This document shows positions 1-64,000 of a DNA stretch of 64,000 nucleotides, piece after piece; positions within the stretch are counted from its first letter, which is position 1, and each line of letters starts with the position of its first letter. Where the stretch lies: assembly GCA_947630055.1 (NCBI GenBank), contig CANRGA010000001.1, positions 10,195-74,194 of the forward strand, in the 5' to 3' direction. This DNA comes from an uncultured Bacilli bacterium (GTDB taxonomy: Bacteria > Bacillota_I > Bacilli_A > RF39 > UBA660). The translations under genes were made by a program, and so were the position numbers. Below the pieces are notes generated by a model. It made no database searches and was not told the origin of the DNA. It saw only the letters and a program-made list of their open reading frames with translations.

Positions 1-88
1 GTCAAATAAAATAGCCGAAATCTTTTTAAATTACTTTCATCATAACCTTTACCATAATCTTGTGCTAATTTTTCTTTACTTTTCTTAA

Positions 89-1030
89 TTAATTTGCTTT
101 TGTTTTATTATTTACTAATTTATAAGTTGTGACATAAATATCTGTATTAGTAGTAAATTCAATTACTAATTTATTTTTCTTTTTAACTATAAGTATACCA
201 ATTGTTTTATTATTAGAATTTTCTTTTATATATTTATCGATATAGCTGACATAAAATTGTAATTTTCCAATATCTTCTGGTTTTATCTCTTTTGATTTTA
301 TTTCTACTACTACATAGGCATTTAATTTAATGTTAAAAAATAATAAATCAATTCTATAAGCTTTATTGTTAATTTTTAGTTTATATTCATGCCCAACAAG
401 AGCAAAACCTATACCTAATTCCATAAATCTATTTTCAACATTATTTATTATTTTTTTGTGAATAGTTGCTTCATCTAGTTTTGAAGTATTTTCCTCAATA
501 TTAATAATAATTGGATCTTTTATCATATCTTCAATGGTTAAGCTATTATTTTGAGTATCTGTGATTAATTTAACATTATTTTTATCGGCATAAGTAAGTC
601 TTTCAAATGATTTACTTTTTATTTCATTTCTTAACTCTCTAACAGATAAATTATTAAGTATAACTTGGTTTATATAATAGTTTCGTTCATTTTCATTTTT
701 TATTGAAAGTAATTCTATTATGTGACTCCACATCAATTGTCTCAACGATGTTGAGACAATTGGAAACATAAGATAAAACTGCTTAAACCTAAATAAATTA
801 ACTCTATTATAATTCTTACCGTATTCTTGTGATAATTTTTCGCCCCACTTCTTAATTAAATTATCACCATACTTAGCCCTAGATGCTCCACTTTGAGCTT
901 CAACTAATAATCTCCCTATTTCATAATATCCTTTTAATCTTTCTTCATTATCAACCATTCTTCTTACTCTTGAACTACTCTCAATATCAATTATGACATT
1001 TTCCACTTTTTTTAGTGTTTCATTATTCAT
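89..1030 (-). CDS. DUF1016/YhcG-like PD-(D/E)xK nuclease family protein, full-length copy
   Basis: Track ORF 89..1267 contains internal Met MNNETLKK at 1030 preceded by GGGAGAG RBS, giving 314 aa colinear with the 319-aa paralog at 21354. C-terminus ELGIGFALVGHEYK..YRIDLLFFN..VVVEIK matches the PD-(D/E)xK core of the DUF1016 family. Confidence 0.65.
   Translation of the reverse strand: MNNETLKKVENVIIDIESSSRVRRMVDNEERLKGYYEIGRLLVEAQSGASRAKYGDNLIKKWGEKLSQEYGKNYNRVNLFRFKQFYLMFPIVSTSLRQLMWSHIIELLSIKNENERNYYINQVILNNLSVRELRNEIKSKSFERLTYADKNNVKLITDTQNNSLTIEDMIKDPIIINIEENTSKLDEATIHKKIINNVENRFMELGIGFALVGHEYKLKINNKAYRIDLLFFNIKLNAYVVVEIKSKEIKPEDIGKLQFYVSYIDKYIKENSNNKTIGILIVKKKNKLVIEFTTNTDIYVTTYKLVNNKTKAN
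734..762. repeat. perfect 13-bp inverted repeat with 3-nt spacer inside DUF1016 N-domain coding sequence (CAATTGTCTCAAC gat GTTGAGACAATTG)
   Basis: Read directly. Encodes PIVSTSLRQLMW. Confidence 0.9.
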
Positions 1031-1456
1031 ACATTCTCTCCCTTCTTTAATTAATTCACAACTTGATAAATTATTAAGTATTATTTGATTAATATAATAA
1101 TTTCTTTTATTCTCATCTTTTATTGGTAATAACAATACAATTTGAGTCCAACTTAATTGCGAAATCAGTGATTTCGCAATTGGAAATTCTAAATAATATT
1201 GCCGTATTAATTCTAAATTTCTACTGCTATAATTTTTACCATATTCTAAAGATAATTTTTTCCCCATTTCTTAATTAGGTTTTCGCCATATTTTGCTCTA
1301 GATTCTCCACCTTGAGCATTTACTAGTAATCTACTTATTTCATAATATCCTTTTAACCTTTCTTCATTATCAAACCATCATTCTTACTCTTGAACTACTC
1401 TCAATTTCTATTATGACATTTTCTACTTTTCTAATTTACTTTTGTTCTATTATTTA
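1031..1456 (-). pseudogene. degenerate remnant of a DUF1016 N-terminal domain (in-frame 5' extension 1031..1267 plus frameshifted piece 1268..1456)
   Basis: 1031..1267 encodes EKLSLEYGKNY...NYYINQIILNNLS. 1268..1456 on the minus strand reads VENVIIEIESSSRVR..GENLIKKWG with indels. One-base loss at the KKWGEK junction creates the ATG used by the track ORF. Confidence 0.5.
1155..1181. repeat. perfect 13-bp inverted repeat, 1-nt spacer (AATTGCGAAATCA g TGATTTCGCAATT) at the homologous codon position of the remnant copy
   Basis: Read directly. Encodes PIAKSLISQLSW. Confidence 0.9.
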
Positions 1457-2044
1457 CTAATTTATTCTTTTGCGAATAGTGACTTCATCTAATGCAGAAA
1501 TATCTTCATCAACATTAATAATAATAGGATCTTTAATCATATCTTCAAGAGTTAAGTTATTATCTTTAATATCAGTTATTAACTTAATATTATTTTTATC
1601 GGCGTAAGATAATCTTTCATAAGATTTACTTTTTATTTCATTACTAAGTTCCCTTACTGATAAATTATTAAGTATAACTTGGTTAATATAATAATTTCTT
1701 TCATTTTCGTTTTTAATAAATAATAATAATCTAAAATGACTCCATGTTAATTGCGTACACACTGTGTACGCAATTGGAAAAATCAAATAAAATCTACGAT
1801 ATAATTCCAAATTTCTTGTTCCATAATTCTTACCGTATTCTTGTGATAATTTTTCGCCCCACTTCTTAATTAAATTATCACCATACTTAGCCCTAGATGC
1901 TCCACCTTGGGCTTCAACTAATAATCTACCTATTTCATGATATCCTTTTAACCTTTCTTCATTATCAACCATTCTTCTTACTCTTGAACTACTTTCAATA
2001 TCAATTATGATATTTTCAACTTTTTTTAATGTTTCATTATTCAT
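1457..2044 (-). CDS. DUF1016 N-terminal-domain-only paralog (truncated, 195 aa, lacks PD-(D/E)xK core)
   Basis: Own RBS AAGGAGAAAATGT-ATG. 75-80 percent identical to N-halves of 89..1030 and 21354..22313. Stops exactly where paralogs continue into the nuclease core. Confidence 0.6.
   Translation of the reverse strand: MNNETLKKVENIIIDIESSSRVRRMVDNEERLKGYHEIGRLLVEAQGGASRAKYGDNLIKKWGEKLSQEYGKNYGTRNLELYRRFYLIFPIAYTVCTQLTWSHFRLLLFIKNENERNYYINQVILNNLSVRELSNEIKSKSYERLSYADKNNIKLITDIKDNNLTLEDMIKDPIIINVDEDISALDEVTIRKRIN
1749..1775. repeat. perfect 13-bp inverted repeat, 1-nt spacer (AATTGCGTACACA c TGTGTACGCAATT) at the homologous codon position of the truncated copy
   Basis: Read directly. Encodes PIAYTVCTQLTW. 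Confidence 0.9.
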
Positions 2045-2278
2045 ACATTTTCTCCTTTTTTAAATAATATTTTTACCCCTTCACTTATATATATAGAAGT
2101 TTTTTTACTAATTTCCTTTTATTTTTTTAATTTTTCTTTAAAAATTATTAAAAAATAGACTTTTGAATCATTTTTAAACTATATTTTAATAAATTTTATT
2201 TAATATTTCCTAAATATAATCTTGATAATAAAAATATGGTATGTTAAAATTAATGATAGAGAGTAGGTGTGTTTTTGT

Positions 2279-2980
2279 ATGAAAAAACTTGCTGCATTTT
2301 TTGCTATGTGCGCTTTAATTACAATGCCAGTTAATGCTGCATGTTCTTATACGGAAAAAGCAGAGGCTAATACAAAGGCCGCAAATGTAAAAATAAATTA
2401 TGAGGTTGTTGAAGATAAACAAGAATCTGATATGGGTACTTCAATAAATGAATATTTTAAAATTAGTATTTTAAATGTAACTAAAGAGTTATATGTTGTA
2501 GTTAGTAATGATGTTACTAATGATAAAGTTACTTATACTTTTGATGATGCTAAAGATGGTGTAATAACATTTAATTGGGATAACATTGAAACTATTACCA
2601 ATTTTACATTTACTATTTATGCTTCAAATCAAACTCCATGCTATAATGAAGAATTAAAAACTATTAGAAAACAAACACCAAGATTTAATGACTTTTCTAA
2701 TAGAGCTATATGTGATGGTATGGAAGATTTTTATTTATGTCAAAAATATACAAATATTGCTGAAATAGATGAAAGTATGTTTATTGAAAAAGTAGCAAGT
2801 TTTAAAGATGGCAAAATCACTGAAGAAGGTAAAGATGCTGAAAAAGAGAAAAAAGGAAATAGCATAATAAGTTTCTTAAGAAAAAATAGATGGTATATAA
2901 TAGGTGGATTATTAGTAATAGCTACTGGATCAGGTGTAGCTATAGTAATAAGAAATAGAAAATACAGGGAGGTTAAATAG
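2279..2980 (+). CDS. secreted protein with N-terminal signal peptide and C-terminal transmembrane anchor (first gene of the pilus operon)
   Basis: ATG at 2279 after GAGTAGGTG RBS. MKKLAAFFAMCALITMPVNA signal. C-terminal WYIIGGLLVIATGSGVAIVI then RNRKYREVK. Stop is 2 nt before the next start. Confidence 0.55.
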   Translation: MKKLAAFFAMCALITMPVNAACSYTEKAEANTKAANVKINYEVVEDKQESDMGTSINEYFKISILNVTKELYVVVSNDVTNDKVTYTFDDAKDGVITFNWDNIETITNFTFTIYASNQTPCYNEELKTIRKQTPRFNDFSNRAICDGMEDFYLCQKYTNIAEIDESMFIEKVASFKDGKITEEGKDAEKEKKGNSIISFLRKNRWYIIGGLLVIATGSGVAIVIRNRKYREVK

Positions 2981-2982
2981 TA

Positions 2983-5900
2983 ATGAAGAAAGTAGTAAAA
3001 TTAATAAGTCTATTTGGGCTATTATTAATGATTAATGCTTTAAGAGTAGAAGCGGATATAAAAGCAAATTCATATTCAGATGCAGGTTATTTTGGTGGTG
3101 AAAAAGTACTAGAAGCAAAATTAAATGTTAATGGTACTAACACTACTGCATATTGTCATAATCCAGGTGTTACTGCATTTACACAAAGTGATGTTAGTAA
3201 TAAAATAACTCTTGTAACAAAAAGAAAACTTGGTGATACTAAAAATGGTCGTGCTCAAAATATTTATGATGCCGGATTAATGTCAATTTTAACAAATAAT
3301 AATAAAGACAATGGAAATGCTAACTTTAGTATGGCTAAGTACATAGCAGTTAACTTATATGAACAATTATTCCCAATGTTCAATACCAATGGTAATAATG
3401 GTAGTTCAGAAATTCCTTATTTAAAATATATAGTTAATACACAATTGTATGATAGTGTTAAAGGTGATTTAAAAACATTATCAAATAATATGGGTGCTTA
3501 TAATGTTATTAGTAGTAGAATGAGCGGAGCTAGTAAATGTACTAGTAATTGTGGTTCTAGTTCTGATGTTAATACTGCAGTGTCAATGGTAAAAACTGCT
3601 TTAAAAACAGCTATTAACTATGCTCAAAATGGCGAGGCAACAGCTACAGTTGGTAATGCTATTCAAACTCGTTCAGAAACTAAAGATGATAAAGGAAAAG
3701 TTACTTATAAAGATACAGCAAATCATACAATTACAATTGCTTCATTTGGGGATTCTAATAATAGACCTCGTTCAGTTTATTTAAGCTTTAATTGTGCAAA
3801 TTGTAAAAATGTTACTACAAAATTTTATCTTAATGATAAAGAAGTTAATGATATATCAAAAATTAATTTATTAGATTATACAGATAATGGTTCTGGAGCT
3901 GTTCAATTAAAAATTGAATTTACTGGTGATACTTGTGAAGAAATCAATTACACATTAACAGCAACTTACACTCATTATTCTATTTCACGTTCTGGTTATT
4001 CAGTAGCTAAGTGTTCAAATTCTAATAAATGTCAAGGTTTCTATGTAGCTGATTCTAGTAGTTCAACTGGAACAAAAACAACTTCTATAGAAAATAAAAT
4101 AAGTTTATGTCCAACAAATGCTGATGTATCTCAATGTACTGCTAAAATTGATAATGTTGAATGTGTTGAATGCAAAGCTAATACTCATGAAGTAAACATT
4201 GTTGAAGGATATACTTATCCAAATGATAATACTTGTGATACTTCAGGAGCTACTTTAGATATTAAAAAGTGTATTGCAAATGATGGTGCTATAGATACAG
4301 CAAATCATACATATAAAAATAGTGAACTTTCTCAAGATACAAAAAGCCATAATGCTGGTGTATATTGTAAAGAAGATTATACTTTAAGTATGCCAGGCTC
4401 TATAATGGTTGATACTGGTAGATATTTTACTTTAAAATCATCTATTACAGGAACAGAGAAATGTTATACTAATGATTTATTAAATTCAAAAAGTGTAGCA
4501 AGTGTTAAAGCAACAATAGCGCAACATGGAAAAGAAACCGTAAATGCATATAATGAAATTCAAAAATATAAAGCAATTGAAGCTTGTGTTAATAATGGTG
4601 GAAATTGTATCACTGTAAAAAAAGAAAGAAATTCAACTCCATGTAAATATAAATATTATTTTGTATCATCTACTAGACATTGTAAAGAATGGAATGAAAG
4701 TGGTACTTCATGTGCTAAATATGAAACAGATGATGAATATTTGGCTAGATGTAAATCTTTAGGAAAATATGGATATATTAATTCATCTGGTACCTGTAGA
4801 TATATGCCAGAGGCAAAGCCTTTATATCAATATAGAATTGTTGCGGATTATAAAGTATCATATAATGTTTCTTCATGTGACGGAGGAGGTACTACAACCG
4901 CATCTGATAGAATATATGAAGGTGAGTGGCGTACTTGTGGATATGATCAATATTGTGGTGGAAAAAGATGTTCAGAAGTTTCTACTGAAGCTGATGATGA
5001 TACGATTCCAGAAGTAAGAGAAGAAGTTTCTGAAAATGAAAGAGCCGCAGCTTTAGCTGCTATAGGCCAAAAAGCAACAGGCCACTGGGTAAGTAATGGT
5101 GGTGTTGGTAGTAAGGTATCAGCAGGTGGTAGTTGGGTTGGATCATCAGGCTCTGGTTTAAGTGTACAATTAGGTACTGGTAGTATTATTTCTGATATAA
5201 ATGACTGGAACTCTGCTACTGGATATTATGGTGGTATATTTGGTAATGACTTTGATGATACACCATTCGATGGTGGTTGGAAAATGAGTTATAATTTTGA
5301 TCCAGATATGTATTTCTGGTATCAAGAAGAATATATGAAACAAGCTAGAACAAATCAAATGGATATGTATGATAAATCATTAAAAGATGTTAAGGCTCAA
5401 TATTGTGAAGGTACAGTATCTAATGATTATCAAACTTGTTCAACTGGTTGGAAAGATATTCCATCTGTTGAAAGTGGTAGCGTTTGTGTATGTTGGGGAC
5501 CTGATCCTGGAGACTGTGGAAATAAAAATTATGTATTATCTAAAGTAAGATATGTTATTCAGTCTCAAGAAGCAGAAGCAAAATTTATAACACCAACTCA
5601 ATTTTATACAATAGCACCATCTGGAAGTATAGTTGTAGCTGATCAAGGTAAAAGTGATGAAATACCAAATTCAAAAGAACTTACTAATGGTTTACCTGTT
5701 GGTCTTGGATCAAATGGTACAAGAAGATATGTATTATGGGTAGAAAAATTAGGTGAATATTTTGATACTGATAATTTAGGCCGTGTTTGGGGACAAAGTG
5801 ATAGTGTTATTTCTAAATTACTTAAAGATAGAACAAAATGTAATAATCCTAATTCAGCATTAGTAGATGAAGACAATACTCAAGGTGTAATTCATGATGA

Positions 5901-6807
5901 AGGAGTATATGCATGTAAGTATAGTACTGACTGTCCTAAATCATGTACTAAAGAAGATGATAAATATTATTGTAAAGATGGAGAACCTTGTGATAAAGAA
6001 CAATATGATAAAGAATGCTGTCCAACTTGTCCACCAACAGTAGCATATAAATGTGCTGTAACAACTAATGAAAAAGGTGAAACAGTATATTATGATAAAG
6101 CTGGTAATATAACTACTGAAAAGATTTATAAATCTGAATGTTGTCCTAATGACGAATGTCCTGTAACTTGTGCATTCTGCCTATATGATGGCAATAAGCT
6201 AAATGTTCAATATCGACCAATTACATCAGAGAATGTTAACCCTAATGATAGGGATTTAGGTAAAAACTGGAATTGGGAAGAGCCAATAAATACAGCTTTA
6301 GAATTAAAAGCCTATGTTACTACTAATGAAATAGAAGAAAATGGCGATAGCATTTATGATGTAAATTTTGATAATATAGATGAAAATAATGACTTTGCAA
6401 TGCAAGTTACAATGAATGCACAAATGATTAGTGAAATAAGAGCTTATAATGATAAATATAAAGATGAAGGATATGCTAATAACTCTCTTGAATGTTACGA
6501 TTTAAAAAGTGGTGATACAGTTCATAAAAATGTTTTCTGTTATAGTAACTTTATTGATACTTTAGTAGAAAAATTTGCTACAAATAAAGATGATAGTCCA
6601 ATTAAATTTAATGTAGAAAGACCAATGGGTAATGCAAGAAAAGATACAAAAGAAAATGAAAAATACTTTACTAGTTGGATTTCTGCTGATACTAGTAATT
6701 GGAATGTAACCACTACTAAAGAACTAGCATATTATAAACAACATTATGGTATGGAAATGCAAGATGATAAAGTTGTAGACTACCATGTTGGACCATCATG
6801 GAAATAG
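2983..6807 (+). CDS. large (1274 aa) cysteine-rich secreted protein, candidate pilus-associated adhesin
   Basis: Signal peptide MKKVVKLISLFGLLLMINALRVEA. Many paired cysteines (CPTCPP, ECCPNDECPVTC, CVECKANTHE). No recognisable catalytic motif. Translationally coupled to flanking genes. Confidence 0.65.
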   Translation: MKKVVKLISLFGLLLMINALRVEADIKANSYSDAGYFGGEKVLEAKLNVNGTNTTAYCHNPGVTAFTQSDVSNKITLVTKRKLGDTKNGRAQNIYDAGLMSILTNNNKDNGNANFSMAKYIAVNLYEQLFPMFNTNGNNGSSEIPYLKYIVNTQLYDSVKGDLKTLSNNMGAYNVISSRMSGASKCTSNCGSSSDVNTAVSMVKTALKTAINYAQNGEATATVGNAIQTRSETKDDKGKVTYKDTANHTITIASFGDSNNRPRSVYLSFNCANCKNVTTKFYLNDKEVNDISKINLLDYTDNGSGAVQLKIEFTGDTCEEINYTLTATYTHYSISRSGYSVAKCSNSNKCQGFYVADSSSSTGTKTTSIENKISLCPTNADVSQCTAKIDNVECVECKANTHEVNIVEGYTYPNDNTCDTSGATLDIKKCIANDGAIDTANHTYKNSELSQDTKSHNAGVYCKEDYTLSMPGSIMVDTGRYFTLKSSITGTEKCYTNDLLNSKSVASVKATIAQHGKETVNAYNEIQKYKAIEACVNNGGNCITVKKERNSTPCKYKYYFVSSTRHCKEWNESGTSCAKYETDDEYLARCKSLGKYGYINSSGTCRYMPEAKPLYQYRIVADYKVSYNVSSCDGGGTTTASDRIYEGEWRTCGYDQYCGGKRCSEVSTEADDDTIPEVREEVSENERAAALAAIGQKATGHWVSNGGVGSKVSAGGSWVGSSGSGLSVQLGTGSIISDINDWNSATGYYGGIFGNDFDDTPFDGGWKMSYNFDPDMYFWYQEEYMKQARTNQMDMYDKSLKDVKAQYCEGTVSNDYQTCSTGWKDIPSVESGSVCVCWGPDPGDCGNKNYVLSKVRYVIQSQEAEAKFITPTQFYTIAPSGSIVVADQGKSDEIPNSKELTNGLPVGLGSNGTRRYVLWVEKLGEYFDTDNLGRVWGQSDSVISKLLKDRTKCNNPNSALVDEDNTQGVIHDEGVYACKYSTDCPKSCTKEDDKYYCKDGEPCDKEQYDKECCPTCPPTVAYKCAVTTNEKGETVYYDKAGNITTEKIYKSECCPNDECPVTCAFCLYDGNKLNVQYRPITSENVNPNDRDLGKNWNWEEPINTALELKAYVTTNEIEENGDSIYDVNFDNIDENNDFAMQVTMNAQMISEIRAYNDKYKDEGYANNSLECYDLKSGDTVHKNVFCYSNFIDTLVEKFATNKDDSPIKFNVERPMGNARKDTKENEKYFTSWISADTSNWNVTTTKELAYYKQHYGMEMQDDKVVDYHVGPSWK

Positions 6808-6823
6808 GAAGAAGGGATATTAG

Positions 6824-7231
6824 ATGAAGGAATCGTATTGGGGATATTGGTTAGTTTTATTAGGTGTATTTGTTGTCGTAATATTGTTATTGATTCAAAA
6901 CTTAACAACAAATAATACAGAAAGCAGTTATTCTATAAGACAAATAAGTGAAGCAGCGATGATTGATGCAGTTGACTATGCATATTATAGAGAATATGGT
7001 GAACTTAAAATAAATAGAGAAAAATTTATTGAAAGTTTTATGAGAAGATTTGCTGAAACAGCTTCATTATCAAACAAATATACTTTAACATTTGCTGGTA
7101 TATATGAAGCACCACCTAAAGTAGGTGTTCAAATAACCAGTAAAACAAATACATATTTTATTGCAAATTCTGCTGAAGAATTTGATATGGAGAATAGAGT
7201 AGAAGCAATATTAGAACAAAGTAATAAATAG
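6824..7231 (+). CDS. small N-terminally membrane-anchored protein, pilus assembly accessory candidate
   Basis: RBS GAAGAAGGGA. Single TM WLVLLGVFVVVILLLI. Operon position between the adhesin-like gene and the CpaB-like gene. Confidence 0.45.
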   Translation: MKESYWGYWLVLLGVFVVVILLLIQNLTTNNTESSYSIRQISEAAMIDAVDYAYYREYGELKINREKFIESFMRRFAETASLSNKYTLTFAGIYEAPPKVGVQITSKTNTYFIANSAEEFDMENRVEAILEQSNK

Positions 7232-7242
7232 GAGGAATAAAA

Positions 7243-8010
7243 ATGGGAAATTTAGTGGCAACATTAAAACGATTTATTCAAAATAAAAATACAGTTACTA
7301 TTTTAGCCGTACTTGCTGGTATTATAATATTATGGTATTTTTATAACTATCGAGTAAATCAAGCCGTAACGACTGTTGAAATACCTTATGCAATTGATCA
7401 AATAGATACACGAAAGAAAATTGAAACAGATAATCTTAAAACTAGAGAAATAACAAGAGCTGCTTTAAAAGATAATGATTTAGTTGAATCAATTGCAGAT
7501 TTAGAGGGTAAATACATATGTGTAGGAACTAGCATACCTGCAAATGGCTTTTTCCATAAATCACAAGTTTGTGAAGAAAGAGATTTACCGAATTCTGTTA
7601 ATGAAAACTTACCAGAAGGATATACTCTTGCTAATATAAAAGTTACAAATGAGACTACATATGCTAACTCTATATCTGAAGGTGATTATATCGATATTTA
7701 TATGTATGCTAAAGATGCTAATAATCAAGCATTATATGGTAAATTAATTGAGAAAATCAAAGTACTAGAAGTAAGAGATAATAGTGGTAAAAATATATTC
7801 TGGGATGCGACTGCTGGTGAATCTGCTCAATTATTATTTGGTGTTCCAGATGAATATGCTGATTTATTCGATATAGCAAGTAGAACAAATGGTATTACTT
7901 TAGTACCTAGATTAAGAAATGCTGCTTATTCAAAAAATCCAGGTGAAACTGAAATTTCTAGTGAAGAATTAAGAGCATTTATAATGAATCAAGTACAATT
8001 AGTAGAATAG
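7243..8010 (+). CDS. CpaB/RcpC-like Flp pilus assembly protein (N-terminal TM, SAF-like domain)
   Basis: 255 aa. TM VTILAVLAGIIILWYFY. Size, topology and position immediately upstream of the CpaF-like ATPase. Confidence 0.4.
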   Translation: MGNLVATLKRFIQNKNTVTILAVLAGIIILWYFYNYRVNQAVTTVEIPYAIDQIDTRKKIETDNLKTREITRAALKDNDLVESIADLEGKYICVGTSIPANGFFHKSQVCEERDLPNSVNENLPEGYTLANIKVTNETTYANSISEGDYIDIYMYAKDANNQALYGKLIEKIKVLEVRDNSGKNIFWDATAGESAQLLFGVPDEYADLFDIASRTNGITLVPRLRNAAYSKNPGETEISSEELRAFIMNQVQLVE

Positions 8011-8033
8011 AAAGGGAAAGGACGGGGCTTTAA

Positions 8034-9125
8034 GTGAATGATGCAATATTTTCACAAATTGATTTTGGACCTTTAAAAGAATTTTTAGATGATGATAATA
8101 TAACCGATATTTCTTATGGAAATGGTGGACAAATTCATTTAAAAACTTTGGATAAAGGTGTTTATCGTATTGAAAAGCCAGAAATAAATAATGCACTTTT
8201 AGAAAAATTAGCTTTTCAATGTTCCAATGTTATGGGAAAAACATTTAATATGGCCCATCCATTTCTTGATGCAGAATCAGCTGAATTACGTTTAAACTTT
8301 ATTCATGATTCTATTGCTACTAATGGAATAGCTTGTGTTATCAGAAAAACACCTGCTAAAATAAGACTTAATAAAAAAAAATTAATAAGTGAAAAATATG
8401 TAACTGAAAATTTATTGGACTTTTTACTTACGTGTGTTGAAGGACATTGTAACATTATTGTAAGTGGAGAAACTGGTAGTGGTAAAACAGAACTTGTTAA
8501 ATATTTAGCCAGTCACACTAAAGAAAATGAAAAAGTTATAACAATTGAAGATACACTAGAACTACACTTAGATAAAATTTTTCCTCATCGTGATATAGTA
8601 GCAATGAAAACTAATAATATAGCTAGTTATAGTGATGTATTAGTAGCCTGCATGAGACAAAACCCACGATGGATTTTACTATCCGAAGTTCGTAGTGCTG
8701 AAGCTGTTACGGCAGTTCGTAACTCAATATCATCTGGACATAATATTTTATCTACTATTCACTCAGATCGAGCTTTAAATGTGCCAATGCGTATGTATTC
8801 GTTACTAGAATCAAATCAAGATATTGATCAATTTTTAAAATCAATTCATAGATATGTTCAACTTGCTATTCATGTTAAAGGATATATGAGTGCTGAACTT
8901 GGAAGATTCCAAAGAGAAATAGTAGAAGTTTGTGAATTTTATGTTGATGAAGATAATAATGCGGGTGCTAATATAATATATAAAAAGAATTTAGATGGAG
9001 CAATTCATTTTAATAATCCAACAAAACATTTAAAAGAATATTTAGGCAGTCAAGGAGTTGTTATTAAAGACAATTTATTTGTTGCAGATAATGAATCAAA
9101 TGAAGAAGCAATAGATACATTATAA
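8034..9125 (+). CDS. CpaF/TadA-family secretion ATPase (VirB11-like)
   Basis: Walker A IIVSGETGSGKTE. Asp box ITIEDTLEL. Walker B-like RWILLSEVR. His box LSTIHSD. 363 aa. GTG start with GGACGGGG RBS. Confidence 0.85.
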   Translation: MNDAIFSQIDFGPLKEFLDDDNITDISYGNGGQIHLKTLDKGVYRIEKPEINNALLEKLAFQCSNVMGKTFNMAHPFLDAESAELRLNFIHDSIATNGIACVIRKTPAKIRLNKKKLISEKYVTENLLDFLLTCVEGHCNIIVSGETGSGKTELVKYLASHTKENEKVITIEDTLELHLDKIFPHRDIVAMKTNNIASYSDVLVACMRQNPRWILLSEVRSAEAVTAVRNSISSGHNILSTIHSDRALNVPMRMYSLLESNQDIDQFLKSIHRYVQLAIHVKGYMSAELGRFQREIVEVCEFYVDEDNNAGANIIYKKNLDGAIHFNNPTKHLKEYLGSQGVVIKDNLFVADNESNEEAIDTL

Positions 9126-9143
9126 AAAGGGAGGTGCATAATT

Positions 9144-10049
9144 TTGCGAACATTACCAGAATTAATAATTATGATAGGACTTGCAATATTTGTTATCATA
9201 TATCGTAATAATCAAAATGGTAAGTCTTATAAAGAAGTTTTGAAAAAAGCTGAAGACATATACGACAAATATGCACCGTATTCTTTTAAAGTTGTAAGAG
9301 AAAAAAGTAAGGAATTAGGTCAAGAATATACTACAAAACAATATGTAATGCAAATAGTAATAATGGGTGGATTTGCTGCTTTAATTGGTTATTTCTATTT
9401 TTATAGTATTATTTGGGCTGCAGTATATGCAGTTGCAACAGTAGCATTTATTCCTTATTTAGCTTATTTACGTTGTCAAAGAGTATATAGTGAATTTATA
9501 TTTGAACAAATTCAAACATATACTACTAACGTTATTATGGAATTTAATACTACTCAAAGCTTTGTAAAAAGTTTAGAGGGTGTTAGAGATTCTGGTATAA
9601 TAGAAGAACCTGTACTTTCTGATATAAAAAAAATGATAGATTTATCTTACAAGAATGGTACAATTGATGAATCTATTGAATATTTCAATCAAAAGTATCC
9701 ATTTTATATGGTTAAAAATATGCATCAATTATTTTTACAAATAACCAAAGAAGGTGCAAAAGATGCGGGAGAATCATTAGAAAACATGTCAATGGATATC
9801 GATGCCCTAGTTGAAGGTGTTTATCGTGATCAAATGGATAGAAAAAATTTCCATAAAAGATTTATAACTTTTGCTGTAGTATTATTTTCTTTAGTTGTAG
9901 TAGTAGAATTTATGTTAGGTAAAGATAACTATATAGAACTTTTAGATATATGGTATGTTCAGTTAATATTACATGCTATTGTTTTAATAAATGTATATTT
10001 CTTGATAACAGGAGAGAAATATTATAATGAAGATGTGGGGGCTGAATAA
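9144..10049 (+). CDS. TadB-like inner-membrane platform protein (T2SSF-type)
   Basis: TTG start after AGGGAGGTG RBS. TM blocks at N-terminus, middle and C-terminus as in TadB. Directly downstream of the ATPase. Confidence 0.55.
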   Translation: MRTLPELIIMIGLAIFVIIYRNNQNGKSYKEVLKKAEDIYDKYAPYSFKVVREKSKELGQEYTTKQYVMQIVIMGGFAALIGYFYFYSIIWAAVYAVATVAFIPYLAYLRCQRVYSEFIFEQIQTYTTNVIMEFNTTQSFVKSLEGVRDSGIIEEPVLSDIKKMIDLSYKNGTIDESIEYFNQKYPFYMVKNMHQLFLQITKEGAKDAGESLENMSMDIDALVEGVYRDQMDRKNFHKRFITFAVVLFSLVVVVEFMLGKDNYIELLDIWYVQLILHAIVLINVYFLITGEKYYNEDVGAE

Positions 10050-10837
10050 TGCAAGTAGAAATAATTATTATTGGTATTCTAATCTTTGTTGTAATGACTT
10101 ATAATGGTCAAGTTAGTATTAAAGATTTAATTAGTGATAACTTTTATTTATTTAGAAAGTTAAAAGAAGACGATTGGGATTTTTATGTTAGTGCAAAATA
10201 TGGAGATAGTGTTTCATCTGATGCAATTTTTATGAAGAGAATTCGAAATGGTTTAATGGTAATTGTAATTAGTTTATTTTTCTTCATAAGACAACTTGAT
10301 GCTCTTTATATATTAATATCTTTTGTTTTAGGTTTCTTAGTATTTAAAATGGACTATATGAATATTAAATCTTATTATAAAACTCATATGTTTAAAATAG
10401 ATAGTATGTTACCTCACTATTTAAAAAGTATTGAAATATTAATTCAACACTATACAGTTCCAGTTGCTATTGGTAAATCAATAATTGATGCACCTGATAT
10501 ATTTAAAGATGGATTACAAGAAATGATTAATGAAATAAATTCAGGTGATGACTCAATTAACCCTTATATGAATTTTGCTAAAAAATATCCGGTAAGAGAT
10601 TCAATGCGTATGATGCGTCTTTTATATCGTTTAAGCTTAGGAAGTCAAGATCGTAAACAAGAACAAATGTTGATGTTTTCAAGAACAATATCTAATTTAC
10701 AACAAAAAGCTAGAGAGACGAAATATAAAAATAGACTTGATAAGATGGAAGGCAAAACAATGAATATGTTAATGTCAACTGGTTTTGGAGTAATGATCTT
10801 ATTAGTCCTAGCCGTATTACAAATGATGGATTTATAA
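10049..10837 (+). CDS. TadC-like inner-membrane platform protein (T2SSF-type)
   Basis: Start overlaps TadB stop. Three hydrophobic blocks with TadC-like spacing. Confidence 0.55.
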   Translation: MQVEIIIIGILIFVVMTYNGQVSIKDLISDNFYLFRKLKEDDWDFYVSAKYGDSVSSDAIFMKRIRNGLMVIVISLFFFIRQLDALYILISFVLGFLVFKMDYMNIKSYYKTHMFKIDSMLPHYLKSIEILIQHYTVPVAIGKSIIDAPDIFKDGLQEMINEINSGDDSINPYMNFAKKYPVRDSMRMMRLLYRLSLGSQDRKQEQMLMFSRTISNLQQKARETKYKNRLDKMEGKTMNMLMSTGFGVMILLVLAVLQMMDL

Positions 10838-10861
10838 AATTCCTTTATAGGAATTTTTTAT
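10838..10861 (+). terminator. rho-independent terminator after tadC-like gene
   Basis: AATTCCTTTATAGGAATT hairpin followed by TTTTT. Confidence 0.6.
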
Positions 10862-10930
10862 ATTATTGCGTAAATTTATATAAAATTTTTAAAAATATTT
10901 ATTTTATTTGTCAAATATTATAAATATTAA

Positions 10931-10959
10931 TTGCTATTTTGTATTATTTTGGTTATAAT
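10931..10959 (+). promoter_or_regulatory. sigma-A type promoter for the pilin genes (TTGCTA-17-TATAAT, TG-extended)
   Basis: TTGCTA 10931..10936, 17-nt spacer, TGGTTATAAT 10950..10959. 30 nt upstream of strong RBS AAAGGAGGAA. Confidence 0.55.
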
Positions 10960-10990
10960 ATTTATAGATAATAAAGGAGGAATGTAATTT

Positions 10991-11269
10991 ATGAAAGAAG
11001 CAACAGGTGAATTAAATATGACAGTTGTAACAGTTGTAGCAATTGCAGCATTAGTAGCTTTCTTTTATTTAGTAATATGGCCAACTATTAAAACAGGTAT
11101 GGCATTAAACTCTGCTTGTAGTACATATGCATCAACTGGTGGTACAGTTACTTTAGATGATGGTGGTACTATTGTATGTACAAAGAAAACTGCAACAACA
11201 ACGGCAACATGTACTTACAATCCATCTGCAACCGAAGGTGGAAAACCACAAACTAAAAACTGTGAATAA
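10991..11269 (+). CDS. Flp-like pilin with atypical class III leader (MKEATG/ELN...), Cys-containing C-terminus
   Basis: Short charged leader KEATG followed by 25-aa hydrophobic helix. 4 Cys in C-terminal half. Strong RBS. Confidence 0.5.
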   Translation: MKEATGELNMTVVTVVAIAALVAFFYLVIWPTIKTGMALNSACSTYASTGGTVTLDDGGTIVCTKKTATTTATCTYNPSATEGGKPQTKNCE

Positions 11270-11285
11270 TAGTGAGTAGTAATAT

Positions 11286-11552
11286 ATGAAAGAGACAACA
11301 GGTGAATTAAACGCTACTGTAGCAGTTATGTTAGCTATTGGTGTTTTAATAGCTTTTTTTTACTATACTTTGTGGCCACTTATTAAAAATAATTTCGATA
11401 AAAATTCTCAATGTAGTAAAGCTATATGTGAAAAATGCGATTTAAATGGTGATGGAAAAGCAGATGTTGGATGCGAAACAGTAACTTGTTATCCAAAAGG
11501 TGAAGAACATCAACCTGGTGTAAATGACTTTCAATGTGTCTATAAAGGTTAA
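11286..11552 (+). CDS. Flp-like pilin paralog (MKETTG/ELN...), 6 Cys
   Basis: Same leader and helix as 10991. C-terminus CSKAICEKCDLNGDGKADVGCETVTC. Confidence 0.5.
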   Translation: MKETTGELNATVAVMLAIGVLIAFFYYTLWPLIKNNFDKNSQCSKAICEKCDLNGDGKADVGCETVTCYPKGEEHQPGVNDFQCVYKG

Positions 11553-11566
11553 GGAAGTGGAATAAA

Positions 11567-12079
11567 ATGCGGGAAGCAATTGGAGGAATATCCATATTTC
11601 AAATAGTTATATTTTTTATATTGTTATTTACAGGGGTTATGTGCTTAACTATTAATCACTCTAAAGCTTTTGGCGTTAAAGATGAAATAATAACAATAAT
11701 AGAAAATGAACCATTAGGAAGTACTTCTACTTCTTCTTTTGGTTTGAGTGAAAGTACAATGGATAAAATTGCTGAGCATTTAAAAGATGCTGGATATAGA
11801 ATTACTGGTAATTGTCCGAATGGATATCAAGGATATAATCGGGAAGGAAATCCCACTAATAATGATGCATCATTTTGTATAAAAGCTAATAAGGTAGAAG
11901 ATAAATTTTATAAAGATGCTAGAGAAAAATGTACTGGCAATAAATGTGTTGTTACAACTGGTGATTTTCCAAATATGGTATACTACGATATAGTATTATT
12001 TTTCCAATTAGACATTCCATTTGTTAAAGATTTATTTGAATTTAATGTAATGGGTTCTACTAAGACTATATTTGGATAG
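11567..12079 (+). CDS. TadE-like minor pilin/pseudopilin (MREAIGG/ISIF...)
   Basis: Leader REAIGG then hydrophobic helix. 170 aa. Operon context. Confidence 0.45.
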   Translation: MREAIGGISIFQIVIFFILLFTGVMCLTINHSKAFGVKDEIITIIENEPLGSTSTSSFGLSESTMDKIAEHLKDAGYRITGNCPNGYQGYNREGNPTNNDASFCIKANKVEDKFYKDAREKCTGNKCVVTTGDFPNMVYYDIVLFFQLDIPFVKDLFEFNVMGSTKTIFG

Positions 12080-12089
12080 GTGATATAAA

Positions 12090-12551
12090 ATGCGCGAATC
12101 AATAGGAACTCAAACAATTTTTAAAGCTGTCTTGATTTTCACTTTTTTATTTTCTGGCTTTATTGCAGTTGCAATAACATATAATAAAGCCTTTAAATTA
12201 AAAAATGAGACTATTAATATTTTAGAAAAATATGAAGGCGTTAATAAACAATCTTTAACTATCATTAATAACTATTTGAATCAAAATGGTTATTCTACTA
12301 AAAATCCTTGTGATACCACTGAATATGGAGTAGCAGATTTAAAAAATCCAACATATGAAAAAAGTAATCCTAATAGTAGGTATTATTATTGTCTTTCTTC
12401 TGAGGTAAAAAATAATCAAATATTTTATGGTATTAAATTATTTTCAAGATTTAATTTACCTATAATTGGAGATTTATTCTATTTTAGAGTTACTGGAGAG
12501 ACAAAAGGTATTAAATTATATGATAATAAACAAAGATTAGAAAATAATTAG
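12090..12551 (+). CDS. TadE-like minor pilin/pseudopilin paralog (MRESIG/TQTIF...)
   Basis: Same leader class. 153 aa. Confidence 0.45.
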   Translation: MRESIGTQTIFKAVLIFTFLFSGFIAVAITYNKAFKLKNETINILEKYEGVNKQSLTIINNYLNQNGYSTKNPCDTTEYGVADLKNPTYEKSNPNSRYYYCLSSEVKNNQIFYGIKLFSRFNLPIIGDLFYFRVTGETKGIKLYDNKQRLENN

Positions 12552-12557
12552 GGAGAT

Positions 12558-13544
12558 GTGAATATGAATGTAATAGTATCAAATAAATATCAATCATTAC
12601 TAGGAACACTAGAAATAGATGTAATTAAAACAATTAATGGTGAATTTACGGTTCAAGATTTGGTAAATCAATTTAATAATTTTTTCTTTAATAAAATGAT
12701 AATTGATATAACTGCTATTAAAAATTATGAAAATATTAATATAATGCGGGAATTATCATTGAATTTTGAAATGGATAAAATAATTATCTTGTTAGATGAT
12801 TCACCAAGTGTAAATTCAGCAAATTATTTATCTCAATTGGTATCTTTTGGTATTTATAATTTTACAAGAAGTGTAGATGCTATTCCATTTTTAATAGATA
12901 ATCCAAATTCTTATAAAGATGTAGCGGCATATCAAAATTTAAATCCAGATACTAATTTGGACAGTAAAAAAGTTAAAGAAATTGCTCCTGTTAAAATGGA
13001 GCAAAGAGTAATTGGCTTTAAGAATGTTACTGAACATGCAGGAGCTACTACTTTAATATATATGTTAAAAAAGCATTTACAAAGTGAATATAAAGTTAAA
13101 GCAATTGAAGTAAATGCAACCGATTTTGAAAATTTTAATGATAAATCACTTGAAAGTGCTGATTTTATGAATATTTCAATAAAATTAGCAAATAATAGTG
13201 ATGCCGATGTTATTTTAGTGGATTTAAATGATGGTCCAGAAACAATTTGTACCGAAATTATTTATCTAATTGAACCAGGTATTTTAAAATTAAATAAATT
13301 AATTAGGAATGATCGAAAAATATTTGAAAAATTAAAGAATAAAAAAATCGTTTTAAATAGAAGTGTTTTAAACGATAAAGATGTTCATGATTTTGAATAT
13401 GAAAGTGGTAGTAAAATATTCTTTAATATTCCAAGTTTAGATGAAAAATTAGATAATAATAAAAAAATAATTGAATTTTTAATTGCTTTAGGATTTTCTA
13501 GATTAGATGTAGAAAATAATAATAAAAAATTTGGTATTTTATAA
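12558..13544 (+). CDS. TadZ/CpaE-like protein (receiver-like N-domain plus degenerate ParA/MinD-like domain)
   Basis: Deviant P-loop region VIGFKNVTEHAGATTLIYMLKK. N-terminal alpha/beta region. Last gene of operon. Confidence 0.35.
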   Translation: MNMNVIVSNKYQSLLGTLEIDVIKTINGEFTVQDLVNQFNNFFFNKMIIDITAIKNYENINIMRELSLNFEMDKIIILLDDSPSVNSANYLSQLVSFGIYNFTRSVDAIPFLIDNPNSYKDVAAYQNLNPDTNLDSKKVKEIAPVKMEQRVIGFKNVTEHAGATTLIYMLKKHLQSEYKVKAIEVNATDFENFNDKSLESADFMNISIKLANNSDADVILVDLNDGPETICTEIIYLIEPGILKLNKLIRNDRKIFEKLKNKKIVLNRSVLNDKDVHDFEYESGSKIFFNIPSLDEKLDNNKKIIEFLIALGFSRLDVENNNKKFGIL

Positions 13545-13558
13545 TAAGTAAGATAAAG

Positions 13559-13583
13559 TCTCTAGTAATAGAGATTTTTTTTA
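13559..13583 (+). terminator. rho-independent terminator ending the pilus operon
   Basis: TCTCTAGTAATAGAGA hairpin followed by TTTTTTTTT. Confidence 0.6.
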
Positions 13584-13603
13584 TTGTATAGTAAAGTTTA
13601 AAA

Positions 13604-13620
13604 GTTCAACAGTGTTGAAC
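13604..13620. promoter_or_regulatory. 7-bp inverted repeat GTTCAAC-AG-TGTTGAAC upstream of the giant protease gene, candidate operator
   Basis: Read directly. Lies about 140 nt upstream of a TGGTATTAT extended -10 element. Confidence 0.3.
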
Positions 13621-13800
13621 GAATTAAGGTGGTCTCATTATTTAAAATTAATAAAGATAGATAATGAAATTAAAAGAAGACAAAAATTTCATTAAAGATC
13701 CATATGTATTAGAATTTTTAGATATAAAAGAAAAATACTGGATAATTTTGCTATATTGTGGTATTATATGAAACAATTGATTTTGAAGGGGTGTTTTGTT

Positions 13801-16800
13801 ATGAAATACGCAAAATATAAGTATATATTTATGTTATTTTTAGTGATCATTTTTTTACCATTTAAAGTTATGGCCAAAAATATTAATTTAGATATTGATA
13901 AATATGATTTAACTATTGGTGATGAAATAACAGTAAGTGTTAGTTTACCAGATGAAATAAAAGCTTATGCAGTTATGGCAACTTTTACTTATGATGAAAA
14001 TGTTTTTACTAAAATAGATATTGATGATTTTTCTATTTTAAATAAAAATTTAAATATTTCTTATAATGATAATACTAAAAAATTTGGTTTAATAAACGAA
14101 ACAGGTAAATTAGATAATGAATTATTTCAAGTTCATTTAAAAGTAAAGGAAAATGCTAATGTTGGCGATACTAATATAGCTTTAACAAATATAGTAGTGT
14201 CTGATGGAACAAAGAAAGAAGAATATAATAAGACTATTAAAACTATTTTAGTTACAAGAGATGCTAAGCCTGGTGAAGAAATACCTATTAATAAATCTAA
14301 TAAAGTAGAAGAAAGTAAAGAAATTGAAACTAAAGTATTTACATCTAAGCCGTTTATGATTACTTTAGGTATAAGTGCTATTGTAATTTTAGGATTAGTG
14401 ATTTATATTACCTTATTTAAAAAAGATAAAAAGACTTTAAAAAATATTCTTGTTGGTTGTGCAACTATTTTAACCATTTCTTTTGTAGTTATATATATAT
14501 TTAATATTAATAAAAGAGATGTTAATAATGATGGAGTTAAAGATTACAATGATGCAAAAGAAATACTTAAATATCTTTTAGATATTACAGGTACTGAAGA
14601 AATTGATAATAATAAAAATACTTCTAATAAAAAACCAAGTATTAACCCAAATAATAAATATGATGTTAATAATGATGGTAAAATTGATATAAATGATGTT
14701 GGTAATAATACGGAAAATGTTACTGAAAATACAAAAGTGATTTTAAAAGAAAAGAACGATAATAAAGATTTTTATGTCAAAAAAGGTGATATTACTTTAA
14801 AATTTACTGCAGAAATTACACCTAAAAATGTAACAATAACTAAAGTAAAAATTAATAATAAATATTATGATGTTATCAATAATAATGGCGAATATTCTGT
14901 TACTATAGAGTCTAATAAAGCAGGTAAATACGAATTTGCTATTACTAGTGTTATTTTATCTAATGGCAAAGAAATAAATGTTAAACTTAAATTTGTAAGA
15001 GAAGTTTTAAAAGTTACTCCTTATGTTAATAAATTTAATTTAAATGATGAAAAAGGTTCTTTAAGTTTTGAACTAGTAGATCCAGAAGATGCTTTTATTA
15101 GTGGTGAAGTTACTGTTTATGATGGTGAAAAAGTAATTGTCAAAGAAAATGTTAAAAGTACAACTAAAATTAATGATATTCCTATTGATGAAGATAAAAT
15201 TTATCGTTTAGAAGTAATGGGAGAATATGATTTAGATAGCAATAAAAATGATGATAATAATCATTTTACTAATCAAACTATGTTTAACCATTCCTTTATG
15301 ATAGGGGGAGATTATAACTTCACTTTAACTGATGTAGGAATTACAGATGCGATTAAAAAGGGTGAAAAGCCAGTTATAAGTTTTAAAAGTACAAATACTA
15401 AAGGAGTGACTGTTGAAAATGCTTCTTTAACTATTGGAAATAAAACTAATAATTATGTCATTAGTAAAATAGATGGTGATAATTATGAAGTTATTTTAGA
15501 AGATGCTGATACATCTGTAGGTAAACATAAAGTAAATTTAGATAGTGTTAGATTAAAATCTTTAAAGACGTTTAATAATAAAAAAGACTATGATGCTAAT
15601 ACACTAACTTATACTGTGTTAAAAGATTCGCCAAAAGTAACTAGTTTGAATGTAGAAGAAGATTCCGAAAATAAAAGTATTATTGCTAAATTTAGTATAA
15701 ATGATGAAAGTAGTGCTATTAGTAGTTTAAAAGTTGTTTTAGTAGATTCAACTGGAGCAGTTATTGCATCACAAATTTTAACAAGAGAAGAATACTTAGA
15801 AAAAGGTGAAGTATCACTATCTTATGATGGTAGTACAGATGGTAATTATAAAGTTAAAATTTTAGCTGATTATGCCCTAAGTGATCAATATAACTATACT
15901 GATAAACCAATTGGGGAAGAAGCAATTACAGTTAATACTGGTGTATATATTGAAGCTATTGAATATGTTGAAACAAAACAAAATAATCGTGTTATTGATA
16001 GTGGTAAATTTGCTAGTAAAGGCCAAAAAATGTATCGAATGAACTTTATCGTTCATACCAAAGGAATAAGATCATATTCACGTCTTTCATCTATTACGAT
16101 TAATGGTTTAAATTATATTGCTAATGGTGGAGCATCTGCCATAGAAAATGCTGAAGGTGAATATAGATATACCTCAACTGTTGCTATTACTGTGCCAAAA
16201 GAAGCAGGTATTATGACAATTACTGCTAATCGTGTTCAATTAGAAGTTAATAGTTATAATTACAAGGTTAATCAATTTTATCATGTTCCAGATGTATCTA
16301 AAGAATATGAAGTATTAAAAGATATTCCAAGTATTGCTAATTTAAAAATACAAAAAGAAGATTATGAAGCAAAAGAAGTTACTTTTAATTTTGATGTTAT
16401 CGACAAAGAAGATTCATTTATAAGTGGTAAATTAGAATTAAATGGTAAGAGTGAAGAGATAAATAAAGGTAATAATACAGTTACTTTTACTGGTATTGAA
16501 ACTGATAAAGTTCATGATTTGATTTTTAAAGCTGATTATAAATTAAGTACTGGTGAAATTGAAGATCCAATTAATCAAACAGAAAAAAGTAATGCGGAAA
16601 TATATAAAGTTAAATATGGTTTATATAAAGAAGATACTTATAATGATATTAAGATAAGTGAAATTACTCCAGTTAGTGAAAAGAACAATAAATATTTTGA
16701 AAAAAACGAAGATATTAAATTAAATCTTATTATTGTAGGCATTCCCGAGTATTTAAATGTTTATCCAGAAAGAGTTATTATTAATGATAAAGAATATGAT

Positions 16801-19800
16801 TCAAAAGCTTTAATGACTTGTCATGAAGTAACTTTAAAGGGTTATACTTCATCTGGTGAAAAAGAACTTAAAGTTAGTGCCATCATTTTAAATAATGGTA
16901 AAGTTATAACTTTAGATAAAGAAGTAACTATTGAAGTATTAAAAGATATACCAAAAATAACTGATTATAAATATTCTATTAATGATAATAGTATTAAAAT
17001 TACTTTAGCTAATAAAGATAGTGATTCATCTTTAGATGGTGATTTACAAGTTAAAGTTACTGATGATACAGGGAAAGAACTTTATAATAGTAAATATCAA
17101 GAGACAATTGAGTTTAAAAAGAATAAAGATGCTTTAAGATATTATATTTCTGTTATAGGTAGTTATGATAGAGATATTGATAAACAAGAAGATAGTGAAA
17201 ACTATAATAAAGATATTAAATTATTAGATGAAACTATTTCTCTAGATAAAAATAATATTGAATTAAAAGATATTACTTATATAACCTTATATAAAGAAGA
17301 AAATGATAAAATATTAGAGATTAGAGAAATAACTAAAGAAGAATTAGAACAAAATATTGAAAAATATTTTGTCGAAGTTAATATGGAAAATATGCCTTCT
17401 GTTTATGCTAAACTTAAAAAAGTTACTATTGAAGATAATCATTTAATGCTAATTTTAGATTATGAATATGTAACTAAAGAAGAAAGTAAATCTAAAGAAA
17501 TCAAAGTTGATTATGGGGCTATAATTAATGGTAAAGCAAAAAATGAAACTAATCCATTAAATGAATTTAATATCTTAAAAGAAAGAATTAAAAATAATGA
17601 ACATATCATTTTAACTCATGATTATGATTTAAAAGATATTGAAGTTACTACAAGTTATTATTTTGAAAACTTTAGTGGTTCAATTGATGGTAATGGTCAT
17701 AAAATAACTAATTTAAGTAAACAATTATTTAATGAACTTAGTAATGCGGAAATTAAAAATTTAATAGTAGAAAATGCTAATATAAGTGGTGCTGTTCGTG
17801 GTATTTTAGCCGATAAAGGTACAGATGTAGTAATTAATAATGTTCATTTATATAATGGTAATATTAAAGCTAATCTTGTTACTAATGGAACTGGTATTAT
17901 GTTTGGTGAAACAAGAAATAGTATAGAAATATCAAATTCATCAATTGTAAATAGTTCAGTTAGTGGTGGCAAAAGAACTGGTGGCTTTATTGGTCAAGCT
18001 TATAATAAAACAACGATTACTAATAGTTATATCAATGATAGTAGTGTAACTGGTAATAATGACGCTATTGGTGGCATTATTGGCGAAGTAAGTAGTGCTA
18101 ATAATGTTTCTATGACTAATTGTTATAGTAAAGTTACTATGGATGGTGGTGCTGGTAATGCTAAAGCTGGTATTTTAGGCTATACTAATAGTAGCGGTGC
18201 AACTAAATTAATTAATAGTTTAAGTATGTCTCAAGGAAATAGTGGTACGAGAGTATATGGTAATGGTATCTCTGCTACTAATGTCTATGAGTTAAAAGAA
18301 TCTACTATGAGATCGCAAGCTGGTGGCCAAATTAAAGAAATAACTGGTAATGATATTAATAAAGAATTCTTTATTAATTCATTAAATTGGGATGAAGAAG
18401 TGTGGAATTTAGATAATGTATCAGCTGATGTACCTCCTATTTTAAAAGGCGAAAAATTTGAGCCTGTGAAAAGCCCAATAGAAGCTGAAGATGGTTATGA
18501 TCCAAATAAAAGAATACTTTATAATAACTTAATGAAATTAATGCCTTTCTATGATAGTGAAAAAATAGTTAGAACTGGTATGCATATTACTGATAATAAT
18601 TTACTTAATAAAGAAATTCAACATATTGTGCCAATTGATAATAAAGGAAGTATTGTTACATATTTAACAAGTGATAATTTAAAGAAAATAAGTAAGATAA
18701 AAGTAGTATATAAAACGAAAGAAAAAGTTACTTATGATGTAAAATTTGATAATACTTATGATATGGTAGCAAGTTATCGTATACCTGATTTAAATATCGA
18801 TTATACTTATAACCATTATATTATTGATGCTAACTCTCAAGTAGTAAATAATATAACTAATTATTTAAAAGATTTAAGTTATACAAATAATTTAGATACT
18901 TTAACTGCTACTAAAGATAGTAGAATATTAAGAGATTTCTATAATGATGTTACTAGTAAAGAATTAAAAGAATTTACTTTAAAATATTTATCTAATAGTA
19001 ATTATACTAATACCACTAACAATGATAGTATTAATAGTCATTTGGAAAGTGAAATTAAAAAAGATAAAAAAATTGAAAAAGTATTATATATGTATAATTA
19101 CTTTAGAAGATTCTATGATGTTGAAATAGATGGTATGAAATTATATGATTTTATGCTATTTAACATGAATGGTTTTGATGAATCATTAACAAGCCAAATG
19201 ATAGCCCGTATTTATTTACAAGATGGTAATAACTTTAACACTGGTTCAACTGGTACTAAATATCGTGATTTACTAGGGGGTTATACTAAACTTAATACTA
19301 TTGCCAAATTCATCGAATATATGGTAACTGAATTTAGTAATGATAATATGAATGATTGGGTAAGGAAAGAATTTGCAGGTTACTTAGTAGAAATTCCAGT
19401 TAAAGGTCATGAAAAAGACATTCAATATACTTTATGGGATCACTTTAGTAATGAAGATGCTGTTTATAATAATCCACATAGAGCATATGATATGATGTTA
19501 CCAATTTTAACATTGCCAAAGAATGCAGCTTATATAATTTCTACGCCAGTTCAATTTATCATCGGGGCGCAAAGAAGTTATATTGAAGATCCAGAAGATC
19601 CTACTTCTCAAAGTATTTTCCAAAGAAGAGTTAAAAGCTACGCTAAGAGAATGGAAACTTATTTTGATACAGCTTATAAAATTTTAGGCGATGCAAAATA
19701 CTTTAATGATATTCATACTTTCCAACTTGATAAAAGATTTGCTTATGATGAAAATGGCGCAATGGTATATCAACAAGCCTATGTTACAGAGGAGCCATTC

Positions 19801-21174
19801 CATAAGAACTTTAATGAAGTAACTGGTCGTTGGCAAACAAGTGATGGTAATGCTGCTGTTGCTTGGGGAGATCGTATTGACTGGAGTGCAGAAGGTTTAA
19901 TGGATGGTAATATTGATCCAGATTTAGTTAGTGTTTTAAATAAACAAATTCAAGAATATACTTATCATACCTTTACGCATGAAACAGCCCATAATATTGA
20001 TGCTAGACTATTCTTAAAAAATAATGGTAGAAGATTTGATGCTGGAGGAGAAGATTATGCTGATAGTAATCTAATGCAATCTTTTGGACCAAATGATATA
20101 GTTATGAATTTATCAACTTATCGTAATGGTGAAAAAATTGCTTCAAATTATACTCCAGATCGAATTAACTCACCAGAAAAAATTCAAAGTTACTATGATA
20201 AAGTATTCCAAACTATCTATGTAATGGATTATATTGAAGCAGAGGCTTTCTTACAACTTCCTAAAGAAGTTCAAGCAAATTTAGCAGTTCAAGTATCTTA
20301 TCCAAATGAAAATTTACAATTTGAAACTTTAGAAGATGGTAAAACTTTCACTGGACCAACTTATAAAGAAGATCCTTATGCTATTTTTAGAGCCCGTCAA
20401 ACATCAAGATTTACTCAATTAAGTGAAATACCAGATGTATTTAATCAAATGAAACTTACATCAATTAATGATTTAATTGATAATCATATTATGATTTATC
20501 CGGGTATTTATAAAGTAGGATCTAGAGGGTCTAACTCTTATGGCGGTGAAGGCATTGGTCATGTTCACTGGTATCAACCATGGAATCCAGAAGGAAGACC
20601 TGATTCATACGCAATTAAATGGATTGCTTATGAAATGCTTGGTTTAAAAGGATATGATGAAGGTTATATTGAGTATTATAGTAATATAAATTCAACACCA
20701 AGAGAAATTTATAAAAACTTATCTAAGCCTAAAGAAGGTAAATCAACCGTTAATTATAAAACTGATTCTATGGCATTAAGTAGAATAACTGAAGGTAGAT
20801 TTGATGATTTTGATAAGTATAAGAAATATCGTTTTGCAGAAACTAAAGCAAAATTAGATAAACTTAATGCCAAAGTTAATGTAAAACAATATGTTCAAAA
20901 ATTATATGATGCTTTACTTGAAGATAATGAATATTCTAAAACAAGATTAGAATCATTACTTCAAGCATATAAAACTGATGAAAAAGGTTGCTTAGGTAGT
21001 TATTGGTGTGCCAGAGGAATATCTGGTGAAGTTAGAGGTTTCTTAAAAAGTACTGCTGTAAGACAAGAAATATATTATACTTTAAAAGATTTAACAAATG
21101 ATTTTGAAGGTGAAATATTTGAAAAAACTACTCAACAAAATGTCAGCGATTTAACTGTTAATAAAGGTGAATAA
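13801..21174 (+). CDS. giant surface zinc metalloprotease, M26 (ZmpB/IgA1-protease)-like: cohesin-like module, two TM segments, dockerin duplication, Ig-like repeats, GLUG-like repeats, HExxH domain
   Basis: Likely start ATG 13801 (RBS AAGGGG). Signal MKYAKYKYIFMLFLVIIFLPFKVMA. Cohesin-like LTIGDEITVSVSLPDEIKAYAVMATFTYDENVF. TMs FMITLGISAIVILGLVIYITLF and LVGCATILTISFVVIYIF. Dockerin segments DVNNDGVKDYND and DVNNDGKIDIND. GLUG-like GGFIGQA, IGGIIGEV, AGILGYT. Zinc motif FTHETAHNID. Confidence 0.7.
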   Translation: MKYAKYKYIFMLFLVIIFLPFKVMAKNINLDIDKYDLTIGDEITVSVSLPDEIKAYAVMATFTYDENVFTKIDIDDFSILNKNLNISYNDNTKKFGLINETGKLDNELFQVHLKVKENANVGDTNIALTNIVVSDGTKKEEYNKTIKTILVTRDAKPGEEIPINKSNKVEESKEIETKVFTSKPFMITLGISAIVILGLVIYITLFKKDKKTLKNILVGCATILTISFVVIYIFNINKRDVNNDGVKDYNDAKEILKYLLDITGTEEIDNNKNTSNKKPSINPNNKYDVNNDGKIDINDVGNNTENVTENTKVILKEKNDNKDFYVKKGDITLKFTAEITPKNVTITKVKINNKYYDVINNNGEYSVTIESNKAGKYEFAITSVILSNGKEINVKLKFVREVLKVTPYVNKFNLNDEKGSLSFELVDPEDAFISGEVTVYDGEKVIVKENVKSTTKINDIPIDEDKIYRLEVMGEYDLDSNKNDDNNHFTNQTMFNHSFMIGGDYNFTLTDVGITDAIKKGEKPVISFKSTNTKGVTVENASLTIGNKTNNYVISKIDGDNYEVILEDADTSVGKHKVNLDSVRLKSLKTFNNKKDYDANTLTYTVLKDSPKVTSLNVEEDSENKSIIAKFSINDESSAISSLKVVLVDSTGAVIASQILTREEYLEKGEVSLSYDGSTDGNYKVKILADYALSDQYNYTDKPIGEEAITVNTGVYIEAIEYVETKQNNRVIDSGKFASKGQKMYRMNFIVHTKGIRSYSRLSSITINGLNYIANGGASAIENAEGEYRYTSTVAITVPKEAGIMTITANRVQLEVNSYNYKVNQFYHVPDVSKEYEVLKDIPSIANLKIQKEDYEAKEVTFNFDVIDKEDSFISGKLELNGKSEEINKGNNTVTFTGIETDKVHDLIFKADYKLSTGEIEDPINQTEKSNAEIYKVKYGLYKEDTYNDIKISEITPVSEKNNKYFEKNEDIKLNLIIVGIPEYLNVYPERVIINDKEYDSKALMTCHEVTLKGYTSSGEKELKVSAIILNNGKVITLDKEVTIEVLKDIPKITDYKYSINDNSIKITLANKDSDSSLDGDLQVKVTDDTGKELYNSKYQETIEFKKNKDALRYYISVIGSYDRDIDKQEDSENYNKDIKLLDETISLDKNNIELKDITYITLYKEENDKILEIREITKEELEQNIEKYFVEVNMENMPSVYAKLKKVTIEDNHLMLILDYEYVTKEESKSKEIKVDYGAIINGKAKNETNPLNEFNILKERIKNNEHIILTHDYDLKDIEVTTSYYFENFSGSIDGNGHKITNLSKQLFNELSNAEIKNLIVENANISGAVRGILADKGTDVVINNVHLYNGNIKANLVTNGTGIMFGETRNSIEISNSSIVNSSVSGGKRTGGFIGQAYNKTTITNSYINDSSVTGNNDAIGGIIGEVSSANNVSMTNCYSKVTMDGGAGNAKAGILGYTNSSGATKLINSLSMSQGNSGTRVYGNGISATNVYELKESTMRSQAGGQIKEITGNDINKEFFINSLNWDEEVWNLDNVSADVPPILKGEKFEPVKSPIEAEDGYDPNKRILYNNLMKLMPFYDSEKIVRTGMHITDNNLLNKEIQHIVPIDNKGSIVTYLTSDNLKKISKIKVVYKTKEKVTYDVKFDNTYDMVASYRIPDLNIDYTYNHYIIDANSQVVNNITNYLKDLSYTNNLDTLTATKDSRILRDFYNDVTSKELKEFTLKYLSNSNYTNTTNNDSINSHLESEIKKDKKIEKVLYMYNYFRRFYDVEIDGMKLYDFMLFNMNGFDESLTSQMIARIYLQDGNNFNTGSTGTKYRDLLGGYTKLNTIAKFIEYMVTEFSNDNMNDWVRKEFAGYLVEIPVKGHEKDIQYTLWDHFSNEDAVYNNPHRAYDMMLPILTLPKNAAYIISTPVQFIIGAQRSYIEDPEDPTSQSIFQRRVKSYAKRMETYFDTAYKILGDAKYFNDIHTFQLDKRFAYDENGAMVYQQAYVTEEPFHKNFNEVTGRWQTSDGNAAVAWGDRIDWSAEGLMDGNIDPDLVSVLNKQIQEYTYHTFTHETAHNIDARLFLKNNGRRFDAGGEDYADSNLMQSFGPNDIVMNLSTYRNGEKIASNYTPDRINSPEKIQSYYDKVFQTIYVMDYIEAEAFLQLPKEVQANLAVQVSYPNENLQFETLEDGKTFTGPTYKEDPYAIFRARQTSRFTQLSEIPDVFNQMKLTSINDLIDNHIMIYPGIYKVGSRGSNSYGGEGIGHVHWYQPWNPEGRPDSYAIKWIAYEMLGLKGYDEGYIEYYSNINSTPREIYKNLSKPKEGKSTVNYKTDSMALSRITEGRFDDFDKYKKYRFAETKAKLDKLNAKVNVKQYVQKLYDALLEDNEYSKTRLESLLQAYKTDEKGCLGSYWCARGISGEVRGFLKSTAVRQEIYYTLKDLTNDFEGEIFEKTTQQNVSDLTVNKGE

Positions 21175-21195
21175 GTAAAATTATTCATCTTTTTT
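21168..21195 (+). terminator. rho-independent terminator overlapping the protease stop codon
   Basis: TGAATA..TATTCA hairpin followed by TCTTTTTT. Confidence 0.55.
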
Positions 21196-21353
21196 ATGAG
21201 AAAATATATTAACCTGTGTGAATATTTTATGAAATTTTTCAAAATAAAAAGGAAATTAGCCTATGAGTGACGAATAATATATATGAAAGGAGAAAAAAAT
21301 ATATGAAAAATTATAATTAAATTGTAAAAAGATATGGAACAAATTAATTAAAA

Positions 21354-22313
21354 ATGAAAGGCAAAATTATGACAGAAGAAAAAATATACAACGAAATAGT
21401 TGAGTTAATTGAAGAAAGAGAAGTAAAAAAGTTTGTTAGAGAATTTAAAGAAAATTCAGAAACATTAAAAACTAATTGGGAGATAGGTAGATTACTAGTT
21501 AATGCTCAAGGTGGAGAAGCTAGAGCAAAATATGGTGAAAATCTAATTAAGAAATGGGGCGAAAAATTATCTTTAGAATATGGTAAGAATTATAATAAAA
21601 GAAATCTTATGTATTATAGACAATTTTACTTAACATTTCAAAATGTGAACACAGTGTGTTCACAATTTAGTTGGTCAATATGTAGATGCTTATTATCAAT
21701 AAAAAATGAGAATGAGAGAAACTATTATATAAATCAAGTAATACTTAATAATTTATCTGTTAGAGAGTTAAGAAATGAAATAAAAAGTAAAGCCTTTGAT
21801 AGATTATCTTATGCAGATAAAAATAACATTAAGTTAATAACAGAGAATAATAATTCAATAACATTAAGTGATATGATAAAAGATCCGATAATTATTAAAA
21901 CTGATAAAGATACAACTAATTTAACTGAACAAAAATTACATGAAATATTAATTGAGTTAGTTGAAAATCATTATATGGAATTAGGAGCAGGTTTTGCTTT
22001 AATAGGTCATGAATATAAATGCAAAATAGATAATAGAACTTATAAAATAGATTTATTATTCTTTAATTATAAAATAAATGCCTTTGTTGTAGTAGAAGTG
22101 AAGATAAAAGAATATAATCCAAAAGATAGAGGGCAAATAGAATTATATATGGATTATGTTGATAAAAATATAAAAGAAAATTATCATAATAAAACAGAAG
22201 GTATATTAGTAGTTAGAGAAAAGAATAAACTAGTTACTAAATATATTTCTAATAATAATTTATATATTACTACTTATTTATTAGAAAATAAAAAAGTACA
22301 AAATGGCAAATAA
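21354..22313 (+). CDS. DUF1016/YhcG-like PD-(D/E)xK nuclease family protein (intact, 319 aa)
   Basis: ELGAGFALIGHEYKCKIDNRTYKIDLLFFNYKINAFVVVEVKIKE core. N-domain homologous to copies at 89..2044. Confidence 0.75.
   Translation: MKGKIMTEEKIYNEIVELIEEREVKKFVREFKENSETLKTNWEIGRLLVNAQGGEARAKYGENLIKKWGEKLSLEYGKNYNKRNLMYYRQFYLTFQNVNTVCSQFSWSICRCLLSIKNENERNYYINQVILNNLSVRELRNEIKSKAFDRLSYADKNNIKLITENNNSITLSDMIKDPIIIKTDKDTTNLTEQKLHEILIELVENHYMELGAGFALIGHEYKCKIDNRTYKIDLLFFNYKINAFVVVEVKIKEYNPKDRGQIELYMDYVDKNIKENYHNKTEGILVVREKNKLVTKYISNNNLYITTYLLENKKVQNGK
21644..21664. repeat. perfect 10-bp inverted repeat, 1-nt spacer (TGTGAACACA g TGTGTTCACA) at the homologous position of the plus-strand DUF1016 copy
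   Basis: Read directly. Encodes NVNTVCSQFSW. Extended arms are imperfect (one bulged A). Confidence 0.9.
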
Positions 22314-22336
22314 TAGTAAAATAATAATATTATTTC

Positions 22337-22365
22337 TTGACATAATATATTTAATTAGATAAAAT
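22337..22365 (+). promoter_or_regulatory. sigma-A promoter TTGACA-17-TAAAAT
   Basis: TTGACA 22337..22342, 17-nt spacer, TAAAAT 22360..22365. Upstream of RBS AGGAAAGAAGG. Confidence 0.55.
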
Positions 22366-22397
22366 TTAATTAAGTAAAGGAAAGAAGGTATATATTT

Positions 22398-22763
22398 ATG
22401 TTATTAGGAGCTACATTTTGTACTGATACTGCAAATATATGGCATTTAGTTGGTATGGTAGTTTATATTTTAAAAATTGTTATTCCACTTGTATTAATCA
22501 TTTTAGGTATGCTTGATTTAGGGAAAGCTGTTGTTTCAAGTGATGAAAAAGCTATTAATAAAGCAGTTGGTACATTAATAAAAAGATTTATTGCAGCAGT
22601 TGTAGTATTCTTTGTTCCTACTATAATTAATGGAATTTTTGGAGTAATTGGTGTAATTGGTGGAAGTTCAAAAGATGATTACCAAGTATGCGTTAGATGT
22701 GTTACTCAAACTTGTGAAGCAGAAGCAGAAGCAGCAAGACAAAGCATCGGCTTTACTCAATAA
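22398..22763 (+). CDS. VirB2/TrbC-like two-TM protein, minimal member of a four-paralog family
   Basis: LVLIILGMLDLGKAVVSSDEKAINKAVGTLIKRFIAAVVVFFVP shared with the C-termini of 22873, 24153 and 25714. Ends with CVRCVTQTCEAEAEAARQ. Confidence 0.45.
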   Translation: MLLGATFCTDTANIWHLVGMVVYILKIVIPLVLIILGMLDLGKAVVSSDEKAINKAVGTLIKRFIAAVVVFFVPTIINGIFGVIGVIGGSSKDDYQVCVRCVTQTCEAEAEAARQSIGFTQ

Positions 22764-22788
22764 TTTTTAGTAATTAATGTGTATAGAA

Positions 22789-22826
22789 AATAGTGTCAAC
22801 AAAGTTAACACTATTTTTTTGTTTTA
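22789..22826 (+). terminator. rho-independent terminator
   Basis: AATAGTGT..ACACTATT hairpin followed by TTTTTGTTTT. Confidence 0.6.
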
Positions 22827-22847
22827 ATTTAATATTTACAATAACCA

Positions 22848-22856
22848 TGTTATAAT
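22848..22856 (+). promoter_or_regulatory. TG-extended -10 (TGTTATAAT) in a block duplicated at 24128..24136
   Basis: ATAACCATGTTATAATTTAG versus ATAACCATGATATAATTTAG. Confidence 0.45.
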
Positions 22857-22872
22857 TTAGGTGGGTGAGTCT

Positions 22873-23970
22873 ATGAAAAAAAATAAAGCAATAGCTATAT
22901 TTTGTTTGTTATTTATGATTTTAATAGTTTTTGCAATATGCTCATCTGTATATTTAAGTAAAAGAGAAAATAATAAAGATATAATCATTTTAGCAGCAAA
23001 TAAAAATTATGGTTTAACTAAGGAACAAGTAGAACAAGAATTAAATAAAATGAAATCTACTCCAACTTATGATGAATTAGTATCATTAGCTAAAAGAAAA
23101 TATGGAATGAGTGAAGATGTTTTTCAAGTGGTTTTTGGTTGGGCAATTGGTGAAGGCTATGATAGTCATGATCATTATCTAGGTTACTTATGCGATAATG
23201 TTGGAATTAATCATTATATGGGGTATGGAAAAACTACTGCTAGTTCCTTAGCTGCATCAATAGCCGGAAGAGATAGTAGTGGCTATTATTCAACAAGTAG
23301 GATGCAAGGAAGATCTATTTCTGCTAAAAATAATCCTGGAAGCTATGTAGCAGCTTATAAAGGAATGTATTTAGCTTTGAAATATCCTGAAGAGAATGCA
23401 CATGATTGTGATGGTGTATCAAACTATAGTGGATATGGAGGTCAAAAAATTTATTCAGCAGTAGTTGGAAGATATACAATAAATGTATGGTCTGTTTGGT
23501 ATGATGGCATAAAGCATTGGAACTCTGATGGTAAATATTCTGATAGTAAAGGTGGAATAAAAGGTGCCAAAAAAGAAGAAGTGCTTGTAACATTAAAAGA
23601 CAAAGATCCACGTATAGATTATGCTGATTTATGTAAATCAAAAGGTTTTAGAATGGGTTCTAAAATAGCAGGTATAGTTATATTGGTAGTAAAATGGTTA
23701 ACGCCAATGATATTAATAATACTTGGGATGACAGATTTTACTAAAGCAATGGTTTCAAATGAACAAGATTCATTAGGAAAGGCGACAAAAACATTTATAA
23801 TAAGAATGATGATTGCAATAATGCTACCATTTATTCCAGGACTTATGTATTATTTAGTTGATTATTTTATTGGCGATTTAAAGGATGAAGCCGGGGAACT
23901 TGTATCATGTACTGAATGTCTTAAAGATCCTTTTAGTTGTGTAGTTGAATTGTATGACAATAATAATTAA
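22873..23970 (+). CDS. secreted protein with large variable ectodomain fused to the conserved VirB2/TrbC-like two-TM C-terminal module
   Basis: ATG 22873 after AGGTGGGTGAG. Signal MKKNKAIAIFCLLFMILIVFA. C-terminal LTPMILIILGMTDFTKAMVSNEQDSLGKATKTFIIRMMIAIMLPFIPGLMYYLVDYFIGD...CTECLKDPFSC. Confidence 0.55.
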   Translation: MKKNKAIAIFCLLFMILIVFAICSSVYLSKRENNKDIIILAANKNYGLTKEQVEQELNKMKSTPTYDELVSLAKRKYGMSEDVFQVVFGWAIGEGYDSHDHYLGYLCDNVGINHYMGYGKTTASSLAASIAGRDSSGYYSTSRMQGRSISAKNNPGSYVAAYKGMYLALKYPEENAHDCDGVSNYSGYGGQKIYSAVVGRYTINVWSVWYDGIKHWNSDGKYSDSKGGIKGAKKEEVLVTLKDKDPRIDYADLCKSKGFRMGSKIAGIVILVVKWLTPMILIILGMTDFTKAMVSNEQDSLGKATKTFIIRMMIAIMLPFIPGLMYYLVDYFIGDLKDEAGELVSCTECLKDPFSCVVELYDNNN

Positions 23971-23989
23971 AAAAGTTTGAGGTGATAAA

Positions 23990-24070
23990 ATGGAAAAAAA
24001 TAAAGCGATAGCTATATTTTGTTTATTATTTATTATATTAACTATTTTTGCAACAATTTCTATTATATAA
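23990..24070 (+). pseudogene. 26-codon remnant duplicating the signal-peptide start of 22873 (MEKNKAIAIFCLLFIILTIFATISII)
   Basis: Near-identical to first 20 codons of 22873, own RBS GAGGTG, then stop. Confidence 0.45.
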
Positions 24071-24127
24071 TAAGTGTTAAATGCCTTTACAGTTTTATTT
24101 AATTTGTTTTATTATTTAAAATAACCA

Positions 24128-24136
24128 TGATATAAT
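24128..24136 (+). promoter_or_regulatory. duplicated TG-extended -10 (TGATATAAT)
   Basis: Second copy of the promoter block. 16 nt upstream of RBS TAGGTG. Confidence 0.45.
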
Positions 24137-24152
24137 TTAGTTAGGTGTTAAT

Positions 24153-24875
24153 ATGAAAAAAAATTGGAAATTATTAGTATTTTGTTTGATTATTATGTTT
24201 TTTATTAATTGTAATATTGCTATTGCGGATTCATCTTGTGATAAATATGCCACACATAATGAAGAAATATGTAATTATGAATCATCAACTTCAGGAGAAG
24301 CAGTATGTAGATGTCTTTATGATTTGAATAAAACTAATGAAACTACTTGTGATAGAGGCTATACAAATAATGTATTAAACATATGTGAGGCTTCATTTCC
24401 AACAACATATGATTTTTCAAAAACGCCGGTAGAAAATAATCCATCTAATACAAATAATACTGAGAGCGATGATACTATTAAAGGATCTAGTGATAGTGCT
24501 GGAAATCCTACAATAGGCGATAGTGGTCCAAGATTGGAATATAATAATTTATGTGAATCAGAAGGATTTAAAACAGGATCTAAAATAGCAGGTATAGTTA
24601 TATTGGTAGCAAAATGGTTAACACCACTTGCATTAATGATATTAGGAATGATAGATTTTTTCAAGGCAGTTATATCGAGTAATGAAAAAGCACTAAGTGA
24701 CGCTACGACTACTTTTATAAAAAGAATAGTAATAGCAATTATTGTTCCATTTGTACCTGGTTTGTTATTTTATTTAGTTGATTTTTTTATCGGTGACGAA
24801 ATTGCAGATACTAAAGTTGAATTTGGCTCATGTACGGAATGCTTAAAGGATCCTTTAAATTGTACAATTAAATAA
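24153..24875 (+). CDS. secreted Cys-rich variable ectodomain fused to VirB2/TrbC-like two-TM module (paralog)
   Basis: Signal MKKNWKLLVFCLIIMFFINCNIAIA. C-terminal LTPLALMILGMIDFFKAVISSNEKALSDATTTFIKRIVIAIIVPFVPGLLFYLVDFFIGD...CTECLKDPLNC. Confidence 0.55.
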   Translation: MKKNWKLLVFCLIIMFFINCNIAIADSSCDKYATHNEEICNYESSTSGEAVCRCLYDLNKTNETTCDRGYTNNVLNICEASFPTTYDFSKTPVENNPSNTNNTESDDTIKGSSDSAGNPTIGDSGPRLEYNNLCESEGFKTGSKIAGIVILVAKWLTPLALMILGMIDFFKAVISSNEKALSDATTTFIKRIVIAIIVPFVPGLLFYLVDFFIGDEIADTKVEFGSCTECLKDPLNCTIK

Positions 24876-24890
24876 TAATAGAGTTGTTTA

Positions 24891-25619
24891 ATGAAAAATT
24901 TTTTACTTAATAGTAATGAAAAATATATTATAAAATTATTTGGTTTTTGGCACATATTTTTAATGCTATTTATATTATGTGTAGTTTATTTTATTGTAAA
25001 AAATAAGAGTAAATTAATTAATTTGAATAGTAAAAAAAAGAAAAAAATAAGAATAGTATTTACGATTATTTTGATTTTGAATTTGTTTATAAGAAGAGGA
25101 GCATTTTTAATTTACAATGTATATGATTTCCACTTTCATTTAGATATAAATATTTGTAATTTTTTAAATATTATTTATATTATATATGGTTTAACGGGAA
25201 ATTCAAAAATATATCCTATTTGTTTTTATTTGAGTTTTGTTGGACCTTTTATAGCTATTCTATTTCCCTGTATTAATTTTAGTGTTTTAAATTATTCATT
25301 TTATTCATTTTTAATTACTCATCATTTTGTTTTTATTTTTAATTTCATTTTTCTTTGTTTTGAAAATTACAAATATATTAGCAAAGATTTTAAAAACATA
25401 TTTCTATTTTTAACAATCTATTTTTTTATTGTTTATTGTTTTAATTATATTTTTAATACTTCATATTTATTACCATTTGAATTTGTCAACAATGATTTAT
25501 TAACAAATGGATTTATTAATTATATATATCATTCTAGAATATTAATTTATTTCATATATTTTTCATTTATTTTTAGTTTATTATTTTTAAGTAGATCAAT
25601 TTTAAAAAAAATAAATTAA
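24891..25619 (+). CDS. polytopic membrane protein of unknown function (very hydrophobic, F/I/L/N-rich)
   Basis: 242-aa ORF in 25 percent GC DNA, multiple predicted TM helices. Weak RBS. Could be a TcpD-like accessory. Confidence 0.35.
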   Translation: MKNFLLNSNEKYIIKLFGFWHIFLMLFILCVVYFIVKNKSKLINLNSKKKKKIRIVFTIILILNLFIRRGAFLIYNVYDFHFHLDINICNFLNIIYIIYGLTGNSKIYPICFYLSFVGPFIAILFPCINFSVLNYSFYSFLITHHFVFIFNFIFLCFENYKYISKDFKNIFLFLTIYFFIVYCFNYIFNTSYLLPFEFVNNDLLTNGFINYIYHSRILIYFIYFSFIFSLLFLSRSILKKIN

Positions 25620-25713
25620 TAATATATAAATTATGTAATAAAAATTAGTAGTATTTTCAAAAAATATATGCTAAAATAAAAATATAAATAATAAAGATGT
25701 TAGGAAGATTTCT

Positions 25714-26574
25714 ATGAAAAAAACAGTTAAGTTTATATTTTTATTTGTTTTAATTTATATATTTCCTTTTGTTGTTGTAAATGCAGGCGGAAAAAGTGAT
25801 GATAGTATTAATAATAATGCTAATGTTTCAAGTAATGAACCAGCAAAACCTTTAACATGTGTATATGGCCCCTCAGGAAAAACATATTATAGATTAATTC
25901 AAACAGCAGATGGACAAATAAATTTACAAATGTCGCATGTTGATAATATTAATTATACAGATATGTCTTCACAAAATTGGGGTGGAGATAGAACAACTGC
26001 AAGTAGCCAAACAATTTTAAAGAAAACTAAAAATTTTGAACAAACTTCAAAATATGTTAATGGTCATTTAACAGGATGTCCAGAATATTTACTTGATTAT
26101 GGTTGTGATAAACATCCTGTTAAGTGTGTTAATGTGTATTTTACTGATGAAAAAGAAGGAAATGATAGAGCAAATTCATATGATTTGATTTCGTATTTGC
26201 CAAAAGTTTTTGAAACTGAGAGTGTTCCAAACTATTTTAATGATCCAAGTTCTTCATATGAAGGATTAGAACCAATAACTGAATGTACTGCATTGTTAGG
26301 TGATCCTGGTACAGATGGAACTCCAGCATTTTATTTAGTAAAAGCTTTTCATGTGATAAAATATGTTGCGTTAGTATTATTAATTGTCTTATCAGTTATA
26401 GATTTTACAAGTGCGACAGCAAAACAAGATAAAGATGCAATGGCAAAATTGTTAAAAAAAATTATGATGAGATTCATTTTATGTATAATAATATTCTTAT
26501 TGCCATATTTAGTTAAATTATTGTTAAAATATTTGGTTTCTAGGCAAACTGATTTATGCAAAGGCAATTGGTAA
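25714..26574 (+). CDS. secreted variable ectodomain fused to VirB2/TrbC-like two-TM module (divergent paralog)
   Basis: Signal MKKTVKFIFLFVLIYIFPFVVVNA. C-terminal LVLLIVLSVIDFTSATAKQDKDAMAKLLKKIMMRFILCIIIFLLPYL. Confidence 0.5.
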   Translation: MKKTVKFIFLFVLIYIFPFVVVNAGGKSDDSINNNANVSSNEPAKPLTCVYGPSGKTYYRLIQTADGQINLQMSHVDNINYTDMSSQNWGGDRTTASSQTILKKTKNFEQTSKYVNGHLTGCPEYLLDYGCDKHPVKCVNVYFTDEKEGNDRANSYDLISYLPKVFETESVPNYFNDPSSSYEGLEPITECTALLGDPGTDGTPAFYLVKAFHVIKYVALVLLIVLSVIDFTSATAKQDKDAMAKLLKKIMMRFILCIIIFLLPYLVKLLLKYLVSRQTDLCKGNW

Positions 26575-26588
26575 GGTGAGAGGTTTAA

Positions 26589-28862
26589 ATGTTTTTATTA
26601 GGTATATTTGATGAAGCACTTGTTGGTATTGAACTTTTTGTAGTAACTCAATTATATAAAGTTGCTGCAAATGTTTTTAAAATATTTATGATTTTGGCTC
26701 AAAGTGACTTTTTAGAACAAATTGATTATGGTACATTATTGTCTAATTTTTATGTAATTATCGGATTAATTATGCTTTTTATAATGGCTTTCGCTTTATT
26801 AAGGGGAATAATTAATCCTGATGATCAAAAGCAAGGAACAACTGTAGTAAAAAATGTTATAATTAATTTTGTTTTGTCATGTGTATTATTAGGATTTTTA
26901 CCAACAATATTTCCTTTTATGTTTGATTTGCAAGATTCAATTTTAAGATACAATGTTATTGGTGGCTTTTTTGGTTATGGAAGACCGGGTCAAAAATTAA
27001 GTAATTCTGAAAATGTAAACGAAGTTGAATCAAGTTCATATAGAATGGTAAATGGTATATTTACGGCATTTTTTAATGTAAGTAATTCTTTTTGCGATAG
27101 CGTTGATTCAAGTAGTAGTAATAAATTTGAAGAATTAACAAATTGTCAGAAAGAATTGAAAGTTGATCCTTTAGAGATAAATGGCTATGAAGAAAATGAT
27201 AAAGATAATTTTTATGAATATGCTAAACATGTTGATGGAACTGCTGATTTTGGAGTTTATGCTGCGTTTATTGAGGCAGCTTCAAATAATGAAGTTGATT
27301 TTGGCTTTTTCATGCTATTAATTTCAGGAGTATTATTAATATATGTAGGAGTTTCATATTGTTTTGATATGGCATTAAGGTTAATTAAATTAATTTTTTA
27401 TCAAGCGATTGCTCCGATTCCAATATTTTTGAGAATTATTCCTAATAGCAAATTTAGCGGTACATTTAATCAATGGTTGAAAGTTACTTTAACATGTTGG
27501 ATGGAAGTGTTTGTTAGAATATTTATTTTTAGTTTCTGTATGTGGTTATGTCGCGCAATGCAAAGCACAAATTTTTTATCAAGCGAAGTTTATGAATATG
27601 GTAGATTAGCTGGTTTATTAACAAAAGCGTTTATTTTGATGGCTATTGTTATGTTTATGAAAAGATCACCTAAATTATTATCAGAAGTAACAGGAATTGA
27701 TTCTGGAAATATGAAACTTGGCATTAGAGAAAAATTAGCAGATGGTGGTGGCTTTATTGCTGGAGCTGCAGTTGGTGGCCTTGCAACAGCTGGTATTCGA
27801 AATACGGTTGGTGCAGTTAGAAGAACCAGAGAAGCCTATAAGGAAGCTGCTGCTAATAATGCTGGTCGTTGGAAAAAAGCAGGCATAATTGCAAGAGGCG
27901 TTGGTGGCGGTGCATTATCATTCATCGGCGGTGCTGGTTCGGGGGCTTTTAGATCTGGAAGAAGTGCTGTCGGAAAAAAATCTTTTAAAGATGCAGGAGC
28001 AGCTATAACATCAGGGGCAAATGCAGCAACACAAGCGGGTGAAAGAAGGAGAAACTATCGTGCTGAACATGGTGGCTTTTTTGGAGCAATTGGTGGTCAT
28101 GCAAAAGATGCTGTACATGGAGTTGGTGGATATTTTGGTATAGGTGCTAACGAAACAAAAATGGGCTTTTATAATACAGCTGCCCAAACATCAGATGCTA
28201 TTAATTCTGCATCAGAAGGTACGTATAAAAATAAAAAAGAATATCAAGATCAAAGTTCAATTGTTAAGAGACTTGGTGCTGAATATAATGAAGGAATAAG
28301 TAACAGAAAACGCGATATTGAAGAATTACGTATGAAAATGGAAGAAGCAAATAACAGAGGAGATATTGCATCTGCAGCAGCTTTTTCTGAAAGAATGGCT
28401 AAAGCAACTGAAGATTTAAAAGCATTTACTGAATCTTCAAGTGTTAAATTAGAATTTGATAAACAAACTCATGTACTTGAAGAATTACGTAAAGATTTAT
28501 CAAAAAGCAAGACAGATATACTTGCTACTGCTGCAACTAGAATTGGCGTAGATCAAAAAACTAATTATGTAAATGATAAAGAACTTGCATCATCATTTAA
28601 AAGTGCAATTGTTGATGCATTTCATGGTGCTATAGATGCTAGTGGAAATATAAGTGGTATTTCAGGAAATAATTTGAATATTGTAAATGCAATGTTAAGT
28701 GGTAAAGAAATTGATAAAAACTGGATTGATAGAGATAATTTAATCTTTGTTCAAGATGCAATTGATAACATAAATGTTGGTAGACAAAATGTTAAAGGTG
28801 CAAAAGAAAGAGAATATATTGTTGCATCTGGTAATAAACAATCTAGTAAAGATTCGAAATAA
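26589..28862 (+). CDS. VirB6/TrbL-like polytopic T4SS membrane protein with long Gly-rich and coiled-coil C-terminal extension (TcpH/ConG-like)
   Basis: About 370-aa N-terminal multi-TM region, then GGGFIAGAAVGGLATAG... and charged helical tail. Position before VirB3/VirB4. Confidence 0.45.
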   Translation: MFLLGIFDEALVGIELFVVTQLYKVAANVFKIFMILAQSDFLEQIDYGTLLSNFYVIIGLIMLFIMAFALLRGIINPDDQKQGTTVVKNVIINFVLSCVLLGFLPTIFPFMFDLQDSILRYNVIGGFFGYGRPGQKLSNSENVNEVESSSYRMVNGIFTAFFNVSNSFCDSVDSSSSNKFEELTNCQKELKVDPLEINGYEENDKDNFYEYAKHVDGTADFGVYAAFIEAASNNEVDFGFFMLLISGVLLIYVGVSYCFDMALRLIKLIFYQAIAPIPIFLRIIPNSKFSGTFNQWLKVTLTCWMEVFVRIFIFSFCMWLCRAMQSTNFLSSEVYEYGRLAGLLTKAFILMAIVMFMKRSPKLLSEVTGIDSGNMKLGIREKLADGGGFIAGAAVGGLATAGIRNTVGAVRRTREAYKEAAANNAGRWKKAGIIARGVGGGALSFIGGAGSGAFRSGRSAVGKKSFKDAGAAITSGANAATQAGERRRNYRAEHGGFFGAIGGHAKDAVHGVGGYFGIGANETKMGFYNTAAQTSDAINSASEGTYKNKKEYQDQSSIVKRLGAEYNEGISNRKRDIEELRMKMEEANNRGDIASAAAFSERMAKATEDLKAFTESSSVKLEFDKQTHVLEELRKDLSKSKTDILATAATRIGVDQKTNYVNDKELASSFKSAIVDAFHGAIDASGNISGISGNNLNIVNAMLSGKEIDKNWIDRDNLIFVQDAIDNINVGRQNVKGAKEREYIVASGNKQSSKDSK

Positions 28863-28884
28863 TATATGAAGGAGGAATAGAAAG

Positions 28885-29205
28885 GTGAATAATTATTTAA
28901 TACCAGCAAATACAAAGAAATCACAATTAATGTTAGGTTTTTTTACCCCATTGGATTTAGCTATATTTGCAATTGGTTGCTTATGGACACTTATTATGGT
29001 ACTTTTGATAAAAAGTATTAATATGCTTGTTTTAATTCTAATATTATTACCAGCATTAATATCGGCGTTTTTGGTAATGCCAGTACCTCATTATCATAAT
29101 GTATTGCAATTACTAACAAATATTTTCAACTTTTATACAAACAGAAGACGATATTATTGGAAAGGATGGAGTATGTATGAAGAATTCGGAACAAGCGATA
29201 AGTAA
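28885..29205 (+). CDS. VirB3-like small two-TM T4SS protein
   Basis: 106 aa, two hydrophobic helices. Immediately precedes the VirB4 modules. Confidence 0.4.
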   Translation: MNNYLIPANTKKSQLMLGFFTPLDLAIFAIGCLWTLIMVLLIKSINMLVLILILLPALISAFLVMPVPHYHNVLQLLTNIFNFYTNRRRYYWKGWSMYEEFGTSDK

Positions 29206-29740
29206 TCCTAAATTTACAAGCACTTGGTTGCCAATTAGGCAAATAATGAATGGAATGATTCAACTTGATGACGGTACTTATGTAACAGGAGTTAAAATAC
29301 ACCCTAAAAATATATTTATTATGGGTTCACAAGCGCAAGATAATATGATTTATAGTTTACGAAATTTCTATAATACAATAGATTATGAATTCTGGCTTAT
29401 TATTGCGGATCGTCCAGTTGATATTAATTTATATTTAGCAGAATTACAAAAGTTATATAATAATTCTTCTAGTAATGAAGTAAGAAAATTGATTTTGCAA
29501 GATATTAATAAAGCTAATCAATTTATGAGTATTGAATATAATGTTGTTGATACTGAATATTATTTAATATTCCAAGAGAAAAAATTAGAAATTTTACAAA
29601 AAAAATTACATAATATGATAAGTGGACTTGCAAATTGTGGATTACAATCAAGTCAAACAAGTAATGCTGACTTAAGAATTATTTTAGATAATCTTCTTAA
29701 TGGCGGCGAAGCAATTAATTTTGGGACGGTGATGAGCTAA
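29177..29740 (+). CDS. soluble N-terminal module of a split VirB4-family protein (separate ORF coupled by TAATG)
   Basis: 187 aa with no TM. Stop TAA overlaps the ATG of 29740 (GCTAATGAGT). 187 + 595 aa equals the size of Gram-positive VirB4 (TcpF/ConE). Confidence 0.35.
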   Translation: MKNSEQAISNPKFTSTWLPIRQIMNGMIQLDDGTYVTGVKIHPKNIFIMGSQAQDNMIYSLRNFYNTIDYEFWLIIADRPVDINLYLAELQKLYNNSSSNEVRKLILQDINKANQFMSIEYNVVDTEYYLIFQEKKLEILQKKLHNMISGLANCGLQSSQTSNADLRIILDNLLNGGEAINFGTVMS

Positions 29741-31527
29741 TGAGTAATGTAAAAAATGCTATAGCACCAAAAGGTATGGAATTTAAACCTACCGAATTTA
29801 GAATTAGTGGTAAATATTCTACTATTATTACTATTGTAACTTTTCCCAAAAATGTTTATGTAGGTTATTTATCAGATATAACTAATATTTCGGGAGTTAA
29901 AGTTGTTGTTAAACATATTCCAATTCAATTCCAAGTATTGCAAAAAATGATTAATAAGGAAATTGCAGATTTAAAGACAAGATATCAATCAGAGCATGAT
30001 CAAACATTACAAGAAAAAATTCGTCAAGATTATGAATCATTAGAGCAATTTATTAGTATGCTTGCTTCAACTGATGCTAGAATATTCGATTTTCAAATGC
30101 ATTTAATGCTTACTGCTGATAGTAAAGAAGAACTTGATAATAAAAGAATGGAAGTTAAAAGTTATTTAAATGCAATGGGTATGGCAGGCGTAGCTTTAAT
30201 GTTTGAACAAGAAAAAGTACTTAAAAGTATTGTGCCAATATTTCCACCTCAAGATATTGAGCAAAGAATTGGTACACCAATACCTTCAATTACTATTGCT
30301 GCTATGTATCCTTTTGTTTTTGATAGTATCAAAGATCCAGGATTATCATGTTTATTTGGCGTAGATTTCTCTGGTGGTGTTGTATTATTTAATCAATTCT
30401 TGTATCAAATAAGAAAAGAAAATAATCGTAATAATGCTAATATTATTTTACTTGGTACATCAGGAAGTGGTAAATCAACGGCTGCTAAACTTTTGCTTCG
30501 AACTCATTTACGTAATGGTTGCAAAGTTGTGGCAATCGATCCTGAAGGCGAACTAGGTGATATGACTGAACTTATGGGTGGAGATTTCTTAGACCTTGGT
30601 AAAGGTGGCCAATTTGGTATGATTAATCCACTTGAAATAGTAATGGATGTTGATGAAGAAGAAATATCTCAAGGCTTAGGATATACTGTTTTAACAAGAA
30701 CTCTTCAACAATTAAAAGCATTTATGAAGTATTATAATCCATCAATTGAAGAAGATGTTTTAACTCTTTTTAGTGAAGTAGTTCAAGATACGTATAAGAG
30801 ATTTAAAATTGATTTTGATACTGATTTTACTAAATTAACAAGAGATGATTATCCAACATTTGATGATGTTTATGCTACTATTCAAGGAAGACTTTTATCT
30901 ATGGTAGATGCAACTCATGAGCGAGATGTTATGGAAAGATTAGAATTAAAGGTACGACCTTTAGTCAAAGAATTAAGATATTACTTTACTGGTAAAACTA
31001 CCATTCAAATTCAAAGTGATTTTATTGTATTTAATATAAAAGAATTAATGAATAGTGATGAAAATATTAAAAATGCTTTATTCTTTAACATATTAAAATT
31101 TGCTTGGGGCTTATGTTTAGAGAAAGATGTTAATACAGTTATGATGGTGGATGAAGCTCATGTACTTCTTGCCACTCATAATGAACTTGGAGCAGAATTT
31201 TTAGCTCAAATTCAAAGACGTAGTCGTAAATATAATACTGGTACGATAATAATTACCCAACAACCAACTGATTTCGCAGCTCCATCTGTTATTCAACATG
31301 GTAAGGCTATTTTTGATAATGCTTCTTATTATCTAGTAATGGGCCTTCGTAAACAAGCGGTTGAAGATTTAGCTCAATTAATTGATTTAAATGAAAGTGA
31401 AAAAGAAGGAATAAAATATTATCCACAAGGCCAAGGATTATTTATCTGTGGTAATAGAAGAATGCGTATTAATGTTGTTGTTACTCAAGAAGAACTAGAT
31501 TCATTTGGTTCTGGTGGTGGCTATTAA
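29740..31527 (+). CDS. VirB4/TcpF/ConE-family T4SS ATPase (C-terminal ATPase module)
   Basis: Walker A ILLGTSGSGKST. Walker B MMVDEAHVLL. IIITQQP motif. Confidence 0.8.
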   Translation: MSNVKNAIAPKGMEFKPTEFRISGKYSTIITIVTFPKNVYVGYLSDITNISGVKVVVKHIPIQFQVLQKMINKEIADLKTRYQSEHDQTLQEKIRQDYESLEQFISMLASTDARIFDFQMHLMLTADSKEELDNKRMEVKSYLNAMGMAGVALMFEQEKVLKSIVPIFPPQDIEQRIGTPIPSITIAAMYPFVFDSIKDPGLSCLFGVDFSGGVVLFNQFLYQIRKENNRNNANIILLGTSGSGKSTAAKLLLRTHLRNGCKVVAIDPEGELGDMTELMGGDFLDLGKGGQFGMINPLEIVMDVDEEEISQGLGYTVLTRTLQQLKAFMKYYNPSIEEDVLTLFSEVVQDTYKRFKIDFDTDFTKLTRDDYPTFDDVYATIQGRLLSMVDATHERDVMERLELKVRPLVKELRYYFTGKTTIQIQSDFIVFNIKELMNSDENIKNALFFNILKFAWGLCLEKDVNTVMMVDEAHVLLATHNELGAEFLAQIQRRSRKYNTGTIIITQQPTDFAAPSVIQHGKAIFDNASYYLVMGLRKQAVEDLAQLIDLNESEKEGIKYYPQGQGLFICGNRRMRINVVVTQEELDSFGSGGGY

Positions 31528-31551
31528 AATAAAATAATTAGATGTAAAAAA

Positions 31552-31574
31552 AATAACTTTTAGTTATTTTTTTA
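31552..31574 (+). terminator. rho-independent terminator after virB4
   Basis: AATAACT..AGTTATT hairpin followed by TTTTT. Confidence 0.5.
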
Positions 31575-31651
31575 ATCTTTATATCATAAATAAATTGGCT
31601 TTTTTTTACTATTAATGTATGATAAAATATTAAATAGAAGAAGGTGGTAAA

Positions 31652-34504
31652 ATGGATCCAAATGAAGAATTTGAAGAATTAGAAGATTTAGATGTAAATC
31701 CTGATGCCACTGAAGAAATTATAGATGATGGGGGAGAAGAAACTTTTAGTGATTATCCTGAATCTACTGGAAGTAAAACCGGATACAAAGGAAAAAAATA
31801 TCATGCTGATCGTATAAATGAATTAGATGAAAAAAGCGAACAGTTAAAAGAAAAAGTAGAAACTTTAAAAGATGAAAAAAGTAGAGATTGGAAATTAAAA
31901 GATTCTAATAATAAAGAACCAGTTAAAGCTGATGGTTCTAATACAAGATTAAAAACTCAAAGAGAAAAATTTGGTGATAATGCTAAACTTGCTAGAGCAA
32001 AAGCTCAGGAAAAAATAAATAAAGCTCAAAGAATGAAAGCAAAATTAGATAGAGTTACTGATGTTGCAACTCATCCATTAGAAGCTGCCAAAGAAGCTGC
32101 TGAAGATAAAGCTAAAGATATAGCTAAAAAAACAGGAAAAACAGTTGGAAAAGCAGCCGCTAAAGGTGCAGTTAATGCTGCTAAAGCTACGGGAAGATTA
32201 GTTGCTCAAGGTGGAAAAATGCTTGTTAGTTTATTATCTAATCCTTATGTTTTAGCTGCAGTTGTAGCGGCAGCTTTATTATTTATTATTTTCTTTATGC
32301 TATTTTCTAAAGCATCAGATGGTGACTTAGAACCAGAAGGATATTTTGATACTACATGTGATTTCAATTTAACTTCTGTAACCTATAGCTGTAATGGTAC
32401 TAGTAAAATAATGGGAATAAAAGAATATGTTTTAAGTATTGCTTATGGTGAAATGCAAAAAAATAATTTATCAGAAGCAGCAATTAAAGCATTAATGATA
32501 ATTGCAAAAACAAATGCTCTTGCTAATGGCAACTATGATAGTAGTGGTGATAAGGCTATTAGTATAAGTGGAAGTAATTGTAATGCTGCATATGAAAATG
32601 TTTATGAGACACTAGCTGATGAACAAGAAAATAAGACAAAACAAAAGCAAGTTAAAGTATTAGAAAACTATTATAATGAAATAGCTAATTATTTATTTAT
32701 TTCTGAATCATATAAGAGTGAAATCACTGAATTAGGAAGTGAAGATGCTTTAGAATTTAATGATAATATTATTCAAAAATTAGTTTCAACTAATAAAGAT
32801 GGCTATGAAGAAATACTTCAAGAAATATATGCAGTTGAAGATGGTGAAAGTGATAAAACTATAACAGTAACTAATTCAAATCCATCTATATTTGTAGGTG
32901 ATTCTAGAACAGTTGGTATGAAAAATTCTGTTAGTGAATTAAATGATAATAATACCATTGCAGAAGGTTCAAAAAGATATGATTGGTTTGTTAATACTGC
33001 AATAAATAGCATTAATAGTAAAATAAATAATGGCAATTCTTATAATATTATTAGTTGGATGGGAGTAAATGATATTGCAACTAATGCAAGTAGTGTAGCT
33101 GAAAAATATTTTAATAAGTATAAAGAACTTGCACAAGGTAGTTGGAGTAAACATACTATATATGTTGTAAAGGTAGGCCCAGTTGTTGATTCTAAAACAT
33201 ATTATGTTGATAATGCTCAAGTAAATGAATTTAATGATAGAATGAAAGAATTAATAAATAATGCCAACATTAGTAATTTAAAATATATTGATTTAAGTTA
33301 TTCTATTAATTCATATGATGCTGAGGGATTACATTATGGTCAAAGCGATTATCAAAAAATTTATAATGATATAAAAGCAAAAGTTACTTCAACAAAGACA
33401 CTAAGTAAAGTTAAAGCATTATTTAATAATGCTGAATATTGTACATACTATAGATATAAAAAAGAATGTGAAGCAGGTTGGTGGTGGCCAATTGGTACAG
33501 GTACTCCTCGAGGAAATATTTATCCAGATGAACCAGGCTCATCTTTAATGCAATTATATTCACCATTTTCTTATAGTCGTGATATTGGTAAAGGCGCAAG
33601 AGCACATTTGGGCGTTGATATTGGTGGTGGATTTGATGATATAGTTATTGCATCTAGGTCTGGAACTGTTGTTGCCACTCATAATGGCTGTACTGAATTA
33701 AATAATTTACATAGTACTTGTGGTGGCGGTGGAGGCAACTGGGTTAAAATTGATCATGGCGATGGCACATATTCTATATATATGCATATGAAAAATAATT
33801 CTTTAACAGTGAAAGAAGGAGATAGTGTTAATCAAGGTCAAAAAATAGGTTTAATAAGTTCCACAGGTTCATCAACTGGTGCCCATCTGCATTTTGCTAT
33901 TATAGTGGATGGTAATTATGTTAATGCTCTTGATGGTTATATTAGTGCTGATAATCCACGACCATCTGGTAATTGTGATAATTATACAGCTGATAAATCA
34001 GGTGTATGCAAAGCTTTGAAAGATTTGGGATTTAGTGATAACGCAGTGGCAGGCTTAATGGTTAATATTAAGGCTGAAACTTGGTATTTTGATTTTGATC
34101 CTAATGCCTATGTTGCAAATGATAATGGTGGTCCAAGTATGGGACTTATAATGTGGCATGATGTATTTGCTTGTGCTAATTATGATGTCTGTAGTGCTAA
34201 AAATTCAGGATATACTTGTAATGCAAGTGCTTTAAAATGCTTTTGCCAAGAAAATAATTTGGAATGGAATAGTGTTGCCTGTCAAACTAAATATTTAAAA
34301 AAATATATTGATGATCATGCAAATGTTTATGATTTCGATGCTGCAAAAACAATTTATGATCCTAATGCAAGTGCTCATGATATAGCATCACAATTTTGTA
34401 TAAAATTGGAAAGACCCGCAAATAAATATACAAATTGTCCTCAAAGAGCAAGCAGTTATGCGAGTGATATGTTAAGCTTTGTTAAAAATGGTTGTAAAGA
34501 TTAG
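31652..34504 (+). CDS. multidomain cell-wall hydrolase of the T4SS (VirB1-functional analogue): TM anchor, GDSL/SGNH hydrolase, M23 peptidase, lysozyme-like C-terminal region
   Basis: TM VLAAVVAAALLFIIFFMLF. GDS motif FVGDSRTVGM and GVNDI. M23 motifs HLGVDIGGG and GAHLHFAII. Confidence 0.75.
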   Translation: MDPNEEFEELEDLDVNPDATEEIIDDGGEETFSDYPESTGSKTGYKGKKYHADRINELDEKSEQLKEKVETLKDEKSRDWKLKDSNNKEPVKADGSNTRLKTQREKFGDNAKLARAKAQEKINKAQRMKAKLDRVTDVATHPLEAAKEAAEDKAKDIAKKTGKTVGKAAAKGAVNAAKATGRLVAQGGKMLVSLLSNPYVLAAVVAAALLFIIFFMLFSKASDGDLEPEGYFDTTCDFNLTSVTYSCNGTSKIMGIKEYVLSIAYGEMQKNNLSEAAIKALMIIAKTNALANGNYDSSGDKAISISGSNCNAAYENVYETLADEQENKTKQKQVKVLENYYNEIANYLFISESYKSEITELGSEDALEFNDNIIQKLVSTNKDGYEEILQEIYAVEDGESDKTITVTNSNPSIFVGDSRTVGMKNSVSELNDNNTIAEGSKRYDWFVNTAINSINSKINNGNSYNIISWMGVNDIATNASSVAEKYFNKYKELAQGSWSKHTIYVVKVGPVVDSKTYYVDNAQVNEFNDRMKELINNANISNLKYIDLSYSINSYDAEGLHYGQSDYQKIYNDIKAKVTSTKTLSKVKALFNNAEYCTYYRYKKECEAGWWWPIGTGTPRGNIYPDEPGSSLMQLYSPFSYSRDIGKGARAHLGVDIGGGFDDIVIASRSGTVVATHNGCTELNNLHSTCGGGGGNWVKIDHGDGTYSIYMHMKNNSLTVKEGDSVNQGQKIGLISSTGSSTGAHLHFAIIVDGNYVNALDGYISADNPRPSGNCDNYTADKSGVCKALKDLGFSDNAVAGLMVNIKAETWYFDFDPNAYVANDNGGPSMGLIMWHDVFACANYDVCSAKNSGYTCNASALKCFCQENNLEWNSVACQTKYLKKYIDDHANVYDFDAAKTIYDPNASAHDIASQFCIKLERPANKYTNCPQRASSYASDMLSFVKNGCKD

Positions 34505-34514
34505 GAGGAATATT

Positions 34515-35438
34515 ATGACAAAAAATAATCAAAAATTTGTTATTGTTTTAATTTTAATTTTATTAATACTTACTTCAATTATAGCAATATTTGTAAGTTT
34601 AAATATAAAAGATGATAATGATGATTCTAATACCCCAAATAGTAATATTCCTTCTAGTGAACCAATAATAAATAAAGAAATATCAAGATTAAAGGATACT
34701 GATGAATATTTCGCAGTGCAAAGTGCAATAAATAGTTTTTATGATAAAGTTTCTGCTAATGAGAAATCAGAAATTGTGTCTTTGTTAGATAGTAATTATG
34801 TTATCGAAAATAATATAACAAATGATAATGTTTTTGAAAAAATGAATTTGAGTACTTCTTTTATTAATTTTATTGTTGAAGAAATCTATTATAATGATAA
34901 TAGTAATATTACTTATTATTTTGTTAAAGGTTATGAAAATGAATATTTAATGGGAGAAGATGAATATGTAAAATACAATAAAAATTTGTTCTATCTTTTA
35001 GTAGTTGACACTAATAAACATTATGTGATAAAACCTTTAAATAATGTAAATAATTTAGAAGAATTTGCTAATAATTATGATATAAATGTAGTAACAATAA
35101 ATAATGATAGTAAATTTAAAAAAAGAGAAATAACTGAAGAAAAAAAAGTAACATCTTATATTACTAATTATACCAATTTAATATATTCTGATTCTGATAA
35201 AGCATATAAAATGCTAGACGATAATACTAAGAAAAATTATTTAAATTTGGATAGTTTTATTAATGATATAGATAATATAAGTGATAGATTATTTATTAAG
35301 ATTTGGTCAATAAACACTCAAGAAAATGAAGATAATATAGTTTATAAAGTTCAAAATCATAATGGTGATACTATAACTATAACAGAATATTACCCTAATG
35401 ATTATAAAATTGGCTTTAACTTTATAGAAGGAGAATAA
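34515..35438 (+). CDS. VirB8/TcpC-like protein (N-terminal TM, NTF2-like repeats)
   Basis: ATG 34515 after AGGAGGAA. TM FVIVLILILLILTSIIAIFV. Paralogous to the next gene (YYNDNSNITYYFVKGY, TITEYYPNDYKIGFNF). Confidence 0.4.
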   Translation: MTKNNQKFVIVLILILLILTSIIAIFVSLNIKDDNDDSNTPNSNIPSSEPIINKEISRLKDTDEYFAVQSAINSFYDKVSANEKSEIVSLLDSNYVIENNITNDNVFEKMNLSTSFINFIVEEIYYNDNSNITYYFVKGYENEYLMGEDEYVKYNKNLFYLLVVDTNKHYVIKPLNNVNNLEEFANNYDINVVTINNDSKFKKREITEEKKVTSYITNYTNLIYSDSDKAYKMLDDNTKKNYLNLDSFINDIDNISDRLFIKIWSINTQENEDNIVYKVQNHNGDTITITEYYPNDYKIGFNFIEGE

Positions 35439-35440
35439 AT

Positions 35441-36358
35441 ATGAAAAATGATAATCAAAAAATGCTAATAATAATAATTGGAGGGTTATTGTTAATAACA
35501 TCTATAACTGCATTTGTTATGGGAGCAAATTCTAGTAAGGAATCTAAAGAAGCAAAGCCAAAAGAAAAAGAACCTATAGTAACATCTATTTTAAAAAGAG
35601 AAATTGCTAAGTTAAATGATTCTGATACTTTTTTTGCTGTACAAGAAACTATAAATAATTTTTATGTTGATTTTTTTAATAATAAAGAAGATGCAATATT
35701 ATTACTTGATAAAAGTTTTGTGTCAAAAAATAAAATTGATATAAATAATATTAATAATTTTATTAAAGAAACAAATGAAAATGTTAATTTTCAAGCGCAA
35801 GATATTTATTATAATCCGGATAGTAATATGACATATTATTTTATTAATGGCTATACAATTTCTTCAAATATTGAAGGCAAAGAATTGAAATATACACCTA
35901 ATTTATATTATCTTTTAAAAGTTGATATGGAAAATAATTATAGTATTATTCCTTTATTAGATGTTGAAAATTTTGAAGAATATGTTAATAAATATTATCT
36001 TGATAGAATCTATATAGATAATACTACTAATTTTAAAGTAGAAAAAATAAATGAAGTTAATAAAATGGTAAATTATATAAATAATTTTAAAAATTTAATG
36101 AATTTAGATGTTAATAAAGCATATAATATGTTAAATGATTCTACTAAAAGTAAGTATGCTAATTTAAAAGAATTTGAAAATAGTCGTGCTATTATTGCTG
36201 AAAAATTATTTACAAAATTTGCTTCTATTAATATTCAAAGAGAAAATGATATAATTAACTATAATTTGACTGGTAATAATCCAGATACTATTATAATTAC
36301 CGAAATGTATCCTAATGATTATAAAATAGATTTTAATTTTTTAGACTTAAGTGAATAA
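35441..36358 (+). CDS. VirB8/TcpC-like paralog
   Basis: TM IIIIGGLLLITSITAFVMG. Motifs YYNPDSNMTYYFINGY, IITEMYPNDYKIDFNF. Confidence 0.4.
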   Translation: MKNDNQKMLIIIIGGLLLITSITAFVMGANSSKESKEAKPKEKEPIVTSILKREIAKLNDSDTFFAVQETINNFYVDFFNNKEDAILLLDKSFVSKNKIDINNINNFIKETNENVNFQAQDIYYNPDSNMTYYFINGYTISSNIEGKELKYTPNLYYLLKVDMENNYSIIPLLDVENFEEYVNKYYLDRIYIDNTTNFKVEKINEVNKMVNYINNFKNLMNLDVNKAYNMLNDSTKSKYANLKEFENSRAIIAEKLFTKFASINIQRENDIINYNLTGNNPDTIIITEMYPNDYKIDFNFLDLSE

Positions 36359-36416
36359 TATTAATTTATTTTTCCTTATATTTATAGTATAATATTGGTG
36401 AATTGGGGAGATTTGT

Positions 36417-38636
36417 ATGAAGTTTAAGGTAGAAGCTAAAGACTTTTTCTTATTTGTAGTATATTGTATTATACTTCTTTATTTATGTGCTTTAGCAGTT
36501 TCTAATTTATTTTGCCTACTTAATTATGGTACATTTTATGGACTTCTTCCTTTAAGTGCTTTCTCTTTGCAATATTTACCATTTACTTTAGGATTATTCA
36601 TTGGGGCCTTAATTTTAATATTTACTAGTGTCTCTTCTTATATTTTTAATAAAGATAAAGGTAGTGGCTTTGGTATTAAAGTTAATAAAGAAAAAACTAG
36701 TGATGGTTATGCTAGATGGGCTAAAGATAAGGAGATAAAAACAGCTAATAAAGTTGTTAAAATTAATCCAACTGATAAAGTACTTACAGCTGGTGGAATT
36801 CCTTTAATTAGTAATCCAAAAGAAATATGGGTTGATAATAGTGATTATCATAATTTGGTAATAGGTTCTACTGGTAGTGGTAAAACTGAAAATTTAGTAT
36901 TTCCAATGGTAAATATCTTAGCTAAAAAAGGTGAAAGTATGATTATTACTGATCCTAAAGGTGAGATATATAGTAAAACTGCTAATAACTTAAAAGAACG
37001 TGGATATAAAATTATTGTTTTAAATTTTAGGGAACCAGGAAAAGGTAATGCTTGGAATCCTTTGGATATGCCTTATAAGTATTATAAGGAAGGTAATTAT
37101 GATAAAGCCACTGAACTTCTAGAAGATGTTTCTTTAAATATATTATACGATCCATCTAAAGGAAATGGTGATTCTGAATTCTGGGAAAAAGGATCAGCTG
37201 ATTACTTTTCAGGGTTAGCTATTGGATTATTCCAAGATGCATCGGAAAAAGAAATAAATTTAAATAGTATTAATTATATGAGTACTGTTGGTGAAGAAAG
37301 ATATGCTACTAGTAACTTTATAAAAGAATATTTTAATTTAAAAGGTAAAGAATCAAATGCTTATATGTTTGCTAATACAGTTATTAATGCTCCAAACGAT
37401 ACAAAGGGTGGTTTACTTTCAACATTTAGTCAAAAAATAAGAATGTTTTCTACTAAAGAAAATTTAGCGGAAATGCTTTCTTATAGTGACTTTGATATGC
37501 GTGACATTGGTAAAGGTAAAACTGCTGTATTTATGATTATTCATGATGAGAAAAAGACATATCATACATTGATGACTATTTTTATAAAACAAGTATATGA
37601 AACTCTTATTGATGTAGCGCAAGCTAATGGAGGAAAACTTCAATATCGTACTAATTTTATTTTAGATGAATTTGCTAATATGCCACCTCTTAAAGATGTT
37701 GATAGTATGGTATCAGCAGCAAGAAGTCGTGATATAAGATTTACTTTTATTATTCAAAACTTTGCTCAACTTAATGATGTATATGGTGAAGAAGTAGCAC
37801 AAGTAATTAGAGGTAATTGTGGTAATTTAATTTATTTAATTTCAACAGAACTTAAAGCCTTAGAAGAAATAAGTAAAATGTGTGGTGAAGTTAAATCAAA
37901 AGAAAAGGATAAAACTGCTTCAACTCCATTAGTTACAGTTAGTGATTTACAAAAATTAAAATTAGGTGAAGCAATTATTTTAAGACTTAGAATGAATCCA
38001 TTTAAAACAAAATATGCTCCTAATTTTAAAATAAATTGGGGAGAAGATTATCCACTAGCGACATATCCTACTAGGGAATTTCATCAAGTTGAATTATTTG
38101 ATTTAAAAAAATATGTTACAGAAGAAAAAAGAAAACGTATGATGAATAATACAAATAATGATGCTAATTCAATGATGCAACCAGGTGGAATAAGTCCATT
38201 TGGTATGGGTGGTGGCTTTGGTATGCCAGGTATGCCAGCTGGTAATCCAATGAATTCTTTAAATGGTTCAGCATCAAATCCTTTTGCTGGTGGCTTACAA
38301 AATATGGATATCGATGCTATGATGAAAGATATCGATCGTAAACTTAAAGAACTTGACGAAGAAGAAAAACGTCAAAAAGAAAAATTAAAGATGCAAAATC
38401 AAAAAATTACTAATGATTCACCATTTAAATTATCAGATGATACAGAATTGCCAGAATTAAAAGAAAAAGCATTAAATGAAGAACTTGATAAGGACATAAA
38501 AGAAAAAGAAGAGCCTAAAGATGAAAGTTCAAAAATAGATAAACCAAAAGTTAATATTGATGTTGATAGTGTTATTATGAATGAAAATGTAATAACTGAT
38601 GATGAATTTTTTGACGATTTCTTTGGTGATGAATAA
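36417..38636 (+). CDS. VirD4/TraG/TcpA-family type IV coupling protein
   Basis: N-terminal TMs. Walker A LVIGSTGSGKTE. Walker B FILDEFANM. Gly/Met/Pro-rich then acidic C-terminal tail. Confidence 0.8.
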   Translation: MKFKVEAKDFFLFVVYCIILLYLCALAVSNLFCLLNYGTFYGLLPLSAFSLQYLPFTLGLFIGALILIFTSVSSYIFNKDKGSGFGIKVNKEKTSDGYARWAKDKEIKTANKVVKINPTDKVLTAGGIPLISNPKEIWVDNSDYHNLVIGSTGSGKTENLVFPMVNILAKKGESMIITDPKGEIYSKTANNLKERGYKIIVLNFREPGKGNAWNPLDMPYKYYKEGNYDKATELLEDVSLNILYDPSKGNGDSEFWEKGSADYFSGLAIGLFQDASEKEINLNSINYMSTVGEERYATSNFIKEYFNLKGKESNAYMFANTVINAPNDTKGGLLSTFSQKIRMFSTKENLAEMLSYSDFDMRDIGKGKTAVFMIIHDEKKTYHTLMTIFIKQVYETLIDVAQANGGKLQYRTNFILDEFANMPPLKDVDSMVSAARSRDIRFTFIIQNFAQLNDVYGEEVAQVIRGNCGNLIYLISTELKALEEISKMCGEVKSKEKDKTASTPLVTVSDLQKLKLGEAIILRLRMNPFKTKYAPNFKINWGEDYPLATYPTREFHQVELFDLKKYVTEEKRKRMMNNTNNDANSMMQPGGISPFGMGGGFGMPGMPAGNPMNSLNGSASNPFAGGLQNMDIDAMMKDIDRKLKELDEEEKRQKEKLKMQNQKITNDSPFKLSDDTELPELKEKALNEELDKDIKEKEEPKDESSKIDKPKVNIDVDSVIMNENVITDDEFFDDFFGDE

Positions 38637-38643
38637 ATTCAAA

Positions 38644-38670
38644 AAGTAATGTTAATTCATTACTTTTTTA
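38644..38670 (+). terminator. rho-independent terminator after coupling protein gene
   Basis: AAGTAATG..CATTACTT hairpin followed by TTTT. Confidence 0.6.
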
Positions 38671-38716
38671 TTATGTGGAATTTTTTTAATAACATAAATT
38701 ATAATGGTGAAATAAA

Positions 38717-38974
38717 ATGCATAGTATTAAAGAAAATGAATATAAACCATATATGGGAATATTAATAGATGTTAGAGATCCGGTAAGCTATAAAGAAGGG
38801 CATAATCCAAGTAGTATTAATATCTATTATGATAAATTGTTATTAAATCATAAAACAATGTTAGATAAAAATAAAAAATATTTTCTTATTTGTGATAAAG
38901 GACATAAAAGTAAACAAGCTGCTAGAATATTAACATTTTACGGTTATAATGTCACATATGTAATAAATTCGTGA
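38717..38974 (+). CDS. single-domain rhodanese-like protein
   Basis: ILIDVRDPVSYKEGH and active-site-like loop LICDKGHKSKQAARIL. Confidence 0.5.
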   Translation: MHSIKENEYKPYMGILIDVRDPVSYKEGHNPSSINIYYDKLLLNHKTMLDKNKKYFLICDKGHKSKQAARILTFYGYNVTYVINS

Positions 38975-39005
38975 AAATTACTCATAATTATATTATAATA
39001 ATTGT

Positions 39006-39599
39006 GTGGTATTTATGATGAATTTTTTAAATAATTTATATAATATAATTATGGATATAGTAACTAATTCAGTCTTTTGGGGGCCTGTTTTAGCATGCAT
39101 ATTAATATTTTTTGAATCAATAATTCCTGTTTTACCATTGTTTGTATTTATAACAATAATATTTATTGCTTATGGTTATGTATTTGGTTTTATAATATCT
39201 TATATCTTAACTTGTCTAGGATGTTTTTTTATGTTTTATTTATGTCGAACAGTTTTAAAAGATATTTTTACTAAAAGAATTAGAAAAGTAGAGAAGTTTG
39301 ATAATTTAATGAAAAAAATAGATAAAATATCTTTATCAAATTTAGTTTTATTAATAGCTATTCCTTTTACACCAGCTTTTTTAATTAATATAGCCTCTGC
39401 TTTATCAGAAATAAAATTCAAAAAATTTGCAATAGCGGTTTTAATAGGGAAGGTTTCATTAGTATTTTTCTGGGGATTTATTGGTACTAGTTTAATTGAA
39501 AGTTTAAAAAATCCTAAAATATTAATAGTTATTTTAATTATGTTAGCTATAGCATATGTTCTAAGTAAAATTGCTACGAAAAAATTAGATATTGAGTAA
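39006..39599 (+). CDS. DedA/TVP38-family membrane protein
   Basis: Hydrophobic profile and FESIIPVLPLFVFITIIFIAYGY..LCRTVLKD typical of SNARE-associated/DedA proteins. Confidence 0.55.
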   Translation: MVFMMNFLNNLYNIIMDIVTNSVFWGPVLACILIFFESIIPVLPLFVFITIIFIAYGYVFGFIISYILTCLGCFFMFYLCRTVLKDIFTKRIRKVEKFDNLMKKIDKISLSNLVLLIAIPFTPAFLINIASALSEIKFKKFAIAVLIGKVSLVFFWGFIGTSLIESLKNPKILIVILIMLAIAYVLSKIATKKLDIE

Positions 39600-39681
39600 A
39601 TAAAATGTCAATTATCCAATAGTAATATTGTTTTACATAATTTTAAATAGTATATTAATAATAGGTTGGTAGGTGATATTA

Positions 39682-40665
39682 ATGCCATTATCAGAAAAAG
39701 AAATGTTTGATAAAATTAATTTGCAAAGTGATTGTCGTAAAATAGCTGAAGAATATATATGTAAATATTATGGTAATTTATACACTTTAGATGAAGCTAT
39801 GAAAATTGCTAAATATTTAATGTTAGAATTACCTAAGAATCCTAATGCATCTACTAAAGATTTTATTTTAAATGGCTACTATGATGATATCATAATTAAT
39901 AGAGGAAAAATGATTGTAGCTAGAAGTAAAAGTATAAAAAATGATACAGAAGACATTATAGAAATAAAATTAAAAACAAAAAAAGAATTAATAAGTAAAG
40001 ATAAATTAAAAAGATTAATTGCAGGATTAGTAGCTACTGTTTCAATTGCGTCTGTTTTTGCATTAAGATTTAATAATAACTATGAAGAATTAAAAGAAGC
40101 AACTACAATAAAATTAGGACAACTTGCTAGTGATGATTATGTTAATAAAACTACTATTTTAGCACAAAATAGTATGCCTACTTATGACGCTCTTGGTAAC
40201 TATATATCATTGTCTGAAGGTGTTGCTAGTGATATTTTAAATATATGTATTAAAGATCCAACCCTTTTTGATGTAACCATATATGATACATATTATAGTA
40301 TAAGTAGTAATAGATTAGATAATTTTAATAATATATGGAATACATTAAAAACTTATATGGCTAATGATGAAGCATTTTCACCTTTATATGCTAAAATTGC
40401 TAATCAATCTTTTTTAGGCTATGTTTTAGAAATGTTAACCAAAAGAGGAGATGTCATTCATTATATGCCTGAATATCAAAAATGTGCAAATATAGTTGAT
40501 GAATATGCTAAAGTTGGTTCATATGATGCTTTAAGTAAAGAATCTCATGTTGTTTTAAGAGAAATGATGGATAAATACGAAGAATTAGGTAAAGAATTAT
40601 ATAAAACAAATAAAAAAACAATTAATAACTTAGTAGAAGAAGAAAAGGAACTAGGTGGAAGATAA
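39682..40665 (+). CDS. hypothetical protein with central TM segment
   Basis: ATG 39682 after AGGTGA. No recognisable motif. Confidence 0.4.
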   Translation: MPLSEKEMFDKINLQSDCRKIAEEYICKYYGNLYTLDEAMKIAKYLMLELPKNPNASTKDFILNGYYDDIIINRGKMIVARSKSIKNDTEDIIEIKLKTKKELISKDKLKRLIAGLVATVSIASVFALRFNNNYEELKEATTIKLGQLASDDYVNKTTILAQNSMPTYDALGNYISLSEGVASDILNICIKDPTLFDVTIYDTYYSISSNRLDNFNNIWNTLKTYMANDEAFSPLYAKIANQSFLGYVLEMLTKRGDVIHYMPEYQKCANIVDEYAKVGSYDALSKESHVVLREMMDKYEELGKELYKTNKKTINNLVEEEKELGGR

Positions 40666-40910
40666 TGGCTGATTTAGATATCTTAACTTTAGAAAATAAT
40701 AAGGATTATATTGTAATAGATACATTAGTAAATGAAGATAATAAATATTTATTTTTAGTAAATAAAGAAGATGATAATGATATAGTTATCAGAAAAGTAA
40801 TAAAAAAAGAAGATGGCGAATATATTATCAAGTTAGATAATGAAGATGAATTTGAAGAAGTAATGTATTTATTTAAAGAAAAACATAAGGGTGATGACAA
40901 TGAAAAATAA
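40665..40910 (+). CDS. small acidic hypothetical protein
   Basis: Start overlaps previous stop (TAATGG). 81 aa. Confidence 0.35.
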   Translation: MADLDILTLENNKDYIVIDTLVNEDNKYLFLVNKEDDNDIVIRKVIKKEDGEYIIKLDNEDEFEEVMYLFKEKHKGDDNEK

Positions 40911-41364
40911 TAAAAGTATAATATTAGGAATTGCATTAATTATAATTGTATGCATTATTACAGTTGGTTGTGGATTTTATAATTTATTAGATGCTAAAGA
41001 TTTTAAAGAACATTTTGGTGCTTTAGGATATACTATTAGTGACTCAGAAACGCCAAAATATGAAGCTGATACTTATTTAGTAGCTACTAAAGAAGATGTG
41101 CCATATAAAATTGAATATTATGAATTTGAAGATGAATTGGCTGCTAAAAAAGTCTATAAAAAATATTTCGATAGTATTTCTGACTATATAACAACAGATT
41201 CTAAAAATAAAGAAACAACTGGAGCAGTACTATCTAAAACTGTTGCGGTATCTGATAATGAATATATAATAATATCTAGAGTAAAAAATACTTTAATATT
41301 TATTGCAAGTACTAAAGATTATAAGTCTGAAATAGATAATTTATTAGAAGACATTAAATATTAA
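40891..41364 (+). CDS. putative lipoprotein
   Basis: Signal plus lipobox-like IITVGC. 157 aa. Confidence 0.4.
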   Translation: MMTMKNNKSIILGIALIIIVCIITVGCGFYNLLDAKDFKEHFGALGYTISDSETPKYEADTYLVATKEDVPYKIEYYEFEDELAAKKVYKKYFDSISDYITTDSKNKETTGAVLSKTVAVSDNEYIIISRVKNTLIFIASTKDYKSEIDNLLEDIKY

Positions 41365-41366
41365 AA

Positions 41367-41390
41367 AGGAAGATAAAGATTCTTCCTTTT
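41367..41390. terminator. bidirectional rho-independent terminator
   Basis: AGGAAG..CTTCCT hairpin flanked by A-run and T-run. Confidence 0.55.
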
Positions 41391-41706
41391 AATTTTCTAA
41401 ATTATTTAATTCTGTTTGTAATTCTTTAGCTAAAGTGTCTATTTTAGTATCAGTTGCTTTTTCTAAACTATACCAACCTAAATAAAACATAAGCTCATAG
41501 CTTTTTCTTTGAGCATCAGCTAAAGCATCATACATTTTTTTATAATCTTTATATAGTTTTTCGTGTGATGCTTCCGTTATGGCTACAGTCATATTTTTAG
41601 TAAGTTCTTTTAAATGTGATAAAAGAATAGTCATATAATCTTGATCATTTAAAGATATGCCCGTTGGTACTTCTTTTTTGGAATTACATATTTTATTATT
41701 ATTCAT
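41389..41706 (-). CDS. spore coat protein F (Coat_F domain)-like small protein
   Basis: LNDQDYMTILLSHLKELTKNMTVAITEASHEKLYKDY...ELMFYLGWYSLEKA resembles YraD/CotF Coat_F signature (GWY). Confidence 0.45.
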   Translation of the reverse strand: MNNNKICNSKKEVPTGISLNDQDYMTILLSHLKELTKNMTVAITEASHEKLYKDYKKMYDALADAQRKSYELMFYLGWYSLEKATDTKIDTLAKELQTELNNLEN

Positions 41707-41929
41707 TACTATTTCCTTCTTCCAATATTTTTAATACTTTTTGCATATTTTGATAAAATAATTTTGAACAATCTGATACTACTTTTTCCACTTTTCTATC
41801 CGCTATATTAGTAAGGGCATCTTCACATACTTTATATGCTGTATGATGCCAACCAAAGATATCTTTTAAATAATCTAAATCTTTATTTGTTAAAATATCT
41901 GGTGCTAATTTATACTCTTCATTAGTCAT
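41699..41929 (-). CDS. small protein co-transcribed with coat-F-like gene (YraE-like candidate)
   Basis: Overlapping start and stop with 41389..41706. 76 aa. Confidence 0.3.
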   Translation of the reverse strand: MTNEEYKLAPDILTNKDLDYLKDIFGWHHTAYKVCEDALTNIADRKVEKVVSDCSKLFYQNMQKVLKILEEGNSNE

Positions 41930-41974
41930 AAAATCATCCTTTCTATAATTATTATTAAAATATTATTTAAAAGT

Positions 41975-42544
41975 ATGTATTATTTAAATAGTAATTTTTG
42001 GCTTTATTTATTATATATTTTAGTTAATACTAATATTGTGATAATTATGGATGATTTAATTATAAAGATAGGTCTTTTATTTTATTTATCGAGTATTTTA
42101 GGCTATATTTATGAACTTATTTTATGTTACTTTTATACAGGCAAACTTTTTAGTCATGGCATTTTATCTGGTCCATGGTTGCCAATTTATGGTATAGGTT
42201 CTTTATTTATATTGCTTATTAATAGGTATAAAGATAAGCCTTTAATTATTTTTGCTTTATCATTTTTAATAACAGGTATTTTAGAATATACATCTGGTTT
42301 ATTTTTACTTAAAGTATTTAAAATGCGCCTTTGGGATTATACTAATCGTATTTTTAATATTGATGGTTTAGTTTGCTTACTTAGTGCTTTTTGTTTTGGC
42401 ATTTGTGGATTAATTATTACTTATTTAATTGAGCCTTTTATAAATAAAATATTACAAGTATTTTCGAAAGAAAAAATTAGTAAAATTTTAAATATTTTAA
42501 ATAGTATGTTTATAGGTGATATAATTGCAACTAATCTTAATTAA
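41975..42544 (+). CDS. polytopic membrane protein (DUF1113-like)
   Basis: YELILCYFYTG..GPWLPIYGIG motif. Likely real start ATG 42044. Confidence 0.4.
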   Translation: MYYLNSNFWLYLLYILVNTNIVIIMDDLIIKIGLLFYLSSILGYIYELILCYFYTGKLFSHGILSGPWLPIYGIGSLFILLINRYKDKPLIIFALSFLITGILEYTSGLFLLKVFKMRLWDYTNRIFNIDGLVCLLSAFCFGICGLIITYLIEPFINKILQVFSKEKISKILNILNSMFIGDIIATNLN

Positions 42545-42573
42545 GTATATAATATACTTGGTTTGGAGGCATT

Positions 42574-43266
42574 ATGAATTTAGATGGCTTAGTTGTTTTA
42601 GTAGTTGGTGGCACCAGTGGTATAGGTAGTACTTTAATTAATATTTTACATGAGTATGGGGCTACCGTAGTTGCTACATATCATAATAAAAAAATAAATA
42701 ATGAATTAATTGATATTTACTATTGTGATATAACAAGTGAAGATAGTATAAATGAGTTAATGAATTATATAAAAGAAAAGCACGAAAAATTAGATGTAGT
42801 TGTAAATTGCAGTGCTATTGATATAGCAAATGATATATATAATAAAACTAAAGATGAATTTATGAAAGTTTTAGAAGTCAATTTAGTTGGTAGTTTTTTA
42901 ATTATGAAAGAGGCCTCTAAAATAATGAGTAGAGGAGTAATTATCAATTTATCATCAACTGATGCTACAGATACTTATAATACTTTAAGTATGGATTATG
43001 CATCTAGTAAAGCAGGAGTAGAGAATTTAGTTAAGAATATGGCAGAAAGATTACCTAATTTAAAGATATGTGCTCTAGCACCTAATTGGGTTGATACTGC
43101 TGCAGTACTTGAAATGGATCCTAATTATTTAAAAGAGGAAATGAATAGAGTAGGACAAAAAGAATTAATTAAAAAAGAAAATGTTGCTTTAAAAATATTA
43201 GAAATAATTATCAATGATGATATTAGAAGTGGCGATATAATTAGAATGAGTGGTAAAGATGAATAA
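42574..43266 (+). CDS. short-chain dehydrogenase/reductase family oxidoreductase
   Basis: VVGGTSGIGS cofactor motif. YASSKAG catalytic motif. Confidence 0.75.
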   Translation: MNLDGLVVLVVGGTSGIGSTLINILHEYGATVVATYHNKKINNELIDIYYCDITSEDSINELMNYIKEKHEKLDVVVNCSAIDIANDIYNKTKDEFMKVLEVNLVGSFLIMKEASKIMSRGVIINLSSTDATDTYNTLSMDYASSKAGVENLVKNMAERLPNLKICALAPNWVDTAAVLEMDPNYLKEEMNRVGQKELIKKENVALKILEIIINDDIRSGDIIRMSGKDE

Positions 43267-44518
43267 ATATTTAGAATACTTTAAAGTAGAAGAAAAAGTT
43301 AAAGACTTAGTTTTAAAATGTGAAAAAGAATTACAAAATATTTATCAAAGTATTGATGATTTAGCATTTTTAAATAGTTTAAAAGTAATTACAGCTTTTA
43401 ATAAAGAAAATGTTTGTGAAAGTGATTTTAATACCTCAACTGGTTATGGTTATAGTGATATGGGTAGAGATAAAATAGAAAGAATATTTGCAAGCATTTT
43501 AGGTGGTGAAGATGCTTTAGTTCGAAGCCAAATAATATCTGGAACGCATGCTCTCACTATTACTTTGTTTGGCTTACTTAGACCTAATGATACTCTGCTT
43601 AGTATAACTGGTACTCCATATGATACTTTGCATGAAGTTATTGGGATAAAAGAAAACGCTAGTTCTTTGAAGTCTTTTGGTATAAATTATGCTCAAATAG
43701 ATTTAGTAAATGATGATTTTGACTATGATAAAATAAAAGAATATTTAAATAATAGCAAAGTTAAAGTTATAACTATTCAAAGAAGTAAAGGATACTCTAA
43801 TAGAAAAAGTATTACAATTGATAAACTTACTAAAGTAATTAAATTTATTAAAGGTATAGATAAAGATATAATTATTATGGTTGATAATTGTTATTGTGAA
43901 TTTGTTGAAAGTGAAACACCCCTTCAAGTAGGAGCTGATATTATCGTAGGCTCACTTATTAAAAATTTAGGCGGCGGTATTGCTTCAAGTGGGGGATATG
44001 TAGCAGGTAAAAAAGATTTAATAAAATTCATTTCCGAGAGATTAACCGTCCCTGGTGAAGGTAAAGAAATAGGCCCATCTCTAAATTTTAATAAGTCTTT
44101 CTTACTCGGATTATATGAATCTCCTCATGTAGTAGCAAGTAGTTTAAAGGTAGCTATACTTACTAGTAAAGTTTTAGAAGAGTTAGGTTATAAAGTAGAG
44201 CCAAGATATAATGATAGTAGAGCAGATATAGTTGAAAGCATTATCTTTGGTAATCGAGATGATTTAATCAATTATTGTGAAGGTATTCAAGCATCTTCTG
44301 CCATTGATGCTAACTCAAAACCTATACCAACCCCAATGCCCGGCTATGATGATGAAATAATTATGGCTTCTGGTTCATTTACCCAAGGATCATCTATTGA
44401 AATATCTTGTGATGGACCATTAAGAAAGCCTTATATTGCTTATCAACAAGGTAGTTTATCTTATGAATATGGTAAACTTGCTTTAATGGTAGCAGTTAGT
44501 AAAATATTAAAAAAATAG
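43259..44518 (+). CDS. YnbB/aluminium-resistance-family PLP-dependent enzyme (Met gamma-lyase-like fold)
   Basis: TGYGYSDMGRDKIERIFASILGGEDALVRSQIISGTHAL characteristic of the YnbB family. Confidence 0.65.
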   Translation: MNKYLEYFKVEEKVKDLVLKCEKELQNIYQSIDDLAFLNSLKVITAFNKENVCESDFNTSTGYGYSDMGRDKIERIFASILGGEDALVRSQIISGTHALTITLFGLLRPNDTLLSITGTPYDTLHEVIGIKENASSLKSFGINYAQIDLVNDDFDYDKIKEYLNNSKVKVITIQRSKGYSNRKSITIDKLTKVIKFIKGIDKDIIIMVDNCYCEFVESETPLQVGADIIVGSLIKNLGGGIASSGGYVAGKKDLIKFISERLTVPGEGKEIGPSLNFNKSFLLGLYESPHVVASSLKVAILTSKVLEELGYKVEPRYNDSRADIVESIIFGNRDDLINYCEGIQASSAIDANSKPIPTPMPGYDDEIIMASGSFTQGSSIEISCDGPLRKPYIAYQQGSLSYEYGKLALMVAVSKILKK

Positions 44519-44610
44519 CTGATTTTACTTGCACTATCAAGTTAACTATGCTATATTATTAATGAACACGAAAGTGTTTTTTAATTGCAAAAGTTTTAAT
44601 GGAGGTTAAA

Positions 44611-44907
44611 ATGGCAAAAAAAGTAAAAGAAGAAAAAACAAAAGAAGTAAAAAATGCTAACAAAGTTGTTAAAGAGAAAAAGACAAAGTTAGCAAAAAAT
44701 ACTAAAAAAACAAATGATAAGAAACCAAAAGTAAAAAAAGAAGGCTTTATTAAAGGCATCAAAAAAGAACTAAAATTAGTTAAATGGCCTGATGCCAAAG
44801 AAATTATTAAATATACAATTGCGACAATTGTATTTTGTATCATTTTAGTAGCGTTCTTTGAGCTTTTAAATGTTATCTTAGCATATATAAAGGGGTTGTT
44901 TAACTAA
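44611..44907 (+). CDS. secE: preprotein translocase subunit SecE (with Lys-rich N-terminal extension)
   Basis: ATG 44611 after GGAGG. C-terminal KLVKWPDAKEIIKYTIATIVFCIILVAFFELLN. Immediately upstream of nusG. Confidence 0.7.
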   Translation: MAKKVKEEKTKEVKNANKVVKEKKTKLAKNTKKTNDKKPKVKKEGFIKGIKKELKLVKWPDAKEIIKYTIATIVFCIILVAFFELLNVILAYIKGLFN

Positions 44908-45443
44908 TGGGCGAAAAATTATGGTATGTTGTTAACACTTATTCAGGTCATGAACAAAAGGTTAAAGAAAAACTAGAAGCAAAAATTGAATCAATGGGAA
45001 TGCAAGATTATATCTTTAGAATAGTTATACCGGAAACTAAAGAAGTTGAAGTTAAAGATGGTGTAAAAAAAGAAAAAATTAAAAAAATGTTCCCAGGATA
45101 TATTTTAGTAGAAATGATTATGTCTGATGAAGCATGGTATATAGTCAGAAATACACCAGGTGTAACTGGATTTATTGGTTCATCTGGTAAAGGTGCTAAG
45201 CCTACGCCATTACTTCCACAAGAAATAGATCGTATTTTAGTTAATATGGGTATGAGTCGTGTTAATGTTGAAGATGACTTAAAAGTTGGCGATAGTGTAA
45301 GTATTATTGATGGACCATTCAAAGGTATGATGGGTAAAGTTGATAATATCGATCTTGAAAATAATCGTCTTAATATTATCATTGATTTATTTGGTCAAGA
45401 AACATCTGTTGATGTTGAATTGTTCCAAGTTAGTAAAAATTAA
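44907..45443 (+). CDS. nusG: transcription termination/antitermination factor NusG
   Basis: KLWYVVNTYSGHEQKV NGN domain. C-terminal KOW VGDSVSIIDGPFKGMMGKV. Confidence 0.9.
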   Translation: MGEKLWYVVNTYSGHEQKVKEKLEAKIESMGMQDYIFRIVIPETKEVEVKDGVKKEKIKKMFPGYILVEMIMSDEAWYIVRNTPGVTGFIGSSGKGAKPTPLLPQEIDRILVNMGMSRVNVEDDLKVGDSVSIIDGPFKGMMGKVDNIDLENNRLNIIIDLFGQETSVDVELFQVSKN

Positions 45444-45514
45444 GGGCTATTTTTAGCTCTTTTTTAATAAAATAGGAAAGTTATATAAAAAGTCAAATAA
45501 GCTGTTGCCAATCG

Positions 45515-45727
45515 TTTGTTTGTATGACACAATTATATTGTCCAGGAGGTAATGTTATGTTGATTAGTCGAGTGAAAAAAATATAAAATAAAAACAAGTA
45601 CGGCAGCGACTGTCGGAAATATGGCCTGTGGAGGAGTAAAATCCAAAGAAGCAGGAAAGATAAGCCGTGAGGCTTATCAAAGTGAAATGAAATAAATTTT
45701 AATTTATTGAATTTTACTTTTGTTCTA
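45515..45727 (+). mobile_element. 213-bp MITE-like deletion derivative of the IS605-family element at 59716..61061 (both ends retained, tnpB deleted)
   Basis: Left 75 nt match 59716..59790 (TTTGTTTG..CCAGGAGG..ATGTTAGTTGAT). Right about 135 nt match 60925..61061 (AAACAAGTACGGCAGCGACTGTCGGAAATATGG..GATAAGCCGTGAGGCTTATCAAAG..TTTTGTTCTA). Confidence 0.7.
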
Positions 45728-45766
45728 TAAATTTGAAATATGATATACTAAGGTAAGAAATTTGAA

Positions 45767-46354
45767 ATGAGGTTCAATGTGTTTAATGAATTAAAAAAAG
45801 AAATTGAAAATTGTAAATATTGTAAAGAAAAATTTGGCTTTGAACCACATCCAGTATTTTGGGGAAAGCAAAATTCAAAGATAGTTCAAATAAGCCAAGC
45901 ACCTTCAAATAATGTACATAATAGTATGAAACCATTTACTGATATTAGTGGAAAAACTCTAAAATATGAATGGTATCATATAAGTGATGATGTTTTTTAT
46001 AATCAAGATAATTTCTTTATTGGTGCTTTAGCACATTGTTACCCAGGAAAAGATAAAAATGGTAATGATAAACAACCACCAAAATGTTGTTTTAATAAAT
46101 GGGTAGAAAAAGAATTAAAAATATTAAATAATGAAATATATATTTTTATAGGTGCTAAAGCAGCAAAAATATTTTTTCCAAACGAGAATTATGAAGATTT
46201 AGTTTTTAAAAATAATATATGGAATGGTAAATTAGCAATTGTTCTTCCTCATCCATCACCTTTAAATAGAAAATGGATAAAAGATCATCCTGAATTTTTA
46301 AATAGAAGAATTTATGAAATAAGAGATATTATAGAAAATACTTTAACAAAATAA
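45767..46354 (+). CDS. uracil-DNA glycosylase superfamily protein (family 4/5-like)
   Basis: ISQAPS motif region and C-terminal VLPHPSPLN motif. Confidence 0.55.
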   Translation: MRFNVFNELKKEIENCKYCKEKFGFEPHPVFWGKQNSKIVQISQAPSNNVHNSMKPFTDISGKTLKYEWYHISDDVFYNQDNFFIGALAHCYPGKDKNGNDKQPPKCCFNKWVEKELKILNNEIYIFIGAKAAKIFFPNENYEDLVFKNNIWNGKLAIVLPHPSPLNRKWIKDHPEFLNRRIYEIRDIIENTLTK

Positions 46355-46409
46355 GAATTAATTATCACATAATTGGTTATAAAGTTGATACTCATATAAC
46401 TATTATACG

Positions 46410-46576
46410 ATGTGGATAAGCCAAAATGAACTTGCTAAATTGTTTGATACAACAAAAAATAATATTTCATTACACATGAAAAATATTTTTGAAAGTGGTG
46501 AGTTAGTTGAAAAAGTAGTTGTTAAGAAATTCTTAACAACTACAAAAGATGATAAAAAAATTGTTGTTGATTATTA
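46410..46576 (+). pseudogene. N-terminal fragment of a RhuM-family (virulence-associated) protein
   Basis: MWISQNELAKLFDTTKNNISLHMKNIFESGELVEKVVVKKFLTTTKDDKKIVVDY matches RhuM N-terminus. 55 codons then stop. Confidence 0.5.
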
Positions 46577-46612
46577 AACTAATTTAAAAAGACAACTAAT
46601 TGTGGTTGTCTT

Positions 46613-47419
46613 TTATAAATGTTTTAATAATTTCTTTTCTAATAAAGTTATTAATTTATAGAGAAGATAAGAAATAATTGCCAGTATAATAATACCAGTC
46701 ATAATGTAATTTAAATTGAAGACTTGTTTACCATAAACAATTAAATAACCTATACCTTGTTTACTAACTAAAAATTCGCCCATAATGACACCAATTAAGG
46801 TTTGGGCTATGCATAATTTACCGGATGCAATAATTGTTCTGTAGCTACTTGGAATGACTAACATTCTAAGGATTTGCCATTTTGATGATTTCATAGTTTG
46901 CATTAATTTAAGACGATATTCATTAGTACATTGAAAACCATTATAAATAGAAATAATACTAACAATTAAATTGATAAGTAAAGCCATAATAATAATACTT
47001 TTTGTATTAGCACCCCCAATGATAATAATAAGAGGGCCAAGTGCTACTTTAGGTAGAGAATTAAGCATCGTTAAAAATGGATCAACTACTTTCGAGATAA
47101 ATTTAAATTCATATAAAATTAAGGCTATTAAAAAACCTAAAGACATACCTAAAATAAACGCAATTAATACTTCTTTTAAAGTTATATAAATATGAATAAA
47201 AAAGTTATTATTATTGATAAGTTCTATGATAGTTTTAACAACTCTAGATGGACTAGAATAAATAAAAGAACTTAGAATACCTTTATTTACTAAAACTTCC
47301 CATAATATTAAAAAAGATATAATAATGATACTTTGACATAAAAATATTTTTAATTTAGTTAATTTTAAATTTTTTAAATATTTCTTTTGTTCTGTACTCA
47401 TATATCTAAATCTTTCCAT
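46613..47419 (-). CDS. ABC transporter permease (SsuC/TauC/ThiX type)
   Basis: Six TM helices. Operon with ATPase and NMT1-type binding protein. Confidence 0.8.
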   Translation of the reverse strand: MERFRYMSTEQKKYLKNLKLTKLKIFLCQSIIIISFLILWEVLVNKGILSSFIYSSPSRVVKTIIELINNNNFFIHIYITLKEVLIAFILGMSLGFLIALILYEFKFISKVVDPFLTMLNSLPKVALGPLIIIIGGANTKSIIIMALLINLIVSIISIYNGFQCTNEYRLKLMQTMKSSKWQILRMLVIPSSYRTIIASGKLCIAQTLIGVIMGEFLVSKQGIGYLIVYGKQVFNLNYIMTGIIILAIISYLLYKLITLLEKKLLKHL

Positions 47420-48138
47420 ATAATATCAAAGTATTTAAAATAATTTTTATCTTTTCTTCTTTCATAAATGGAATCATTGTTATCCATTTTTATTTCTACA
47501 ATATTTTTAATATAAGATGGCCTTTTAGTTAAAACAATGACCCGATCAGCAAAAGTAATAGCTTCTTCAATATTATGCGTTACTAAAATAACTGTCTTTT
47601 TTTCTTTTTTAATTATTTTATAAACATCATCACTAATAACTAGTCTTGCTTGTTGATCTAGAGCACTAAAAGGTTCATCTAGTAAAAGTAAATCAGGCTT
47701 TAAGGCAAGAGTTCTAATTAAAGCCACTCTTTGTTTCATACCACCCGATAAACTTTTCGGATATTTATTTTTAAACTCATCTAAATTATAAAATTTTAAT
47801 AAATAATCAACATAGGTTAGATTTTCTTCCGTTAACATTTTTTGTACCTTTAAACCTAAGATAGCATTTTCATAGATAGTAAGCCAAGGGAATAATGCAT
47901 CACTTTGCAGCATGTAGGCAATTTTTAAATTATCACTTTTTATAACTTCCCCTTGATAATCTTTATCTAACTCAGATATTATAGAAAGTAGAGTAGATTT
48001 ACCACATCCAGATGGCCCGACTAAAGCAATGATTTCTCCCTTACTTACCTTTAGATTGCAATCTTTAATGGCTTTTATTTCGCCTTCTTTAGTATGATAA
48101 TTTTTAGTTAGATTTTTTATTTCTAACAAGTTATTCAT
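47398..48138 (-). CDS. ABC transporter ATP-binding protein (SsuB/TauB type)
   Basis: Walker A GPSGCGKST. Signature LSGGMKQRV. Walker B LLLDEPF. Confidence 0.85.
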   Translation of the reverse strand: MNNLLEIKNLTKNYHTKEGEIKAIKDCNLKVSKGEIIALVGPSGCGKSTLLSIISELDKDYQGEVIKSDNLKIAYMLQSDALFPWLTIYENAILGLKVQKMLTEENLTYVDYLLKFYNLDEFKNKYPKSLSGGMKQRVALIRTLALKPDLLLLDEPFSALDQQARLVISDDVYKIIKKEKKTVILVTHNIEEAITFADRVIVLTKRPSYIKNIVEIKMDNNDSIYERRKDKNYFKYFDIIWKDLDI

Positions 48139-49123
48139 ATAAGTTATTTACCATATCTTTGTAGTAAACATCTTCTTTAATTAAATCATTTTCTTTTAGC
48201 AAATCTATTAAGGTATTATAAAAATCTTCTTCAACAAGTGGAGTAGAAAGCCATGCATCAGCATCTTTATATCTATCAATCATTAAAGCTAAATCTTCTA
48301 CACTTGTATCACTAAATTGTTTTTGAATAATTTTAGCTACTGTTTCACCATCATTTTCTAAAGTAAATTTTAATCCTTTAGCAATAGCCTTAGTAAAATC
48401 TTTTAATAATTCTTTATTTTCCTCTATAAAATTTTTACGAGCATAGAATGCTGTATAAGGGAAGGCATCAGATGCTGCCCCGACACTTGTTACAACATAG
48501 CCATTACCATTATCTTCTAACTTTGATGCAAGTGGTTCAAATAGATTAACATAGTCTCCTTCACCACCAATGAAAGCACCAGATAATTCCGCAAATTCAA
48601 TTGATTCATTTATTTTAACTTTATCTTCATCTATTCCTTGATTTTTTAGGGCTCTTAAAAAACTTAAACCAGGCATACCAGTTCTTCTGCCAATAAGTAT
48701 TTCTTTACCTTCTAAATCATGCCAATCAAATTCCTTATCATTTCTTGCTAACATGAATTGGCCGTCTCTTTTAGTAAGACCACTAAAAACTTGTAAGTAA
48801 TCTTTTTCACCACCTAAGGCAACATAAGCAGCCGATTCAGGACCAGCAAGCCCAACTTCCGTATCATCAGATAAGACAGAAGCTGCCACATTATCACTAC
48901 CACTTACAAGCATTAAATCGATATCAATACCTGCATCTTTAAAATAGCCATTTTCTATTGCAACATAAAATGGAGCATAGAAAATACTATGAGTTACTTC
49001 TGATACTTTAATAGTTTTAGTATCTAATTTTTCATCTCTATTTTTAATAAATAAAATAGCTACTAAGCCAATAATTATTACTAATAATATTCCCGCTAAA
49101 ACATATAAAATATTTTTTTTCAA
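48131..49123 (-). CDS. ABC transporter substrate-binding protein, NMT1/THI5/SsuA-like, membrane-anchored
   Basis: N-terminal TM anchor then periplasmic-binding fold. Confidence 0.7.
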   Translation of the reverse strand: MKKNILYVLAGILLVIIIGLVAILFIKNRDEKLDTKTIKVSEVTHSIFYAPFYVAIENGYFKDAGIDIDLMLVSGSDNVAASVLSDDTEVGLAGPESAAYVALGGEKDYLQVFSGLTKRDGQFMLARNDKEFDWHDLEGKEILIGRRTGMPGLSFLRALKNQGIDEDKVKINESIEFAELSGAFIGGEGDYVNLFEPLASKLEDNGNGYVVTSVGAASDAFPYTAFYARKNFIEENKELLKDFTKAIAKGLKFTLENDGETVAKIIQKQFSDTSVEDLALMIDRYKDADAWLSTPLVEEDFYNTLIDLLKENDLIKEDVYYKDMVNNLYE

Positions 49124-49210
49124 AATAAAACACTCCTCACATTTATAGTATATTCAGGCAAGTCTTTTTGTGATAGAATAAATGTCAGGGACTTAATTAA
49201 GGAGTTTATA

Positions 49211-50119
49211 ATGAAATTTAATGAAATTATTAAAGAAATATGTAAAGAAGAAGATATTAAAGTAGAATTTATGTCTAATGATTATTTAATAAAATTAACT
49301 AAAAATAATGTAACTAAATTTATTTGGGGTTGTAAATTTCCTTTAAATGATCATAGTATTGGTTCTATAATTGATGATAAATATGCTTTATATGAAATAT
49401 GTAAAAATAATGATATTCCTGTAATAGAACATCAAATAATATGGAATCCTAGTAATAAGTTAGGTAAAAATACTCCAAAACTATTAAAAGAATGTTTTTA
49501 TAAATTTAATGGAGATATTGTTTTAAAACCTAATAATGGTAGTAAAGGTATTGATGTAAATCACTTAACTAATTTGGACGATTTAATAAATGTAAGCAAT
49601 AACTTATTTTCTAAATATTTTTCTCTTAGTATATGTCCTTACTATGATATCAAAAATGAATATCGCGTTGTTATTTTAGATAACGAAGTAAAATTGGTAT
49701 ATGAAAAAGATAAATTAGTAGTAAAAGGTAATGGCAAAGATAGTGTTAAAAATTTATTAATTAAAAGTAATCCATTTTATTTTCAAAATAAGAATTTAAC
49801 AAAATATGATTATGTTTTAAATGATGGAGAAATATTAGAATATGATTGGCGCTTTAATTTAAGTAGGGGAGCAATTGCTAAATTAATTAGTGATAAAGAA
49901 TTAGAAGATAAAATTACATCTCTAGCTTTAGATGTTACTAAAATACTTGGTGCTCGATTTGTTAGTGTTGATATTATAAATTCAAATGGTAAGTTATTAG
50001 TAATGGAAGTTAATAGTGGGGTTTGTATTGATAAAGTATGTAATTTTATTGACAAAGATTTCAAAGTGGTTAAAGAAATTTATCGAAGTGCTATAAAGAA
50101 AATGTTTGCAATCTTGTAA
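49211..50119 (+). CDS. ATP-grasp domain protein
   Basis: VLKPNNGSKGIDV, EYRVVILD and MEVNSG motifs typical of ATP-grasp ligases. Confidence 0.5.
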   Translation: MKFNEIIKEICKEEDIKVEFMSNDYLIKLTKNNVTKFIWGCKFPLNDHSIGSIIDDKYALYEICKNNDIPVIEHQIIWNPSNKLGKNTPKLLKECFYKFNGDIVLKPNNGSKGIDVNHLTNLDDLINVSNNLFSKYFSLSICPYYDIKNEYRVVILDNEVKLVYEKDKLVVKGNGKDSVKNLLIKSNPFYFQNKNLTKYDYVLNDGEILEYDWRFNLSRGAIAKLISDKELEDKITSLALDVTKILGARFVSVDIINSNGKLLVMEVNSGVCIDKVCNFIDKDFKVVKEIYRSAIKKMFAIL

Positions 50120-50255
50120 TTGATAAGCATTTGTGTTAAAATGAATATAGCAAAGCAATTTGCATAAAATAAAAAAGGAACACTCAGTTTGTACGTGTTG
50201 AGTGTTGCCAATAAATATGGTTCACCTAATTCATTGCTGAGTTAGGTGACTCTTT

Positions 50256-50339
50256 TCATATTAAAACTATAAATAGTAATAACACTAATAAGAAATTAAG
50301 AATGAATAAAGTTGCGATTAAAAAATCTTTTTTACTCAT
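50256..50339 (-). CDS. 27-aa hydrophobic peptide MSKKDFLIATLFILNFLLVLLLFIVLI (candidate small membrane protein or type I toxin)
   Basis: Strong RBS GGGAGG 8 nt upstream. Followed on the minus strand by two hairpins and a T-run (50184..50249). Confidence 0.3.
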   Translation of the reverse strand: MSKKDFLIATLFILNFLLVLLLFIVLI

Positions 50340-50501
50340 TTTACCGCCTCCCTTCAGTTCGAAGTTTGGCACCACCCAACTACCAAATGTTCCATAATAA
50401 TTATGTCAAATATATGTTCGCTAATCAATAAAAAAGCAAAAAAATAAAAGAAAAAATTGCTTAAATGAGTAGTTTATGTTAATATTAATTTAGTCATTTT
50501 T

Positions 50502-50578
50502 AGCCCGTTGGTGAAGTGGCTTAACACACTGCGTTCTCAGCGCAGCATTCACGGGTTCGAACCCCGTACGGGTTACCA
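50502..50578 (+). tRNA. tRNA, anticodon read as CUC (Glu)
   Basis: Cloverleaf: acceptor AGCCCGT/ACGGGTT, anticodon stem CTGCG/CGCAG with loop TTCTCAG, T-arm ACGGG-TTCGAAC-CCCGT, discriminator A, encoded CCA. Confidence 0.8.
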
Positions 50579-50588
50579 ATTGTTAATA

Positions 50589-50613
50589 ATCACTTTAATA
50601 GAGTGATTTTTTT
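50589..50613 (+). terminator. rho-independent terminator after the tRNA
   Basis: ATCACT..AGTGAT hairpin followed by TTTTTTT. Confidence 0.6.
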
Positions 50614-50624
50614 AAAAATATTAA

Positions 50625-50658
50625 AAGCTGATACTATTTTTTAGCATCAGCTTTTTTT
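50625..50658. terminator. second hairpin, bidirectional terminator overlapping the typA 3' end
   Basis: AAGCTGAT..ATCAGCTT followed by TTTTT. Confidence 0.4.
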
Positions 50659-52442
50659 CTAAGTTCAGTATTAAGTATAACTTTTCTAAGTCTTATAAAG
50701 TTTGGTGTAACTTCAACAAGTTCATCTTGGTTAATATAGTCTAGAGCATATTCTAGCGTAATAGGTCTTGGTCTTTTTAAGACAACTGTTTTATCTGAGA
50801 AGGCTGCTCTGGTATTAGTAAGTTCTTTACCTTTAACAACATTTATTGCAAGGTCATTATCACGATTACATTCACCAACAATCATACCCTCATATACTTC
50901 CGTATTTGGTTCAATAAACATAACGCCACGATCTTCAAGTTGACCAATACCATAAGCAGTTGATTTGCCAGTTTCACTAGATACTAGAACTCCTAATTTT
51001 CTTTCACCAAGTTCCATACTAGCTTTTGGACCATATTCTTTAAAAGTATGGTTCATAATACCATATCCTTTAGTAAGAGTCATAAAGTTAGTAGCAAAAC
51101 CAATTAAACCACGAGATGGAATAGTGTAATTAATTCTAGTTAGAGAACCTATATGATTCATATCATTCATTACAGCGCCACGAGAACTTAATTCTTCAAT
51201 AGCGCCGCCCATGTATTCATCATCAACTTCAATTTGTAATTCTTCATAAGGTTCACAAATTTTACCATCAATTTCTTTTAAAATAACTTTAGGTTTTGAT
51301 ACTTGTAGTTCAAATCCTTCTCGGCGCATATTTTCGATTAAAATAGATAAATGAAGTTCACCACGACCAGAAACTAAGAAATTCTCAGAATCTAGTTGTT
51401 CAACTTTTAAAGATACATCTTTTTGGGTTTCTTTCATTAATCTTTCTTCAATTTTTCTTGATGTAAGAAGTTTACCATCATTACCAGAGAATGGTGAAGT
51501 ATTTACGCCAAAAGTCATTTGCAAGGTTGGCTCATCAATATGAATTATAGGTAGTCTTTCATGATTTCCTACTTCTGTTAGAGTTTCACCTACAGATATA
51601 TCTTCAAGACCGGCAATAGCACAAATATCACCAGCAGTAACTTCTTCAACTTCAACTTTAGATAGGGCAGTAAAACCAAATAATTTTTGGACTCTAAATT
51701 GTTTTTCTGTGCCATCAAGTCTTAAACAGTTAACCATTTGACCAACTTTAACCTTACCATTGAAAACACGACCTATCGCAATACGACCAACATAATCATT
51801 ATAATCTAAAAGAGCTGGTTGAAATTGGAATGCTTTATTAACATCACCTTCTGGAGCTTTTATTTCGTTTACTATTAAATCAAGAATACATTTAAATGAT
51901 TTTTCTTGCGTATTAATATCTGGATCTAAACTAGATGTTCCATTTAAGGCAGATGCATAAGCAACTTTGAAATCTAATTGTTCATCAGATGCACCCAAAT
52001 CTAAGAATAGACCTAATACTTCATCATTAACATCTTTAATTCTGGCAGTTGGTTTATCAACCTTATTAATAACTACAATTGGTTTAACACCAGCCTCAAT
52101 AGCTTTCTTTAAAACAAATCTTGTTTGAGGCATTGGCCCTTCATAAGCATCAACGACAAGGATAACACCATCAACCATTTTCATAATACGTTCAACTTCG
52201 CCACCAAAGTCAGCATGTCCTGGAGTATCTAAGATATTAATCTTAACATTATTATATATAATAGATGTGGTTTTAGCTAAAATTGTGATACCACGTTCTC
52301 TTTCAATTTGATTAGAATCCATTGAAAAATTAGTAGCATCTTGGTTTTCTCTAAATGTACCAACATATTTTAAAATTTCATCAACTAGTGCAGTCTTACC
52401 ATGGTCAACATGGGCAATAATTGCAACATTTCTAATTTCCAT
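50634..52442 (-). CDS. typA: translational GTPase TypA/BipA
   Basis: G1 [23 protein letters not shown]. 602 aa with C-terminal BipA-type domains. Confidence 0.9.
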
Positions 52443-52571
52443 TTAAATCACCTACAAACTAGATAATTATAGCATTACAAAATGGTAAAATCAAATAATT
52501 TTATAAAAATTAACAATTTTATATTGTCCGAATTAAAATAGTGTGTTAATATTAAAATAAGGTGAATAATA

Positions 52572-53279
52572 GTGAAGTCAGATAAAAAAAGAAAAAATTT
52601 AAAACGTGATACACAAATTATTATATTATCTGTTCTTATTTTAACAATAATTTCGTTGAATTTTTCTTATTCAGCCTTTTTTTCAATAGATTCAAGATCG
52701 ACTGTTCAAGAAATATCAACTGGAACTTTAAATGTTACTGCAACTCCTACTTCGATGTGGAAAGAAGATTTATATCCAACAGACGAAGCTTTGCCTACTG
52801 ATGAAAAATCAACGTTATCTTCATCTGAAAAGAATTTTGCGGCATTAACTGTTACAAATAATGGAACAATTGATGCAAATTATGTTATTACTTTAAGCTA
52901 TGACACATCAGATTTAACAGAAGATCAAATTGCTAATAATTTAGCATCTTTTGATAATTTAATTATTGGTATTTATGATACTGATAAAAGTTCATGGGTA
53001 AATTTAAATCCAGATGGAGATAGTAACGCTATATATAATATGAAAATTACTCAATTTGCTGAAAGTAGTAAGGGTGTTTATCCTATTTTGAAACATGAAA
53101 TATTAAAGGCAAATATTACTGAATCAGAAACTAAACCTACTGTTCAAAATTTGCGTATTTATGTATGGCTTGCTGATACAACACCAGAATCTGAGATAGG
53201 AAAATTAGTTCATTTAAAAATAAATGTAAGAAGCACTCCATTAAAAGGTCAAAATGACCAAGAAGTTAGTAGAAGTTAG
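52572..53279 (+). CDS. TasA/camelysin (M73)-like matrix protein with SipW-cognate-type signal peptide
   Basis: GTG start after AAGGTG. NFSYSAFFSIDSRSTVQEISTGTLNVTA parallels TasA AAFNDIKSK..ASGTLDLSA. Confidence 0.5.
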   Translation: MKSDKKRKNLKRDTQIIILSVLILTIISLNFSYSAFFSIDSRSTVQEISTGTLNVTATPTSMWKEDLYPTDEALPTDEKSTLSSSEKNFAALTVTNNGTIDANYVITLSYDTSDLTEDQIANNLASFDNLIIGIYDTDKSSWVNLNPDGDSNAIYNMKITQFAESSKGVYPILKHEILKANITESETKPTVQNLRIYVWLADTTPESEIGKLVHLKINVRSTPLKGQNDQEVSRS

Positions 53280-53290
53280 GGGGATAAATT

Positions 53291-55861
53291 ATGTTTGTAC
53301 AAGAAGATGAATTAAAAAAGAAAAAATTAATGGCACTAGTTATTATGATGATAATAATGATTTTGTGCTTAATTCTAATTATCACTACTTTTACACTTGA
53401 ATTTTTTGGTAATGGTTATTTAGGTGGAAGTGGTAAAAATGCATTAAATGTCGATATAGATGGTGATGGTTTACCAGATGTTAATATTACTTATGGGAAA
53501 ATTAAAGACAAAGCAGTTTTTAATATAGATATTGATGGTGATGGTTATCCTGATAAGAATTTTATAAATCAAGATACAAATGGTGATGGCAAATGTGATT
53601 TAAACTGTGATGTTAATGATGATAATCACCCAGATTACAATATAGATTTAGATGGCGATGGAAAACCAGATATTAATATTGATACAAATGATAATGAAAT
53701 GCCAAACTTAAACATTGATACAGATGGCGATGGAAAGCCAGATGTTAATATTGATATAAATGGTGACGAAGAACCAGATATTAATATTGATGATAGTGTT
53801 GATAAAAAGACACCAATCGATACTGACGGTGATGATGAGTCAGATGTTGATGCTGAAACTGATGGAAAACCAGATAAAAATTTACTAAATCAAGATACTG
53901 ACAATGATGGAAAATGCGATTTAAATTGTGATGTTAATAATGATCATTATCCAGATTACAATATAGATATAAATGGCGATGGAAAGCCAGATGTTAATAT
54001 TGATACAAATAATAACAAAAAGCCAGATTTAAATGTTGATACAGATGGTAATGGTGTACCTGATACTAATATTGATTTTGATAAAGATGGCAAATGTGAT
54101 ATAAATTGTGATACTGATGTAGAAAAAAATATGTGGGTTGATACAGACCGTGATAAAGATCCGGATATTGAGGCTGAAACTGATGGAAAGCCAGATAAAA
54201 ATCCAACAAATCAAGATTTAAATAATGATGGAAAATGTGACTTAAATTGTGATGTTAATAAAGATGGTTATCCAGATGTTAATGTCGATATAGATGGCGA
54301 TGGAAAACCAGATGTTAATATTGACACAAATGATAACCAAAAGCCAGATTTAAATATTGATACGGATGGTAATGGTGTACCTGATACTAATATTGATATA
54401 GATAAAGATGGCAAATGTGATGTAAATTGCGATACTAATGTTGAAAAAAATATTGAAATTGATACAAATAGCGATAAAAAGCCAGATGTAGAAGCCGAAA
54501 CAGATGGAAAGCCAGATAGAAATCCAACAAATCAAGATACAAATGGTGATGATAAATGCGATTTAAATTGTGATATAGATAAAGATGGCTATCCAGATAT
54601 TAATATTGATGTTGATGGTGATGGCGATCCAGATTTAAATGTTGATACAAATGGTGATAATAAATGCGATTTAAATTGTGATACAGATAAAGATGGTAAG
54701 TGTGATTTAAATTGTGACACTAATAATGATAAACAATGTGATTTATTCTGTGATACAACTGGTGATGGTAAATGTGATACACATTGTGAGGTAACTTGTC
54801 CAATTAATTGTGATACAGACGGCGATGGTAAATGCGATTTAAATTGTGATACTAATAATAATAAACAATGTGATTTAAATTGTGATACCAATAAAGATGG
54901 TAGATGTGATTACAATTGTGATACAGATAAAGATGGCAAATGTGATGTAAATTGCGATACAGATAAAGATGGTAAGTGTGATTACAATTGTGATAATGAT
55001 AAAGATGGTAGATGCGATTTAAATTGTGATATTAATAAAGATAATAAGTGTGATTACAATTGTGACAATGATAAAGATGGTAAATGCGATTTAAATTGTG
55101 ATAATAACAAAGATGGTAAGTGTGATTTAAATTGCGATACTAATAATGACGATAAATGTGATTTAAATTGTGACACTAACAAAGATGATAAGTGTGATTT
55201 AAATTGTGATACTAATAATGATAATAAATGTGACTTAAATTGTGATAATAACAAAGATGGTGAATGTGATAAGTACTGTGATACCAATAATGATGGTAAG
55301 TGTGATAAATATTGTGATGATGACGATGATAATGTACCGAAAGCTTTATTAACAATGATGAAAGCAAAAGATGTTAATTTAATAGTAACTGCTGATGAAA
55401 TGACAAAAAATGCTGTAGGTCAAAAGAAATATGTAGAAATATCAAGTGCAAAATCTTATTCAACAGTTTCTCTTCGTTCATATGAAGATACAACTTCATG
55501 TAAATATGATGTAACCTTTAAAACAATAAGTAATACATTTACTAATCAATACTTAAATATGAACAATTTAAAACCATTAGGTAATCAATTAATATTAAGA
55601 TTGGAAGGATATCAAGATAATAATAATGTTGCAACGATACATACATATAATATAGATTTAATTAAAATAAAAGATAGTGATTATAAAATTGGTGAAGTTA
55701 CGATTTCTAATGATGCGGCTAGTAAAAATTTAACAGAACAACGATGGGGTATAACCTTATTATTTAGAAACTATAGTAGTTTTAATCAAATAAATAATGC
55801 TGGTAAGAGCGTTCATGGTGAATTGATATTCCAATCTAAAGGTTGTGTTAAAAATAAATAG
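53291..55861 (+). CDS. membrane-anchored repetitive Asp/Asn/Cys-rich protein: about 100-aa DxDxDG repeats followed by about 25 tandem 12-aa CDxNCDxxKDGK repeats (thrombospondin-type-3-like calcium-binding repeats) and a 180-aa C-terminal globular domain
   Basis: TM LMALVIMMIIMILCLILIITTF. Repeats read directly, e.g. CDLNCDTNKDGKCDVNCDTDKDGKCDYNCDNDKDGRCDLNCD. Confidence 0.7.
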   Translation: MFVQEDELKKKKLMALVIMMIIMILCLILIITTFTLEFFGNGYLGGSGKNALNVDIDGDGLPDVNITYGKIKDKAVFNIDIDGDGYPDKNFINQDTNGDGKCDLNCDVNDDNHPDYNIDLDGDGKPDINIDTNDNEMPNLNIDTDGDGKPDVNIDINGDEEPDINIDDSVDKKTPIDTDGDDESDVDAETDGKPDKNLLNQDTDNDGKCDLNCDVNNDHYPDYNIDINGDGKPDVNIDTNNNKKPDLNVDTDGNGVPDTNIDFDKDGKCDINCDTDVEKNMWVDTDRDKDPDIEAETDGKPDKNPTNQDLNNDGKCDLNCDVNKDGYPDVNVDIDGDGKPDVNIDTNDNQKPDLNIDTDGNGVPDTNIDIDKDGKCDVNCDTNVEKNIEIDTNSDKKPDVEAETDGKPDRNPTNQDTNGDDKCDLNCDIDKDGYPDINIDVDGDGDPDLNVDTNGDNKCDLNCDTDKDGKCDLNCDTNNDKQCDLFCDTTGDGKCDTHCEVTCPINCDTDGDGKCDLNCDTNNNKQCDLNCDTNKDGRCDYNCDTDKDGKCDVNCDTDKDGKCDYNCDNDKDGRCDLNCDINKDNKCDYNCDNDKDGKCDLNCDNNKDGKCDLNCDTNNDDKCDLNCDTNKDDKCDLNCDTNNDNKCDLNCDNNKDGECDKYCDTNNDGKCDKYCDDDDDNVPKALLTMMKAKDVNLIVTADEMTKNAVGQKKYVEISSAKSYSTVSLRSYEDTTSCKYDVTFKTISNTFTNQYLNMNNLKPLGNQLILRLEGYQDNNNVATIHTYNIDLIKIKDSDYKIGEVTISNDAASKNLTEQRWGITLLFRNYSSFNQINNAGKSVHGELIFQSKGCVKNK

Positions 55862-55887
55862 AGATGGTTAGTTACCATCTTTTTTTG
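55862..55887 (+). terminator. rho-independent terminator
   Basis: AGATGGT..ACCATCT hairpin followed by TTTTTTT. Confidence 0.6.
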
Positions 55888-55938
55888 TTTATGCTTTTAA
55901 TTAATTCTATTTAATGATAAAATTTAATTGGTGATTTT

Positions 55939-56664
55939 ATGTTATATGGCATAATTTTAACAATTTTAATAGGTTTATTTTTCCTAATTGGCATTATTTT
56001 CTTTGAAAAGGTTAAAAATAAAGAAAAAATGTCTTTATTTACGACAGCACTTGCTTTTATAGTTTTAATAGGTTTATTATTTTTAGACTTATTACCAGAG
56101 TTAATTACAGAATTTAATATTTATACTTTAGTATTTGCTTTATTAGGATTTATAATTCTTATAATATTAGATAGATTAATACCTCATCATCATCATGAAC
56201 ATCATGAAATAAATGATGATAAAAAAGATCATAATTTACATTTACAACATATTGGTATTATTACTATAGTATCTTTAGCAATACATAATATGATAGAGGG
56301 CTTAACCTTATATAGTATAACTTTAAATGATTTAAAATCAGGTATTTTAATGATGATAAGTATTTCTTTACATAATATACCATTAGGATTTCAAATAGGT
56401 AATTCTCTTGTTAAAACTAAAAGTAATATTTTGTTAATTATTCTTTTATGTATTAGTTCTCTAATTGGAGCTTTAATCATAATTATATTTGGAAATTTAA
56501 GTAGTATGTTAACAAATATTTTTCTAGCTTTAACTTTTGGTATGCTTTTATATATTTTAATATTTGAATTATTTAATGAAATTAATGGCTATTTAAAGAA
56601 AAAAGAAGTTATTTATGGTATAATAATAGGGATGGTTATATTAATAATTACCTATTTAGTGTAA
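55939..56664 (+). CDS. ZIP-family divalent metal transporter (ZupT-like)
   Basis: His-rich loop PHHHHEHHE. Eight TM pattern. Confidence 0.7.
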   Translation: MLYGIILTILIGLFFLIGIIFFEKVKNKEKMSLFTTALAFIVLIGLLFLDLLPELITEFNIYTLVFALLGFIILIILDRLIPHHHHEHHEINDDKKDHNLHLQHIGIITIVSLAIHNMIEGLTLYSITLNDLKSGILMMISISLHNIPLGFQIGNSLVKTKSNILLIILLCISSLIGALIIIIFGNLSSMLTNIFLALTFGMLLYILIFELFNEINGYLKKKEVIYGIIIGMVILIITYLV

Positions 56665-56677
56665 GGGGATATGAATT

Positions 56678-57607
56678 ATGAAGAAAGTATTAGTAACCGG
56701 GGCTGCTGGTAGTATTGGCTTAAATGTTATAAAATATTTACTTAGTGAAGGAAAATATGAAATCACTGCCTTAGATTTGAATAATAAAAAATCTATTAAA
56801 AACTTAAAAAAATATCAAAATAGAATTAATGTTATTTATGGTGATGTTAATGATGAAGTACTTATGAATAGTTTAGTAAAAGGGCATGATTACATTATTT
56901 ATTTAGCATCCGTATTGCCACCACTTAGTGATTTTAATAAAAACATTGGTGAACTTGTAGAATATGATTCTTTAAAATATATGATTGATATTATTAATAA
57001 AGAAAATAAGAATTGTCATTTAATTTATGCTTCAAGTACATCTATATATGATAATACTTTAGGAGCGAGTACTAAGGAAGTTATAAAAGAATCTGAATTA
57101 ACTAATTTTAGTTTTAATAAATACAATTGTGAAAAATTAATTAATAGTAAACTTAAAAATTATACTATCTTAAGAGTACCACTTGTTTTAAATAATATAA
57201 CTGGTGAACCATTTATTTATAATGTTAAAAAGAATTTAGTAGTCGAGGTTACTACAAACATTGATGCTGCCTATGCGTTTGTTAAAGTAATAGATCATAT
57301 TAAAGAAGTAAACAAAAAAACGTATAATATTGGTATGGGTGAAGAAGGAAGAGTAATTTATAATGAAATTCTAAAAAATATTTTAAATTATTATGGGCTA
57401 AGTATGCGTTATATTCTTTCGAGAATATTTTTGGGTAAAACTTATAAAAGTCCTATACTTACTGATAGTGATGATTTAGATGATATTATTCATTATCGTC
57501 ATGATTCACTTTACAATTATTATAAAAGACTTAAAACTAAAGGAAAATATAGAAGCTTTCAAAAAATTATTGCTAAACCATTAGTATTTTTAAAAAGAAA
57601 TAAATAA
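56678..57607 (+). CDS. NAD-dependent epimerase/dehydratase family protein
   Basis: VTGAAGSIG Rossmann motif. Confidence 0.7.
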   Translation: MKKVLVTGAAGSIGLNVIKYLLSEGKYEITALDLNNKKSIKNLKKYQNRINVIYGDVNDEVLMNSLVKGHDYIIYLASVLPPLSDFNKNIGELVEYDSLKYMIDIINKENKNCHLIYASSTSIYDNTLGASTKEVIKESELTNFSFNKYNCEKLINSKLKNYTILRVPLVLNNITGEPFIYNVKKNLVVEVTTNIDAAYAFVKVIDHIKEVNKKTYNIGMGEEGRVIYNEILKNILNYYGLSMRYILSRIFLGKTYKSPILTDSDDLDDIIHYRHDSLYNYYKRLKTKGKYRSFQKIIAKPLVFLKRNK

Positions 57608-57618
57608 GGAATGATTAT

Positions 57619-58662
57619 ATGACAGGACTAGTACTAGCAGGTGGAGGTGTTAAGGGAGCATATCAAGTTGGAGCTTTCTTAGCATTTAAGAAATGTGGCA
57701 TTAAATTAGATGGTGTAGTTGGTACTTCCATCGGTTCTTTTAATGCTGCTATGATGGTAAGTGGAAAAGCTAAAGAGTTATATGATTTTTGGCAAAATGT
57801 TGATGTTGGAGCTTTACTTAATTTTAATGCTAAATATACTGATAGTGTTAATAATAAAGATTTATTTAAAGAACTTATTTATGGTATTGAAGAAATGACT
57901 TTAATAGTTAAAAATAAAGGTATTGATAATAGTAATTTAATGAGACTTTTAGATGAAATGATTGATGAAGAGAAAATTAGAAAAAGCCATATGGATTATG
58001 GTCTTGTTACTGTTAGAACGAATGATTTAAAACCATTATATTTATTTAAAGAAGATATGAAAGAAGGTAAAATACCAGAATATATTTTAGCTAGTTGTAA
58101 TTTACCAGTCTTTAAAATGAATAAATTAATAGATGAAAAGTATTATATTGATGGAGGATTTTATGATAATAAACCTGTTAATATGTTACTTAATAAAGGC
58201 TATGATAAAGTTTATGTTGTTGAGGTACAAGGTATTGGTTTAAGTAGAAAAGTAAAAGATAAAAGTAAAGTAGTAACAATTAGTCCATCAAGATTTTTAG
58301 GTAGTATGTTAAGTGTTAATAAGAAAAAAATTAGAGAAAATATTAAATTAGGTTATTATGATACTTTAAAAGTATTAAAAAATTATGATGGTTATAATTT
58401 TCTCTTTCAAAAACATGGCATGTTGTTGTATAATATTTTAGCACGTCGAGTAAATAGTGACTTGTATAAAAAAGTTATAAAATATTTTAAAGCTAAAGAT
58501 AATAAAGAATTAATTTTAAAGGCTTTGGAATATATTATGATAAAGGAAGATGCTACTTACTTTAATGTATATAAGGTATTAAAAGAAATAAAATATGTGA
58601 AAAAGAATTTAAATAAGAAACATTTTATTTATGAATTTGTGCGTAGTTTAAGAATTTTTTAG
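57619..58662 (+). CDS. patatin-like phospholipase
   Basis: GGGVKGAYQVG oxyanion motif. GTSIG nucleophile elbow. DGG motif region. Confidence 0.75.
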   Translation: MTGLVLAGGGVKGAYQVGAFLAFKKCGIKLDGVVGTSIGSFNAAMMVSGKAKELYDFWQNVDVGALLNFNAKYTDSVNNKDLFKELIYGIEEMTLIVKNKGIDNSNLMRLLDEMIDEEKIRKSHMDYGLVTVRTNDLKPLYLFKEDMKEGKIPEYILASCNLPVFKMNKLIDEKYYIDGGFYDNKPVNMLLNKGYDKVYVVEVQGIGLSRKVKDKSKVVTISPSRFLGSMLSVNKKKIRENIKLGYYDTLKVLKNYDGYNFLFQKHGMLLYNILARRVNSDLYKKVIKYFKAKDNKELILKALEYIMIKEDATYFNVYKVLKEIKYVKKNLNKKHFIYEFVRSLRIF

Positions 58663-58672
58663 GAGGTAATTT

Positions 58673-59395
58673 ATGGGAAGAGCATATGAAGTTAGAAAGT
58701 ATAGTATTCAAAAAACAGGAGCTGCTAGAGGTAAAATTTATACAACTTTTGCAAAAGAAATCTATCTAGCAGCAAAAAAAGGATTACCAGATCCCGATGT
58801 AAATATTACTTTAAAAAGAATAATTGAAAAGGCCAAAAAGAATCAAGTACCTAGTGATATTATAAATAGAGCAGTAGAAAAAGCTAAAGGTGTTGGTGGC
58901 GAAGATTATGCTGAAGTTGTATATGAAGGTTTTGGTCCTGGAGCATCTACTTTAATTGTTAAAACTTTAACTGATAATGTTAATCGTACAGTTGGGGAAG
59001 TAAGGGCAGCATTTAATAAAGTAGGTAAAAGTTTAGGAGTAACAAATTCTGTATCTTACAATTATGATTATATTGGGGTACTTACATTTAAATCACAAAA
59101 TAGTGAAGAAATATTTGAAAAGTTATTAAATGAAGGTATTGAAATTATCGATTATGAAGATGAAGATGGGGAAATAACTATTACAATGAAACCAAATGAT
59201 CACGATAAAGTAAAAGATGTTGTGGAAAGTATTATTTCTGATGTTGACTATGAAATTGATCAAGTAGGTATGTTTCCTAAAGATAAAGTAACTTTAAATG
59301 AAGAAGATAGTGAAAACTTTAAAAAACTTTATAAAATGTTAGATGATATTGATGATGTAACGGAAATATATCATAACGTTGATATAGAAATGTAA
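58673..59395 (+). CDS. YebC/PmpR-family transcriptional regulator
   Basis: KTGAARGKIYTTFAKEIYLAAKKG. 240 aa. Confidence 0.75.
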   Translation: MGRAYEVRKYSIQKTGAARGKIYTTFAKEIYLAAKKGLPDPDVNITLKRIIEKAKKNQVPSDIINRAVEKAKGVGGEDYAEVVYEGFGPGASTLIVKTLTDNVNRTVGEVRAAFNKVGKSLGVTNSVSYNYDYIGVLTFKSQNSEEIFEKLLNEGIEIIDYEDEDGEITITMKPNDHDKVKDVVESIISDVDYEIDQVGMFPKDKVTLNEEDSENFKKLYKMLDDIDDVTEIYHNVDIEM

Positions 59396-59403
59396 TAAAA
59401 TAC

Positions 59404-59432
59404 TTGTAAAATAAATAATAATGTAATATACT
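59404..59432 (+). promoter_or_regulatory. promoter TTGTAA-17-TATACT driving the short repeat RNA
   Basis: TTGTAA 59404..59409, 17-nt spacer, TATACT 59427..59432. Confidence 0.45.
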
Positions 59433-59435
59433 TTA

Positions 59436-59557
59436 AATACATTCAATGAATGTATTTATGTTTCTCGCTCTCGGATGGTGCGAGTAATAAATTATTCCGA
59501 TTGTCAAATGTTTCTCGCTATCGGATGGCGCGAGTAATAAATTATTCCGGTTGTAAA
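59436..59557 (+). ncRNA. candidate type III antitoxin (ToxI-like) RNA: 9-bp hairpin then two 50-nt direct repeats
   Basis: Hairpin AATACATTC-aat-GAATGTATT 59436..59456. Repeats 59458..59507 and 59508..59557 (ATGTTTCTCGCTCTCGGATGGTGCGAGTAATAAATTATTCCGATTGTCAA, 6 mismatches between copies). Own promoter and terminator. Confidence 0.45.
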
Positions 59558-59558
59558 A

Positions 59559-59600
59559 GGGATATATTTTAAGGGTATATCCCTTTTTTTGTTTTTTTTT
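59559..59600 (+). terminator. strong rho-independent terminator
   Basis: GGGATATA-ttttaaggg-TATATCCC followed by TTTTTTTGTTTTTTTTT. Confidence 0.8.
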
Positions 59601-59715
59601 AATAGAAAGCGAGGTGATAACAATAATTAAAGAAGGTTATTTATATCATATTAAAGAAGATTTTTTTATCTTATAGGAAAGTTCAAAAAATTGGTCAAAA
59701 ATACTTGATAATACA

Positions 59716-61061
59716 TTTGTTTGCGTAATATAATTATATTATCCAGGAGGCTATGGTTTATGTTAGTTGATCGTGCATACAAATTTAGAATGTATCCAAG
59801 TGTAAAACAAGAAGAATTAATAAATAAAACTATTGGTTGTTCAAGACTTGTTTATAATATAATGTTAAGTAAGAAGAAAGATAATTCTAAACTTACTAGT
59901 TTTGATATGATAAAAGAAATACCAGAGTTATATAATGAATACCCATTTTTAAAAGAAGTAGATAGTTGTTCATTAAGATGTGCAATATTTGATTTAGAAA
60001 ATGGTTTAAATAAATATTATAAAAAACAAGGAGGATATCCAAAGTTTAAGAAAAAAGGAATAAAAGATAGTTATAGAACAAATTATATAAAAAATACATA
60101 TAAAGATAAAAAATATGAAAATATAAAAATAGATTTAAAAAATAAAATAATAACATTACCAAAATTAAAAGAAGTAAAAATAAAAGGATATCGTCATTTA
60201 GAATATATAAAGGGAAGAATAATAAATGCTACTATTGAACATATTGCTAATAAATATTATGTATCAATATGTGTAGAAGAAGAAATGCCTAATGTTAAAA
60301 CTAATACTGCTTCAGTTATTGGAATAGATATGGGGATAAAGAGTTTAATAACCACAAGTGAAGGAATAAGTTATGGAAATCCAAATTACTTAAAAAAATA
60401 TGAAAGAAAGATAAAAGGATTACAAAAAGGATTATCAAGAAAAATAAAAGGAAGTAACAATTATAATAAATATAAAATAAAACTTCAAGAAACATATAGA
60501 AAGTTACAAAATGCAAGAAGAAAAACTAACGAAGAAATAGTAAGTAGAATAATTAAAGATAATGATATAATAGTAACTGAAGATTTAAACATAAATAGTA
60601 TGATAAAAGAAGCCAAAAAATCTCTAAGAAGAAATATAATTAATTCCACAATGAGTGACATAATAAGAAGACTCAAATATAAATGTAAGTGGTTGAATAA
60701 AAAATTAATACAAGTAAATAGATATTATGCCAGTAGTCAAATATGTAGTAGTTGTGGAAATAAAAGCAAAAAAATGAAGGATATAAAAATAAGAGAATAT
60801 AAATGTCCAAAATGTGGAATAGAGATAGAAAGAGATATAAATGCAAGTATAAATATAATGTATGAAGGAATAATAAGTTACTATAAAGAGAGATATCAAA
60901 ATTAAATAAATAAATAATAAAACAATAAACAAGTACGGCAGCGACTGTCGGAAATATGGTCTGTGGAGGAGTAAAATCCTAAGAAGCAGAAAAGATAAGC
61001 CATGAGGCTTATCAAAGCAAATGAAAATAAATGTTAGTTTATTGAATTTGCTTTTGTTCTA
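59716..61061 (+). mobile_element. IS200/IS605-family insertion sequence, TnpB-only (IS1341-like group)
   Basis: Ends defined by comparison with the MITE copy at 45515..45727. Contains the tnpB ORF. Confidence 0.8.
59760..60905 (+). CDS. tnpB: TnpB (OrfB) RNA-guided nuclease/transposase accessory protein
   Basis: ATG 59760 after CCAGGAGG. N-terminus MLVDRAYKFRMYP. RuvC-I IGIDMGIKS. RuvC-II IVTEDLNI. Zn ribbon CSSCGNKSKK..CPKCGIEIERDINASINI. Confidence 0.9.
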   Translation: MLVDRAYKFRMYPSVKQEELINKTIGCSRLVYNIMLSKKKDNSKLTSFDMIKEIPELYNEYPFLKEVDSCSLRCAIFDLENGLNKYYKKQGGYPKFKKKGIKDSYRTNYIKNTYKDKKYENIKIDLKNKIITLPKLKEVKIKGYRHLEYIKGRIINATIEHIANKYYVSICVEEEMPNVKTNTASVIGIDMGIKSLITTSEGISYGNPNYLKKYERKIKGLQKGLSRKIKGSNNYNKYKIKLQETYRKLQNARRKTNEEIVSRIIKDNDIIVTEDLNINSMIKEAKKSLRRNIINSTMSDIIRRLKYKCKWLNKKLIQVNRYYASSQICSSCGNKSKKMKDIKIREYKCPKCGIEIERDINASINIMYEGIISYYKERYQN

Positions 61062-61078
61062 GTTGCAAATGATAATAC
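60880..61078 (+). ncRNA. putative TnpB omega-RNA (right-end element RNA) with adjacent guide segment
   Basis: Structured RE (GATAAGCCATGAGGCTTATC hairpin, ACGGCAGCGACTGTCGG). By analogy with IS605 TnpB systems, 61062..61077 (GTTGCAAATGATAATA) would act as the guide. Confidence 0.4.
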
Positions 61079-61079
61079 A

Positions 61080-61484
61080 TTGCTTAAAAATTATTTTGAT
61101 AATACAAGACCAATGTATTTAGCATTAAAAAATAATGAAATGTTATGGCTAGTACCTTTAAGTTCTAAAATAAGTAAATATCAAAAAATCATAAATCAAA
61201 AGATAAAAAAATATGGTAAATGTAAGAGTATAATGATAAGAAAAATTGGTGGTAAATATCAGGCGGTGTTACTACAAAATGCTTTTCCTATTATAGAAAA
61301 ATATATAGATCATATACATATTCAAAAGAATATGCCAACAGTAGCTGTTAATACAGTCAAAAAAGAAATTAAAAGTAATTTAAAAGAATTATTAATATTA
61401 AAAAGTAAGGGATTTGATTTATTTTTTACTAATATTGATTATATTGAAAAAATAATGATGCAAGAATTAATTTGTAAAAAATGA
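61080..61484 (+). CDS. ToxN/AbiQ-family type III toxin (endoribonuclease)-like protein, 5' end uncertain or disrupted
   Basis: LWLVPLSSK versus ToxN YLAPLTSPK. AVLLQNAFPIIEKYIDHIHIQKNMPT versus ToxN LINLKFMIPIIEAEVSLLDLGNMPNT. ToxN sequence recalled from memory. Track start is a TTG. Confidence 0.5.
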   Translation: MLKNYFDNTRPMYLALKNNEMLWLVPLSSKISKYQKIINQKIKKYGKCKSIMIRKIGGKYQAVLLQNAFPIIEKYIDHIHIQKNMPTVAVNTVKKEIKSNLKELLILKSKGFDLFFTNIDYIEKIMMQELICKK

Positions 61485-61554
61485 ATAAAATTTAAAAGGT
61501 ATATGTCAATAATACCCTAAAAATTAAAAATAATTTGCTAAATTAAAGAAATTA

Positions 61555-61715
61555 TTTTATAATTGAATTGTTAGTGATGAAGGAATTTACAACTCTAGAG
61601 CTAAATCGTTTACTTACGTTACAAGTATAAAGTGTATGATAATTCATAAATTAAGGTGGTACCGCGGATTAATAATTCGTCCTTAAATCTTAATTTTTGA
61701 ATTTTTTTCTTTAAA
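61555..61715 (+). promoter_or_regulatory. T-box riboswitch leader (Tyr specifier UAC) controlling tyrS
   Basis: T-box consensus AAATTAAGGTGGTACCGCGG at 61649..61668. Specifier region GAAGGAATTTACAACTC. Downstream hairpin and T-run before RBS AAAGGAGAG. Confidence 0.7.
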
Positions 61716-61728
61716 GGAGAGAAACGTT

Positions 61729-62955
61729 ATGAATTGTTTTGAAGATTTAAAATGGCGAGGACTTATTAAAGATATTAGTAGTCCAGAATTAGAAAAAAAA
61801 TTAAACGAAGAGAAATTAACATTTTACATTGGTACAGATCCAACTGCTGATTCAATGCATATAGGTCATTTTTCCTCATTTCTAATTGCAACTAGACTTG
61901 CTAAATATGGTCATAAGCCAATTTTACTTATTGGAGGAGCTACTGGTTTAATTGGAGATCCTAAACCATCAAATGAAAGACAAATGATTTCTAAAGAACA
62001 AGTATTAGAAAATGTTGCATGTTTATCTAAACAAGCTAAAGAAATATTTGGCTTTGATGTAGTTAACAATTATGACTGGACTAAAGATTTAAATATTCTA
62101 GATTTTTTAAGAGATTATGGTAAATATATTAATGTTAATTATATGCTTGATAAAGATATCATCAATAGAAGATTAGAATCAGGGATAACTTTCTGTGAAT
62201 TTGCTTATACAATTTTACAAGGAATGGATTTTGTTCATTTATATGAAGAAAAAGGTGTAACTTTACAAGTAGCGGGTTCTGATCAATGGGGAAATATTAC
62301 AACAGGTATTGAACTAGCCAGAAAAAAAGAAGATGTAGAATTATATGGTATGACAATGCCTTTGGTTTTAGATGCGAGTGGTGTTAAATTTGGTAAAACT
62401 GAAGGTAATGCTTTATGGCTTGATAAAAATAAAACATCTAGTTATGAATTATATCAATATTTAATTAATACTAGTGATGAAATAGTAATTGATTATTTAA
62501 AGAGATTAACATTCTTATCTAAAGAAGAAATTGAAGAAATAGAAAGTAAACATAAAGAGCAACCAGAATTAAGATTAGCCCAAGAGACACTTGCTCGGGA
62601 AATAATTACTTTCTTACATGGCGAAGAAGAATTTAATAAAGCCAAAATGATGAGTAAAGCTTTATTTAGTGAAGATATAACTAAATTATCTGCAAGTGAT
62701 ATCTTAGACAATTTTAAAGATATGGAACAAATTGCTATCAAAGAAGAATTACCTTTAGAAGATTTACTAGTAAATAGTAGTATTTGTTCATCTAAAAGAG
62801 AAGCAAGAGAACTCATAAGTGGTAATGCTATTAGTTTAAATAATAAAAAAATAACTGATAATATGTATATGGTTACAAAAGATTCAGCTATTGATAATAA
62901 AGTATATTTAATAAAAAAAGGTAAAAAGAAATATTATTTAGGTATATTTGATTAG
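61729..62955 (+). CDS. tyrS: tyrosine--tRNA ligase
   Basis: HIGH motif SMHIGHF. KMSKS-type KFGKT. C-terminal S4-like domain. Confidence 0.9.
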   Translation: MNCFEDLKWRGLIKDISSPELEKKLNEEKLTFYIGTDPTADSMHIGHFSSFLIATRLAKYGHKPILLIGGATGLIGDPKPSNERQMISKEQVLENVACLSKQAKEIFGFDVVNNYDWTKDLNILDFLRDYGKYINVNYMLDKDIINRRLESGITFCEFAYTILQGMDFVHLYEEKGVTLQVAGSDQWGNITTGIELARKKEDVELYGMTMPLVLDASGVKFGKTEGNALWLDKNKTSSYELYQYLINTSDEIVIDYLKRLTFLSKEEIEEIESKHKEQPELRLAQETLAREIITFLHGEEEFNKAKMMSKALFSEDITKLSASDILDNFKDMEQIAIKEELPLEDLLVNSSICSSKREARELISGNAISLNNKKITDNMYMVTKDSAIDNKVYLIKKGKKKYYLGIFD

Positions 62956-62956
62956 A

Positions 62957-62981
62957 AGAGAAGTTAGCATTCTCTTTTTTA
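62957..62981 (+). terminator. rho-independent terminator after tyrS
   Basis: AGAGAA..TTCTCT hairpin followed by TTTTT. Confidence 0.6.
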
Positions 62982-63007
62982 ATGTCTAATTTTTAGAAGT
63001 TTTGTTG

Positions 63008-63050
63008 TAGAAAAAAGCGCCTACGAATTAATCATTCGCTAGCGCTGACT
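63008..63050 (-). terminator. terminator for uppP on the minus strand
   Basis: Imperfect 13-nt inverted repeat AGCGCCTACGAAT..ATTCGCTAGCGCT, followed on the minus strand by TTTTTT. Confidence 0.45.
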
Positions 63051-63124
63051 AAAACATAAGGGCAACGCAAAATCATTGCTTCCTATAACTTAGGTATATT
63101 ATATTTTAACCATTTTTACAATAA

Positions 63125-63943
63125 TTATCTAAAATATATAAAGATAAATAAAGCAAGACACATACAATAAATAGAGAAGTGCCATAATTTACCATTTTTA
63201 ACAATATTACTTAACCATTTATAAGATAGATATGTTACAACTAAAGCTACTAACATACCACTTAGATATGGCATTAATAAAGATGTACTAGTTTCAAGTA
63301 AGTCAGGTATTTTTAAAAGCATTGTTCCAGTACTTACGGGAAAATATAATAAGAAAGTATATTTTAGAGCATCATCTCTTTTTAGTTTACAAATTAAACA
63401 TGCTACTAGAACGGTACCACTTCTTGATATACCTGGTATTATTGTTATCATTTGAAATAAACCAATAATAATAGCATCTTTCCAAGTAATATCTTTACTT
63501 GTTTTTTTACCATTGATGTTTCTAACAATATATAACATTAAAGCCGTAAATAAGAAAGTAAAACCTAAAATTTTTAAAGAATTAAAATGACTTTCTAAAT
63601 AATCATTAAGTAAAAATCCCGCAATACCTACTGGAATTGTAGATACTACTAATTTCATTATATAAATGAAACCTTCTTTATTTTCTTTCTTATTCTTTTT
63701 ACTGAATATAAAGCCAAAGAAATTTTTAGCAAGTTCTATTATTTCTTTTCTAAAAATAAATAGGATAGCTAAAAATGATCCAAAGTTAGATATTATTTCA
63801 AAACTAAAAGAATTTTGAAAGATATCGGTGTTAAATAAGTTTTTAAATAAGAAGATATGGCCACTAGAAGATATTGGTAGTGGTTCTGTTATACCTTGAA
63901 TAAGGCCTAAAATAATATATTTTATATATTCCATTGTTATCAC
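63125..63943 (-). CDS. uppP: undecaprenyl-diphosphatase (UppP/BacA)
   Basis: GITEPLPISSSGH and GISRSGTV motifs. Eight TM profile. Confidence 0.85.
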   Translation of the reverse strand: MITMEYIKYIILGLIQGITEPLPISSSGHIFLFKNLFNTDIFQNSFSFEIISNFGSFLAILFIFRKEIIELAKNFFGFIFSKKNKKENKEGFIYIMKLVVSTIPVGIAGFLLNDYLESHFNSLKILGFTFLFTALMLYIVRNINGKKTSKDITWKDAIIIGLFQMITIIPGISRSGTVLVACLICKLKRDDALKYTFLLYFPVSTGTMLLKIPDLLETSTSLLMPYLSGMLVALVVTYLSYKWLSNIVKNGKLWHFSIYCMCLALFIFIYFR

Positions 63944-64000
63944 CTTAATTAATTATATAATATTTTTTCTAAAATAGAAATAGAATATAGAGATAGTATG

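Follow-up and report, generated by a model that had tools for sequence, protein, structure and literature searches.

In Clostridium perfringens, cohesins and dockerins are carried by different secreted enzymes, which they assemble into hetero-complexes. Both modules occur in one enzyme in Ruminococcus bromii, where the dockerin of the amylosome protein Amy4 recognises the cohesin of Amy4 itself, and this self-binding has been proposed to cause aggregation (PMC4611034). The R. bromii protein Sca2 has been said to resemble ScaE of R. flavefaciens (PMC4611034). For the M26 zinc metalloproteases of streptococci, namely the IgA1 protease (IgA1P) and the Zmp proteins, the surface-attachment model comprises S1, an LPXTG motif, two transmembrane (TM) segments and S2, a second site for signal peptidase (PMC3518915); cell retention by this atypical N-terminal anchor has been modelled, with its mechanism unexplained so far. 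A gut-protease review of 2026 continues to present the M26 family as almost only respiratory-streptococcal (PMC13271334), and our literature search for a link between cohesins or dockerins and M26 or IgA1 proteases returned nothing relevant.

The 64,000-nt stretch of DNA analysed here (the window), which derives from a low-GC rabbit-gut Bacilli metagenome-assembled genome (MAG), encodes a protein in which these elements meet. Its parts follow one another in the order signal peptide, cohesin, conserved linker, TM hairpin, dockerin, four Ig/FN3-like repeats and M26 catalytic region (Table 1). The frame of ~2.4 kaa announced in a preliminary description of this DNA is real, with 2457 residues and a stop codon ending at 21174, and its product is 100% identical to a database protein (P0001). 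We read this product as a protease that is anchored by its TM hairpin and in which the cohesin clasps the dockerin of the same chain, a fusion of two formerly separate units whose cut sites were lost in the subfamily to which the window protein belongs, and we put the probability of this reading at roughly 0.55.

Table 1. Coordinates of the protease gene, its protein modules and adjacent sequence elements in the window (aa, residues of the encoded protein).
Feature	Position	Strand	Basis
ORF, cohesin/dockerin-bearing M26 metalloprotease	13801..21174	+	complete, ATG at 13801, 2457 aa + stop
Ribosome-binding site GAAGGGG	13785..13791	+	9 nt 5' of ATG; direct sequence reading
Perfect palindrome GTTCAACA-G-TGTTGAAC	13604..13620	.	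8-nt arms, 100% complementary; 5' of gene
Signal peptide aa 1-25 (n-h-c regions, VMA↓K)	13801..13875	+	hydrophobic peak aa 7-25; AF2 helix aa 3-18
Cohesin module aa 27-150	13879..14250	+	PF00963; AF2 pLDDT ~95; Foldseek 2vo8/2jh2
Conserved ordered linker aa 151-184 (VTRDAKxGExIPxNKENxIxED...FxxKP)	14251..14352	+	family consensus; pLDDT 82-90
TM helix 1 aa 185-206	14353..14418	+	hydropathy; AF2 helix aa 183-206
Basic loop KKDKKTLKN aa 207-215	14419..14445	+	sequence
TM helix 2 aa 216-234, then NINKR	14446..14502	+	hydropathy; AF2 helix aa 211-237
Dockerin aa 238-312	14512..14736	+	Ca loops 14518-14553, 14662-14697; PF00404; AF2 helices aa 249-261, 297-310
Stalk of tandem Ig/FN3-like beta-sandwich domains aa 313-1240	14737..17520	+	sliding-window self-alignment, AF2, Foldseek
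M26 N-terminal region with GLUG-like beta-helix aa ~1242-1520	17524..18360	+	PF05342; alignment to IgA1P N-terminal part
Peptidase_M26_C catalytic region aa 1656-2440	18766..21120	+	PF07580; PDB 7jgj/6xja/6xjb
HETAH zinc-binding/catalytic motif H2060, E2061, H2064	19978..19992	+	aligned to IgA1P HEMTH
E2084, putative third zinc ligand	20050..20052	+	+24 from H2060, cf. IgA1P E1628 / H1604

The assignment to family M26 is carried by the C-terminal half. PF07580 (Peptidase_M26_C) matched with 110.3 bits (gathering score 22, E 1e-31) over profile positions 2-792 of 792, PF05342 (Peptidase_M26_N) reached 35.5 bits against a threshold of 27.7 on a fragment covering aa 1235-1700, and homology to the structures 7jgj, 6xja and 6xjb spanned aa 1151-2441 (E ~1e-43). 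The HETAH sequence that had been picked out as a C-terminal zinc site lies in this M26 context, and the catalytic tetrad is intact, with H2060, E2061, H2064 and E2084 spaced as in the pneumococcal IgA1 protease, where the zinc site is formed by H1604, E1605, H1608 and E1628 (PMC7695701); a glutamate at +24 is found in 114 of the 137 long relatives having an HExxH. M26_N, M26_C and an HExxH+E24 zinc site are thus common to the window protein and the IgA1 protease and its paralogs ZmpB, ZmpC and ZmpD of S. pneumoniae. The NCBIfam models for ZmpA, ZmpB, ZmpC and ZmpD (NF046017/19/21/24) scored 159.6, 124.9, 145.6 and 67.5 bits, respectively, against a cut-off of 3000, and their matches were limited to the C-terminal half (aa ~1020-2441). 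The GLUG-like repeats of the preliminary description fared less well: the match in the window protein is sub-threshold (17.1 versus 20.5 bits), with PF07581 carried by many homologs; in IgA1P, residues 795-1050 form a beta-helix (PMC7695701). Judged from its sequence, the protein is a predicted cell-surface zinc endopeptidase of family M26 and, by analogy, its extracellular substrates would be host glycoproteins such as IgA or mucins.

The repeated Ig-like domains proposed for the region ahead of the M26 part correspond to four repeats of ~200-225 aa with two domains each (about aa 315-1200), which were detected by sliding-window Smith-Waterman alignment (z up to 9) and did not show in a BLASTP self-comparison of the protein. 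AF2 modelled aa 313-760 as all-beta (pLDDT 88.3), and Foldseek matched this model to fibronectin FN3 arrays, ICAM-5, the MG domains of C3 and the adhesin 4p99.

At the N terminus, the expected signal is present, with n-h-c regions and a canonical site at which cleavage is read between MKYAKYKYIFMLFLVIIFLPFKVMA and K; A25 is conserved in at least 90% of the family. The domain that follows had been called cohesin-like and proved to be a cohesin. Scanned alone, aa 1-190 gave a PF00963 match of 35.5 bits for aa 29-145 (gathering threshold 24.1), which Pfam did not list when the full-length protein was scanned, and the AF2 model shows a nine-stranded jelly-roll cohesin fold. The top 21 matches of the AF2 cohesin in a Foldseek search of the PDB were all cohesins. 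The best of them come from glycoside hydrolases of C. perfringens (NanJ GH33, GH84C; 2vo8, 2jh2, 2o4e; TM score 0.76-0.77, E 2e-8 to 5e-8), headed by the non-cellulosomal 2vo8 and 2jh2 (TM score 0.77, E 2e-8; 2.3e-8 for 2vo8). As in that species, the modules sit on what would be a host-directed enzyme and not on a cellulase, but here a single chain carries both, one on either side of a TM hairpin.

The two closely spaced TM segments of the preliminary description are present, and the loop between them is probably cytoplasmic by the positive-inside rule, which would place the N-terminal cohesin and everything after TM2 outside the cell. With its signal peptide, two hydrophobic segments and repeat region, the protein follows the N-terminal plan of the streptococcal IgA1P and Zmp proteases (PMC3518915), so that the proposed likeness to ZmpB/IgA1 topology is correct as far as a signal peptide followed by two TM segments goes, but not for the LPXTG that defines the anchor. 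The window protein has neither an LPXTG nor a G5 domain. Its TM pair is preceded by a cohesin and followed by a dockerin, two modules that the literature cited does not report for the streptococcal proteins. Before TM1, F-T-S-K-P-F stands in place of LPXTG, with the hydrophobic segment and basic loop of the sorting-signal plan present, and a comparison of tail motifs revealed no AXA-type signal-peptidase site after TM2. A search of the window for LPXTG-type C-terminal sorting signals was negative, and the window ORFs scanned with Pfam included no sortase domain.

The dockerin is built around two Ca loops, DVNNDGVKDYND (aa 240-251) and DVNNDGKIDIND (aa 288-299), with Asp or Asn at loop positions 1, 3, 5, 9 and 12 (D240, N242, D244, D248, D251 and D288, N290, D292, D296, D299); D240, D244, G245, D251, D288, N290, D292, G293 and D299 are invariant across 48 diverse relatives. 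The duplication claimed for it is genuine, but the epithet "textbook" fits the two Ca loops alone: PF00404 is borderline (26.3 bits on a fragment and 20.2 on the full-length protein; threshold 22.9), and the loops are 48 aa apart, compared with ~33-36 aa in the shortest homologs and 31-165 aa across the family. The spacing is due to a 15-aa low-complexity insert (aa 265-279) between the two F-hands, which is disordered in the AF2 model (pLDDT <50), and the module is not a compact dockerin of ~60-70 aa with a short inter-repeat linker. This long variable insert and the borderline score, together with the loss of both processing motifs described below, would suit modules that bind nothing and persist as a folded spacer from an ancestral processed form. 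We regard such decay as very improbable, since the Ca-ligand positions of both loops and many core and surface positions of the cohesin are invariant across relatives of 28-49% identity, which argues for continued selection. With cohesin, dockerin and M26_N profiles above threshold on fragments (the dockerin borderline on the full-length protein), M26_C above its threshold, GLUG below, and the HExxH located within the M26 region, the modular composition first described is upheld.

When representative proteins were searched with a profile of the cassette, 1942 passed E≤1e-3 and 75 passed E≤1e-30. Querying a word index of homologs with just aa 1-330 gave no more than 7 fragments, and a contig scan with the single protein found only close relatives, all from rabbit-gut 'Lapin' MAGs. 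The same order of signal peptide, cohesin, TM, TM and dockerin is common to ~95 proteins of 36-89% identity (group 1). A more distant group (27-31% identity; P0093, P0096, P0106 and others) also has both a cohesin and a dockerin above threshold, the latter at 25-49 bits, arranged as signal peptide, cohesin, LPXTG, TM, basic loop, TM with an AXA-like end, dockerin and M26. In these proteins, (L/I/V/F)PxTG immediately precedes TM1, the basic loop follows, and TM2 ends in YAA, VAA or AFA ~8 aa ahead of the dockerin; the slot occupied by the conserved linker in the window protein holds low-complexity sequence and the LPXTG. The dichotomy in motifs is one of tendencies and not a strict rule, with LPXTG in 12 of the 44 distant proteins versus none of the 95 in group 1, and a small-x-small site in 27 of 44 versus 22 of 95. 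The LPXTG and AXA-like motifs of the distant members account for the two TM helices as a sorting signal and an internal signal peptide. The distant-group cassette looks like a fusion between a sortase-anchored cohesin protein and a signal-peptide-dockerin-protease, and it agrees with the streptococcal Zmp model, in which S1, LPXTG, TM, TM and S2 follow one another (PMC3518915). Comparison of the sequences indicates that in the window subfamily the LPXTG and the AXA motif have both disappeared, with both modules still conserved.

Stand-alone counterparts of the first of these units exist. Apart from M26 proteins, the N-terminal module has its nearest relatives in short proteins consisting of a signal peptide, a cohesin, an LPXTG, a TM segment and a basic tail (P0237, P0240, P0223), and genes of this kind adjoin dockerin-bearing genes at three loci (L012, L013, L016). 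At L016 the cassette is split into a cohesin-anchor ORF and a signal-peptide-dockerin ORF that overlap by ATGA, although an assembly error of 1 nt in an A-run could have produced this arrangement. Unlike sortase-anchored single-cohesin proteins of the ScaE type, the window protein joins the anchor in frame with its presumed cargo, and its subfamily no longer has the sortase motif.

In group 1, an N-x-x-K-K/R-D junction is conserved between TM2 and the dockerin, as would be expected if a protease other than signal peptidase I cut the chain there (for example at NINKR↓D) and the released dockerin-protease were held non-covalently by the cohesin. Cleavage would give the clasp a clear purpose, and a cut at S2 is part of the streptococcal and distant-homolog models; the junction, however, has no small residues at -3/-1, in contrast to the canonical VMA↓K site of the signal peptide at the N terminus of the protein, and we consider this hidden processing distinctly unlikely.

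The preliminary description left it open whether the two modules serve self-assembly or docking onto a scaffold. Since both flank the membrane anchor within one chain, self-docking is the probable function, rather than attachment to a separate scaffold, and virtually every relative checked carries both. HMMs specific to the cohesins and dockerins of the family, run over the 64-kb window and 11 related loci, matched only the protease itself; a separate cohesin scaffoldin accompanied by several dockerin enzymes did not turn up there. A cellulosome-like surface complex, in which the cohesin recruits other dockerin enzymes, the dockerin plugs into a separate scaffoldin, or both, would draw on partners of the kind seen in metagenomes (the multi-cohesin proteins P0161, P0188, P0213 and P0260 and the multi-dockerin P0171) and on the example of C. 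perfringens, which assembles different enzymes with cohesins of matching fold. We judge it improbable, given that no partner turned up in the window or in the flanks of the 11 related loci, that the two modules co-occur in one chain and that the gene neighbourhood is not conserved. The self-recognition half of the original proposal is thus favoured by co-occurrence, locus scan, pTM and coevolution, and the scaffold half has no support from the window and 11 loci.

The structural and coevolutionary data point in the same direction. AF2 modelled aa 1-332 with a pLDDT of 86.5 and a pTM of 0.77, a value that would be too high unless cohesin, linker, hairpin and dockerin formed one rigid body; from this pTM alone we infer contact between cohesin and dockerin in the model. 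In a mean-field direct coupling analysis (mfDCA) of the cassette, the top coupling linked N85 of the cohesin to K253 of the dockerin (1.60, z 7.9), exceeding 12 of 12 permutation controls, at an effective depth (Meff) of ~115 and with controls that do not preserve phylogeny. With a second alignment, N85-K253 recurred together with I98-I297, both above every cohesin-Ig1 and cohesin-TM pair. As an implausible TM-Ig1 pair scored 1.19, near the second-best cohesin-dockerin pair, coevolution lends weak support only. Coevolving pairs also connect the linker to the cohesin (147-178, 28-178, 63-172, 125/127-167).

The evidence for a cognate pair applies equally to binding between neighbouring copies, the cohesin of one protease engaging the dockerin of the next to yield dimers or chains on the membrane surface (the self-assembly of the preliminary description), a behaviour for which the self-aggregation of Amy4 offers a precedent (PMC4611034) and which would account for continued selection on a tethered pair. 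Both modules, however, sit on one TM hairpin, so that local concentration should strongly favour binding in cis; the linker is ordered and packed on the cohesin, and a monomer AF2 run already reached the pTM given above, and we hold assembly in trans to be unlikely. Like Amy4, the window protein is one enzyme with both modules, but Amy4 is a secreted amylase for which a TM hairpin between the modules is not described (PMC4611034), and the geometry of the window protease favours an intramolecular clasp. As a more general observation, a covalently tethered pair has no obvious need of a high-affinity clasp, and the modules may serve binding in trans or to heterologous partners.

Under the preferred reading, a cohesin clasping its own dockerin, the protein would be exported by Sec and its N-terminal signal peptide removed, with the two adjacent TM helices retaining the chain in the membrane. 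The dockerin begins 5 residues past TM2, and packing of the conserved linker on the cohesin would draw the latter back to the membrane, where the two modules, as cognate partners, would lock at the membrane-proximal base of the stalk; the ~900-residue Ig/FN3-like stalk would keep the catalytic head off the cell. The arrangement may have arisen by fusion of a unit made of signal peptide, cohesin and cell-wall sorting signal with a second unit made of signal peptide, dockerin and protease. In the distant relatives, sortase and signal peptidase probably cut the precursor so that the cohesin becomes wall-linked and the dockerin-protease free, and the two would re-dock at 1:1 stoichiometry, and in the window subfamily both cut sites would have been lost and the pair kept as an uncleaved clasp. 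Both the binding and the processing steps we infer. More tentatively, and with somewhat less than even confidence, we suggest that the cassette is a self-contained 'cut-and-dock' system of surface display, in which sortase and signal peptidase split a wall-linked socket from a plug-bearing enzyme and the two reassemble 1:1. If so, it would correspond, on the clostridial side, to the LPXTG anchor at the N terminus of streptococcal IgA1/Zmp proteases, long a puzzle, and would explain that anchor mechanistically, and the window subfamily would represent a derived, uncleaved membrane-clasp version.

The proteins constitute a large, uncharacterised family of gut Firmicutes, whose anchoring would fall to a cohesin-dockerin pair. 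Depending on the variant, LPXTG and AXA are present or absent or the cassette is divided between two genes, a natural series by which the anchoring model can be tested directly, and the cassette suggests a compact module for 1:1 surface display. The family would extend cohesin-dockerin biology from carbohydrate degradation to host-directed proteases, and its members are candidates for commensal enzymes that cleave IgA or mucins in the guts of herbivores. Rabbit-gut MAGs contain a diversity of window-subfamily members, and the rabbit has 14-15 subclasses of IgA, whose hinges diverge (PMC6082545, PMC10435986); taken together, these facts permit the speculation that the window-subfamily proteases may be commensal IgA proteases engaged in an arms race with rabbit IgA.

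In the window, the gene lies between Tad-like pilus genes and genes for a type IV secretion system (T4SS; VirB4-like, VirD4, an M23/lysozyme hydrolase and a T4SS pilin), a synteny retained at two related loci (L003 and L005), as would befit an adhesin or protease of the surrounding conjugative element with a role in mating-pair formation. More distant homologs, however, have no T4SS close by and reside amid housekeeping genes or genes for other surface proteins, and most relatives lack the association, which makes such a role hardly credible; cargo or adhesin of a conjugative element was accordingly downgraded as a candidate, the T4SS/Tad synteny being confined to relatives of 84-92% identity. 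A Pfam scan of eight flanking ORFs at E≤1 yielded nothing useful.

The palindrome that had been reported upstream of the gene (13604-13620, GTTCAACAGTGTTGAAC) is exact and occurs only once in the window, where chance would give 0.04 copies. It is missing from all related loci compared, and a conserved operator at this position was ruled out for want of such conservation. The promoter placed beside it did not withstand comparison with shuffled sequence, which contained 5.6±2.3 sigma-70-like matches versus 6 in the native DNA, the level of chance. A terminator scan found nothing that satisfied its rule; TCTCTAGTAATAGAGA with the T-run 3' of the upstream gene resembles a weak AT-rich hairpin.

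The preliminary description placed an M26-like protease gene at 13801-21174 in this ~25% GC window. These coordinates are correct, because the ribosome-binding site GAAGGGG lies 9 nt 5' of the ATG at 13801 and the 2457-aa product matches database protein P0001 at 100% identity; the gene is one long plus-strand ORF, whose first in-frame start after the preceding stop is a TTG at 13756. Residues 1-25 form a signal peptide (c-region VMA/K, with A25 almost invariant across the family), followed by a cohesin (aa 29-145; Pfam Cohesin, 35.5 bits against 24.1 when the fragment is scanned alone, a match missing from the full-length scan), two hydrophobic helices (aa 185-206 and 216-234) joined by the basic loop KKDKKTLKN and, five residues further, a dockerin (Dockerin_1, threshold 22.9 bits: 26.3 for the fragment, 20.2 for the full-length protein). 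The N-terminal modules previously proposed are thus all present, and both calcium loops (DVNNDGVKDYND, aa 240-251; DVNNDGKIDIND, aa 288-299) follow the canonical pattern of Asp/Asn at positions 1, 3, 5, 9 and 12, most of these residues being invariant in the family. The dockerin is less of a textbook case in that its repeats lie 48 aa apart, owing to a low-complexity insert; relatives show spacings of 31 to 165 aa. Given an alignment of 48 sequences, AlphaFold2 modelled aa 1-332 (pLDDT 86.5, pTM 0.77) with the dockerin insert (aa 265-279) as the sole disordered stretch within the cassette. The top PDB matches of the model were the Clostridium perfringens non-cellulosomal cohesins NanJ (2vo8) and GH84C (2jh2) (TM 0.77, E 2e-8), with cellulosomal cohesins ranking next.

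Downstream of this cassette, sliding-window self-alignment revealed four ~200-225-aa repeats in the region from aa ~315 to ~1200, and the AlphaFold2 model of aa 313-760 is all-beta (pLDDT 88.3), resembling FN3, Ig and MG domain arrays and a bacterial adhesin, so that "repeated Ig-like domains" is a fair description of the stalk. For the GLUG-like repeats also proposed, the Pfam Glug motif scored below threshold (17.1 bits against 20.5). In the catalytic half, Pfam Peptidase_M26_C is covered in full (aa 1656-2440, 110 bits against 22) and Peptidase_M26_N is matched at aa ~1242-1349 (35.5 bits against 27.7), whereas the NCBIfam ZmpA/B/C/D models match the C-terminal half only, at 67-160 bits against cut-offs of 3000. 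Residues 1151-2441 align to the pneumococcal IgA1 protease (7jgj, 6xjb, 6xja; E ~1e-43, phmmer against PDB sequences), which supports the suggested C-terminal zinc site: HETAH (aa 2060-2064) falls on HEMTH, and E2084 follows H2060 by 24 residues, exactly as E1628 follows H1604 in the zinc site of the IgA1 protease (PMC7695701). Glu occupies the +24 position in 114 of the 137 long relatives with HExxH. On these grounds, the protein is by sequence an M26 member with an intact predicted active site and is not orthologous to any of the named streptococcal Zmp proteins. By family analogy alone, IgA or mucin-type glycoproteins are candidate substrates.

The full-length search yielded 147 relatives, ~90 of them co-linear at 36-89% identity, and many carry precomputed Pfam cohesin and/or dockerin annotations. 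By motif and hydropathy scan, the order of parts is the same in essentially all of them: the signal peptide, a ~150-aa module, TM segments at ~185 and ~215, and two DxNxDG motifs, the first at ~240. The cassette profile matched 1942 of 1.84 billion representative proteins at E<=1e-3 (75 at E<=1e-30), and in every full-length match combining a complete cassette with HExxH, that motif lies near the C-terminus. The nearest genomes are MAGs labelled 'uncultured Bacilli bacterium' with names of the form Lapin-xxx, which we take to be rabbit-gut samples. Relatives P0004-P0008, P0092, P0097-P0101, P0153 and P0156 spanned ~2370 to 5721 aa, apparently reflecting differing numbers of Ig-like repeats. 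Related modules also occur in a multi-dockerin protein (P0171, at least seven dockerin-like modules) and in multi-cohesin proteins (P0161, P0188, P0213 and P0260).

The most likely interpretation is that of a hairpin-anchored surface M26 protease with a cognate cohesin-dockerin pair forming a cis clasp at the stalk base: the two TM segments would hold the enzyme at the cell surface, and the cohesin would clasp its own dockerin. Among the relatives scanned, cohesin and dockerin strictly co-occur in one chain. In mean-field DCA of 131 cassettes (Meff 118), the top pair overall was N85 (cohesin)-K253 (dockerin), scoring 1.60 (z 7.9) against a maximum of 1.32 in 12 row-permutation controls; further inter-module pairs cluster on cohesin positions 85/87/94/96/98/99 and, in the dockerin, on a single face of helix 1 (253/256/257/260) and on 296/297. 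A second alignment that also took in the first Ig domain again had N85-K253 (1.31) and I98-I297 (1.20) at the head of the cohesin-dockerin block, above all cohesin-Ig1 (maximum 0.91) and cohesin-TM (maximum 0.81) pairs, but 1.19 was scored by a TM-Ig1 pair that is physically implausible, so the DCA is suggestive only. A pTM of 0.77 over 332 residues, only 38% of them cohesin, would imply one rigid frame for cohesin, linker, hairpin and dockerin. The linker (aa 151-184) is ordered in the model and coupled to the cohesin (147-178, 28-178, 63-172, 125/127-167), which would place the cohesin at the membrane next to the dockerin, a predicted geometry that favours cis binding. A precedent for the proposed self-recognition is Ruminococcus bromii Amy4, whose dockerin binds its own cohesin (PMC4611034). 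Assembly in trans, with the cohesin of one molecule on the dockerin of another, would draw on the same cognate recognition and is a possible, if less favoured, alternative given that geometry. Of the two options raised earlier, self-assembly or scaffold docking, the co-occurrence, couplings and pTM agree with self-recognition; family-specific HMMs detected no second cohesin or dockerin ORF in the 64-kb window or 11 related loci, and the gene neighbourhood is not conserved, so there is no linked scaffoldin gene; docking to other partners is therefore unlikely. That both modules are vestigial is quite improbable in view of the invariant calcium loops, even with the Dockerin_1 score below threshold on the full length.

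The origin of such a clasp is suggested by comparison of two subfamilies. Group 1 (n = 95, window protein included) has F-(S/T)-x-K-P-I-I before TM1 and N-x-x-K-K ahead of the dockerin. The distant group (n = 44, 27-31% identity), mostly of Lachnospiraceae type and including a Mediterraneibacter protein named by NCBI ZmpA/ZmpB/ZmpC family metallo-endopeptidase-related protein, has both cohesin and dockerin above threshold, a low-complexity spacer after the cohesin, (L/I/V/F)PxTG directly before TM1 (12/44) or a TG(D) remnant (20/44), a basic loop after TM1, and YAA, VAA or AFA at the TM2 end, ~8 residues before the dockerin (27/44). In a cell-wall sorting signal, LPXTG stands ahead of a hydrophobic segment with a tail of basic residues; in a signal peptide, an AXA site is preceded by a hydrophobic core and, before that, a basic n-region. 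Because of these distant-group motifs, the hairpin can be understood as a junction at which the sorting signal of an anchor protein with a cohesin meets the signal peptide of a dockerin-bearing enzyme. The same logic underlies the published streptococcal Zmp model, which has S1, LPXTG, a pair of TM segments and S2, a second site for signal peptidase (PMC3518915). The window form would be derived from, or sister to, a form cut by sortase and signal peptidase into wall-linked cohesin and dockerin-protease and then re-docked. In group 1, LPXTG is found in none of the 95 members and a small-x-small site near the TM2 end in only 22. Cryptic cleavage in this group as well is doubtful.

Unfused counterparts exist. 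Among the best non-M26 matches of the cassette profile are short signal peptide-cohesin-LPXTG-TM-basic-tail proteins; two of them, P0240 and P0237, end at true stop codons and are each encoded directly downstream of a gene with a C-terminal dockerin. Such two-gene modules (L012 1-1845; L013 1-1351), a C-terminal-dockerin gene followed by a stand-alone cohesin gene, suggest that gut Firmicutes commonly encode minimal cohesin-dockerin display pairs; the L012 dockerin gene is a probable papain-like peptidase fragment, judging by eye from its GWDDNY and NSWG motifs rather than from an HMM. On metagenome scaffold L016 (389-4926), the cassette is divided between two ORFs with an ATGA overlap at an A-run: signal peptide-cohesin-LPQTG...NPQTG-TM-KKIKR*, and M-IIFLIIGAISLQTVGTVAAA-...-dockerin-Ig, starting with a signal peptide with VAAA. 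A third ORF, on the same N-containing contig, encodes Ig repeats, M26_N and GLUG. Since one added A in the adjacent A-run would fuse the first two ORFs, the split may either be real or have arisen in assembly.

M26, cohesin, dockerin, sortase signals and the presence of cohesin and dockerin in one enzyme are already known. In the literature searched, we found no report that connects M26, Zmp or IgA1 proteases with a cohesin or a dockerin, and a 2026 review assigns M26 to respiratory pathogens (PMC13271334); the arrangement, and its message on Zmp anchoring, appears undescribed.

Features surrounding the protease gene in the window
Feature	Position	Strand	Remarks
YhcG/DUF1016 PDDEXK-nuclease gene	89-1264	-	
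1274-aa protein	2983-6807	+	signal-peptide-like N-terminus; no Pfam match at E<=1
DUF5411 gene	6824-7231		next after 2983-6807
RcpC/CpaB-like gene	7243		upstream, Tad/Flp-like
T2SSE/CpaF-like ATPase	8034		upstream, Tad/Flp-like
Two ORFs	9144 and 10049		upstream, without Pfam matches
YhcG/DUF1016 PDDEXK-nuclease gene	21354-22313	+	
T4SS pilin-like gene	22398		downstream
VirB4/TraG-P-loop ATPase	29740		downstream
950-aa wall hydrolase	31652		downstream; M23 peptidase, phage lysozyme, SpoIID
VirD4/TraG coupling protein	36417		downstream
tRNA-Glu(CTC), single	50502-50578	+	adjoins BipA/TypA gene
BipA/TypA GTPase gene	50634-52442	-	
IS605-family OrfB/TnpB gene	59721-60905	+	HTH_OrfB_IS605, OrfB_IS605, Cas12f1-like TNB domain

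The protease gene looks to lie inside a Gram-positive conjugative element (7243-10837 and 22398-38636), of which the 1274-aa protein may be an uncharacterised surface component. This location amid Tad and T4SS genes could hint at a conjugation role for the protease, which is very unlikely because those flanks are limited to relatives of 84-92% identity, synteny being shared only with the closest loci, L003 and L005. The nuclease gene immediately 3' of the protease is absent from the 92%-identical L003 and therefore represents a recent insertion or deletion. Of the upstream elements proposed, the 13604-13620 palindrome is perfect and single-copy in the window but not conserved in related loci, and the promoter is unsupported, sigma-70-like matches occurring at chance level (6 versus 5.6±2.3 in shuffled sequence). 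Just past the end of the preceding ORF (12558-13544), TCTCTAGTAATAGAGA and the T-run behind it (13559-13585) look like a weak AT-rich terminator hairpin, which does not reach the minimum of three G-C pairs set by the terminator scan. No TnpA was noticed near the OrfB/TnpB gene. The tRNA-Glu(CTC) and BipA/TypA genes could delimit the element on its chromosomal side.

Follow-up and report, generated by a model that had tools for sequence, protein, structure and literature searches.

The stretch of 64,000 nucleotides analysed here (the window), from an uncultured gut bacterium, carries an array of four paralogous genes encoding a two-TM membrane module, three of them with large ectodomains attached. 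In our preferred reading, to which we give a probability of roughly one half, the array encodes VirB2-like pilins, one of them major and several minor and modular, all being PF18895 paralogues. The array suggests, without proving it, that Gram-positive transfer pili may carry exchangeable tools. For comparison, a set of 82 loci was used, consisting of the window and 81 relatives from gut Bacilli MAGs.

Four module genes upstream of a Gram-positive T4SS

The four ORFs proposed by the first-pass annotation (named here by their start positions, Table 1) were confirmed, 22398 being the module alone, whereas 22873, 24153 and 25714 each have an N-terminal signal sequence and mutually unrelated ectodomains. 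The four modules were paralogous by BLASTP, with pairwise E values from 1e-53 to 1e-6, far above chance: 24153 matched 22873 with 44% identity over 210 aa (E=1e-53), 22398 with E=1e-17 and 25714 with E=1e-6. With the family HMM, the four ORFs scored 120.1, 111.3, 120.6 and 53.0 bits. Hydropathy showed two TM segments in bare 22398, as had been claimed for the module; the other three proteins each begin with a hydrophobic segment and have two TM segments towards the C-terminus. The earlier composition of the array was right for these four genes, to which a fifth, unrelated one has to be added: 24891, of the TMEM164 family, sits inside the array without a pilin module, and has homologues at the equivalent position in L005, L009 and L011.

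Table 1. Position and main evidence of the features discussed, in window coordinates
Feature	Position	Strand	Evidence or content
Tad/Flp-like type IV filament block	7243..13544	+	PF00437 E=2.5e-29, TIGR03177 CpaB E=8e-10, RcpC E=3e-6
Sigma-70-like promoter match upstream of bare pilin gene, TTGACA-17-TAAAAT	22337..22365	+	11/12 consensus positions
Bare type-1 pilin-like protein, 121 aa	22398..22763	+	PF18895 E=2.3e-4 (below cutoff)
Cassette 5' flank: promoter-like TTAATA-16-TG-TATAAT, RBS, start codon	22814..22884	+	direct repeat
Candidate modular pilin 1, 365 aa from ATG	22873..23970	+	signal/anchor, ectodomain, type-1 module
Remnant 26-codon ORF, MEKNKAIAIFCLLFIILTIFATISII*	23990..24070	+	direct repeat D2
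Candidate modular pilin 2, 240 aa	24153..24875	+	signal peptide (..AIA/DSS), ectodomain, type-1 module
TMEM164-family polytopic membrane acyltransferase-like protein	24891..25619	+	PF14808 E=5.7e-18, TIGR02206 E=2.4e-11
Type-2 modular pilin-like protein, 286 aa	25714..26574	+	signal peptide (..VNA/GG), ectodomain, divergent module
VirB6-like polytopic protein, 757 aa	26589..28862	+	NF045890 pLS20_p028 E=6.5e-6
VirB3-like (TcpE/PrgI family) small membrane protein	28885..29205	+	PF12648 E=1.2e-4, PF12666 E=5.7e-4
VirB4 ATPase, two ORFs	29177..31527	+	NF045975 E=3e-15 and 4.2e-106
Multidomain peptidoglycan hydrolase of T4SS (VirB1/PrgK analogue)	31652..34504	+	profile matches
Type IV coupling protein (VirD4/TraG-like)	36417..38636	+	PF02534 4.2e-53, TraG-D_C 7.6e-23

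The module consists of two long hydrophobic helices and a charged loop, with one conserved Cys before TM1 and CxxC..C after TM2; across 150 sequences three of these cysteines were invariant and one nearly so, and the charged loop was strictly conserved too. All these elements are present in 22398, which has no signal peptide and whose AF2 model shows helices at residues 12-47 and 50-87 (mean pLDDT 72.6). The module consensus quoted in the first-pass annotation fitted 22873 and 24153 closely, 22398 loosely, and 25714 merely in the sense of a divergent subtype (type 2). As also described there, SCTECLKDP(F/L)xC forms the C-terminal end of 22873 (SCTECLKDPFSC) and 24153 (SCTECLKDPLNC); the C-terminus of 22398 shows CxxC..C, that of 25714 only one Cys, and the 25714 module has one Cys on either side. 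Among the closest 157 family representatives, 82 modules were extended at the N-terminus and 20 at the C-terminus. Extension at either end agrees with a hairpin whose termini both lie on one, outer side, as they do in the solved VirB2 pili (summarised in bioRxiv 10.64898/2025.12.18.695078), and the topology elements place both module ends outwards and the loop in the cytoplasm. The module cysteines may form disulfides; in L084 a thioredoxin/PedC-like gene adjoins the pilin gene.

That the array heads a Gram-positive T4SS, as previously claimed, was borne out by profile matches, which revealed an MPF-FATA-like gene set downstream, in the order VirB6, VirB3, split VirB4, peptidoglycan hydrolase and coupling protein. 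The VirB6-like protein has a hydrophilic and variable C-terminal half, and its homologues contain TrbL_4/TrbL_3 domains. VirB4 is split into an N-domain (29177-29740) and an ATPase (29740-31527), a split that is kept in L001, L084, L086 and all T4SS-linked loci. The hydrolase combines Peptidase_M23 (8.8e-23), Phage_lysozyme2 (1.2e-12) and SpoIID (9e-5) domains. No canonical relaxase family was detected near the T4SS of the window.

Family assignment of the module and its known relatives

Sequence comparison at the family level assigns the module to T4SS_pilin (Pfam PF18895), a family taken as the monoderm equivalent of VirB2. This profile was the best match of bare 22398, which at 21.6 bits stays under the cutoff by itself. 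A consensus built from 94 bare homologues reached 34.4 bits (cutoff 26.6) over profile positions 3-71 of 71, the next-best matches, at the level of TM noise, remaining at 20 bits or less. The profile was also matched by 30 of the 150 family members at E<1e-3 (best E=1.1e-7), and nine of 97 database homologues carried the precomputed PF18895 label. The type-2 consensus barely touched it (E=0.32). The pilin-like nature of the module, as earlier proposed, is thus upheld through PF18895 and not through the TrbC/VirB2 profile (PF04956), which gave no match even at E<=1; the module sequence had no detectable similarity to that family or to any solved pilin. The PrgI-like similarity that had been suggested belongs to the VirB3-like ORF 28885, separate from the module. 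The name of the family is itself a prediction, as no PF18895 protein is known from experiment to assemble into a pilus.

The first-pass annotation held that the family is not a standard component of described systems. This holds only with a qualification, since three kinds of relatives are known: PF18895 arrays, PrgF and the hairpin proteins of mycoplasma ICEs. The PF18895 profile was used to call VirB2-like pilins, and arrays of 2-11 genes, in Patescibacteria (PMC12102498). These arrays (PMC12102498; PMC12857230) and the present one share the Pfam family at consensus level, tandem divergent paralogues beside MPF-FATA-like VirB4/VirB6/VirB3 genes and a monoderm host, and in neither was a canonical relaxase family detected nearby. 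In contrast, the host here is a gut Bacilli MAG lineage, the array is coupled to a Tad-like operon, and roughly two in three of the 157 closest family representatives, like the fused proteins here, carry a large extracellular N- or C-terminal domain, unlike the small patescibacterial pilins.

The second relative, the VirB2-like PrgF, has been reported for Gram-positive plasmids, and that of pCF10 was proposed to polymerise on a VirB6 pentamer (bioRxiv 10.64898/2025.12.18.695078). PrgF, too, is small and consists of two TM segments that form a hairpin around a charged loop; its gene lies immediately upstream of the VirB6-like gene, and multiple candidates per locus are common. The alignment of the module with PrgF by hhalign was in register but marginal (P=0.0098, against 0.58 for the PrgG control) and, unlike the module consensus, PrgF did not match PF18895. 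As the survey of PrgF took only proteins of 50-150 aa (bioRxiv 10.64898/2025.12.18.695078), fused forms would escape it. A consensus search of 72,556 plasmid records gave no match.

In mycoplasma ICEs, Mbov_0395 (pilin-like, ~80 aa) and Mbov_0396/MMCAP2_0566 (~306-322 aa) adjoin the VirB4 gene Mbov_0397, whose family (NF045975) is the closest to the VirB4 of the window. The gene order is also alike: a small pilin-like protein comes first, followed by a hairpin protein that has an additional domain, and VirB4 comes next. The type-2 consensus matched the TM hairpin of NF045889 (2.8e-6), NF045848 (3e-6) and NF045849 (6.5e-4), far below the curated cutoffs (27 vs 70-90 bits) because only the hairpin matches. 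This hairpin is N-terminal in the mycoplasma proteins and C-terminal in those of the window, and the hosts here have cell walls. Judging from locus-tag order, Mbov_0395 and Mbov_0396 probably correspond to CDS15 and CDS16, which lie upstream of CDS17 and are essential for ICEA transfer (PMC6030558).

The annotation of these ~300-aa mycoplasma proteins simply as transmembrane conjugal transfer proteins would also suit a reading without polymerisation, in which the hairpin is a mere membrane anchor or a VirB6-docking element at the T4SS channel and the proteins are tethered VirB1-like helpers that place extracellular enzymes or binding domains. The size of the ectodomains (100-500 aa) points the same way, as does the separate multidomain hydrolase that the locus already has, like other Gram-positive T4SSs. 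Furthermore, the N-terminal hairpin of the VirB6-like protein (residues 49-107) is weakly pilin-like (PF18895 E=0.003, NF045849 E=2.2e-4), which suggests hairpin-hairpin packing in the membrane. We regard docked enzymes as unlikely, since they leave unexplained the bare 121-aa paralogue, the PF18895 membership at family level, the four strictly conserved extracellular cysteines, the charged loop and the tolerance of extensions at both ends.

Ectodomains and their exchange as cassettes

The three fused proteins of the window differ in what precedes the module. In 22873, for which a GTG at 22861 is also open as start, a signal or anchor (residues 1-30) is followed by an ectodomain (~45-215) and the type-1 module (247-365). 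The AF2 model of this ectodomain (pLDDT 85-95) resembles, at the level of fold only, the cell-wall lytic transglycosylase SleB, and one Glu is invariant across 12 homologues. The ectodomain may be enzymatically active. The protein gave no match to Pfam Hydrolase_2, and an hhalign comparison with a CwlJ sequence was non-significant. The ectodomain of 24153 is Cys-rich, as had been noted, with Cys at positions 29, 40, 52, 54, 66, 78, 134, 227, 230 and 237 of the protein, but spans ~100 aa and not the 150-250 aa given for all three. It was a singleton in the ectodomain clustering, and the protein had no match in Pfam, NCBIfam or PHROG. The ectodomain of 25714 (~170 aa) has no assigned fold.

The diversity expected among strains was found, as 61 ectodomains fell into 42 sequence clusters. 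Amidase_3, M23, NlpC/P60, M15_4, C39_2, GDSL and alpha/beta-hydrolase domains were recognised in relatives, and most ectodomains of the T4SS-linked arrays had no recognisable domain. In L001, two genes share a 100% identical stretch of 300 nt in their 3' halves, their 5' halves being unrelated, and the identity of the window to this locus falls from 96% for VirB4 to 67-69% for the pilins and 51% for VirB6. Within the window, the 5' flank of the first cassette, which includes a promoter-like site at 22829-22856, recurs at 24094-24164 (direct repeat D3, 80% identity). The remnant ORF, 84% identical to 22864-22936 (direct repeat D2), copies the 5' end of the signal peptide of a cassette with neither ectodomain nor module behind it. 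Ectodomains are therefore exchanged as cassettes, by recombination between the 5' flank (promoter, RBS and signal peptide) and the 3' flank (module). Upstream of the bare gene lies the best promoter match of the region, which is a match to consensus only, of a kind not enriched in AT-rich DNA here.

Such an extreme repertoire, in a cassette-like architecture with conserved flanks, could also belong to polymorphic antibacterial effectors, that is, variable envelope-degrading enzymes carried by a conserved delivery module against neighbours in a contact-dependent manner. The recognisable domains are of typical antibacterial classes (peptidoglycan amidases and peptidases, lipases and esterases), orphan copies exist elsewhere in chromosomes, and the surface parts evolve fast. 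However, an immunity-like gene is missing behind the cassettes both in the window and in L001, where genes abut; in most cases the variable domain lies at the N-terminus and, in contrast to a released toxin, stays joined covalently to its two-TM anchor, and most ectodomains have no assignment. Effectors are accordingly judged decidedly improbable, and the adhesin or toxin delivery first proposed was not supported, the sole interpretable ectodomain of the array being SleB-like.

That the array encodes endolysin-like domains on a holin-like module for lysis or secretion, a reading already disfavoured, is hardly credible. The two-TM hairpin beside cell-wall hydrolase domains superficially recalls holin-endolysin pairs, and one type-2 homologue matched the TIGR01593 holin (E=0.054). 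Nevertheless, none of the four proteins matched any PHROG family, so that the holin match named in the first-pass annotation as its refutation did not appear; tblastn against 50,697 phage records gave no match, phage genes are absent nearby and the VirB6/VirB3/VirB4 linkage is conserved. As the ectodomains carry their own signal peptides, a holin is not needed.

Linkage of the array and assembly of a putative pilus

The array lies directly upstream of VirB6-VirB3-VirB4 in the window and in 32 loci. Fused members made up 52 of 94 modules in T4SS-linked loci versus none of 51 in loci whose downstream sequence was free of T4SS genes for at least 6 kb; orphan fused genes far from any T4SS were present in L002 and L085. 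All 33 orthologous genes of the 25714 subtype, from 30 loci, end just before VirB6 or VirB3.

The bare gene is linked even more tightly to a Tad-like block than to the T4SS, which the first-pass annotation had overlooked. This block encodes a CpaB-like protein, a T2SSE-family ATPase, two polytopic membrane proteins, a ParA/TadZ-like ORF, two small Cys-rich prepilin-like ORFs and two TadE-like ORFs. Of 68 loci with such a block, 64 have their first module gene within 400 nt after its last gene. The bare module might consequently serve this type IV filament machine, the array merely lying between two machines. In 29 loci, one or two bare modules are followed by housekeeping genes (uvrA in L054) with no VirB3 or VirB4 within 6-10 kb downstream, a count made within the locus sequences, so that a T4SS may lie elsewhere in these genomes. 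In several MAGs, one contig carries the Tad-like block with the bare pilin and another the T4SS with the fused pilins. Still, the module has neither a class III (prepilin) signal nor the single N-terminal helix of type IV/Flp pilins, and the block has prepilin-like ORFs of its own. Moreover, L084 keeps PF18895 pilins and the array-VirB6-VirB3-VirB4 arrangement without a Tad-like block, and fused and type-2 members were exclusively T4SS-linked in the locus comparison. Service to the Tad-like machine is thus improbable.

If the array encodes VirB2-like pilins, bare 22398 would be the candidate major subunit, and 22873 and 24153 modular minor pilins, whose ectodomain would be exported by the Sec signal while the C-terminal hairpin is held in the membrane. 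The T4SS-specific 25714 subtype may act nearest the channel, as initiator, tip or base subunit. By analogy with VirB2 pili, in which the loop lines the lumen, the hairpins would be pulled out of the membrane by VirB6 and built up into a short pilus or conduit. The ectodomains would end up on its outside, and a lytic enzyme placed there could open the peptidoglycan in the donor and/or partner cell. Since a domain of 100-500 aa on every subunit is not expected to pack in a VirB2-type helix, incorporation would be only sparse or terminal.

A limited literature search found no enzyme-bearing VirB2-type pilin. Type IV pili are known to include modular pilins, such as PilB of Streptococcus sanguinis (PMC8179133), in which a polymerising module is likewise grafted to a displayed domain and minor subunits stand beside a bare major pilin; those pilins differ in belonging to a non-homologous class, which has just one helix, at the N-terminus, and uses a prepilin peptidase and another assembly machine. 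Multicopy variable VirB2/VirB5 are found in the Bartonella Trw and Rickettsiales T4SSs (summarised in PMC12857230, PMC12102498), where pilus subunits are also amplified in tandem and diversified within the T4SS locus, which has been read as surface variation. Those systems are Gram-negative, with small unfused pilins, and their variation lies within the pilin sequence and not in grafted domains.

The module array and its surroundings in the window

The four open reading frames that the first-pass annotation had described as paralogous two-transmembrane (TM) modules were all present at 22.3-26.6 kb on the plus strand; they are named here by their start positions. Their paralogy was supported by pairwise BLASTP (E = 1e-53, 1e-17 and 1e-6) and by family-HMM scores of 53-121 bits, and the C-terminal parts of the long proteins, or the whole of the 121-aa protein, aligned as one module. 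Hydropathy revealed two TM segments per module, with an extra N-terminal signal-like segment in the three long proteins, in which the module is fused to an extracellular extension (ectodomain). A single shared module describes the array, but the 25714 copy is a divergent subtype (type-2, the others being type-1), and the ectodomain of 24153 measures only ~100 aa instead of the 150-250 aa proposed. Likewise, the array of four genes and its listed contents stand, but an unrelated gene for a TMEM164-family membrane acyltransferase is interposed and the 5'-end remnant of an additional cassette is present. As proposed, the array heads a type IV secretion system (T4SS), with VirB6-like, VirB3 and VirB4 genes directly downstream, followed by a SpoIID/M23/lysozyme hydrolase of 950 aa, two ORFs without assignment and a VirD4-type coupling protein. 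A scan of the array for intrinsic terminators found none. The G+C content was ~26% throughout the window, and the BipA, TyrRS, NusG and methionine gamma-lyase genes and a tRNA-Glu gene downstream indicate that the region is chromosomal.

Features of the window, by position
Position	Strand	Feature
89-1267	-	YhcG/DUF1016 PDDEXK-nuclease gene or fragment
1457-2044	-	YhcG/DUF1016 PDDEXK-nuclease gene or fragment
2983-13544		Complete-looking Tad/Flp-like type IV filament operon
13756-21174		2472-aa surface protein, M26 (IgA1 protease/ZmpB-like) C-terminal metallopeptidase region (PF07580, E=1e-31)
21354-22313	+	YhcG/DUF1016 PDDEXK-nuclease gene or fragment
22398 (start)	+	Bare module, 121 aa
22873 (start)	+	Ectodomain-module fusion, SleB-type
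23990-24070		26-codon ORF MEKNKAIAIFCLLFIILTIFATISII* with its own RBS; 84% DNA identity to the 22873 gene start
24153 (start)	+	Ectodomain-module fusion
24891-25619		TMEM164-family acyltransferase-like gene
25714 (start)	+	Ectodomain-module fusion, type-2
26589 (start)		VirB6-like; residues 49-107 in the 26589-26990 region
28885 (start)		VirB3 (PrgI/TcpE-like)
29177-31527		Split VirB4: TraC-like N-domain ORF and ATPase ORF
39006-39599		VTT/DedA-family membrane protein, after the coupling protein
59721-60905		IS605-family OrfB/TnpB gene with a Cas12f-like TNB domain; no relation to the T4SS island

VirB4 is encoded in the window and in all T4SS-linked loci by an N-domain ORF of ~187 aa (VirB4N) and a 595-aa ATPase ORF with overlapping stop and start; as this split is kept across relatives, it is native and not a frameshift. 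In contrast, the homologous mycoplasma VirB4 family is a single 894-aa protein including a VirB3-like part. The VTT/DedA homologue keeps its position in three related loci (L029, L067 and L072) and so may belong to the system.

The Tad-like operon encodes a CpaB-like protein, a T2SSE ATPase, two polytopic proteins, two Cys-rich prepilin-like ORFs starting MKE(A/T)TGELN, TadE-like ORFs and a ParA/TadZ-like ORF, and is preceded by genes for a DUF5411 protein and a 1274-aa Cys-rich secreted protein. In the window, the M26 protease gene and a YhcG nuclease gene separate this block from the array. The protease position is empty in almost all relatives, with a homologue in L027 only.

Relationship of the module to T4SS pilins

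When the bare 22398 protein was searched against Pfam, the only meaningful match was PF18895 (T4SS_pilin), at 21.6 bits (E=2.3e-4), below the gathering score of 26.6 bits. The consensus of 94 bare homologues (A6) reached 34.4 bits (E=2.3e-8) over profile positions 3-71 of 71, above the cutoff, generic TM noise in this search being at most 20 bits; at the family level, the pilin-like nature of the module is thus upheld. PF18895 was matched by 30 of 150 family members at E<1e-3 (best E=1.1e-7), T4SS_CagC was touched by one of them (E=0.001), and a precomputed PF18895 label was found on 9 of 97 database homologues. The type-2 consensus scored 11.5 bits against PF18895, which is not significant. 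The TrbC/VirB2 model PF04956, proposed at first as a check on the module, gave no match at E<=1 with the four proteins or with three family consensus sequences. Searching PDB sequences with profiles of the module (A2) and of the full 22873 family (A3) turned up no pilin, only rhodopsin/GPCR TM noise.

PF18895 is the model with which VirB2-like pilins are called in Patescibacteria; there, 2-11 divergent copies form arrays near virB4 (PMC12102498; PMC12857230). For PrgF of pCF10, recently shown to be an essential VirB2-like protein (bioRxiv 10.64898/2025.12.18.695078), hhalign against A6 gave an in-register alignment that starts at the end of TM1 and covers the loop and TM2 (P=0.0098, probability 4%; control with the neighbouring PrgG, P=0.58), a sequence likeness that is suggestive only. 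The best-supported reading of the four genes is an array of VirB2-like (PF18895) pilin paralogues.

A holin-like role, or membership of some other unrelated family, had been named as the alternative for such a hairpin. The module had no match in PHROG at E<=0.01, no match to Pfam holins and no tblastn match in phage records, and the role can be considered essentially excluded. The PHROG scan gave no match to other phage families either. Megablast of the region against 72,556 plasmids gave no match, nor did tblastn searches of plasmids and phages with the family consensus, so the family is absent from catalogued plasmids or phages at this sensitivity.

In the AF2 model of the bare protein, helices 12-47 and 50-87 form a hairpin with a loop rich in K/R/D/E. 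Because the N-terminal ectodomains have signal peptides in front of them and the module can be extended at either terminus, both module termini would lie on the outer side, and a hairpin so oriented is predicted to tolerate fusions at either end. The three Cys of a CxxC..C motif after TM2 were invariant in 150 sequences, and a Cys before TM1 was nearly so; this conservation argues that the two flanks are on the same oxidising side and are probably cross-linked. In the related locus L084 (9427-10342), a thioredoxin/PedC-like gene is divergently adjacent to the PF18895 pilin gene that heads the T4SS, as might be expected if the conserved Cys have to form disulfides.

The type-2 consensus also resembled mycoplasma ICE proteins, matching NF045889 (Mbov_0396) at 27.0 bits and NF045848 (MMCAP2_0566) at 26.7 bits (E about 3e-6); the match was confined to profile positions 52-117, the TM hairpin, and fell below the curated full-length cutoffs of 70/90 bits. 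The 25714 protein itself gave E=0.018 and 0.097 with these models, and the consensus matched Mbov_0395 'pilin-like' at E=6.5e-4. The mycoplasma genes adjoin that for the Mbov_0397 VirB4 family, the best match of the window VirB4, and transfer of the M. agalactiae ICE requires the two genes upstream of its VirB4 gene (PMC6030558). The N-terminal hairpin of the VirB6-like protein (residues 49-107) was weakly pilin-like as well (PF18895, E=0.003; NF045849, Mbov_0395 'pilin-like', E=2e-4), and the module HMM also caught VirB6 ORFs at L019 11576 and L024 7671.

Synteny and cassette turnover in related gut Bacilli

Scanning of GTDB species genomes with a four-sequence alignment gave 220 loci, and 80 of them were retained. 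By their titles, nearly all of these are MAGs of uncultured Bacilli, 'Tenericutes' or 'Mycoplasma sp.', and a few are Muribaculaceae, Erysipelotrichaceae or Bacillota; wherever a title reveals the source, it is the gut of animals or humans (rabbit, Hadza human, goat rectum, chicken). The conserved order starts with the 1274-aa secreted protein, DUF5411, CpaB-like protein, T2SSE ATPase and two polytopic proteins, continues with small prepilin-like ORFs, TadE-like ORFs, a ParA/TadZ-like ORF and the pilin-like array, and ends with VirB6, VirB3, VirB4N, VirB4, hydrolase, unassigned ORFs and coupling protein. In relatives, the Tad-like operon is contiguous with the array and the T4SS, as one conserved supercluster. 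YhcG copies were found where the Tad-like and T4SS blocks separate or invert (L018, L020, L022, L056, L062 and L068), which suggests that they mark rearrangement breakpoints.

The first bare type-1 gene lies at most 400 nt after the Tad-like block in 64 of the 68 loci holding that block, and 29 loci have one or two bare genes followed by housekeeping genes (e.g. uvrA), with no T4SS within 6-10 kb. These counts speak for a service of the bare module to the Tad-like machine, and L084, a T4SS locus with a PF18895 pilin and no Tad-like block, speaks against it; we regard such a service as quite unlikely. The array stands beside virB6/virB3/virB4 in 32 further loci plus L084 and L086. As to the reading as T4SS pilin paralogues, fused genes were confined to T4SS-linked loci (52 of 94 modules there versus 0 of 51 in loci with at least 6 kb of downstream sequence free of T4SS genes). 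The 33 genes of the 25714 subtype, spread over 30 loci, are an orthologous group of their own, with bare members of 131-153 aa and fused members of 211-607 aa. Without exception, a gene of this subtype is directly followed by VirB6, or by VirB3 if VirB6 lies elsewhere. A Pfam scan of island ORFs detected no relaxase family; since mycoplasma ICEs of the same VirB4 type have no canonical relaxase and yet transfer (PMC6030558), the system may still be conjugative.

The diversity of the ectodomains across strains was borne out, as 61 ectodomains from the loci fell into 42 BLAST clusters, with those of 24153 and 25714 as singletons. The array of L001, the closest relative, has six genes, two of which share a 300-nt, 100%-identical 3' half and have unrelated 5' halves. 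Within the window, 22873 and 24153 share a promoter/RBS region upstream (80% identity), and the signal-peptide coding start is present three times, once as a stump: the 26-codon ORF, probably what is left of a lost cassette. Identity between the window and L001 was 96% for VirB4, 90% for VirB4N, 80% for VirB3 and 51% for VirB6, and 69% for the bare pilin and 67% for the SleB-type pilin, the other ectodomains not being alignable. This pattern, together with the conserved flanks, indicates that the exposed parts turn over quickly by recombination at those flanks.

A conserved delivery module joined to a hypervariable domain is also a trait of polymorphic toxins, and the cassettes could on that ground be antibacterial effectors. 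No cognate immunity gene was found adjacent to them in the window, where only the signal-peptide remnant follows 22873 and the gene following 24153 (TMEM164-like) occurs in only four loci, nor in the L001 array, whose genes abut one another; a role as effectors appears very doubtful.

The TMEM164-like gene has the same array position in the window, L005 (7921), L009 (10339) and L011 (10431), in all four just before the type-2 gene or VirB6. F-pilin is acetylated by TraX, and by analogy the TMEM164-like protein might modify pilins or lipids.

Ectodomains and their possible display on a pilus

An eight-module profile run against 1.84 billion 50%-identity representatives matched 9,865 proteins at E<=1e-3, and hence the family is very large; 5,406 matched at E<=1e-10. 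'Hypothetical protein' was the only name among the homologues listed with source names, and a simple module profile could make proteins so labelled recognisable, in a family with thousands of such representatives. Of the 157 closest representatives, 53 were bare; an extension of 60 aa or more preceded the module in 82, followed it in 20 and was present on both sides in 2. The 22873 ectodomain family was found in both orders, with the module first and the ectodomain last in three members (P0010, P0011 and P0012), and another (P0008) carries two such ectodomains in tandem.

Recognisable extension domains were GDSL esterases, alpha/beta hydrolases, Peptidase_C39_2, M15_4, Amidase_3, M23 and NlpC/P60, in ~14 of the roughly 100 fused proteins among 150 members. 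In a Pfam scan of ten fused proteins of T4SS-linked loci, none had a match in its ectodomain, and 'cell-wall hydrolase' is therefore not generalisable beyond those cases and the SleB-like fold. The latter was seen in 22873, whose ectodomain, as modelled, has the fold of a SleB/CwlJ-type lytic transglycosylase catalytic domain. At the sequence-profile level, this ectodomain family had no match in Pfam, NCBIfam or PDB sequences, and hhalign against a CwlJ sequence was not significant (P=0.15), with only LCDNVGINHYM/LVGNVGINRLR aligned. An invariant Glu, E94, ~15 residues upstream of LCDNVGINHYM, is a candidate only for the SleB catalytic Glu.

If the paralogues are pilins, 22398 would be the bare major subunit, the fused proteins would act as modular minor subunits displaying enzymes or binding domains, and the type-2 subunit would be channel-proximal, next to VirB6. 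The lumen of solved VirB2 pili is lined by the loop, with both termini outside (bioRxiv 10.64898/2025.12.18.695078), so there is steric room for a domain grafted onto either terminus, provided that such subunits are incorporated sparsely or terminally. At that position, a SleB-like lytic transglycosylase could open the peptidoglycan in the path of the conduit. For these uncultured hosts, the data show family membership, elements of the topology, synteny, the cassette structure and the SleB-like fold, and from these we infer polymerisation, disulfides, enzymatic activity and incorporation into a pilus, the central claim. Alternatively, the hairpin could do nothing but dock enzymes at the channel, an account which would leave the bare 121-aa paralogue unexplained and which we consider rather unlikely.

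Pilus incorporation would make VirB2-type pilins potential modular carriers, with enzymes and binding domains as their load. The question of how Gram-positive T4SSs get across two thick cell walls is directly concerned: such pilins would offer a concrete mechanism for wall penetration and partner specificity, provide naturally swappable cassettes for testing, and extend pilin arrays from Patescibacteria to gut Firmicutes. VirB2-like subunits for Gram-positive T4SSs were proposed only in late 2025, in a survey limited to proteins of 50-150 aa (bioRxiv 10.64898/2025.12.18.695078). Pilin arrays, VirB2-like proteins in monoderms and the modular pilins of type IV pili (PMC8179133) were already known separately; a limited search of the searchable literature found no description of VirB2-type/PF18895 pilins with large extracellular fusions, or of the family in Firmicutes.

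A more far-reaching proposal, which we hold to be unlikely as a whole, is that this uncultured gut Bacilli lineage combines a Tad-like machine, a VirB2-like array and a mycoplasma-ICE-type T4SS into one chromosomal apparatus. Its pilus would consist of one bare pilin, decorated or tipped with exchangeable enzyme cassettes (lytic transglycosylases, amidases, peptidases, esterases), and with it the cell would break through the envelopes of other bacteria to exchange DNA, protein or nutrients. The apparatus would be to walled Firmicutes what the essential T4SS and pilin array are to epibiotic Patescibacteria, and would hold the first enzyme-bearing VirB2-type pilins.

Some family members were orphans far from T4SS or Tad-like genes. 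In L002 (5644-6630), a module-first SleB-type protein is encoded beside glyS and an SSPI spore protein gene, and in L085 (9560-14013) a cluster of 142-, 179-, 649- and 463-aa members lies beside the dcw cluster and a sortase gene.

Follow-up and report, generated by a model that had tools for sequence, protein, structure and literature searches.

The locus considered here raises the question of why a repeat-dominated protein of 856 residues is encoded directly behind a small secreted protein in an uncultured, low-GC gut member of the Bacilli, and to which extracellular system the two might belong. Both open reading frames lie where the first-pass annotation had placed them, on the forward strand of the 64-kb window (the whole stretch of DNA that was analyzed). 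Gene A (52572..53279) begins with a GTG codon and encodes a predicted secreted protein of 235 aa with a TasA-like jelly-roll fold in its model. Gene B (53291..55861) encodes a protein of 856 aa with an N-terminal hydrophobic segment, a stalk of 12-residue repeats and a conserved C-terminal domain (CTD). The pair is not a member of the thrombospondin or camelysin families; it probably represents an unusual form, not annotated so far, of a known type of bacterial fibre system.

The two genes are organized as an operon that has a promoter-like site and a terminator of its own. Only 11 nt separate them, with a ribosome-binding site (GGGGGA) for gene B, and the GTG start of gene A is preceded by a ribosome-binding site of its own, AAGGTG. 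Gene A diverges from typA, and the intergenic region that they share contains, upstream of gene A, a promoter-like sequence on the forward strand (TTAACA-18 nt-TAAAAT, 52510..52539; 10/12 matches in a consensus scan), which is regarded only as a candidate because such sites are no more frequent in the region than expected from shuffled sequence. At the other end, an intrinsic-terminator-like hairpin followed by a T-run (55860..55892, forward strand; 9-bp stem with 3 G-C pairs, tail TTTTGTTTAT) abuts the stop codon of gene B and divides the pair from the gene for a ZIP transporter. The terminator scan returned 3 such sites vs 0.7 expected.

Highly repetitive DNA invites the suspicion that the repeat region of gene B is an assembly artefact or a decaying pseudogene, and in one low-coverage assembly (L031) the gene, lengthened by 82 nt, is indeed split into products of 400 and 485 aa. 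Against this, gene B is exactly 2571 nt long in five independent metagenome assemblies that carry 13-19 nucleotide differences. These are mostly synonymous in four of the five (2-4 amino-acid changes), while the 19 differences in the fifth (L033) result in 6 changes. Because the five assemblies give an identical length, misassembly is excluded. In addition, the DNA repeats are mutually only 72-80% identical, orthologues at 76-78% identity retain an unchanged layout, the reading frame is intact in 15 species, and the grammar of the repeat unit is clearly under constraint. The five-assembly identity, the intact frames and the constrained grammar together refute the artefact or pseudogene reading, which retains a vanishingly small probability. 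The comparison of copy number that had been proposed earlier revealed no variation within the sampled species, the product being 856 aa in all five assemblies. The antisense open reading frames across the repeats are spurious, as had been suspected. Four were found on the reverse strand (54589..54891, produced by the 36-nt periodicity, and three of the same kind at 54029-54214, 54350-54535 and 55054-55287), and their translations are periodic (VSQFKSHL...), being reverse-complement readings of the gene B repeat.

Gene A possesses one N-terminal hydrophobic segment only. Its signal peptide (residues 1-34, 52572..52673, forward strand), delimited from the sequence, invariant alignment columns and hhalign comparison, consists of a basic n-region, a 14-residue hydrophobic core and an invariant S-Y-S c-region. 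Residues S32, Y33, S34, A35, F36, F37, G51, L53 and V55 are invariant among 20 homologues, and by analogy with the TWA|AF site of TasA, cleavage is predicted at SYS|AFF. In hhalign, the signal aligned with the canonical ATFAYF SipW-type signals of stalk-less proteins that share the CTD family of gene B (probability 83%, E 8.5e-6). On account of this alignment, the earlier view that gene A carries a motif of the SipW-cognate kind is supported in substance; the motif lies in the most conserved part of the family.

The N-terminus of gene A also bears on whether the protein might be pilin-like, anchored as in archaeal type IV pilins by an uncleaved helix in the membrane or filament core. Residues 15-59 weakly match the archaeal pilins 8tib, 8fjs and 6nav (E 0.5-1.4), one alignment pairs STGTLNV of gene A with STGTLKV of a Sulfolobus pilin, and the model of gene A contains a predicted long N-terminal helix. 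However, these E-values are non-significant and driven by the hydrophobic helix. Gene A lacks the class III signal motif, both the [KR]-G/A cleavage site and G-F-T-L-x-E being absent, and the operon contains neither a prepilin peptidase nor a pilus ATPase. The n-h-c layout with small residues at -1/-3 (S-Y-S) is instead that of a type I signal peptide, and the signal aligns with TFAYF SipW-type signals, leaving the pilin interpretation very improbable.

Structure prediction places gene A near TasA. The AlphaFold2 model (mean pLDDT 72.8; core 80-92) found the TasA fibre 8aur_A as its top Foldseek match in the PDB and the sole one at E<=1e-3 (E 8e-4, probability 0.98), with a low TM-score of 0.34 and a high rmsd. 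Lower matches were to the donor-strand subunits PapG and PapK with PapD, CS20, the Sulfolobus 0406 thread and CanA. When a 170-sequence profile of the gene A family was compared with TasA by hhalign, P was 0.0045 at a probability of only 7.7%. In this alignment the mature N-terminus fell on TasA residue 2, and AFFSIDS...TGTLNV...N.G of gene A was placed on AFNDIKS...SGTLDL...NNGS of TasA. The HMMs Peptidase_M73, NCBIfam TasA and TIGR04088 gave no match to gene A, and no curated HMM assigns it to the TasA/camelysin family or to the SipW-cognate signal class. Among the homologues, 0 of 35 clusters contain a Pfam domain. Thus, of the original description of gene A as TasA/camelysin-like, the TasA-like character of the predicted fold is supported in substance, while membership in the HMM families is not. 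The likeness to TasA is distant and lies at the superfamily level.

The best-conserved stretch of the family is the segment that would form the mature N-terminus, residues 35-55 (AFFSIDSRSTVQEISTGTLNV; 52674..52736, forward strand). It is unstructured in the monomer model (pLDDT <50) and aligns to AFNDIKSKDATFASGTLDL of TasA, which serves as a donor strand within TasA fibres (PMC9674648). Conservation, model and alignment mark it as a candidate N-terminal donor strand, a role that gene A may share with TasA by analogy.

Most of gene B is a stalk of about 50 units (residues 49-682; 53435..55336, forward strand), recognized by its register-12 layout, motif excess and lag-12 periodicity. Its units, ~630 residues in all, follow the consensus D1-x-[DN]3-x-[DN]5-G6-K7-[P/C]8-D9-x-N11-[I/V/C]12. 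The protein is 21% Asp and 14% Asn and contains 53 Cys. It has 26 D-x-[DN]-x-[DN]-G motifs, vs 2.35 +/- 1.5 (maximum 9) in 2000 residue shuffles, and a self-identity of 0.45 at lag 12 vs ~0.05 at adjacent lags, so the repeats are not a product of chance. The Dx[DN]xDG grammar, with its Asp at position 9, is also conserved at positions unused for anchoring the alignment, with N/D at position 3 in 98-99% of units, D/N at position 5 in 100% and G at position 6 in 65-70%.

The units are arranged in two regions. The first is a higher-order repeat of 3.5 copies of 321 nt (107 aa; 53566..54688, forward strand; Tandem Repeats Finder, 80% matches, score 1268), in agreement with the three or four repeats of about 100 aa described at first, and each copy comprises several P-type units, one or two CDLNC units and an irregular linker. 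The second is an array of 19 tandem two-Cys 12-mers (C-D-L-N-C-D-T-N-K-D-G-K; residues 457-680, 54659..55330, forward strand), identified by Cys spacings of 4 and 8 and by Tandem Repeats Finder (36-nt period, 19.4 copies at 54632-55318, 72-78% matches). The array had been described as about 25 perfect-period repeats. Gene B has 25 CxxxC motifs in all, but only 19 are in tandem, interrupted by one 8-residue irregularity, and 6 are isolated CDLNC units in the upstream repeats. These isolated units reveal that the Cys pair sits inside a single unit, at i and i+4. The Cys unit is only a P/I -> C/C variant of one universal 12-mer. The two cysteines covary, occurring together at positions 8 and 12 in 321 orthologue stalk units and singly in 16, and behave like a structural staple.

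Gene B belongs to no Pfam family, and stalk fragments gave sub-threshold matches only, all of them on the DxDxDG loop. The best were FG-GAP (20.3 bits, cut-off 22.1) and FG-GAP_3 (19.8, cut-off 26.9), followed by Notch LNR (14.3, cut-off 21.2) and, over the 10-residue loop only, TSP_3 (12.9) and TSP3_bac (11.6; cut-off 25 each). The loop is equally weak evidence for FG-GAP, EF-hand, Notch LNR, TSP_3 and TSP3_bac, and the NCBIfam matches of gene B were composition-driven hits to SD-repeat adhesins far below cut-off. The thrombospondin-type-3 comparison is therefore retained as an analogy, in the Dx[DN]xDG loops and staple-like Cys pairs. The first-pass annotation had named a lack of TSP3 or M73 similarity as grounds for giving up both family assignments, and both are given up here. 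Since the Dx[DN]xDG calcium loop is common to EF-hands, integrin blades, dockerins and thrombospondin (PMC3123361), the stalk may be expected to bind Ca2+.

Such a composition could also suggest that B is mainly a surface store or buffer of divalent cations, with Ca2+ on the Asp loops and Zn2+ or soft metals on the Cys pairs, linked to the downstream ZIP transporter. About 50 acidic loops and 50 stalk cysteines would suit this function, and all orthologous loci have the ZIP gene behind the pair. However, the terminator lies between gene B and the ZIP gene, and thiol-metal binding cannot be the conserved function because several orthologues (L005, L013, L014 and L015) have zero stalk cysteines. 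The ZIP adjacency itself is backbone synteny, since two loci dissociate it from the pair: in L025 the ZIP gene still adjoins an ABC transporter while the A/B/sipW cluster is located elsewhere, and in L022 the ZIP gene is retained and B is absent beside it. A cation store would also leave the conserved CTD and the pairing with gene A unexplained, and this reading is improbable.

The N-terminal segment of gene B (residues 1-35; 53291..53395, forward strand), defined by sequence and orthologue comparison, begins with KKKK and continues with a very hydrophobic segment of 22 residues ending in TTFTLEFF, the single hydrophobic segment of the protein (Kyte-Doolittle mean 3.51 over 19 residues). Orthologues retain [ST]-[FY]-[TVY]-x-E at this motif, which aligns weakly with TFAYF signals (E 0.015), and the T, V or Y at its -1 position is ill suited to cleavage. 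At the same position, clear ATFAYL and GTYAYLF motifs are recognizable in B-like proteins of L022 and L025. Judging by sequence, residues 1-35 are either a signal-anchor or a degenerate SipW-type signal, and the membrane anchor of the first-pass annotation is a putative one.

The CTD (residues 683-856; 55337..55858, forward strand) is the non-repetitive, conserved region identified from alignments, ~174 aa rather than the estimated 180. It is predicted to be all-beta, with a conserved Cys pair (C737, C852) and the motif FRNYxxxxQxNNAGK. It has no sequence match in Pfam or the PDB, and its AlphaFold2 model failed (pLDDT 36). The CTD is homologous to variant CTDs in L018 and L025 (hhalign E 4e-5) and to stalk-less proteins with TFAYF signals in L036 and L037 (HMM E 1.8e-5 and 1.9e-9), and two of the stalk-less CTD proteins score 17.0 and 16.9 bits on TIGR04088, whose cut-off is 19. 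The CTD belongs to a second family of SipW-signal proteins, which makes it probable that B works within the system of A and is not the separate extracellular matrix or ion-binding protein originally proposed.

The distribution of the two genes bears on the same point. Of 16 species-level genome loci with an A orthologue, 14 have a B orthologue immediately behind it. The stalk can be as short as 512 aa or as long as 1979 aa depending on the species, a fourfold range, whereas the CTD is conserved. Stalk-less members of the CTD family come after an A-like gene in L036 and L037; therefore the constant partner of A is the CTD, not the stalk. The initial reading of the locus had overlooked this length range, the CTD family, the Cys-free orthologues and the origin of the Cys unit as a P/I -> C/C variant.

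No signal peptidase I motif was found anywhere in the window, confirming the earlier statement that sipW is missing from it, and a search that also took in the 10 kb around each of the 16 orthologous loci found no SipW-type peptidase. In the related lineage represented by L025, A-like, B-like and sipW genes are physically linked. The order there is a 315-aa B-like protein with a TM segment, PDxNxD/CDLNCD repeats as in B and a CTD, then a SipW-type peptidase (103 bits on TIGR02228, cut-off 51.85), and after it two members of the A family, first a short paralogue and then a protein of 680 aa. This order of accessory protein, sipW and subunit is the layout of tapA-sipW-tasA in Bacillus subtilis (PMC9674648).

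These observations must be weighed against the idea that B is a self-sufficient adhesin of the 'periscope' type, in which a Ca2+-stiffened, length-variable stalk presents an adhesive CTD, no strand exchange occurs, and A is merely co-transcribed, for example as a small adhesin or a spore- or envelope-associated protein. Variable length combined with a conserved CTD is typical of variable-length surface stalks, and profile comparisons of the CTD with gene A or TasA revealed nothing significant. In addition, A is present without a neighbouring B in L022 and L039, and A-family domains are elsewhere fused to unrelated C-terminal modules (CarboxypepD_reg, CBM_X2, DUF6273). In contrast, an adhesin of this kind would not account for A-like genes remaining paired with the CTD family even where the stalk is missing, for the unusual signal class common to both families, for their adjoining sipW in L025, or for the conserved, tight 11-nt coupling. 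It is a possibility to be taken seriously, though on balance unlikely.

Based on the current evidence, the preferred interpretation, with a probability of roughly 55%, is that A is a fibre or cap subunit of the TasA superfamily and B its partner, which carries the CTD on a variable-length stalk probably stiffened by Ca2+. Membership in a TasA-type system is favored because of the fold match, the signal alignment, the L025 cluster and the near-canonical SipW signals of the stalk-less CTD homologues. In such a surface-fibre module, A would be exported via Sec and probably processed at SYS|AFF. The enzyme would be a SipW-type signal peptidase (archaeal/ER-type) whose gene lies at another place in the genome, and the product a jelly-roll domain whose highly conserved N-terminal strand is free. 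B would derive from a family whose stalk-less members are ordinary secreted proteins with SipW signals, by insertion of ~630 residues of 12-residue Dx[DN]xDG-xx-D loops between a now degenerate signal and the CTD. Each loop may bind one Ca2+, so that the loops jointly form a stiff spacer of variable length, with a C8-C12 pair replacing the Pro8-Ile12 contact as a staple in some units. Tethered in the membrane, B could hold its CTD tens of nanometres off the cell. The N-terminal strand of A might then be donated to the B domain, to further A subunits or to both by donor-strand complementation, resulting in a tethered cap or a polymerized fibre for matrix formation or adhesion.

Among known systems, tapA-sipW-tasA of B. 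subtilis (TasA structures 5OF1 and 8AUR) is one of the closest. It provides the best PDB fold match of A, a mature N-terminus (AFND..SGTLDL) that parallels AFF..TGTLNV, and a second, co-transcribed accessory protein. In contrast to that system, A has no HMM-level membership, its operon lacks sipW, and the host is an uncultured gut lineage of Bacilli labeled 'uncultured Mycoplasma sp.' in some records. B is unrelated to TapA, three to eight times larger, and possesses a Ca-loop stalk and its own conserved CTD.

The wider TasA superfamily, including BsaA/BsaB/SipW of Clostridium perfringens and the archaeal AbpA, AbpX, Tafi, 0406 threads and CanA, shares the modular loci and donor-strand logic. 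Besides a major subunit, these loci commonly encode minor subunits or tip proteins, anchors to the membrane or wall, and a signal peptidase I dedicated to the system, and some of the systems are Ca2+-dependent, calcium participating in assembly in the AbpX clade and CanA (bioRxiv 10.64898/2026.01.04.697558). BsaA oligomers are membrane-associated and not wall-linked (PMC11580942). In these systems, however, Ca2+ is bound where the donor strand meets the groove rather than within a repeat stalk, the proteins that serve as anchors (SLH, LPXTG or TM) lack Dx[DN]xDG arrays, and neither A nor the B CTD is recognizable by sequence in any described clade.

The stalk has parallels of its own. TSP3 (PF02412), bacterial TSP3 (PF18884) and Notch LNR likewise string together DxDxDG Ca2+ loops with little regular secondary structure and nearby Cys-pair locks, and the local pattern D-G-x-C-D-x-x-C-[DN] resembles LNR and TSP3 cores. 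Unlike their units of 13/23 or ~36 residues, the stalk unit is a strict 12-mer with cysteines at i/i+4 in one unit. Most units, and some orthologues throughout, have Pro/Ile in place of these cysteines, which are therefore dispensable, and the resemblance is most probably due to convergence. The integrin/FG-GAP calcium blade and the dockerin/EF-hand loops have the same Asp/Asn at 1, 3 and 5, Gly at 6 and further Asp at 9 (Rigden et al. 2011, PMC3123361). In those proteins the loop forms part of a beta-propeller blade or of a helix-loop-helix, whereas in the stalk one loop succeeds another at 12-residue intervals, bridged only by the three residues x-N-x. Variable-length repeat stalks are known from Gram-positive surface proteins such as the 'periscope' proteins and SD-repeat MSCRAMMs, and Ca2+-dependent repeat rods from RTX beta-rolls and MpIBP. 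As in these, an acidic repeat region in B would project a terminal domain and its length varies greatly among relatives by repeat number, while the unit and motif differ and the putative anchor is N-terminal rather than LPXTG.

The two genes considered here are a TasA-like gene (gene A, 52572-53279, forward strand, 235 aa) and its downstream neighbor (gene B, 53291-55861, forward strand, 856 aa). They lie in chromosomal DNA of about 26% GC, flanked by the divergently transcribed typA/bipA and by a gene for a ZIP-family transporter, and the features that the first-pass annotation had described at 52572-55861 were all found to be present. The MAGs closest to the locus carry the label 'uncultured Bacilli bacterium' (from the gut of rabbit, goat, and human) or 'uncultured Mycoplasma sp.' Of 16 species-level genome loci, 14 have an A ortholog directly followed by a B ortholog of 512 to 1979 aa, and the pair occupies the slot between typA and the ZIP gene every time. 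Only 11 nt separate A from B, and each gene is preceded by a ribosome-binding site. In addition, a promoter-like site is located upstream of A (52510-52539), and a hairpin with a T-run directly follows the B stop codon. Because of this arrangement, A and B are treated as a putative bicistronic unit, separate from the ZIP gene. A functional link of the pair to the transporter was considered and rejected, and the proposal that B is a metal store tied to the ZIP gene appears quite improbable. The terminator stands between B and ZIP, B orthologs free of cysteine exist, and the ZIP gene and the A/B pair are uncoupled in some loci.

In the related locus L001, gene B is immediately followed by an inserted Y1 transposase and a further ORF, an indication that this neighborhood is prone to IS200/IS605 activity. 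The window also encodes an IS605-family TnpB (59721-60905, forward strand; OrfB_IS605 plus a Cas12f1-like TNB domain) without an adjacent TnpA. A ToxN-like reading of the ORF at 61080-61484 was rejected because it has no Pfam match and no upstream RNA repeats. At 2267-39000 there is a large insert resembling an integrated conjugative element (e.g., 8034-10837, 29740-31527, 31652-34504, and 36417-38636), which encodes a VirB4/TraG-type ATPase, a type IV coupling protein, an M23-plus-lysozyme cell-wall hydrolase, a Tad-like T2SSE ATPase, TadB/C-like membrane proteins, and small pilin-like ORFs (11567-12551). The related genomes L002 and L005 lack the insert but share the chromosomal backbone genes. 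The DUF1016/YhcG PDDEXK nucleases are represented by three paralogous genes at and within the mobile-element region (89-1267 and 1457-2044, reverse strand; 21354-22313, forward strand), of which one is truncated; they may be remnants of repeated insertions.

The A protein begins with a basic stretch and a 14-residue hydrophobic core, followed by NFSYSAFFSIDSRSTVQEISTGTLNVTA. In an alignment of 20 homologs, S-Y-S-A-F-F, G51, L53, and V55 are invariant, and the mean column identity across the protein as a whole is 52%. Pfam and NCBIfam returned no family for A at E≤1, PF12389 (Peptidase_M73) and NF046066 included, and none of its 35 close homolog clusters carries a Pfam domain. The first-pass annotation had called A TasA/camelysin-like; membership in that family is not borne out by the HMMs, both Peptidase_M73 and the NCBIfam TasA model being negative. 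Similarly, sequence searches of the PDB with A, with B, and with profiles of the A homologs and of two alignments of the B C-terminal domain (CTD, residues 683-856) gave no significant match, and the 20-homolog A profile did not retrieve TasA. A profile search of 1.84 billion representatives yielded 333 relatives of A. In many of these, the A domain (about 210 residues) sits at the N-terminus of a longer secreted protein, with C-terminal partners that include CarboxypepD_reg, CBM_X2, and DUF6273.

The predicted structure of A hints at a distant likeness to TasA. The AlphaFold2 model has a mean pLDDT of 72.8, with values of 80-92 in a beta-sandwich core and below 50 for residues 22-49. When compared with the PDB using Foldseek, its best match, and the sole one at E≤1e-3, was the cryo-EM structure of the TasA fiber (8aur_A; E 8e-4, probability 0.98), although with a TM of only 0.34. 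Further donor-strand subunits are among the weaker matches, namely the pilin domains of PapG and PapK with PapD, CS20, the Sulfolobus 0406 thread, and CanA. An hhalign comparison of a 170-sequence A-family profile with the TasA sequence gave a P-value of 0.0045 at a probability of only 7.7%, its best alignment placing A-family residues 36-104 on TasA residues 2-55. Specifically, the pattern FFSxxS..Q.I.TGTL.V...N.G.L of the A family falls on FNDIKSKDATFASGTLDL...NNGSL of TasA, the very stretch that had been singled out in the first-pass annotation. In TasA, the N-terminal stretch is the donor strand that enters the next subunit (PMC9674648); in A, the N-terminal stretch is highly conserved and is unstructured in the monomer model. 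Based on the likeness in fold and profile, A is best regarded as a distant unannotated relative or a structural analog at the level of the TasA superfamily, and the negative curated models indicate that it is not a camelysin-family member. The description of A as TasA-like thus remains plausible for the predicted fold but is not supported for membership in the family. That A is instead pilin-like and uncleaved is very improbable, the helix matches in its favor being non-significant.

Gene B encodes a protein of 21% Asp and 14% Asn with 53 cysteines. Tandem Repeats Finder detected a 321-nt (107-aa) unit in 3.5 copies and a 36-nt unit in 19.4 copies in its DNA. When residues 49-682, which make up the stalk, are set in a register of 12, they resolve into about 50 copies of one unit with short irregular linkers between them, and the last approximately 174 residues are non-repetitive. 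The pattern is far from chance: 26 D-x-[DN]-x-[DN]-G motifs were observed compared to 2.35 ± 1.5 in shuffled sequences, and the self-identity of the protein is 0.45 at lag 12 compared to about 0.05 at adjacent lags. The count of about 25 two-cysteine repeats reported earlier holds for the CxxxC total of 25, but only 19 of these are in tandem, the other six being isolated CDLNC units upstream. The antisense ORFs had been called spurious, and their translations are indeed periodic read-throughs of the repeat.

Misassembly, which had been raised as a possible source of the repeats, is ruled out. The gene is exactly 2571 nt in five independent metagenome assemblies that differ at 13-19 nucleotides, and the repeats are genuine. 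The differences are for the most part synonymous in four of the five, while in L033, an assembly of the same species, 19 differences lead to six amino-acid changes. The DNA copies of the repeat are merely 72-80% identical to one another. No variation in repeat number, for which a comparison of strains had been proposed, was seen among these five assemblies of the species, the protein being 856 aa in all of them. Another assembly of the species, L031 (985-3637; ERZ27249167, about 3x coverage), has two ORFs of 400 and 485 aa in place of an intact B, in a region 82 nt longer than its counterpart in the window. The difference may reflect misassembly of the repeats or a true frameshift or repeat-number variant.

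The structure of the unit was examined by gathering B orthologs from 15 further loci, for a total of 387 units from 16 proteins. Units were anchored solely on the x-D-x-N-x-D bridge before the other positions were read, so the frequencies of D9 and N11 are set by the anchoring pattern and are not independent evidence. The consensus is D1-x-[DN]3-x-[DN]5-G6-K7-[P/C]8-D9-x-N11-[I/V/C]12. Among the unanchored positions, position 3 is Asp or Asn in 98-99% of units, position 5 is Asp or Asn in 100%, and position 6 is Gly in 65-70%. The stalk possesses both the linear motif and the downstream acidic or amide ligand of the Dx[DN]xDG loop class, and to judge from its sequence the unit is such a calcium loop with an extra Asp at position 9. 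This loop occurs with nearly identical geometry in EF-hands, integrin 'calcium blades,' dockerins, and thrombospondin (PMC3123361). Ca2+ binding by the stalk loops is likely. The AlphaFold2 model of six units is of low confidence (pLDDT 30-38). A calcium-loop motif is used again in the window in a 2472-aa surface protein (13756-21174, forward strand), which has a C-terminal Peptidase_M26_C region (IgA1-protease-type zinc metalloprotease, 110 bits) and, at residues of about 254-314, a sub-threshold dockerin-like pair of DxNxDG loops.

Positions 8 and 12 of the unit vary together. They hold either Pro (or Ala) with Ile or Val, or Cys with Cys; units with two cysteines number 321, compared to 16 with one. 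The cysteine unit thus reads as a variant of the general 12-mer and not as a separate repeat. In the isolated CDLNC units, the nearest other cysteine lies beyond 40-100 residues, so the pair must form within one unit, at i and i+4. Moreover, four orthologs (L005, L013, L014, and L015) have no stalk cysteines, while others reach 169 cysteines in total. From this exchange and the cysteine-free orthologs we infer a contact between residues 8 and 12 that is either hydrophobic or made through a disulfide or a shared metal. The stalk cysteines would then serve as a dispensable staple and would not be central to function.

No family could be assigned to full-length B by Pfam, even at E≤1, and a PDB sequence search with B found no solved structure resembling it. 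The NCBIfam matches, to staphylococcal adhesins through their Ser-Asp repeats, scored about 100 bits against cut-offs of 999-2500 and are composition-driven. Fragments of B matched FG-GAP (20.3 bits, cut-off 22.1), the Notch LNR (14.3 bits, cut-off 21.2), TSP_3 (12.9 bits, HMM positions 14-24), and TSP3_bac (11.6 bits, positions 1-10), the gathering score for TSP3 being 25; FG-GAP_3 and EF-hand were also sub-threshold. All of these sub-threshold matches cover just the 10-12 loop residues. The term 'TSP3-like' is acceptable as an analogy, since B combines calcium loops with nearby cysteines, but membership in the TSP3 families (PF02412/PF18884) is not supported by HMMs below 25 bits. Neither the cysteine spacing nor the conserved inter-repeat disulfides of TSP3 were found in the stalk. 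In contrast to TSP3, B has isolated cysteine pairs inside single units, at positions 8 and 12 (C-D-x-N-C), and Pro/Ile takes their place in the majority of units and throughout some orthologs. A literature search for the repeat string CDLNCD returned no relevant paper. Overall, the functional intuition of the first-pass annotation was good, but its family labels did not survive the comparison with TSP3 and M73 that it had itself proposed.

With orthologs of 512-1979 aa that share an N-terminus and a CTD, B has the variable-length stalk of 'periscope' proteins. None of four full-length B-type proteins (from the window, L001, L002, and L005) was present in a collection of 15 billion proteins, although their genes are called on the contigs. 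Highly repetitive acidic proteins may have been filtered from that collection, making them invisible to protein-level homology searches there. The class has therefore likely been overlooked in protein-level surveys.

The CTD defines a second family. A homolog search with the CTD alone found nothing, and the CTD profile found only two fragments in that protein collection because the large repeat proteins are absent from it. In the related loci L036 (E 1.8e-5) and L037 (E 1.9e-9; four CTD-family paralogs), however, the profile identified small stand-alone proteins encoded directly after A-like genes. An hhalign comparison between CTD variants, set up so that L018 was not in both alignments, gave an E of 4e-5. 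The stalk-less proteins share with the B CTD a conserved Cys pair, Tyr59, Asp109, and an N..Q..NAGK motif. Their starts, VGATFAYFTATS, GATFAYFSAQS, AATYAYFAAQ, TATFAYFTAR, and GITFAYFFAN, read as textbook SipW-type signals. Furthermore, a 431-aa protein of L022 consists of an ATFAYL signal, Asp-rich repeats, and a CTD, and its sequence represents an intermediate state between the stalk-less proteins and B. Together, these relatives make B look like a member of a second SipW-signal family in which a calcium-loop array was inserted between signal and domain and the signal motif has drifted. Pfam assigned no family to the CTD-bearing proteins of L025 or to the stalk-less proteins, and the AlphaFold2 model of the CTD, built from a three-row alignment, has a pLDDT of 36. 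The hhalign comparisons of the CTD with the A family and with TasA were not significant, and for this reason the CTD is not claimed to be TasA-like.

The signal regions of A and B differ in how closely they resemble this class. TIGR04088 (cut-off 19 bits) matched neither protein, also when the N-terminal 60 residues alone were scanned, while a distant A-family member scored 8.7 bits and two stalk-less CTD homologs scored 17.0 and 16.9 bits, just below the cut-off. The SipW-cognate-type signal proposed for A is nevertheless supported by hhalign, which aligns the A signal region with the TFAYF signals (E 8.5e-6) and places SYSAFF on TFAYF. For B, the corresponding alignment of TTFTLEFF is weak (E 0.015). 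The very hydrophobic N-terminal segment of B has a Kyte-Doolittle mean of 3.51 over 19 residues, and its putative -1 residue (T, V, or Y) argues against efficient cleavage. The 64-kb window contains no signal peptidase I motif, and a search for a SipW-type peptidase (TIGR02228) found none in the window, in agreement with the earlier observation, and none in the 10 kb around each of the 16 orthologous loci.

Such a peptidase is encoded in the locus L025, which was reached through a distant A-family member. The cluster comprises a 315-aa protein in which a hydrophobic segment at the N-terminus, with ATFSY at its end, precedes PDYNID/CDLNCD repeats like those of B and a C-terminal domain; an archaeal/ER-type (SipW-type) signal peptidase I (TIGR02228, 103 bits, cut-off 51.85), for which the closest specific model is SipW; a 178-aa short A-family paralog; and a 680-aa A-family protein. 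Another B-like protein, whose hydrophobic segment is followed by GTYAYLF, is encoded upstream. Adjoining A-family genes in L022 (9447-9881) and L025 (7408-7944) are genes for small proteins (144-178 aa) whose N-terminal hydrophobic segment ends in SIP(I/V)WN(K/R)L; that of L025 matches the A family weakly (E 1.7e-6). These proteins, which the operon of the window lacks, may act as a minor subunit or in a chaperone-like role. Between two B-like genes of the L025 cluster, genes for a McrB-like AAA protein and a DUF2357 (McrC-like) protein (2928-5474) are probably a restriction system that landed within the surface-protein locus.

The distribution of these families bears on whether A and B act together. 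B could be an autonomous adhesin of variable length with which A is simply co-transcribed. This is unlikely because the pairing of A with the CTD family persists without the stalk, the two families have a common signal class, and A-like, B-like, and sipW genes occur together in the L025 cluster. The favored explanation, to which we assign a probability of roughly 0.55, is that A and B form a tethered, strand-complemented module of the TasA superfamily. A would be exported and cut at SYS|AFF, freeing its conserved N-terminal strand, while B would be tethered by its N-terminus. The approximately 50 loops of the stalk would bind Ca2+, stiffen, and hold the CTD away from the membrane. A would then dock on the CTD, on further A subunits, or on both by strand complementation, resulting in a tethered cap or fiber for adhesion or matrix formation. 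The strand exchange between A and B is speculative. In the published system, TapA starts TasA fibers by donating its N-terminal strand (PMC10151520). Since the stalk occupies the site of the mature N-terminus of the stand-alone family members, B could be a cell-proximal terminator or anchor.

A more specific and tentative proposal, possible but doubtful at present, is that the stalk is an undescribed structural element: a rod of back-to-back 12-residue Dx[DN]xDG-xx-D calcium loops inserted at the donor-strand site of a TasA-superfamily subunit. Such a rod may hold a Ca2+ in each 12-residue unit, to a maximum of about 150 in one protein, with Pro8/Ile12 interchangeable with an i/i+4 Cys staple. 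The fiber subunit may thereby have been turned into a Ca2+-dependent, length-tunable membrane tether that accepts the A strand. Under this proposal, the tether would pass between collapsed and extended states in response to extracellular calcium, which would thus set the distance of the fiber or cap from the cell.

If the tethered module is real, donor-strand fiber systems of the TasA type extend to uncultured low-GC gut Bacilli of rabbit, goat, and human, for whose surface structures there is almost no prior knowledge. The unannotated A family, with its 333 representative-level relatives, would be accompanied by the CTD family as a second. In addition, the covariation of Pro/Ile with Cys/Cys is a ready-made structural restraint, and the 12-mer is a possible designable Ca2+-responsive spacer. 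The 12-residue array, in which Pro/Ile and Cys/Cys contacts can replace each other, has no sequence counterpart among Pfam models or solved structures.

Many elements of this system have counterparts in known ones. In published TasA-superfamily loci, a major subunit is typically encoded alongside minor or tip subunits, an anchor in the membrane or wall, and a signal peptidase I of their own, and calcium takes part in assembly in some clades (bioRxiv 10.64898/2026.01.04.697558). In Clostridium perfringens, BsaA oligomers are retained by the membrane rather than the wall (PMC11580942). The gene arrangement of the L025 cluster is the same as that of Bacillus tapA-sipW-tasA. From that cluster, B and TapA (YqxM) are alike in operon position only; Pfam and NCBIfam indicated no TapA homology for B, the composition-driven SD-repeat matches being the only ones returned. 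Thus, a TasA-superfamily fiber module with an accessory or anchor protein is a known kind of system, and so is an acidic calcium-binding repeat stalk. The new features are their combination in a poorly known gut lineage, together with two unannotated families and a minimal 12-residue calcium-loop array.
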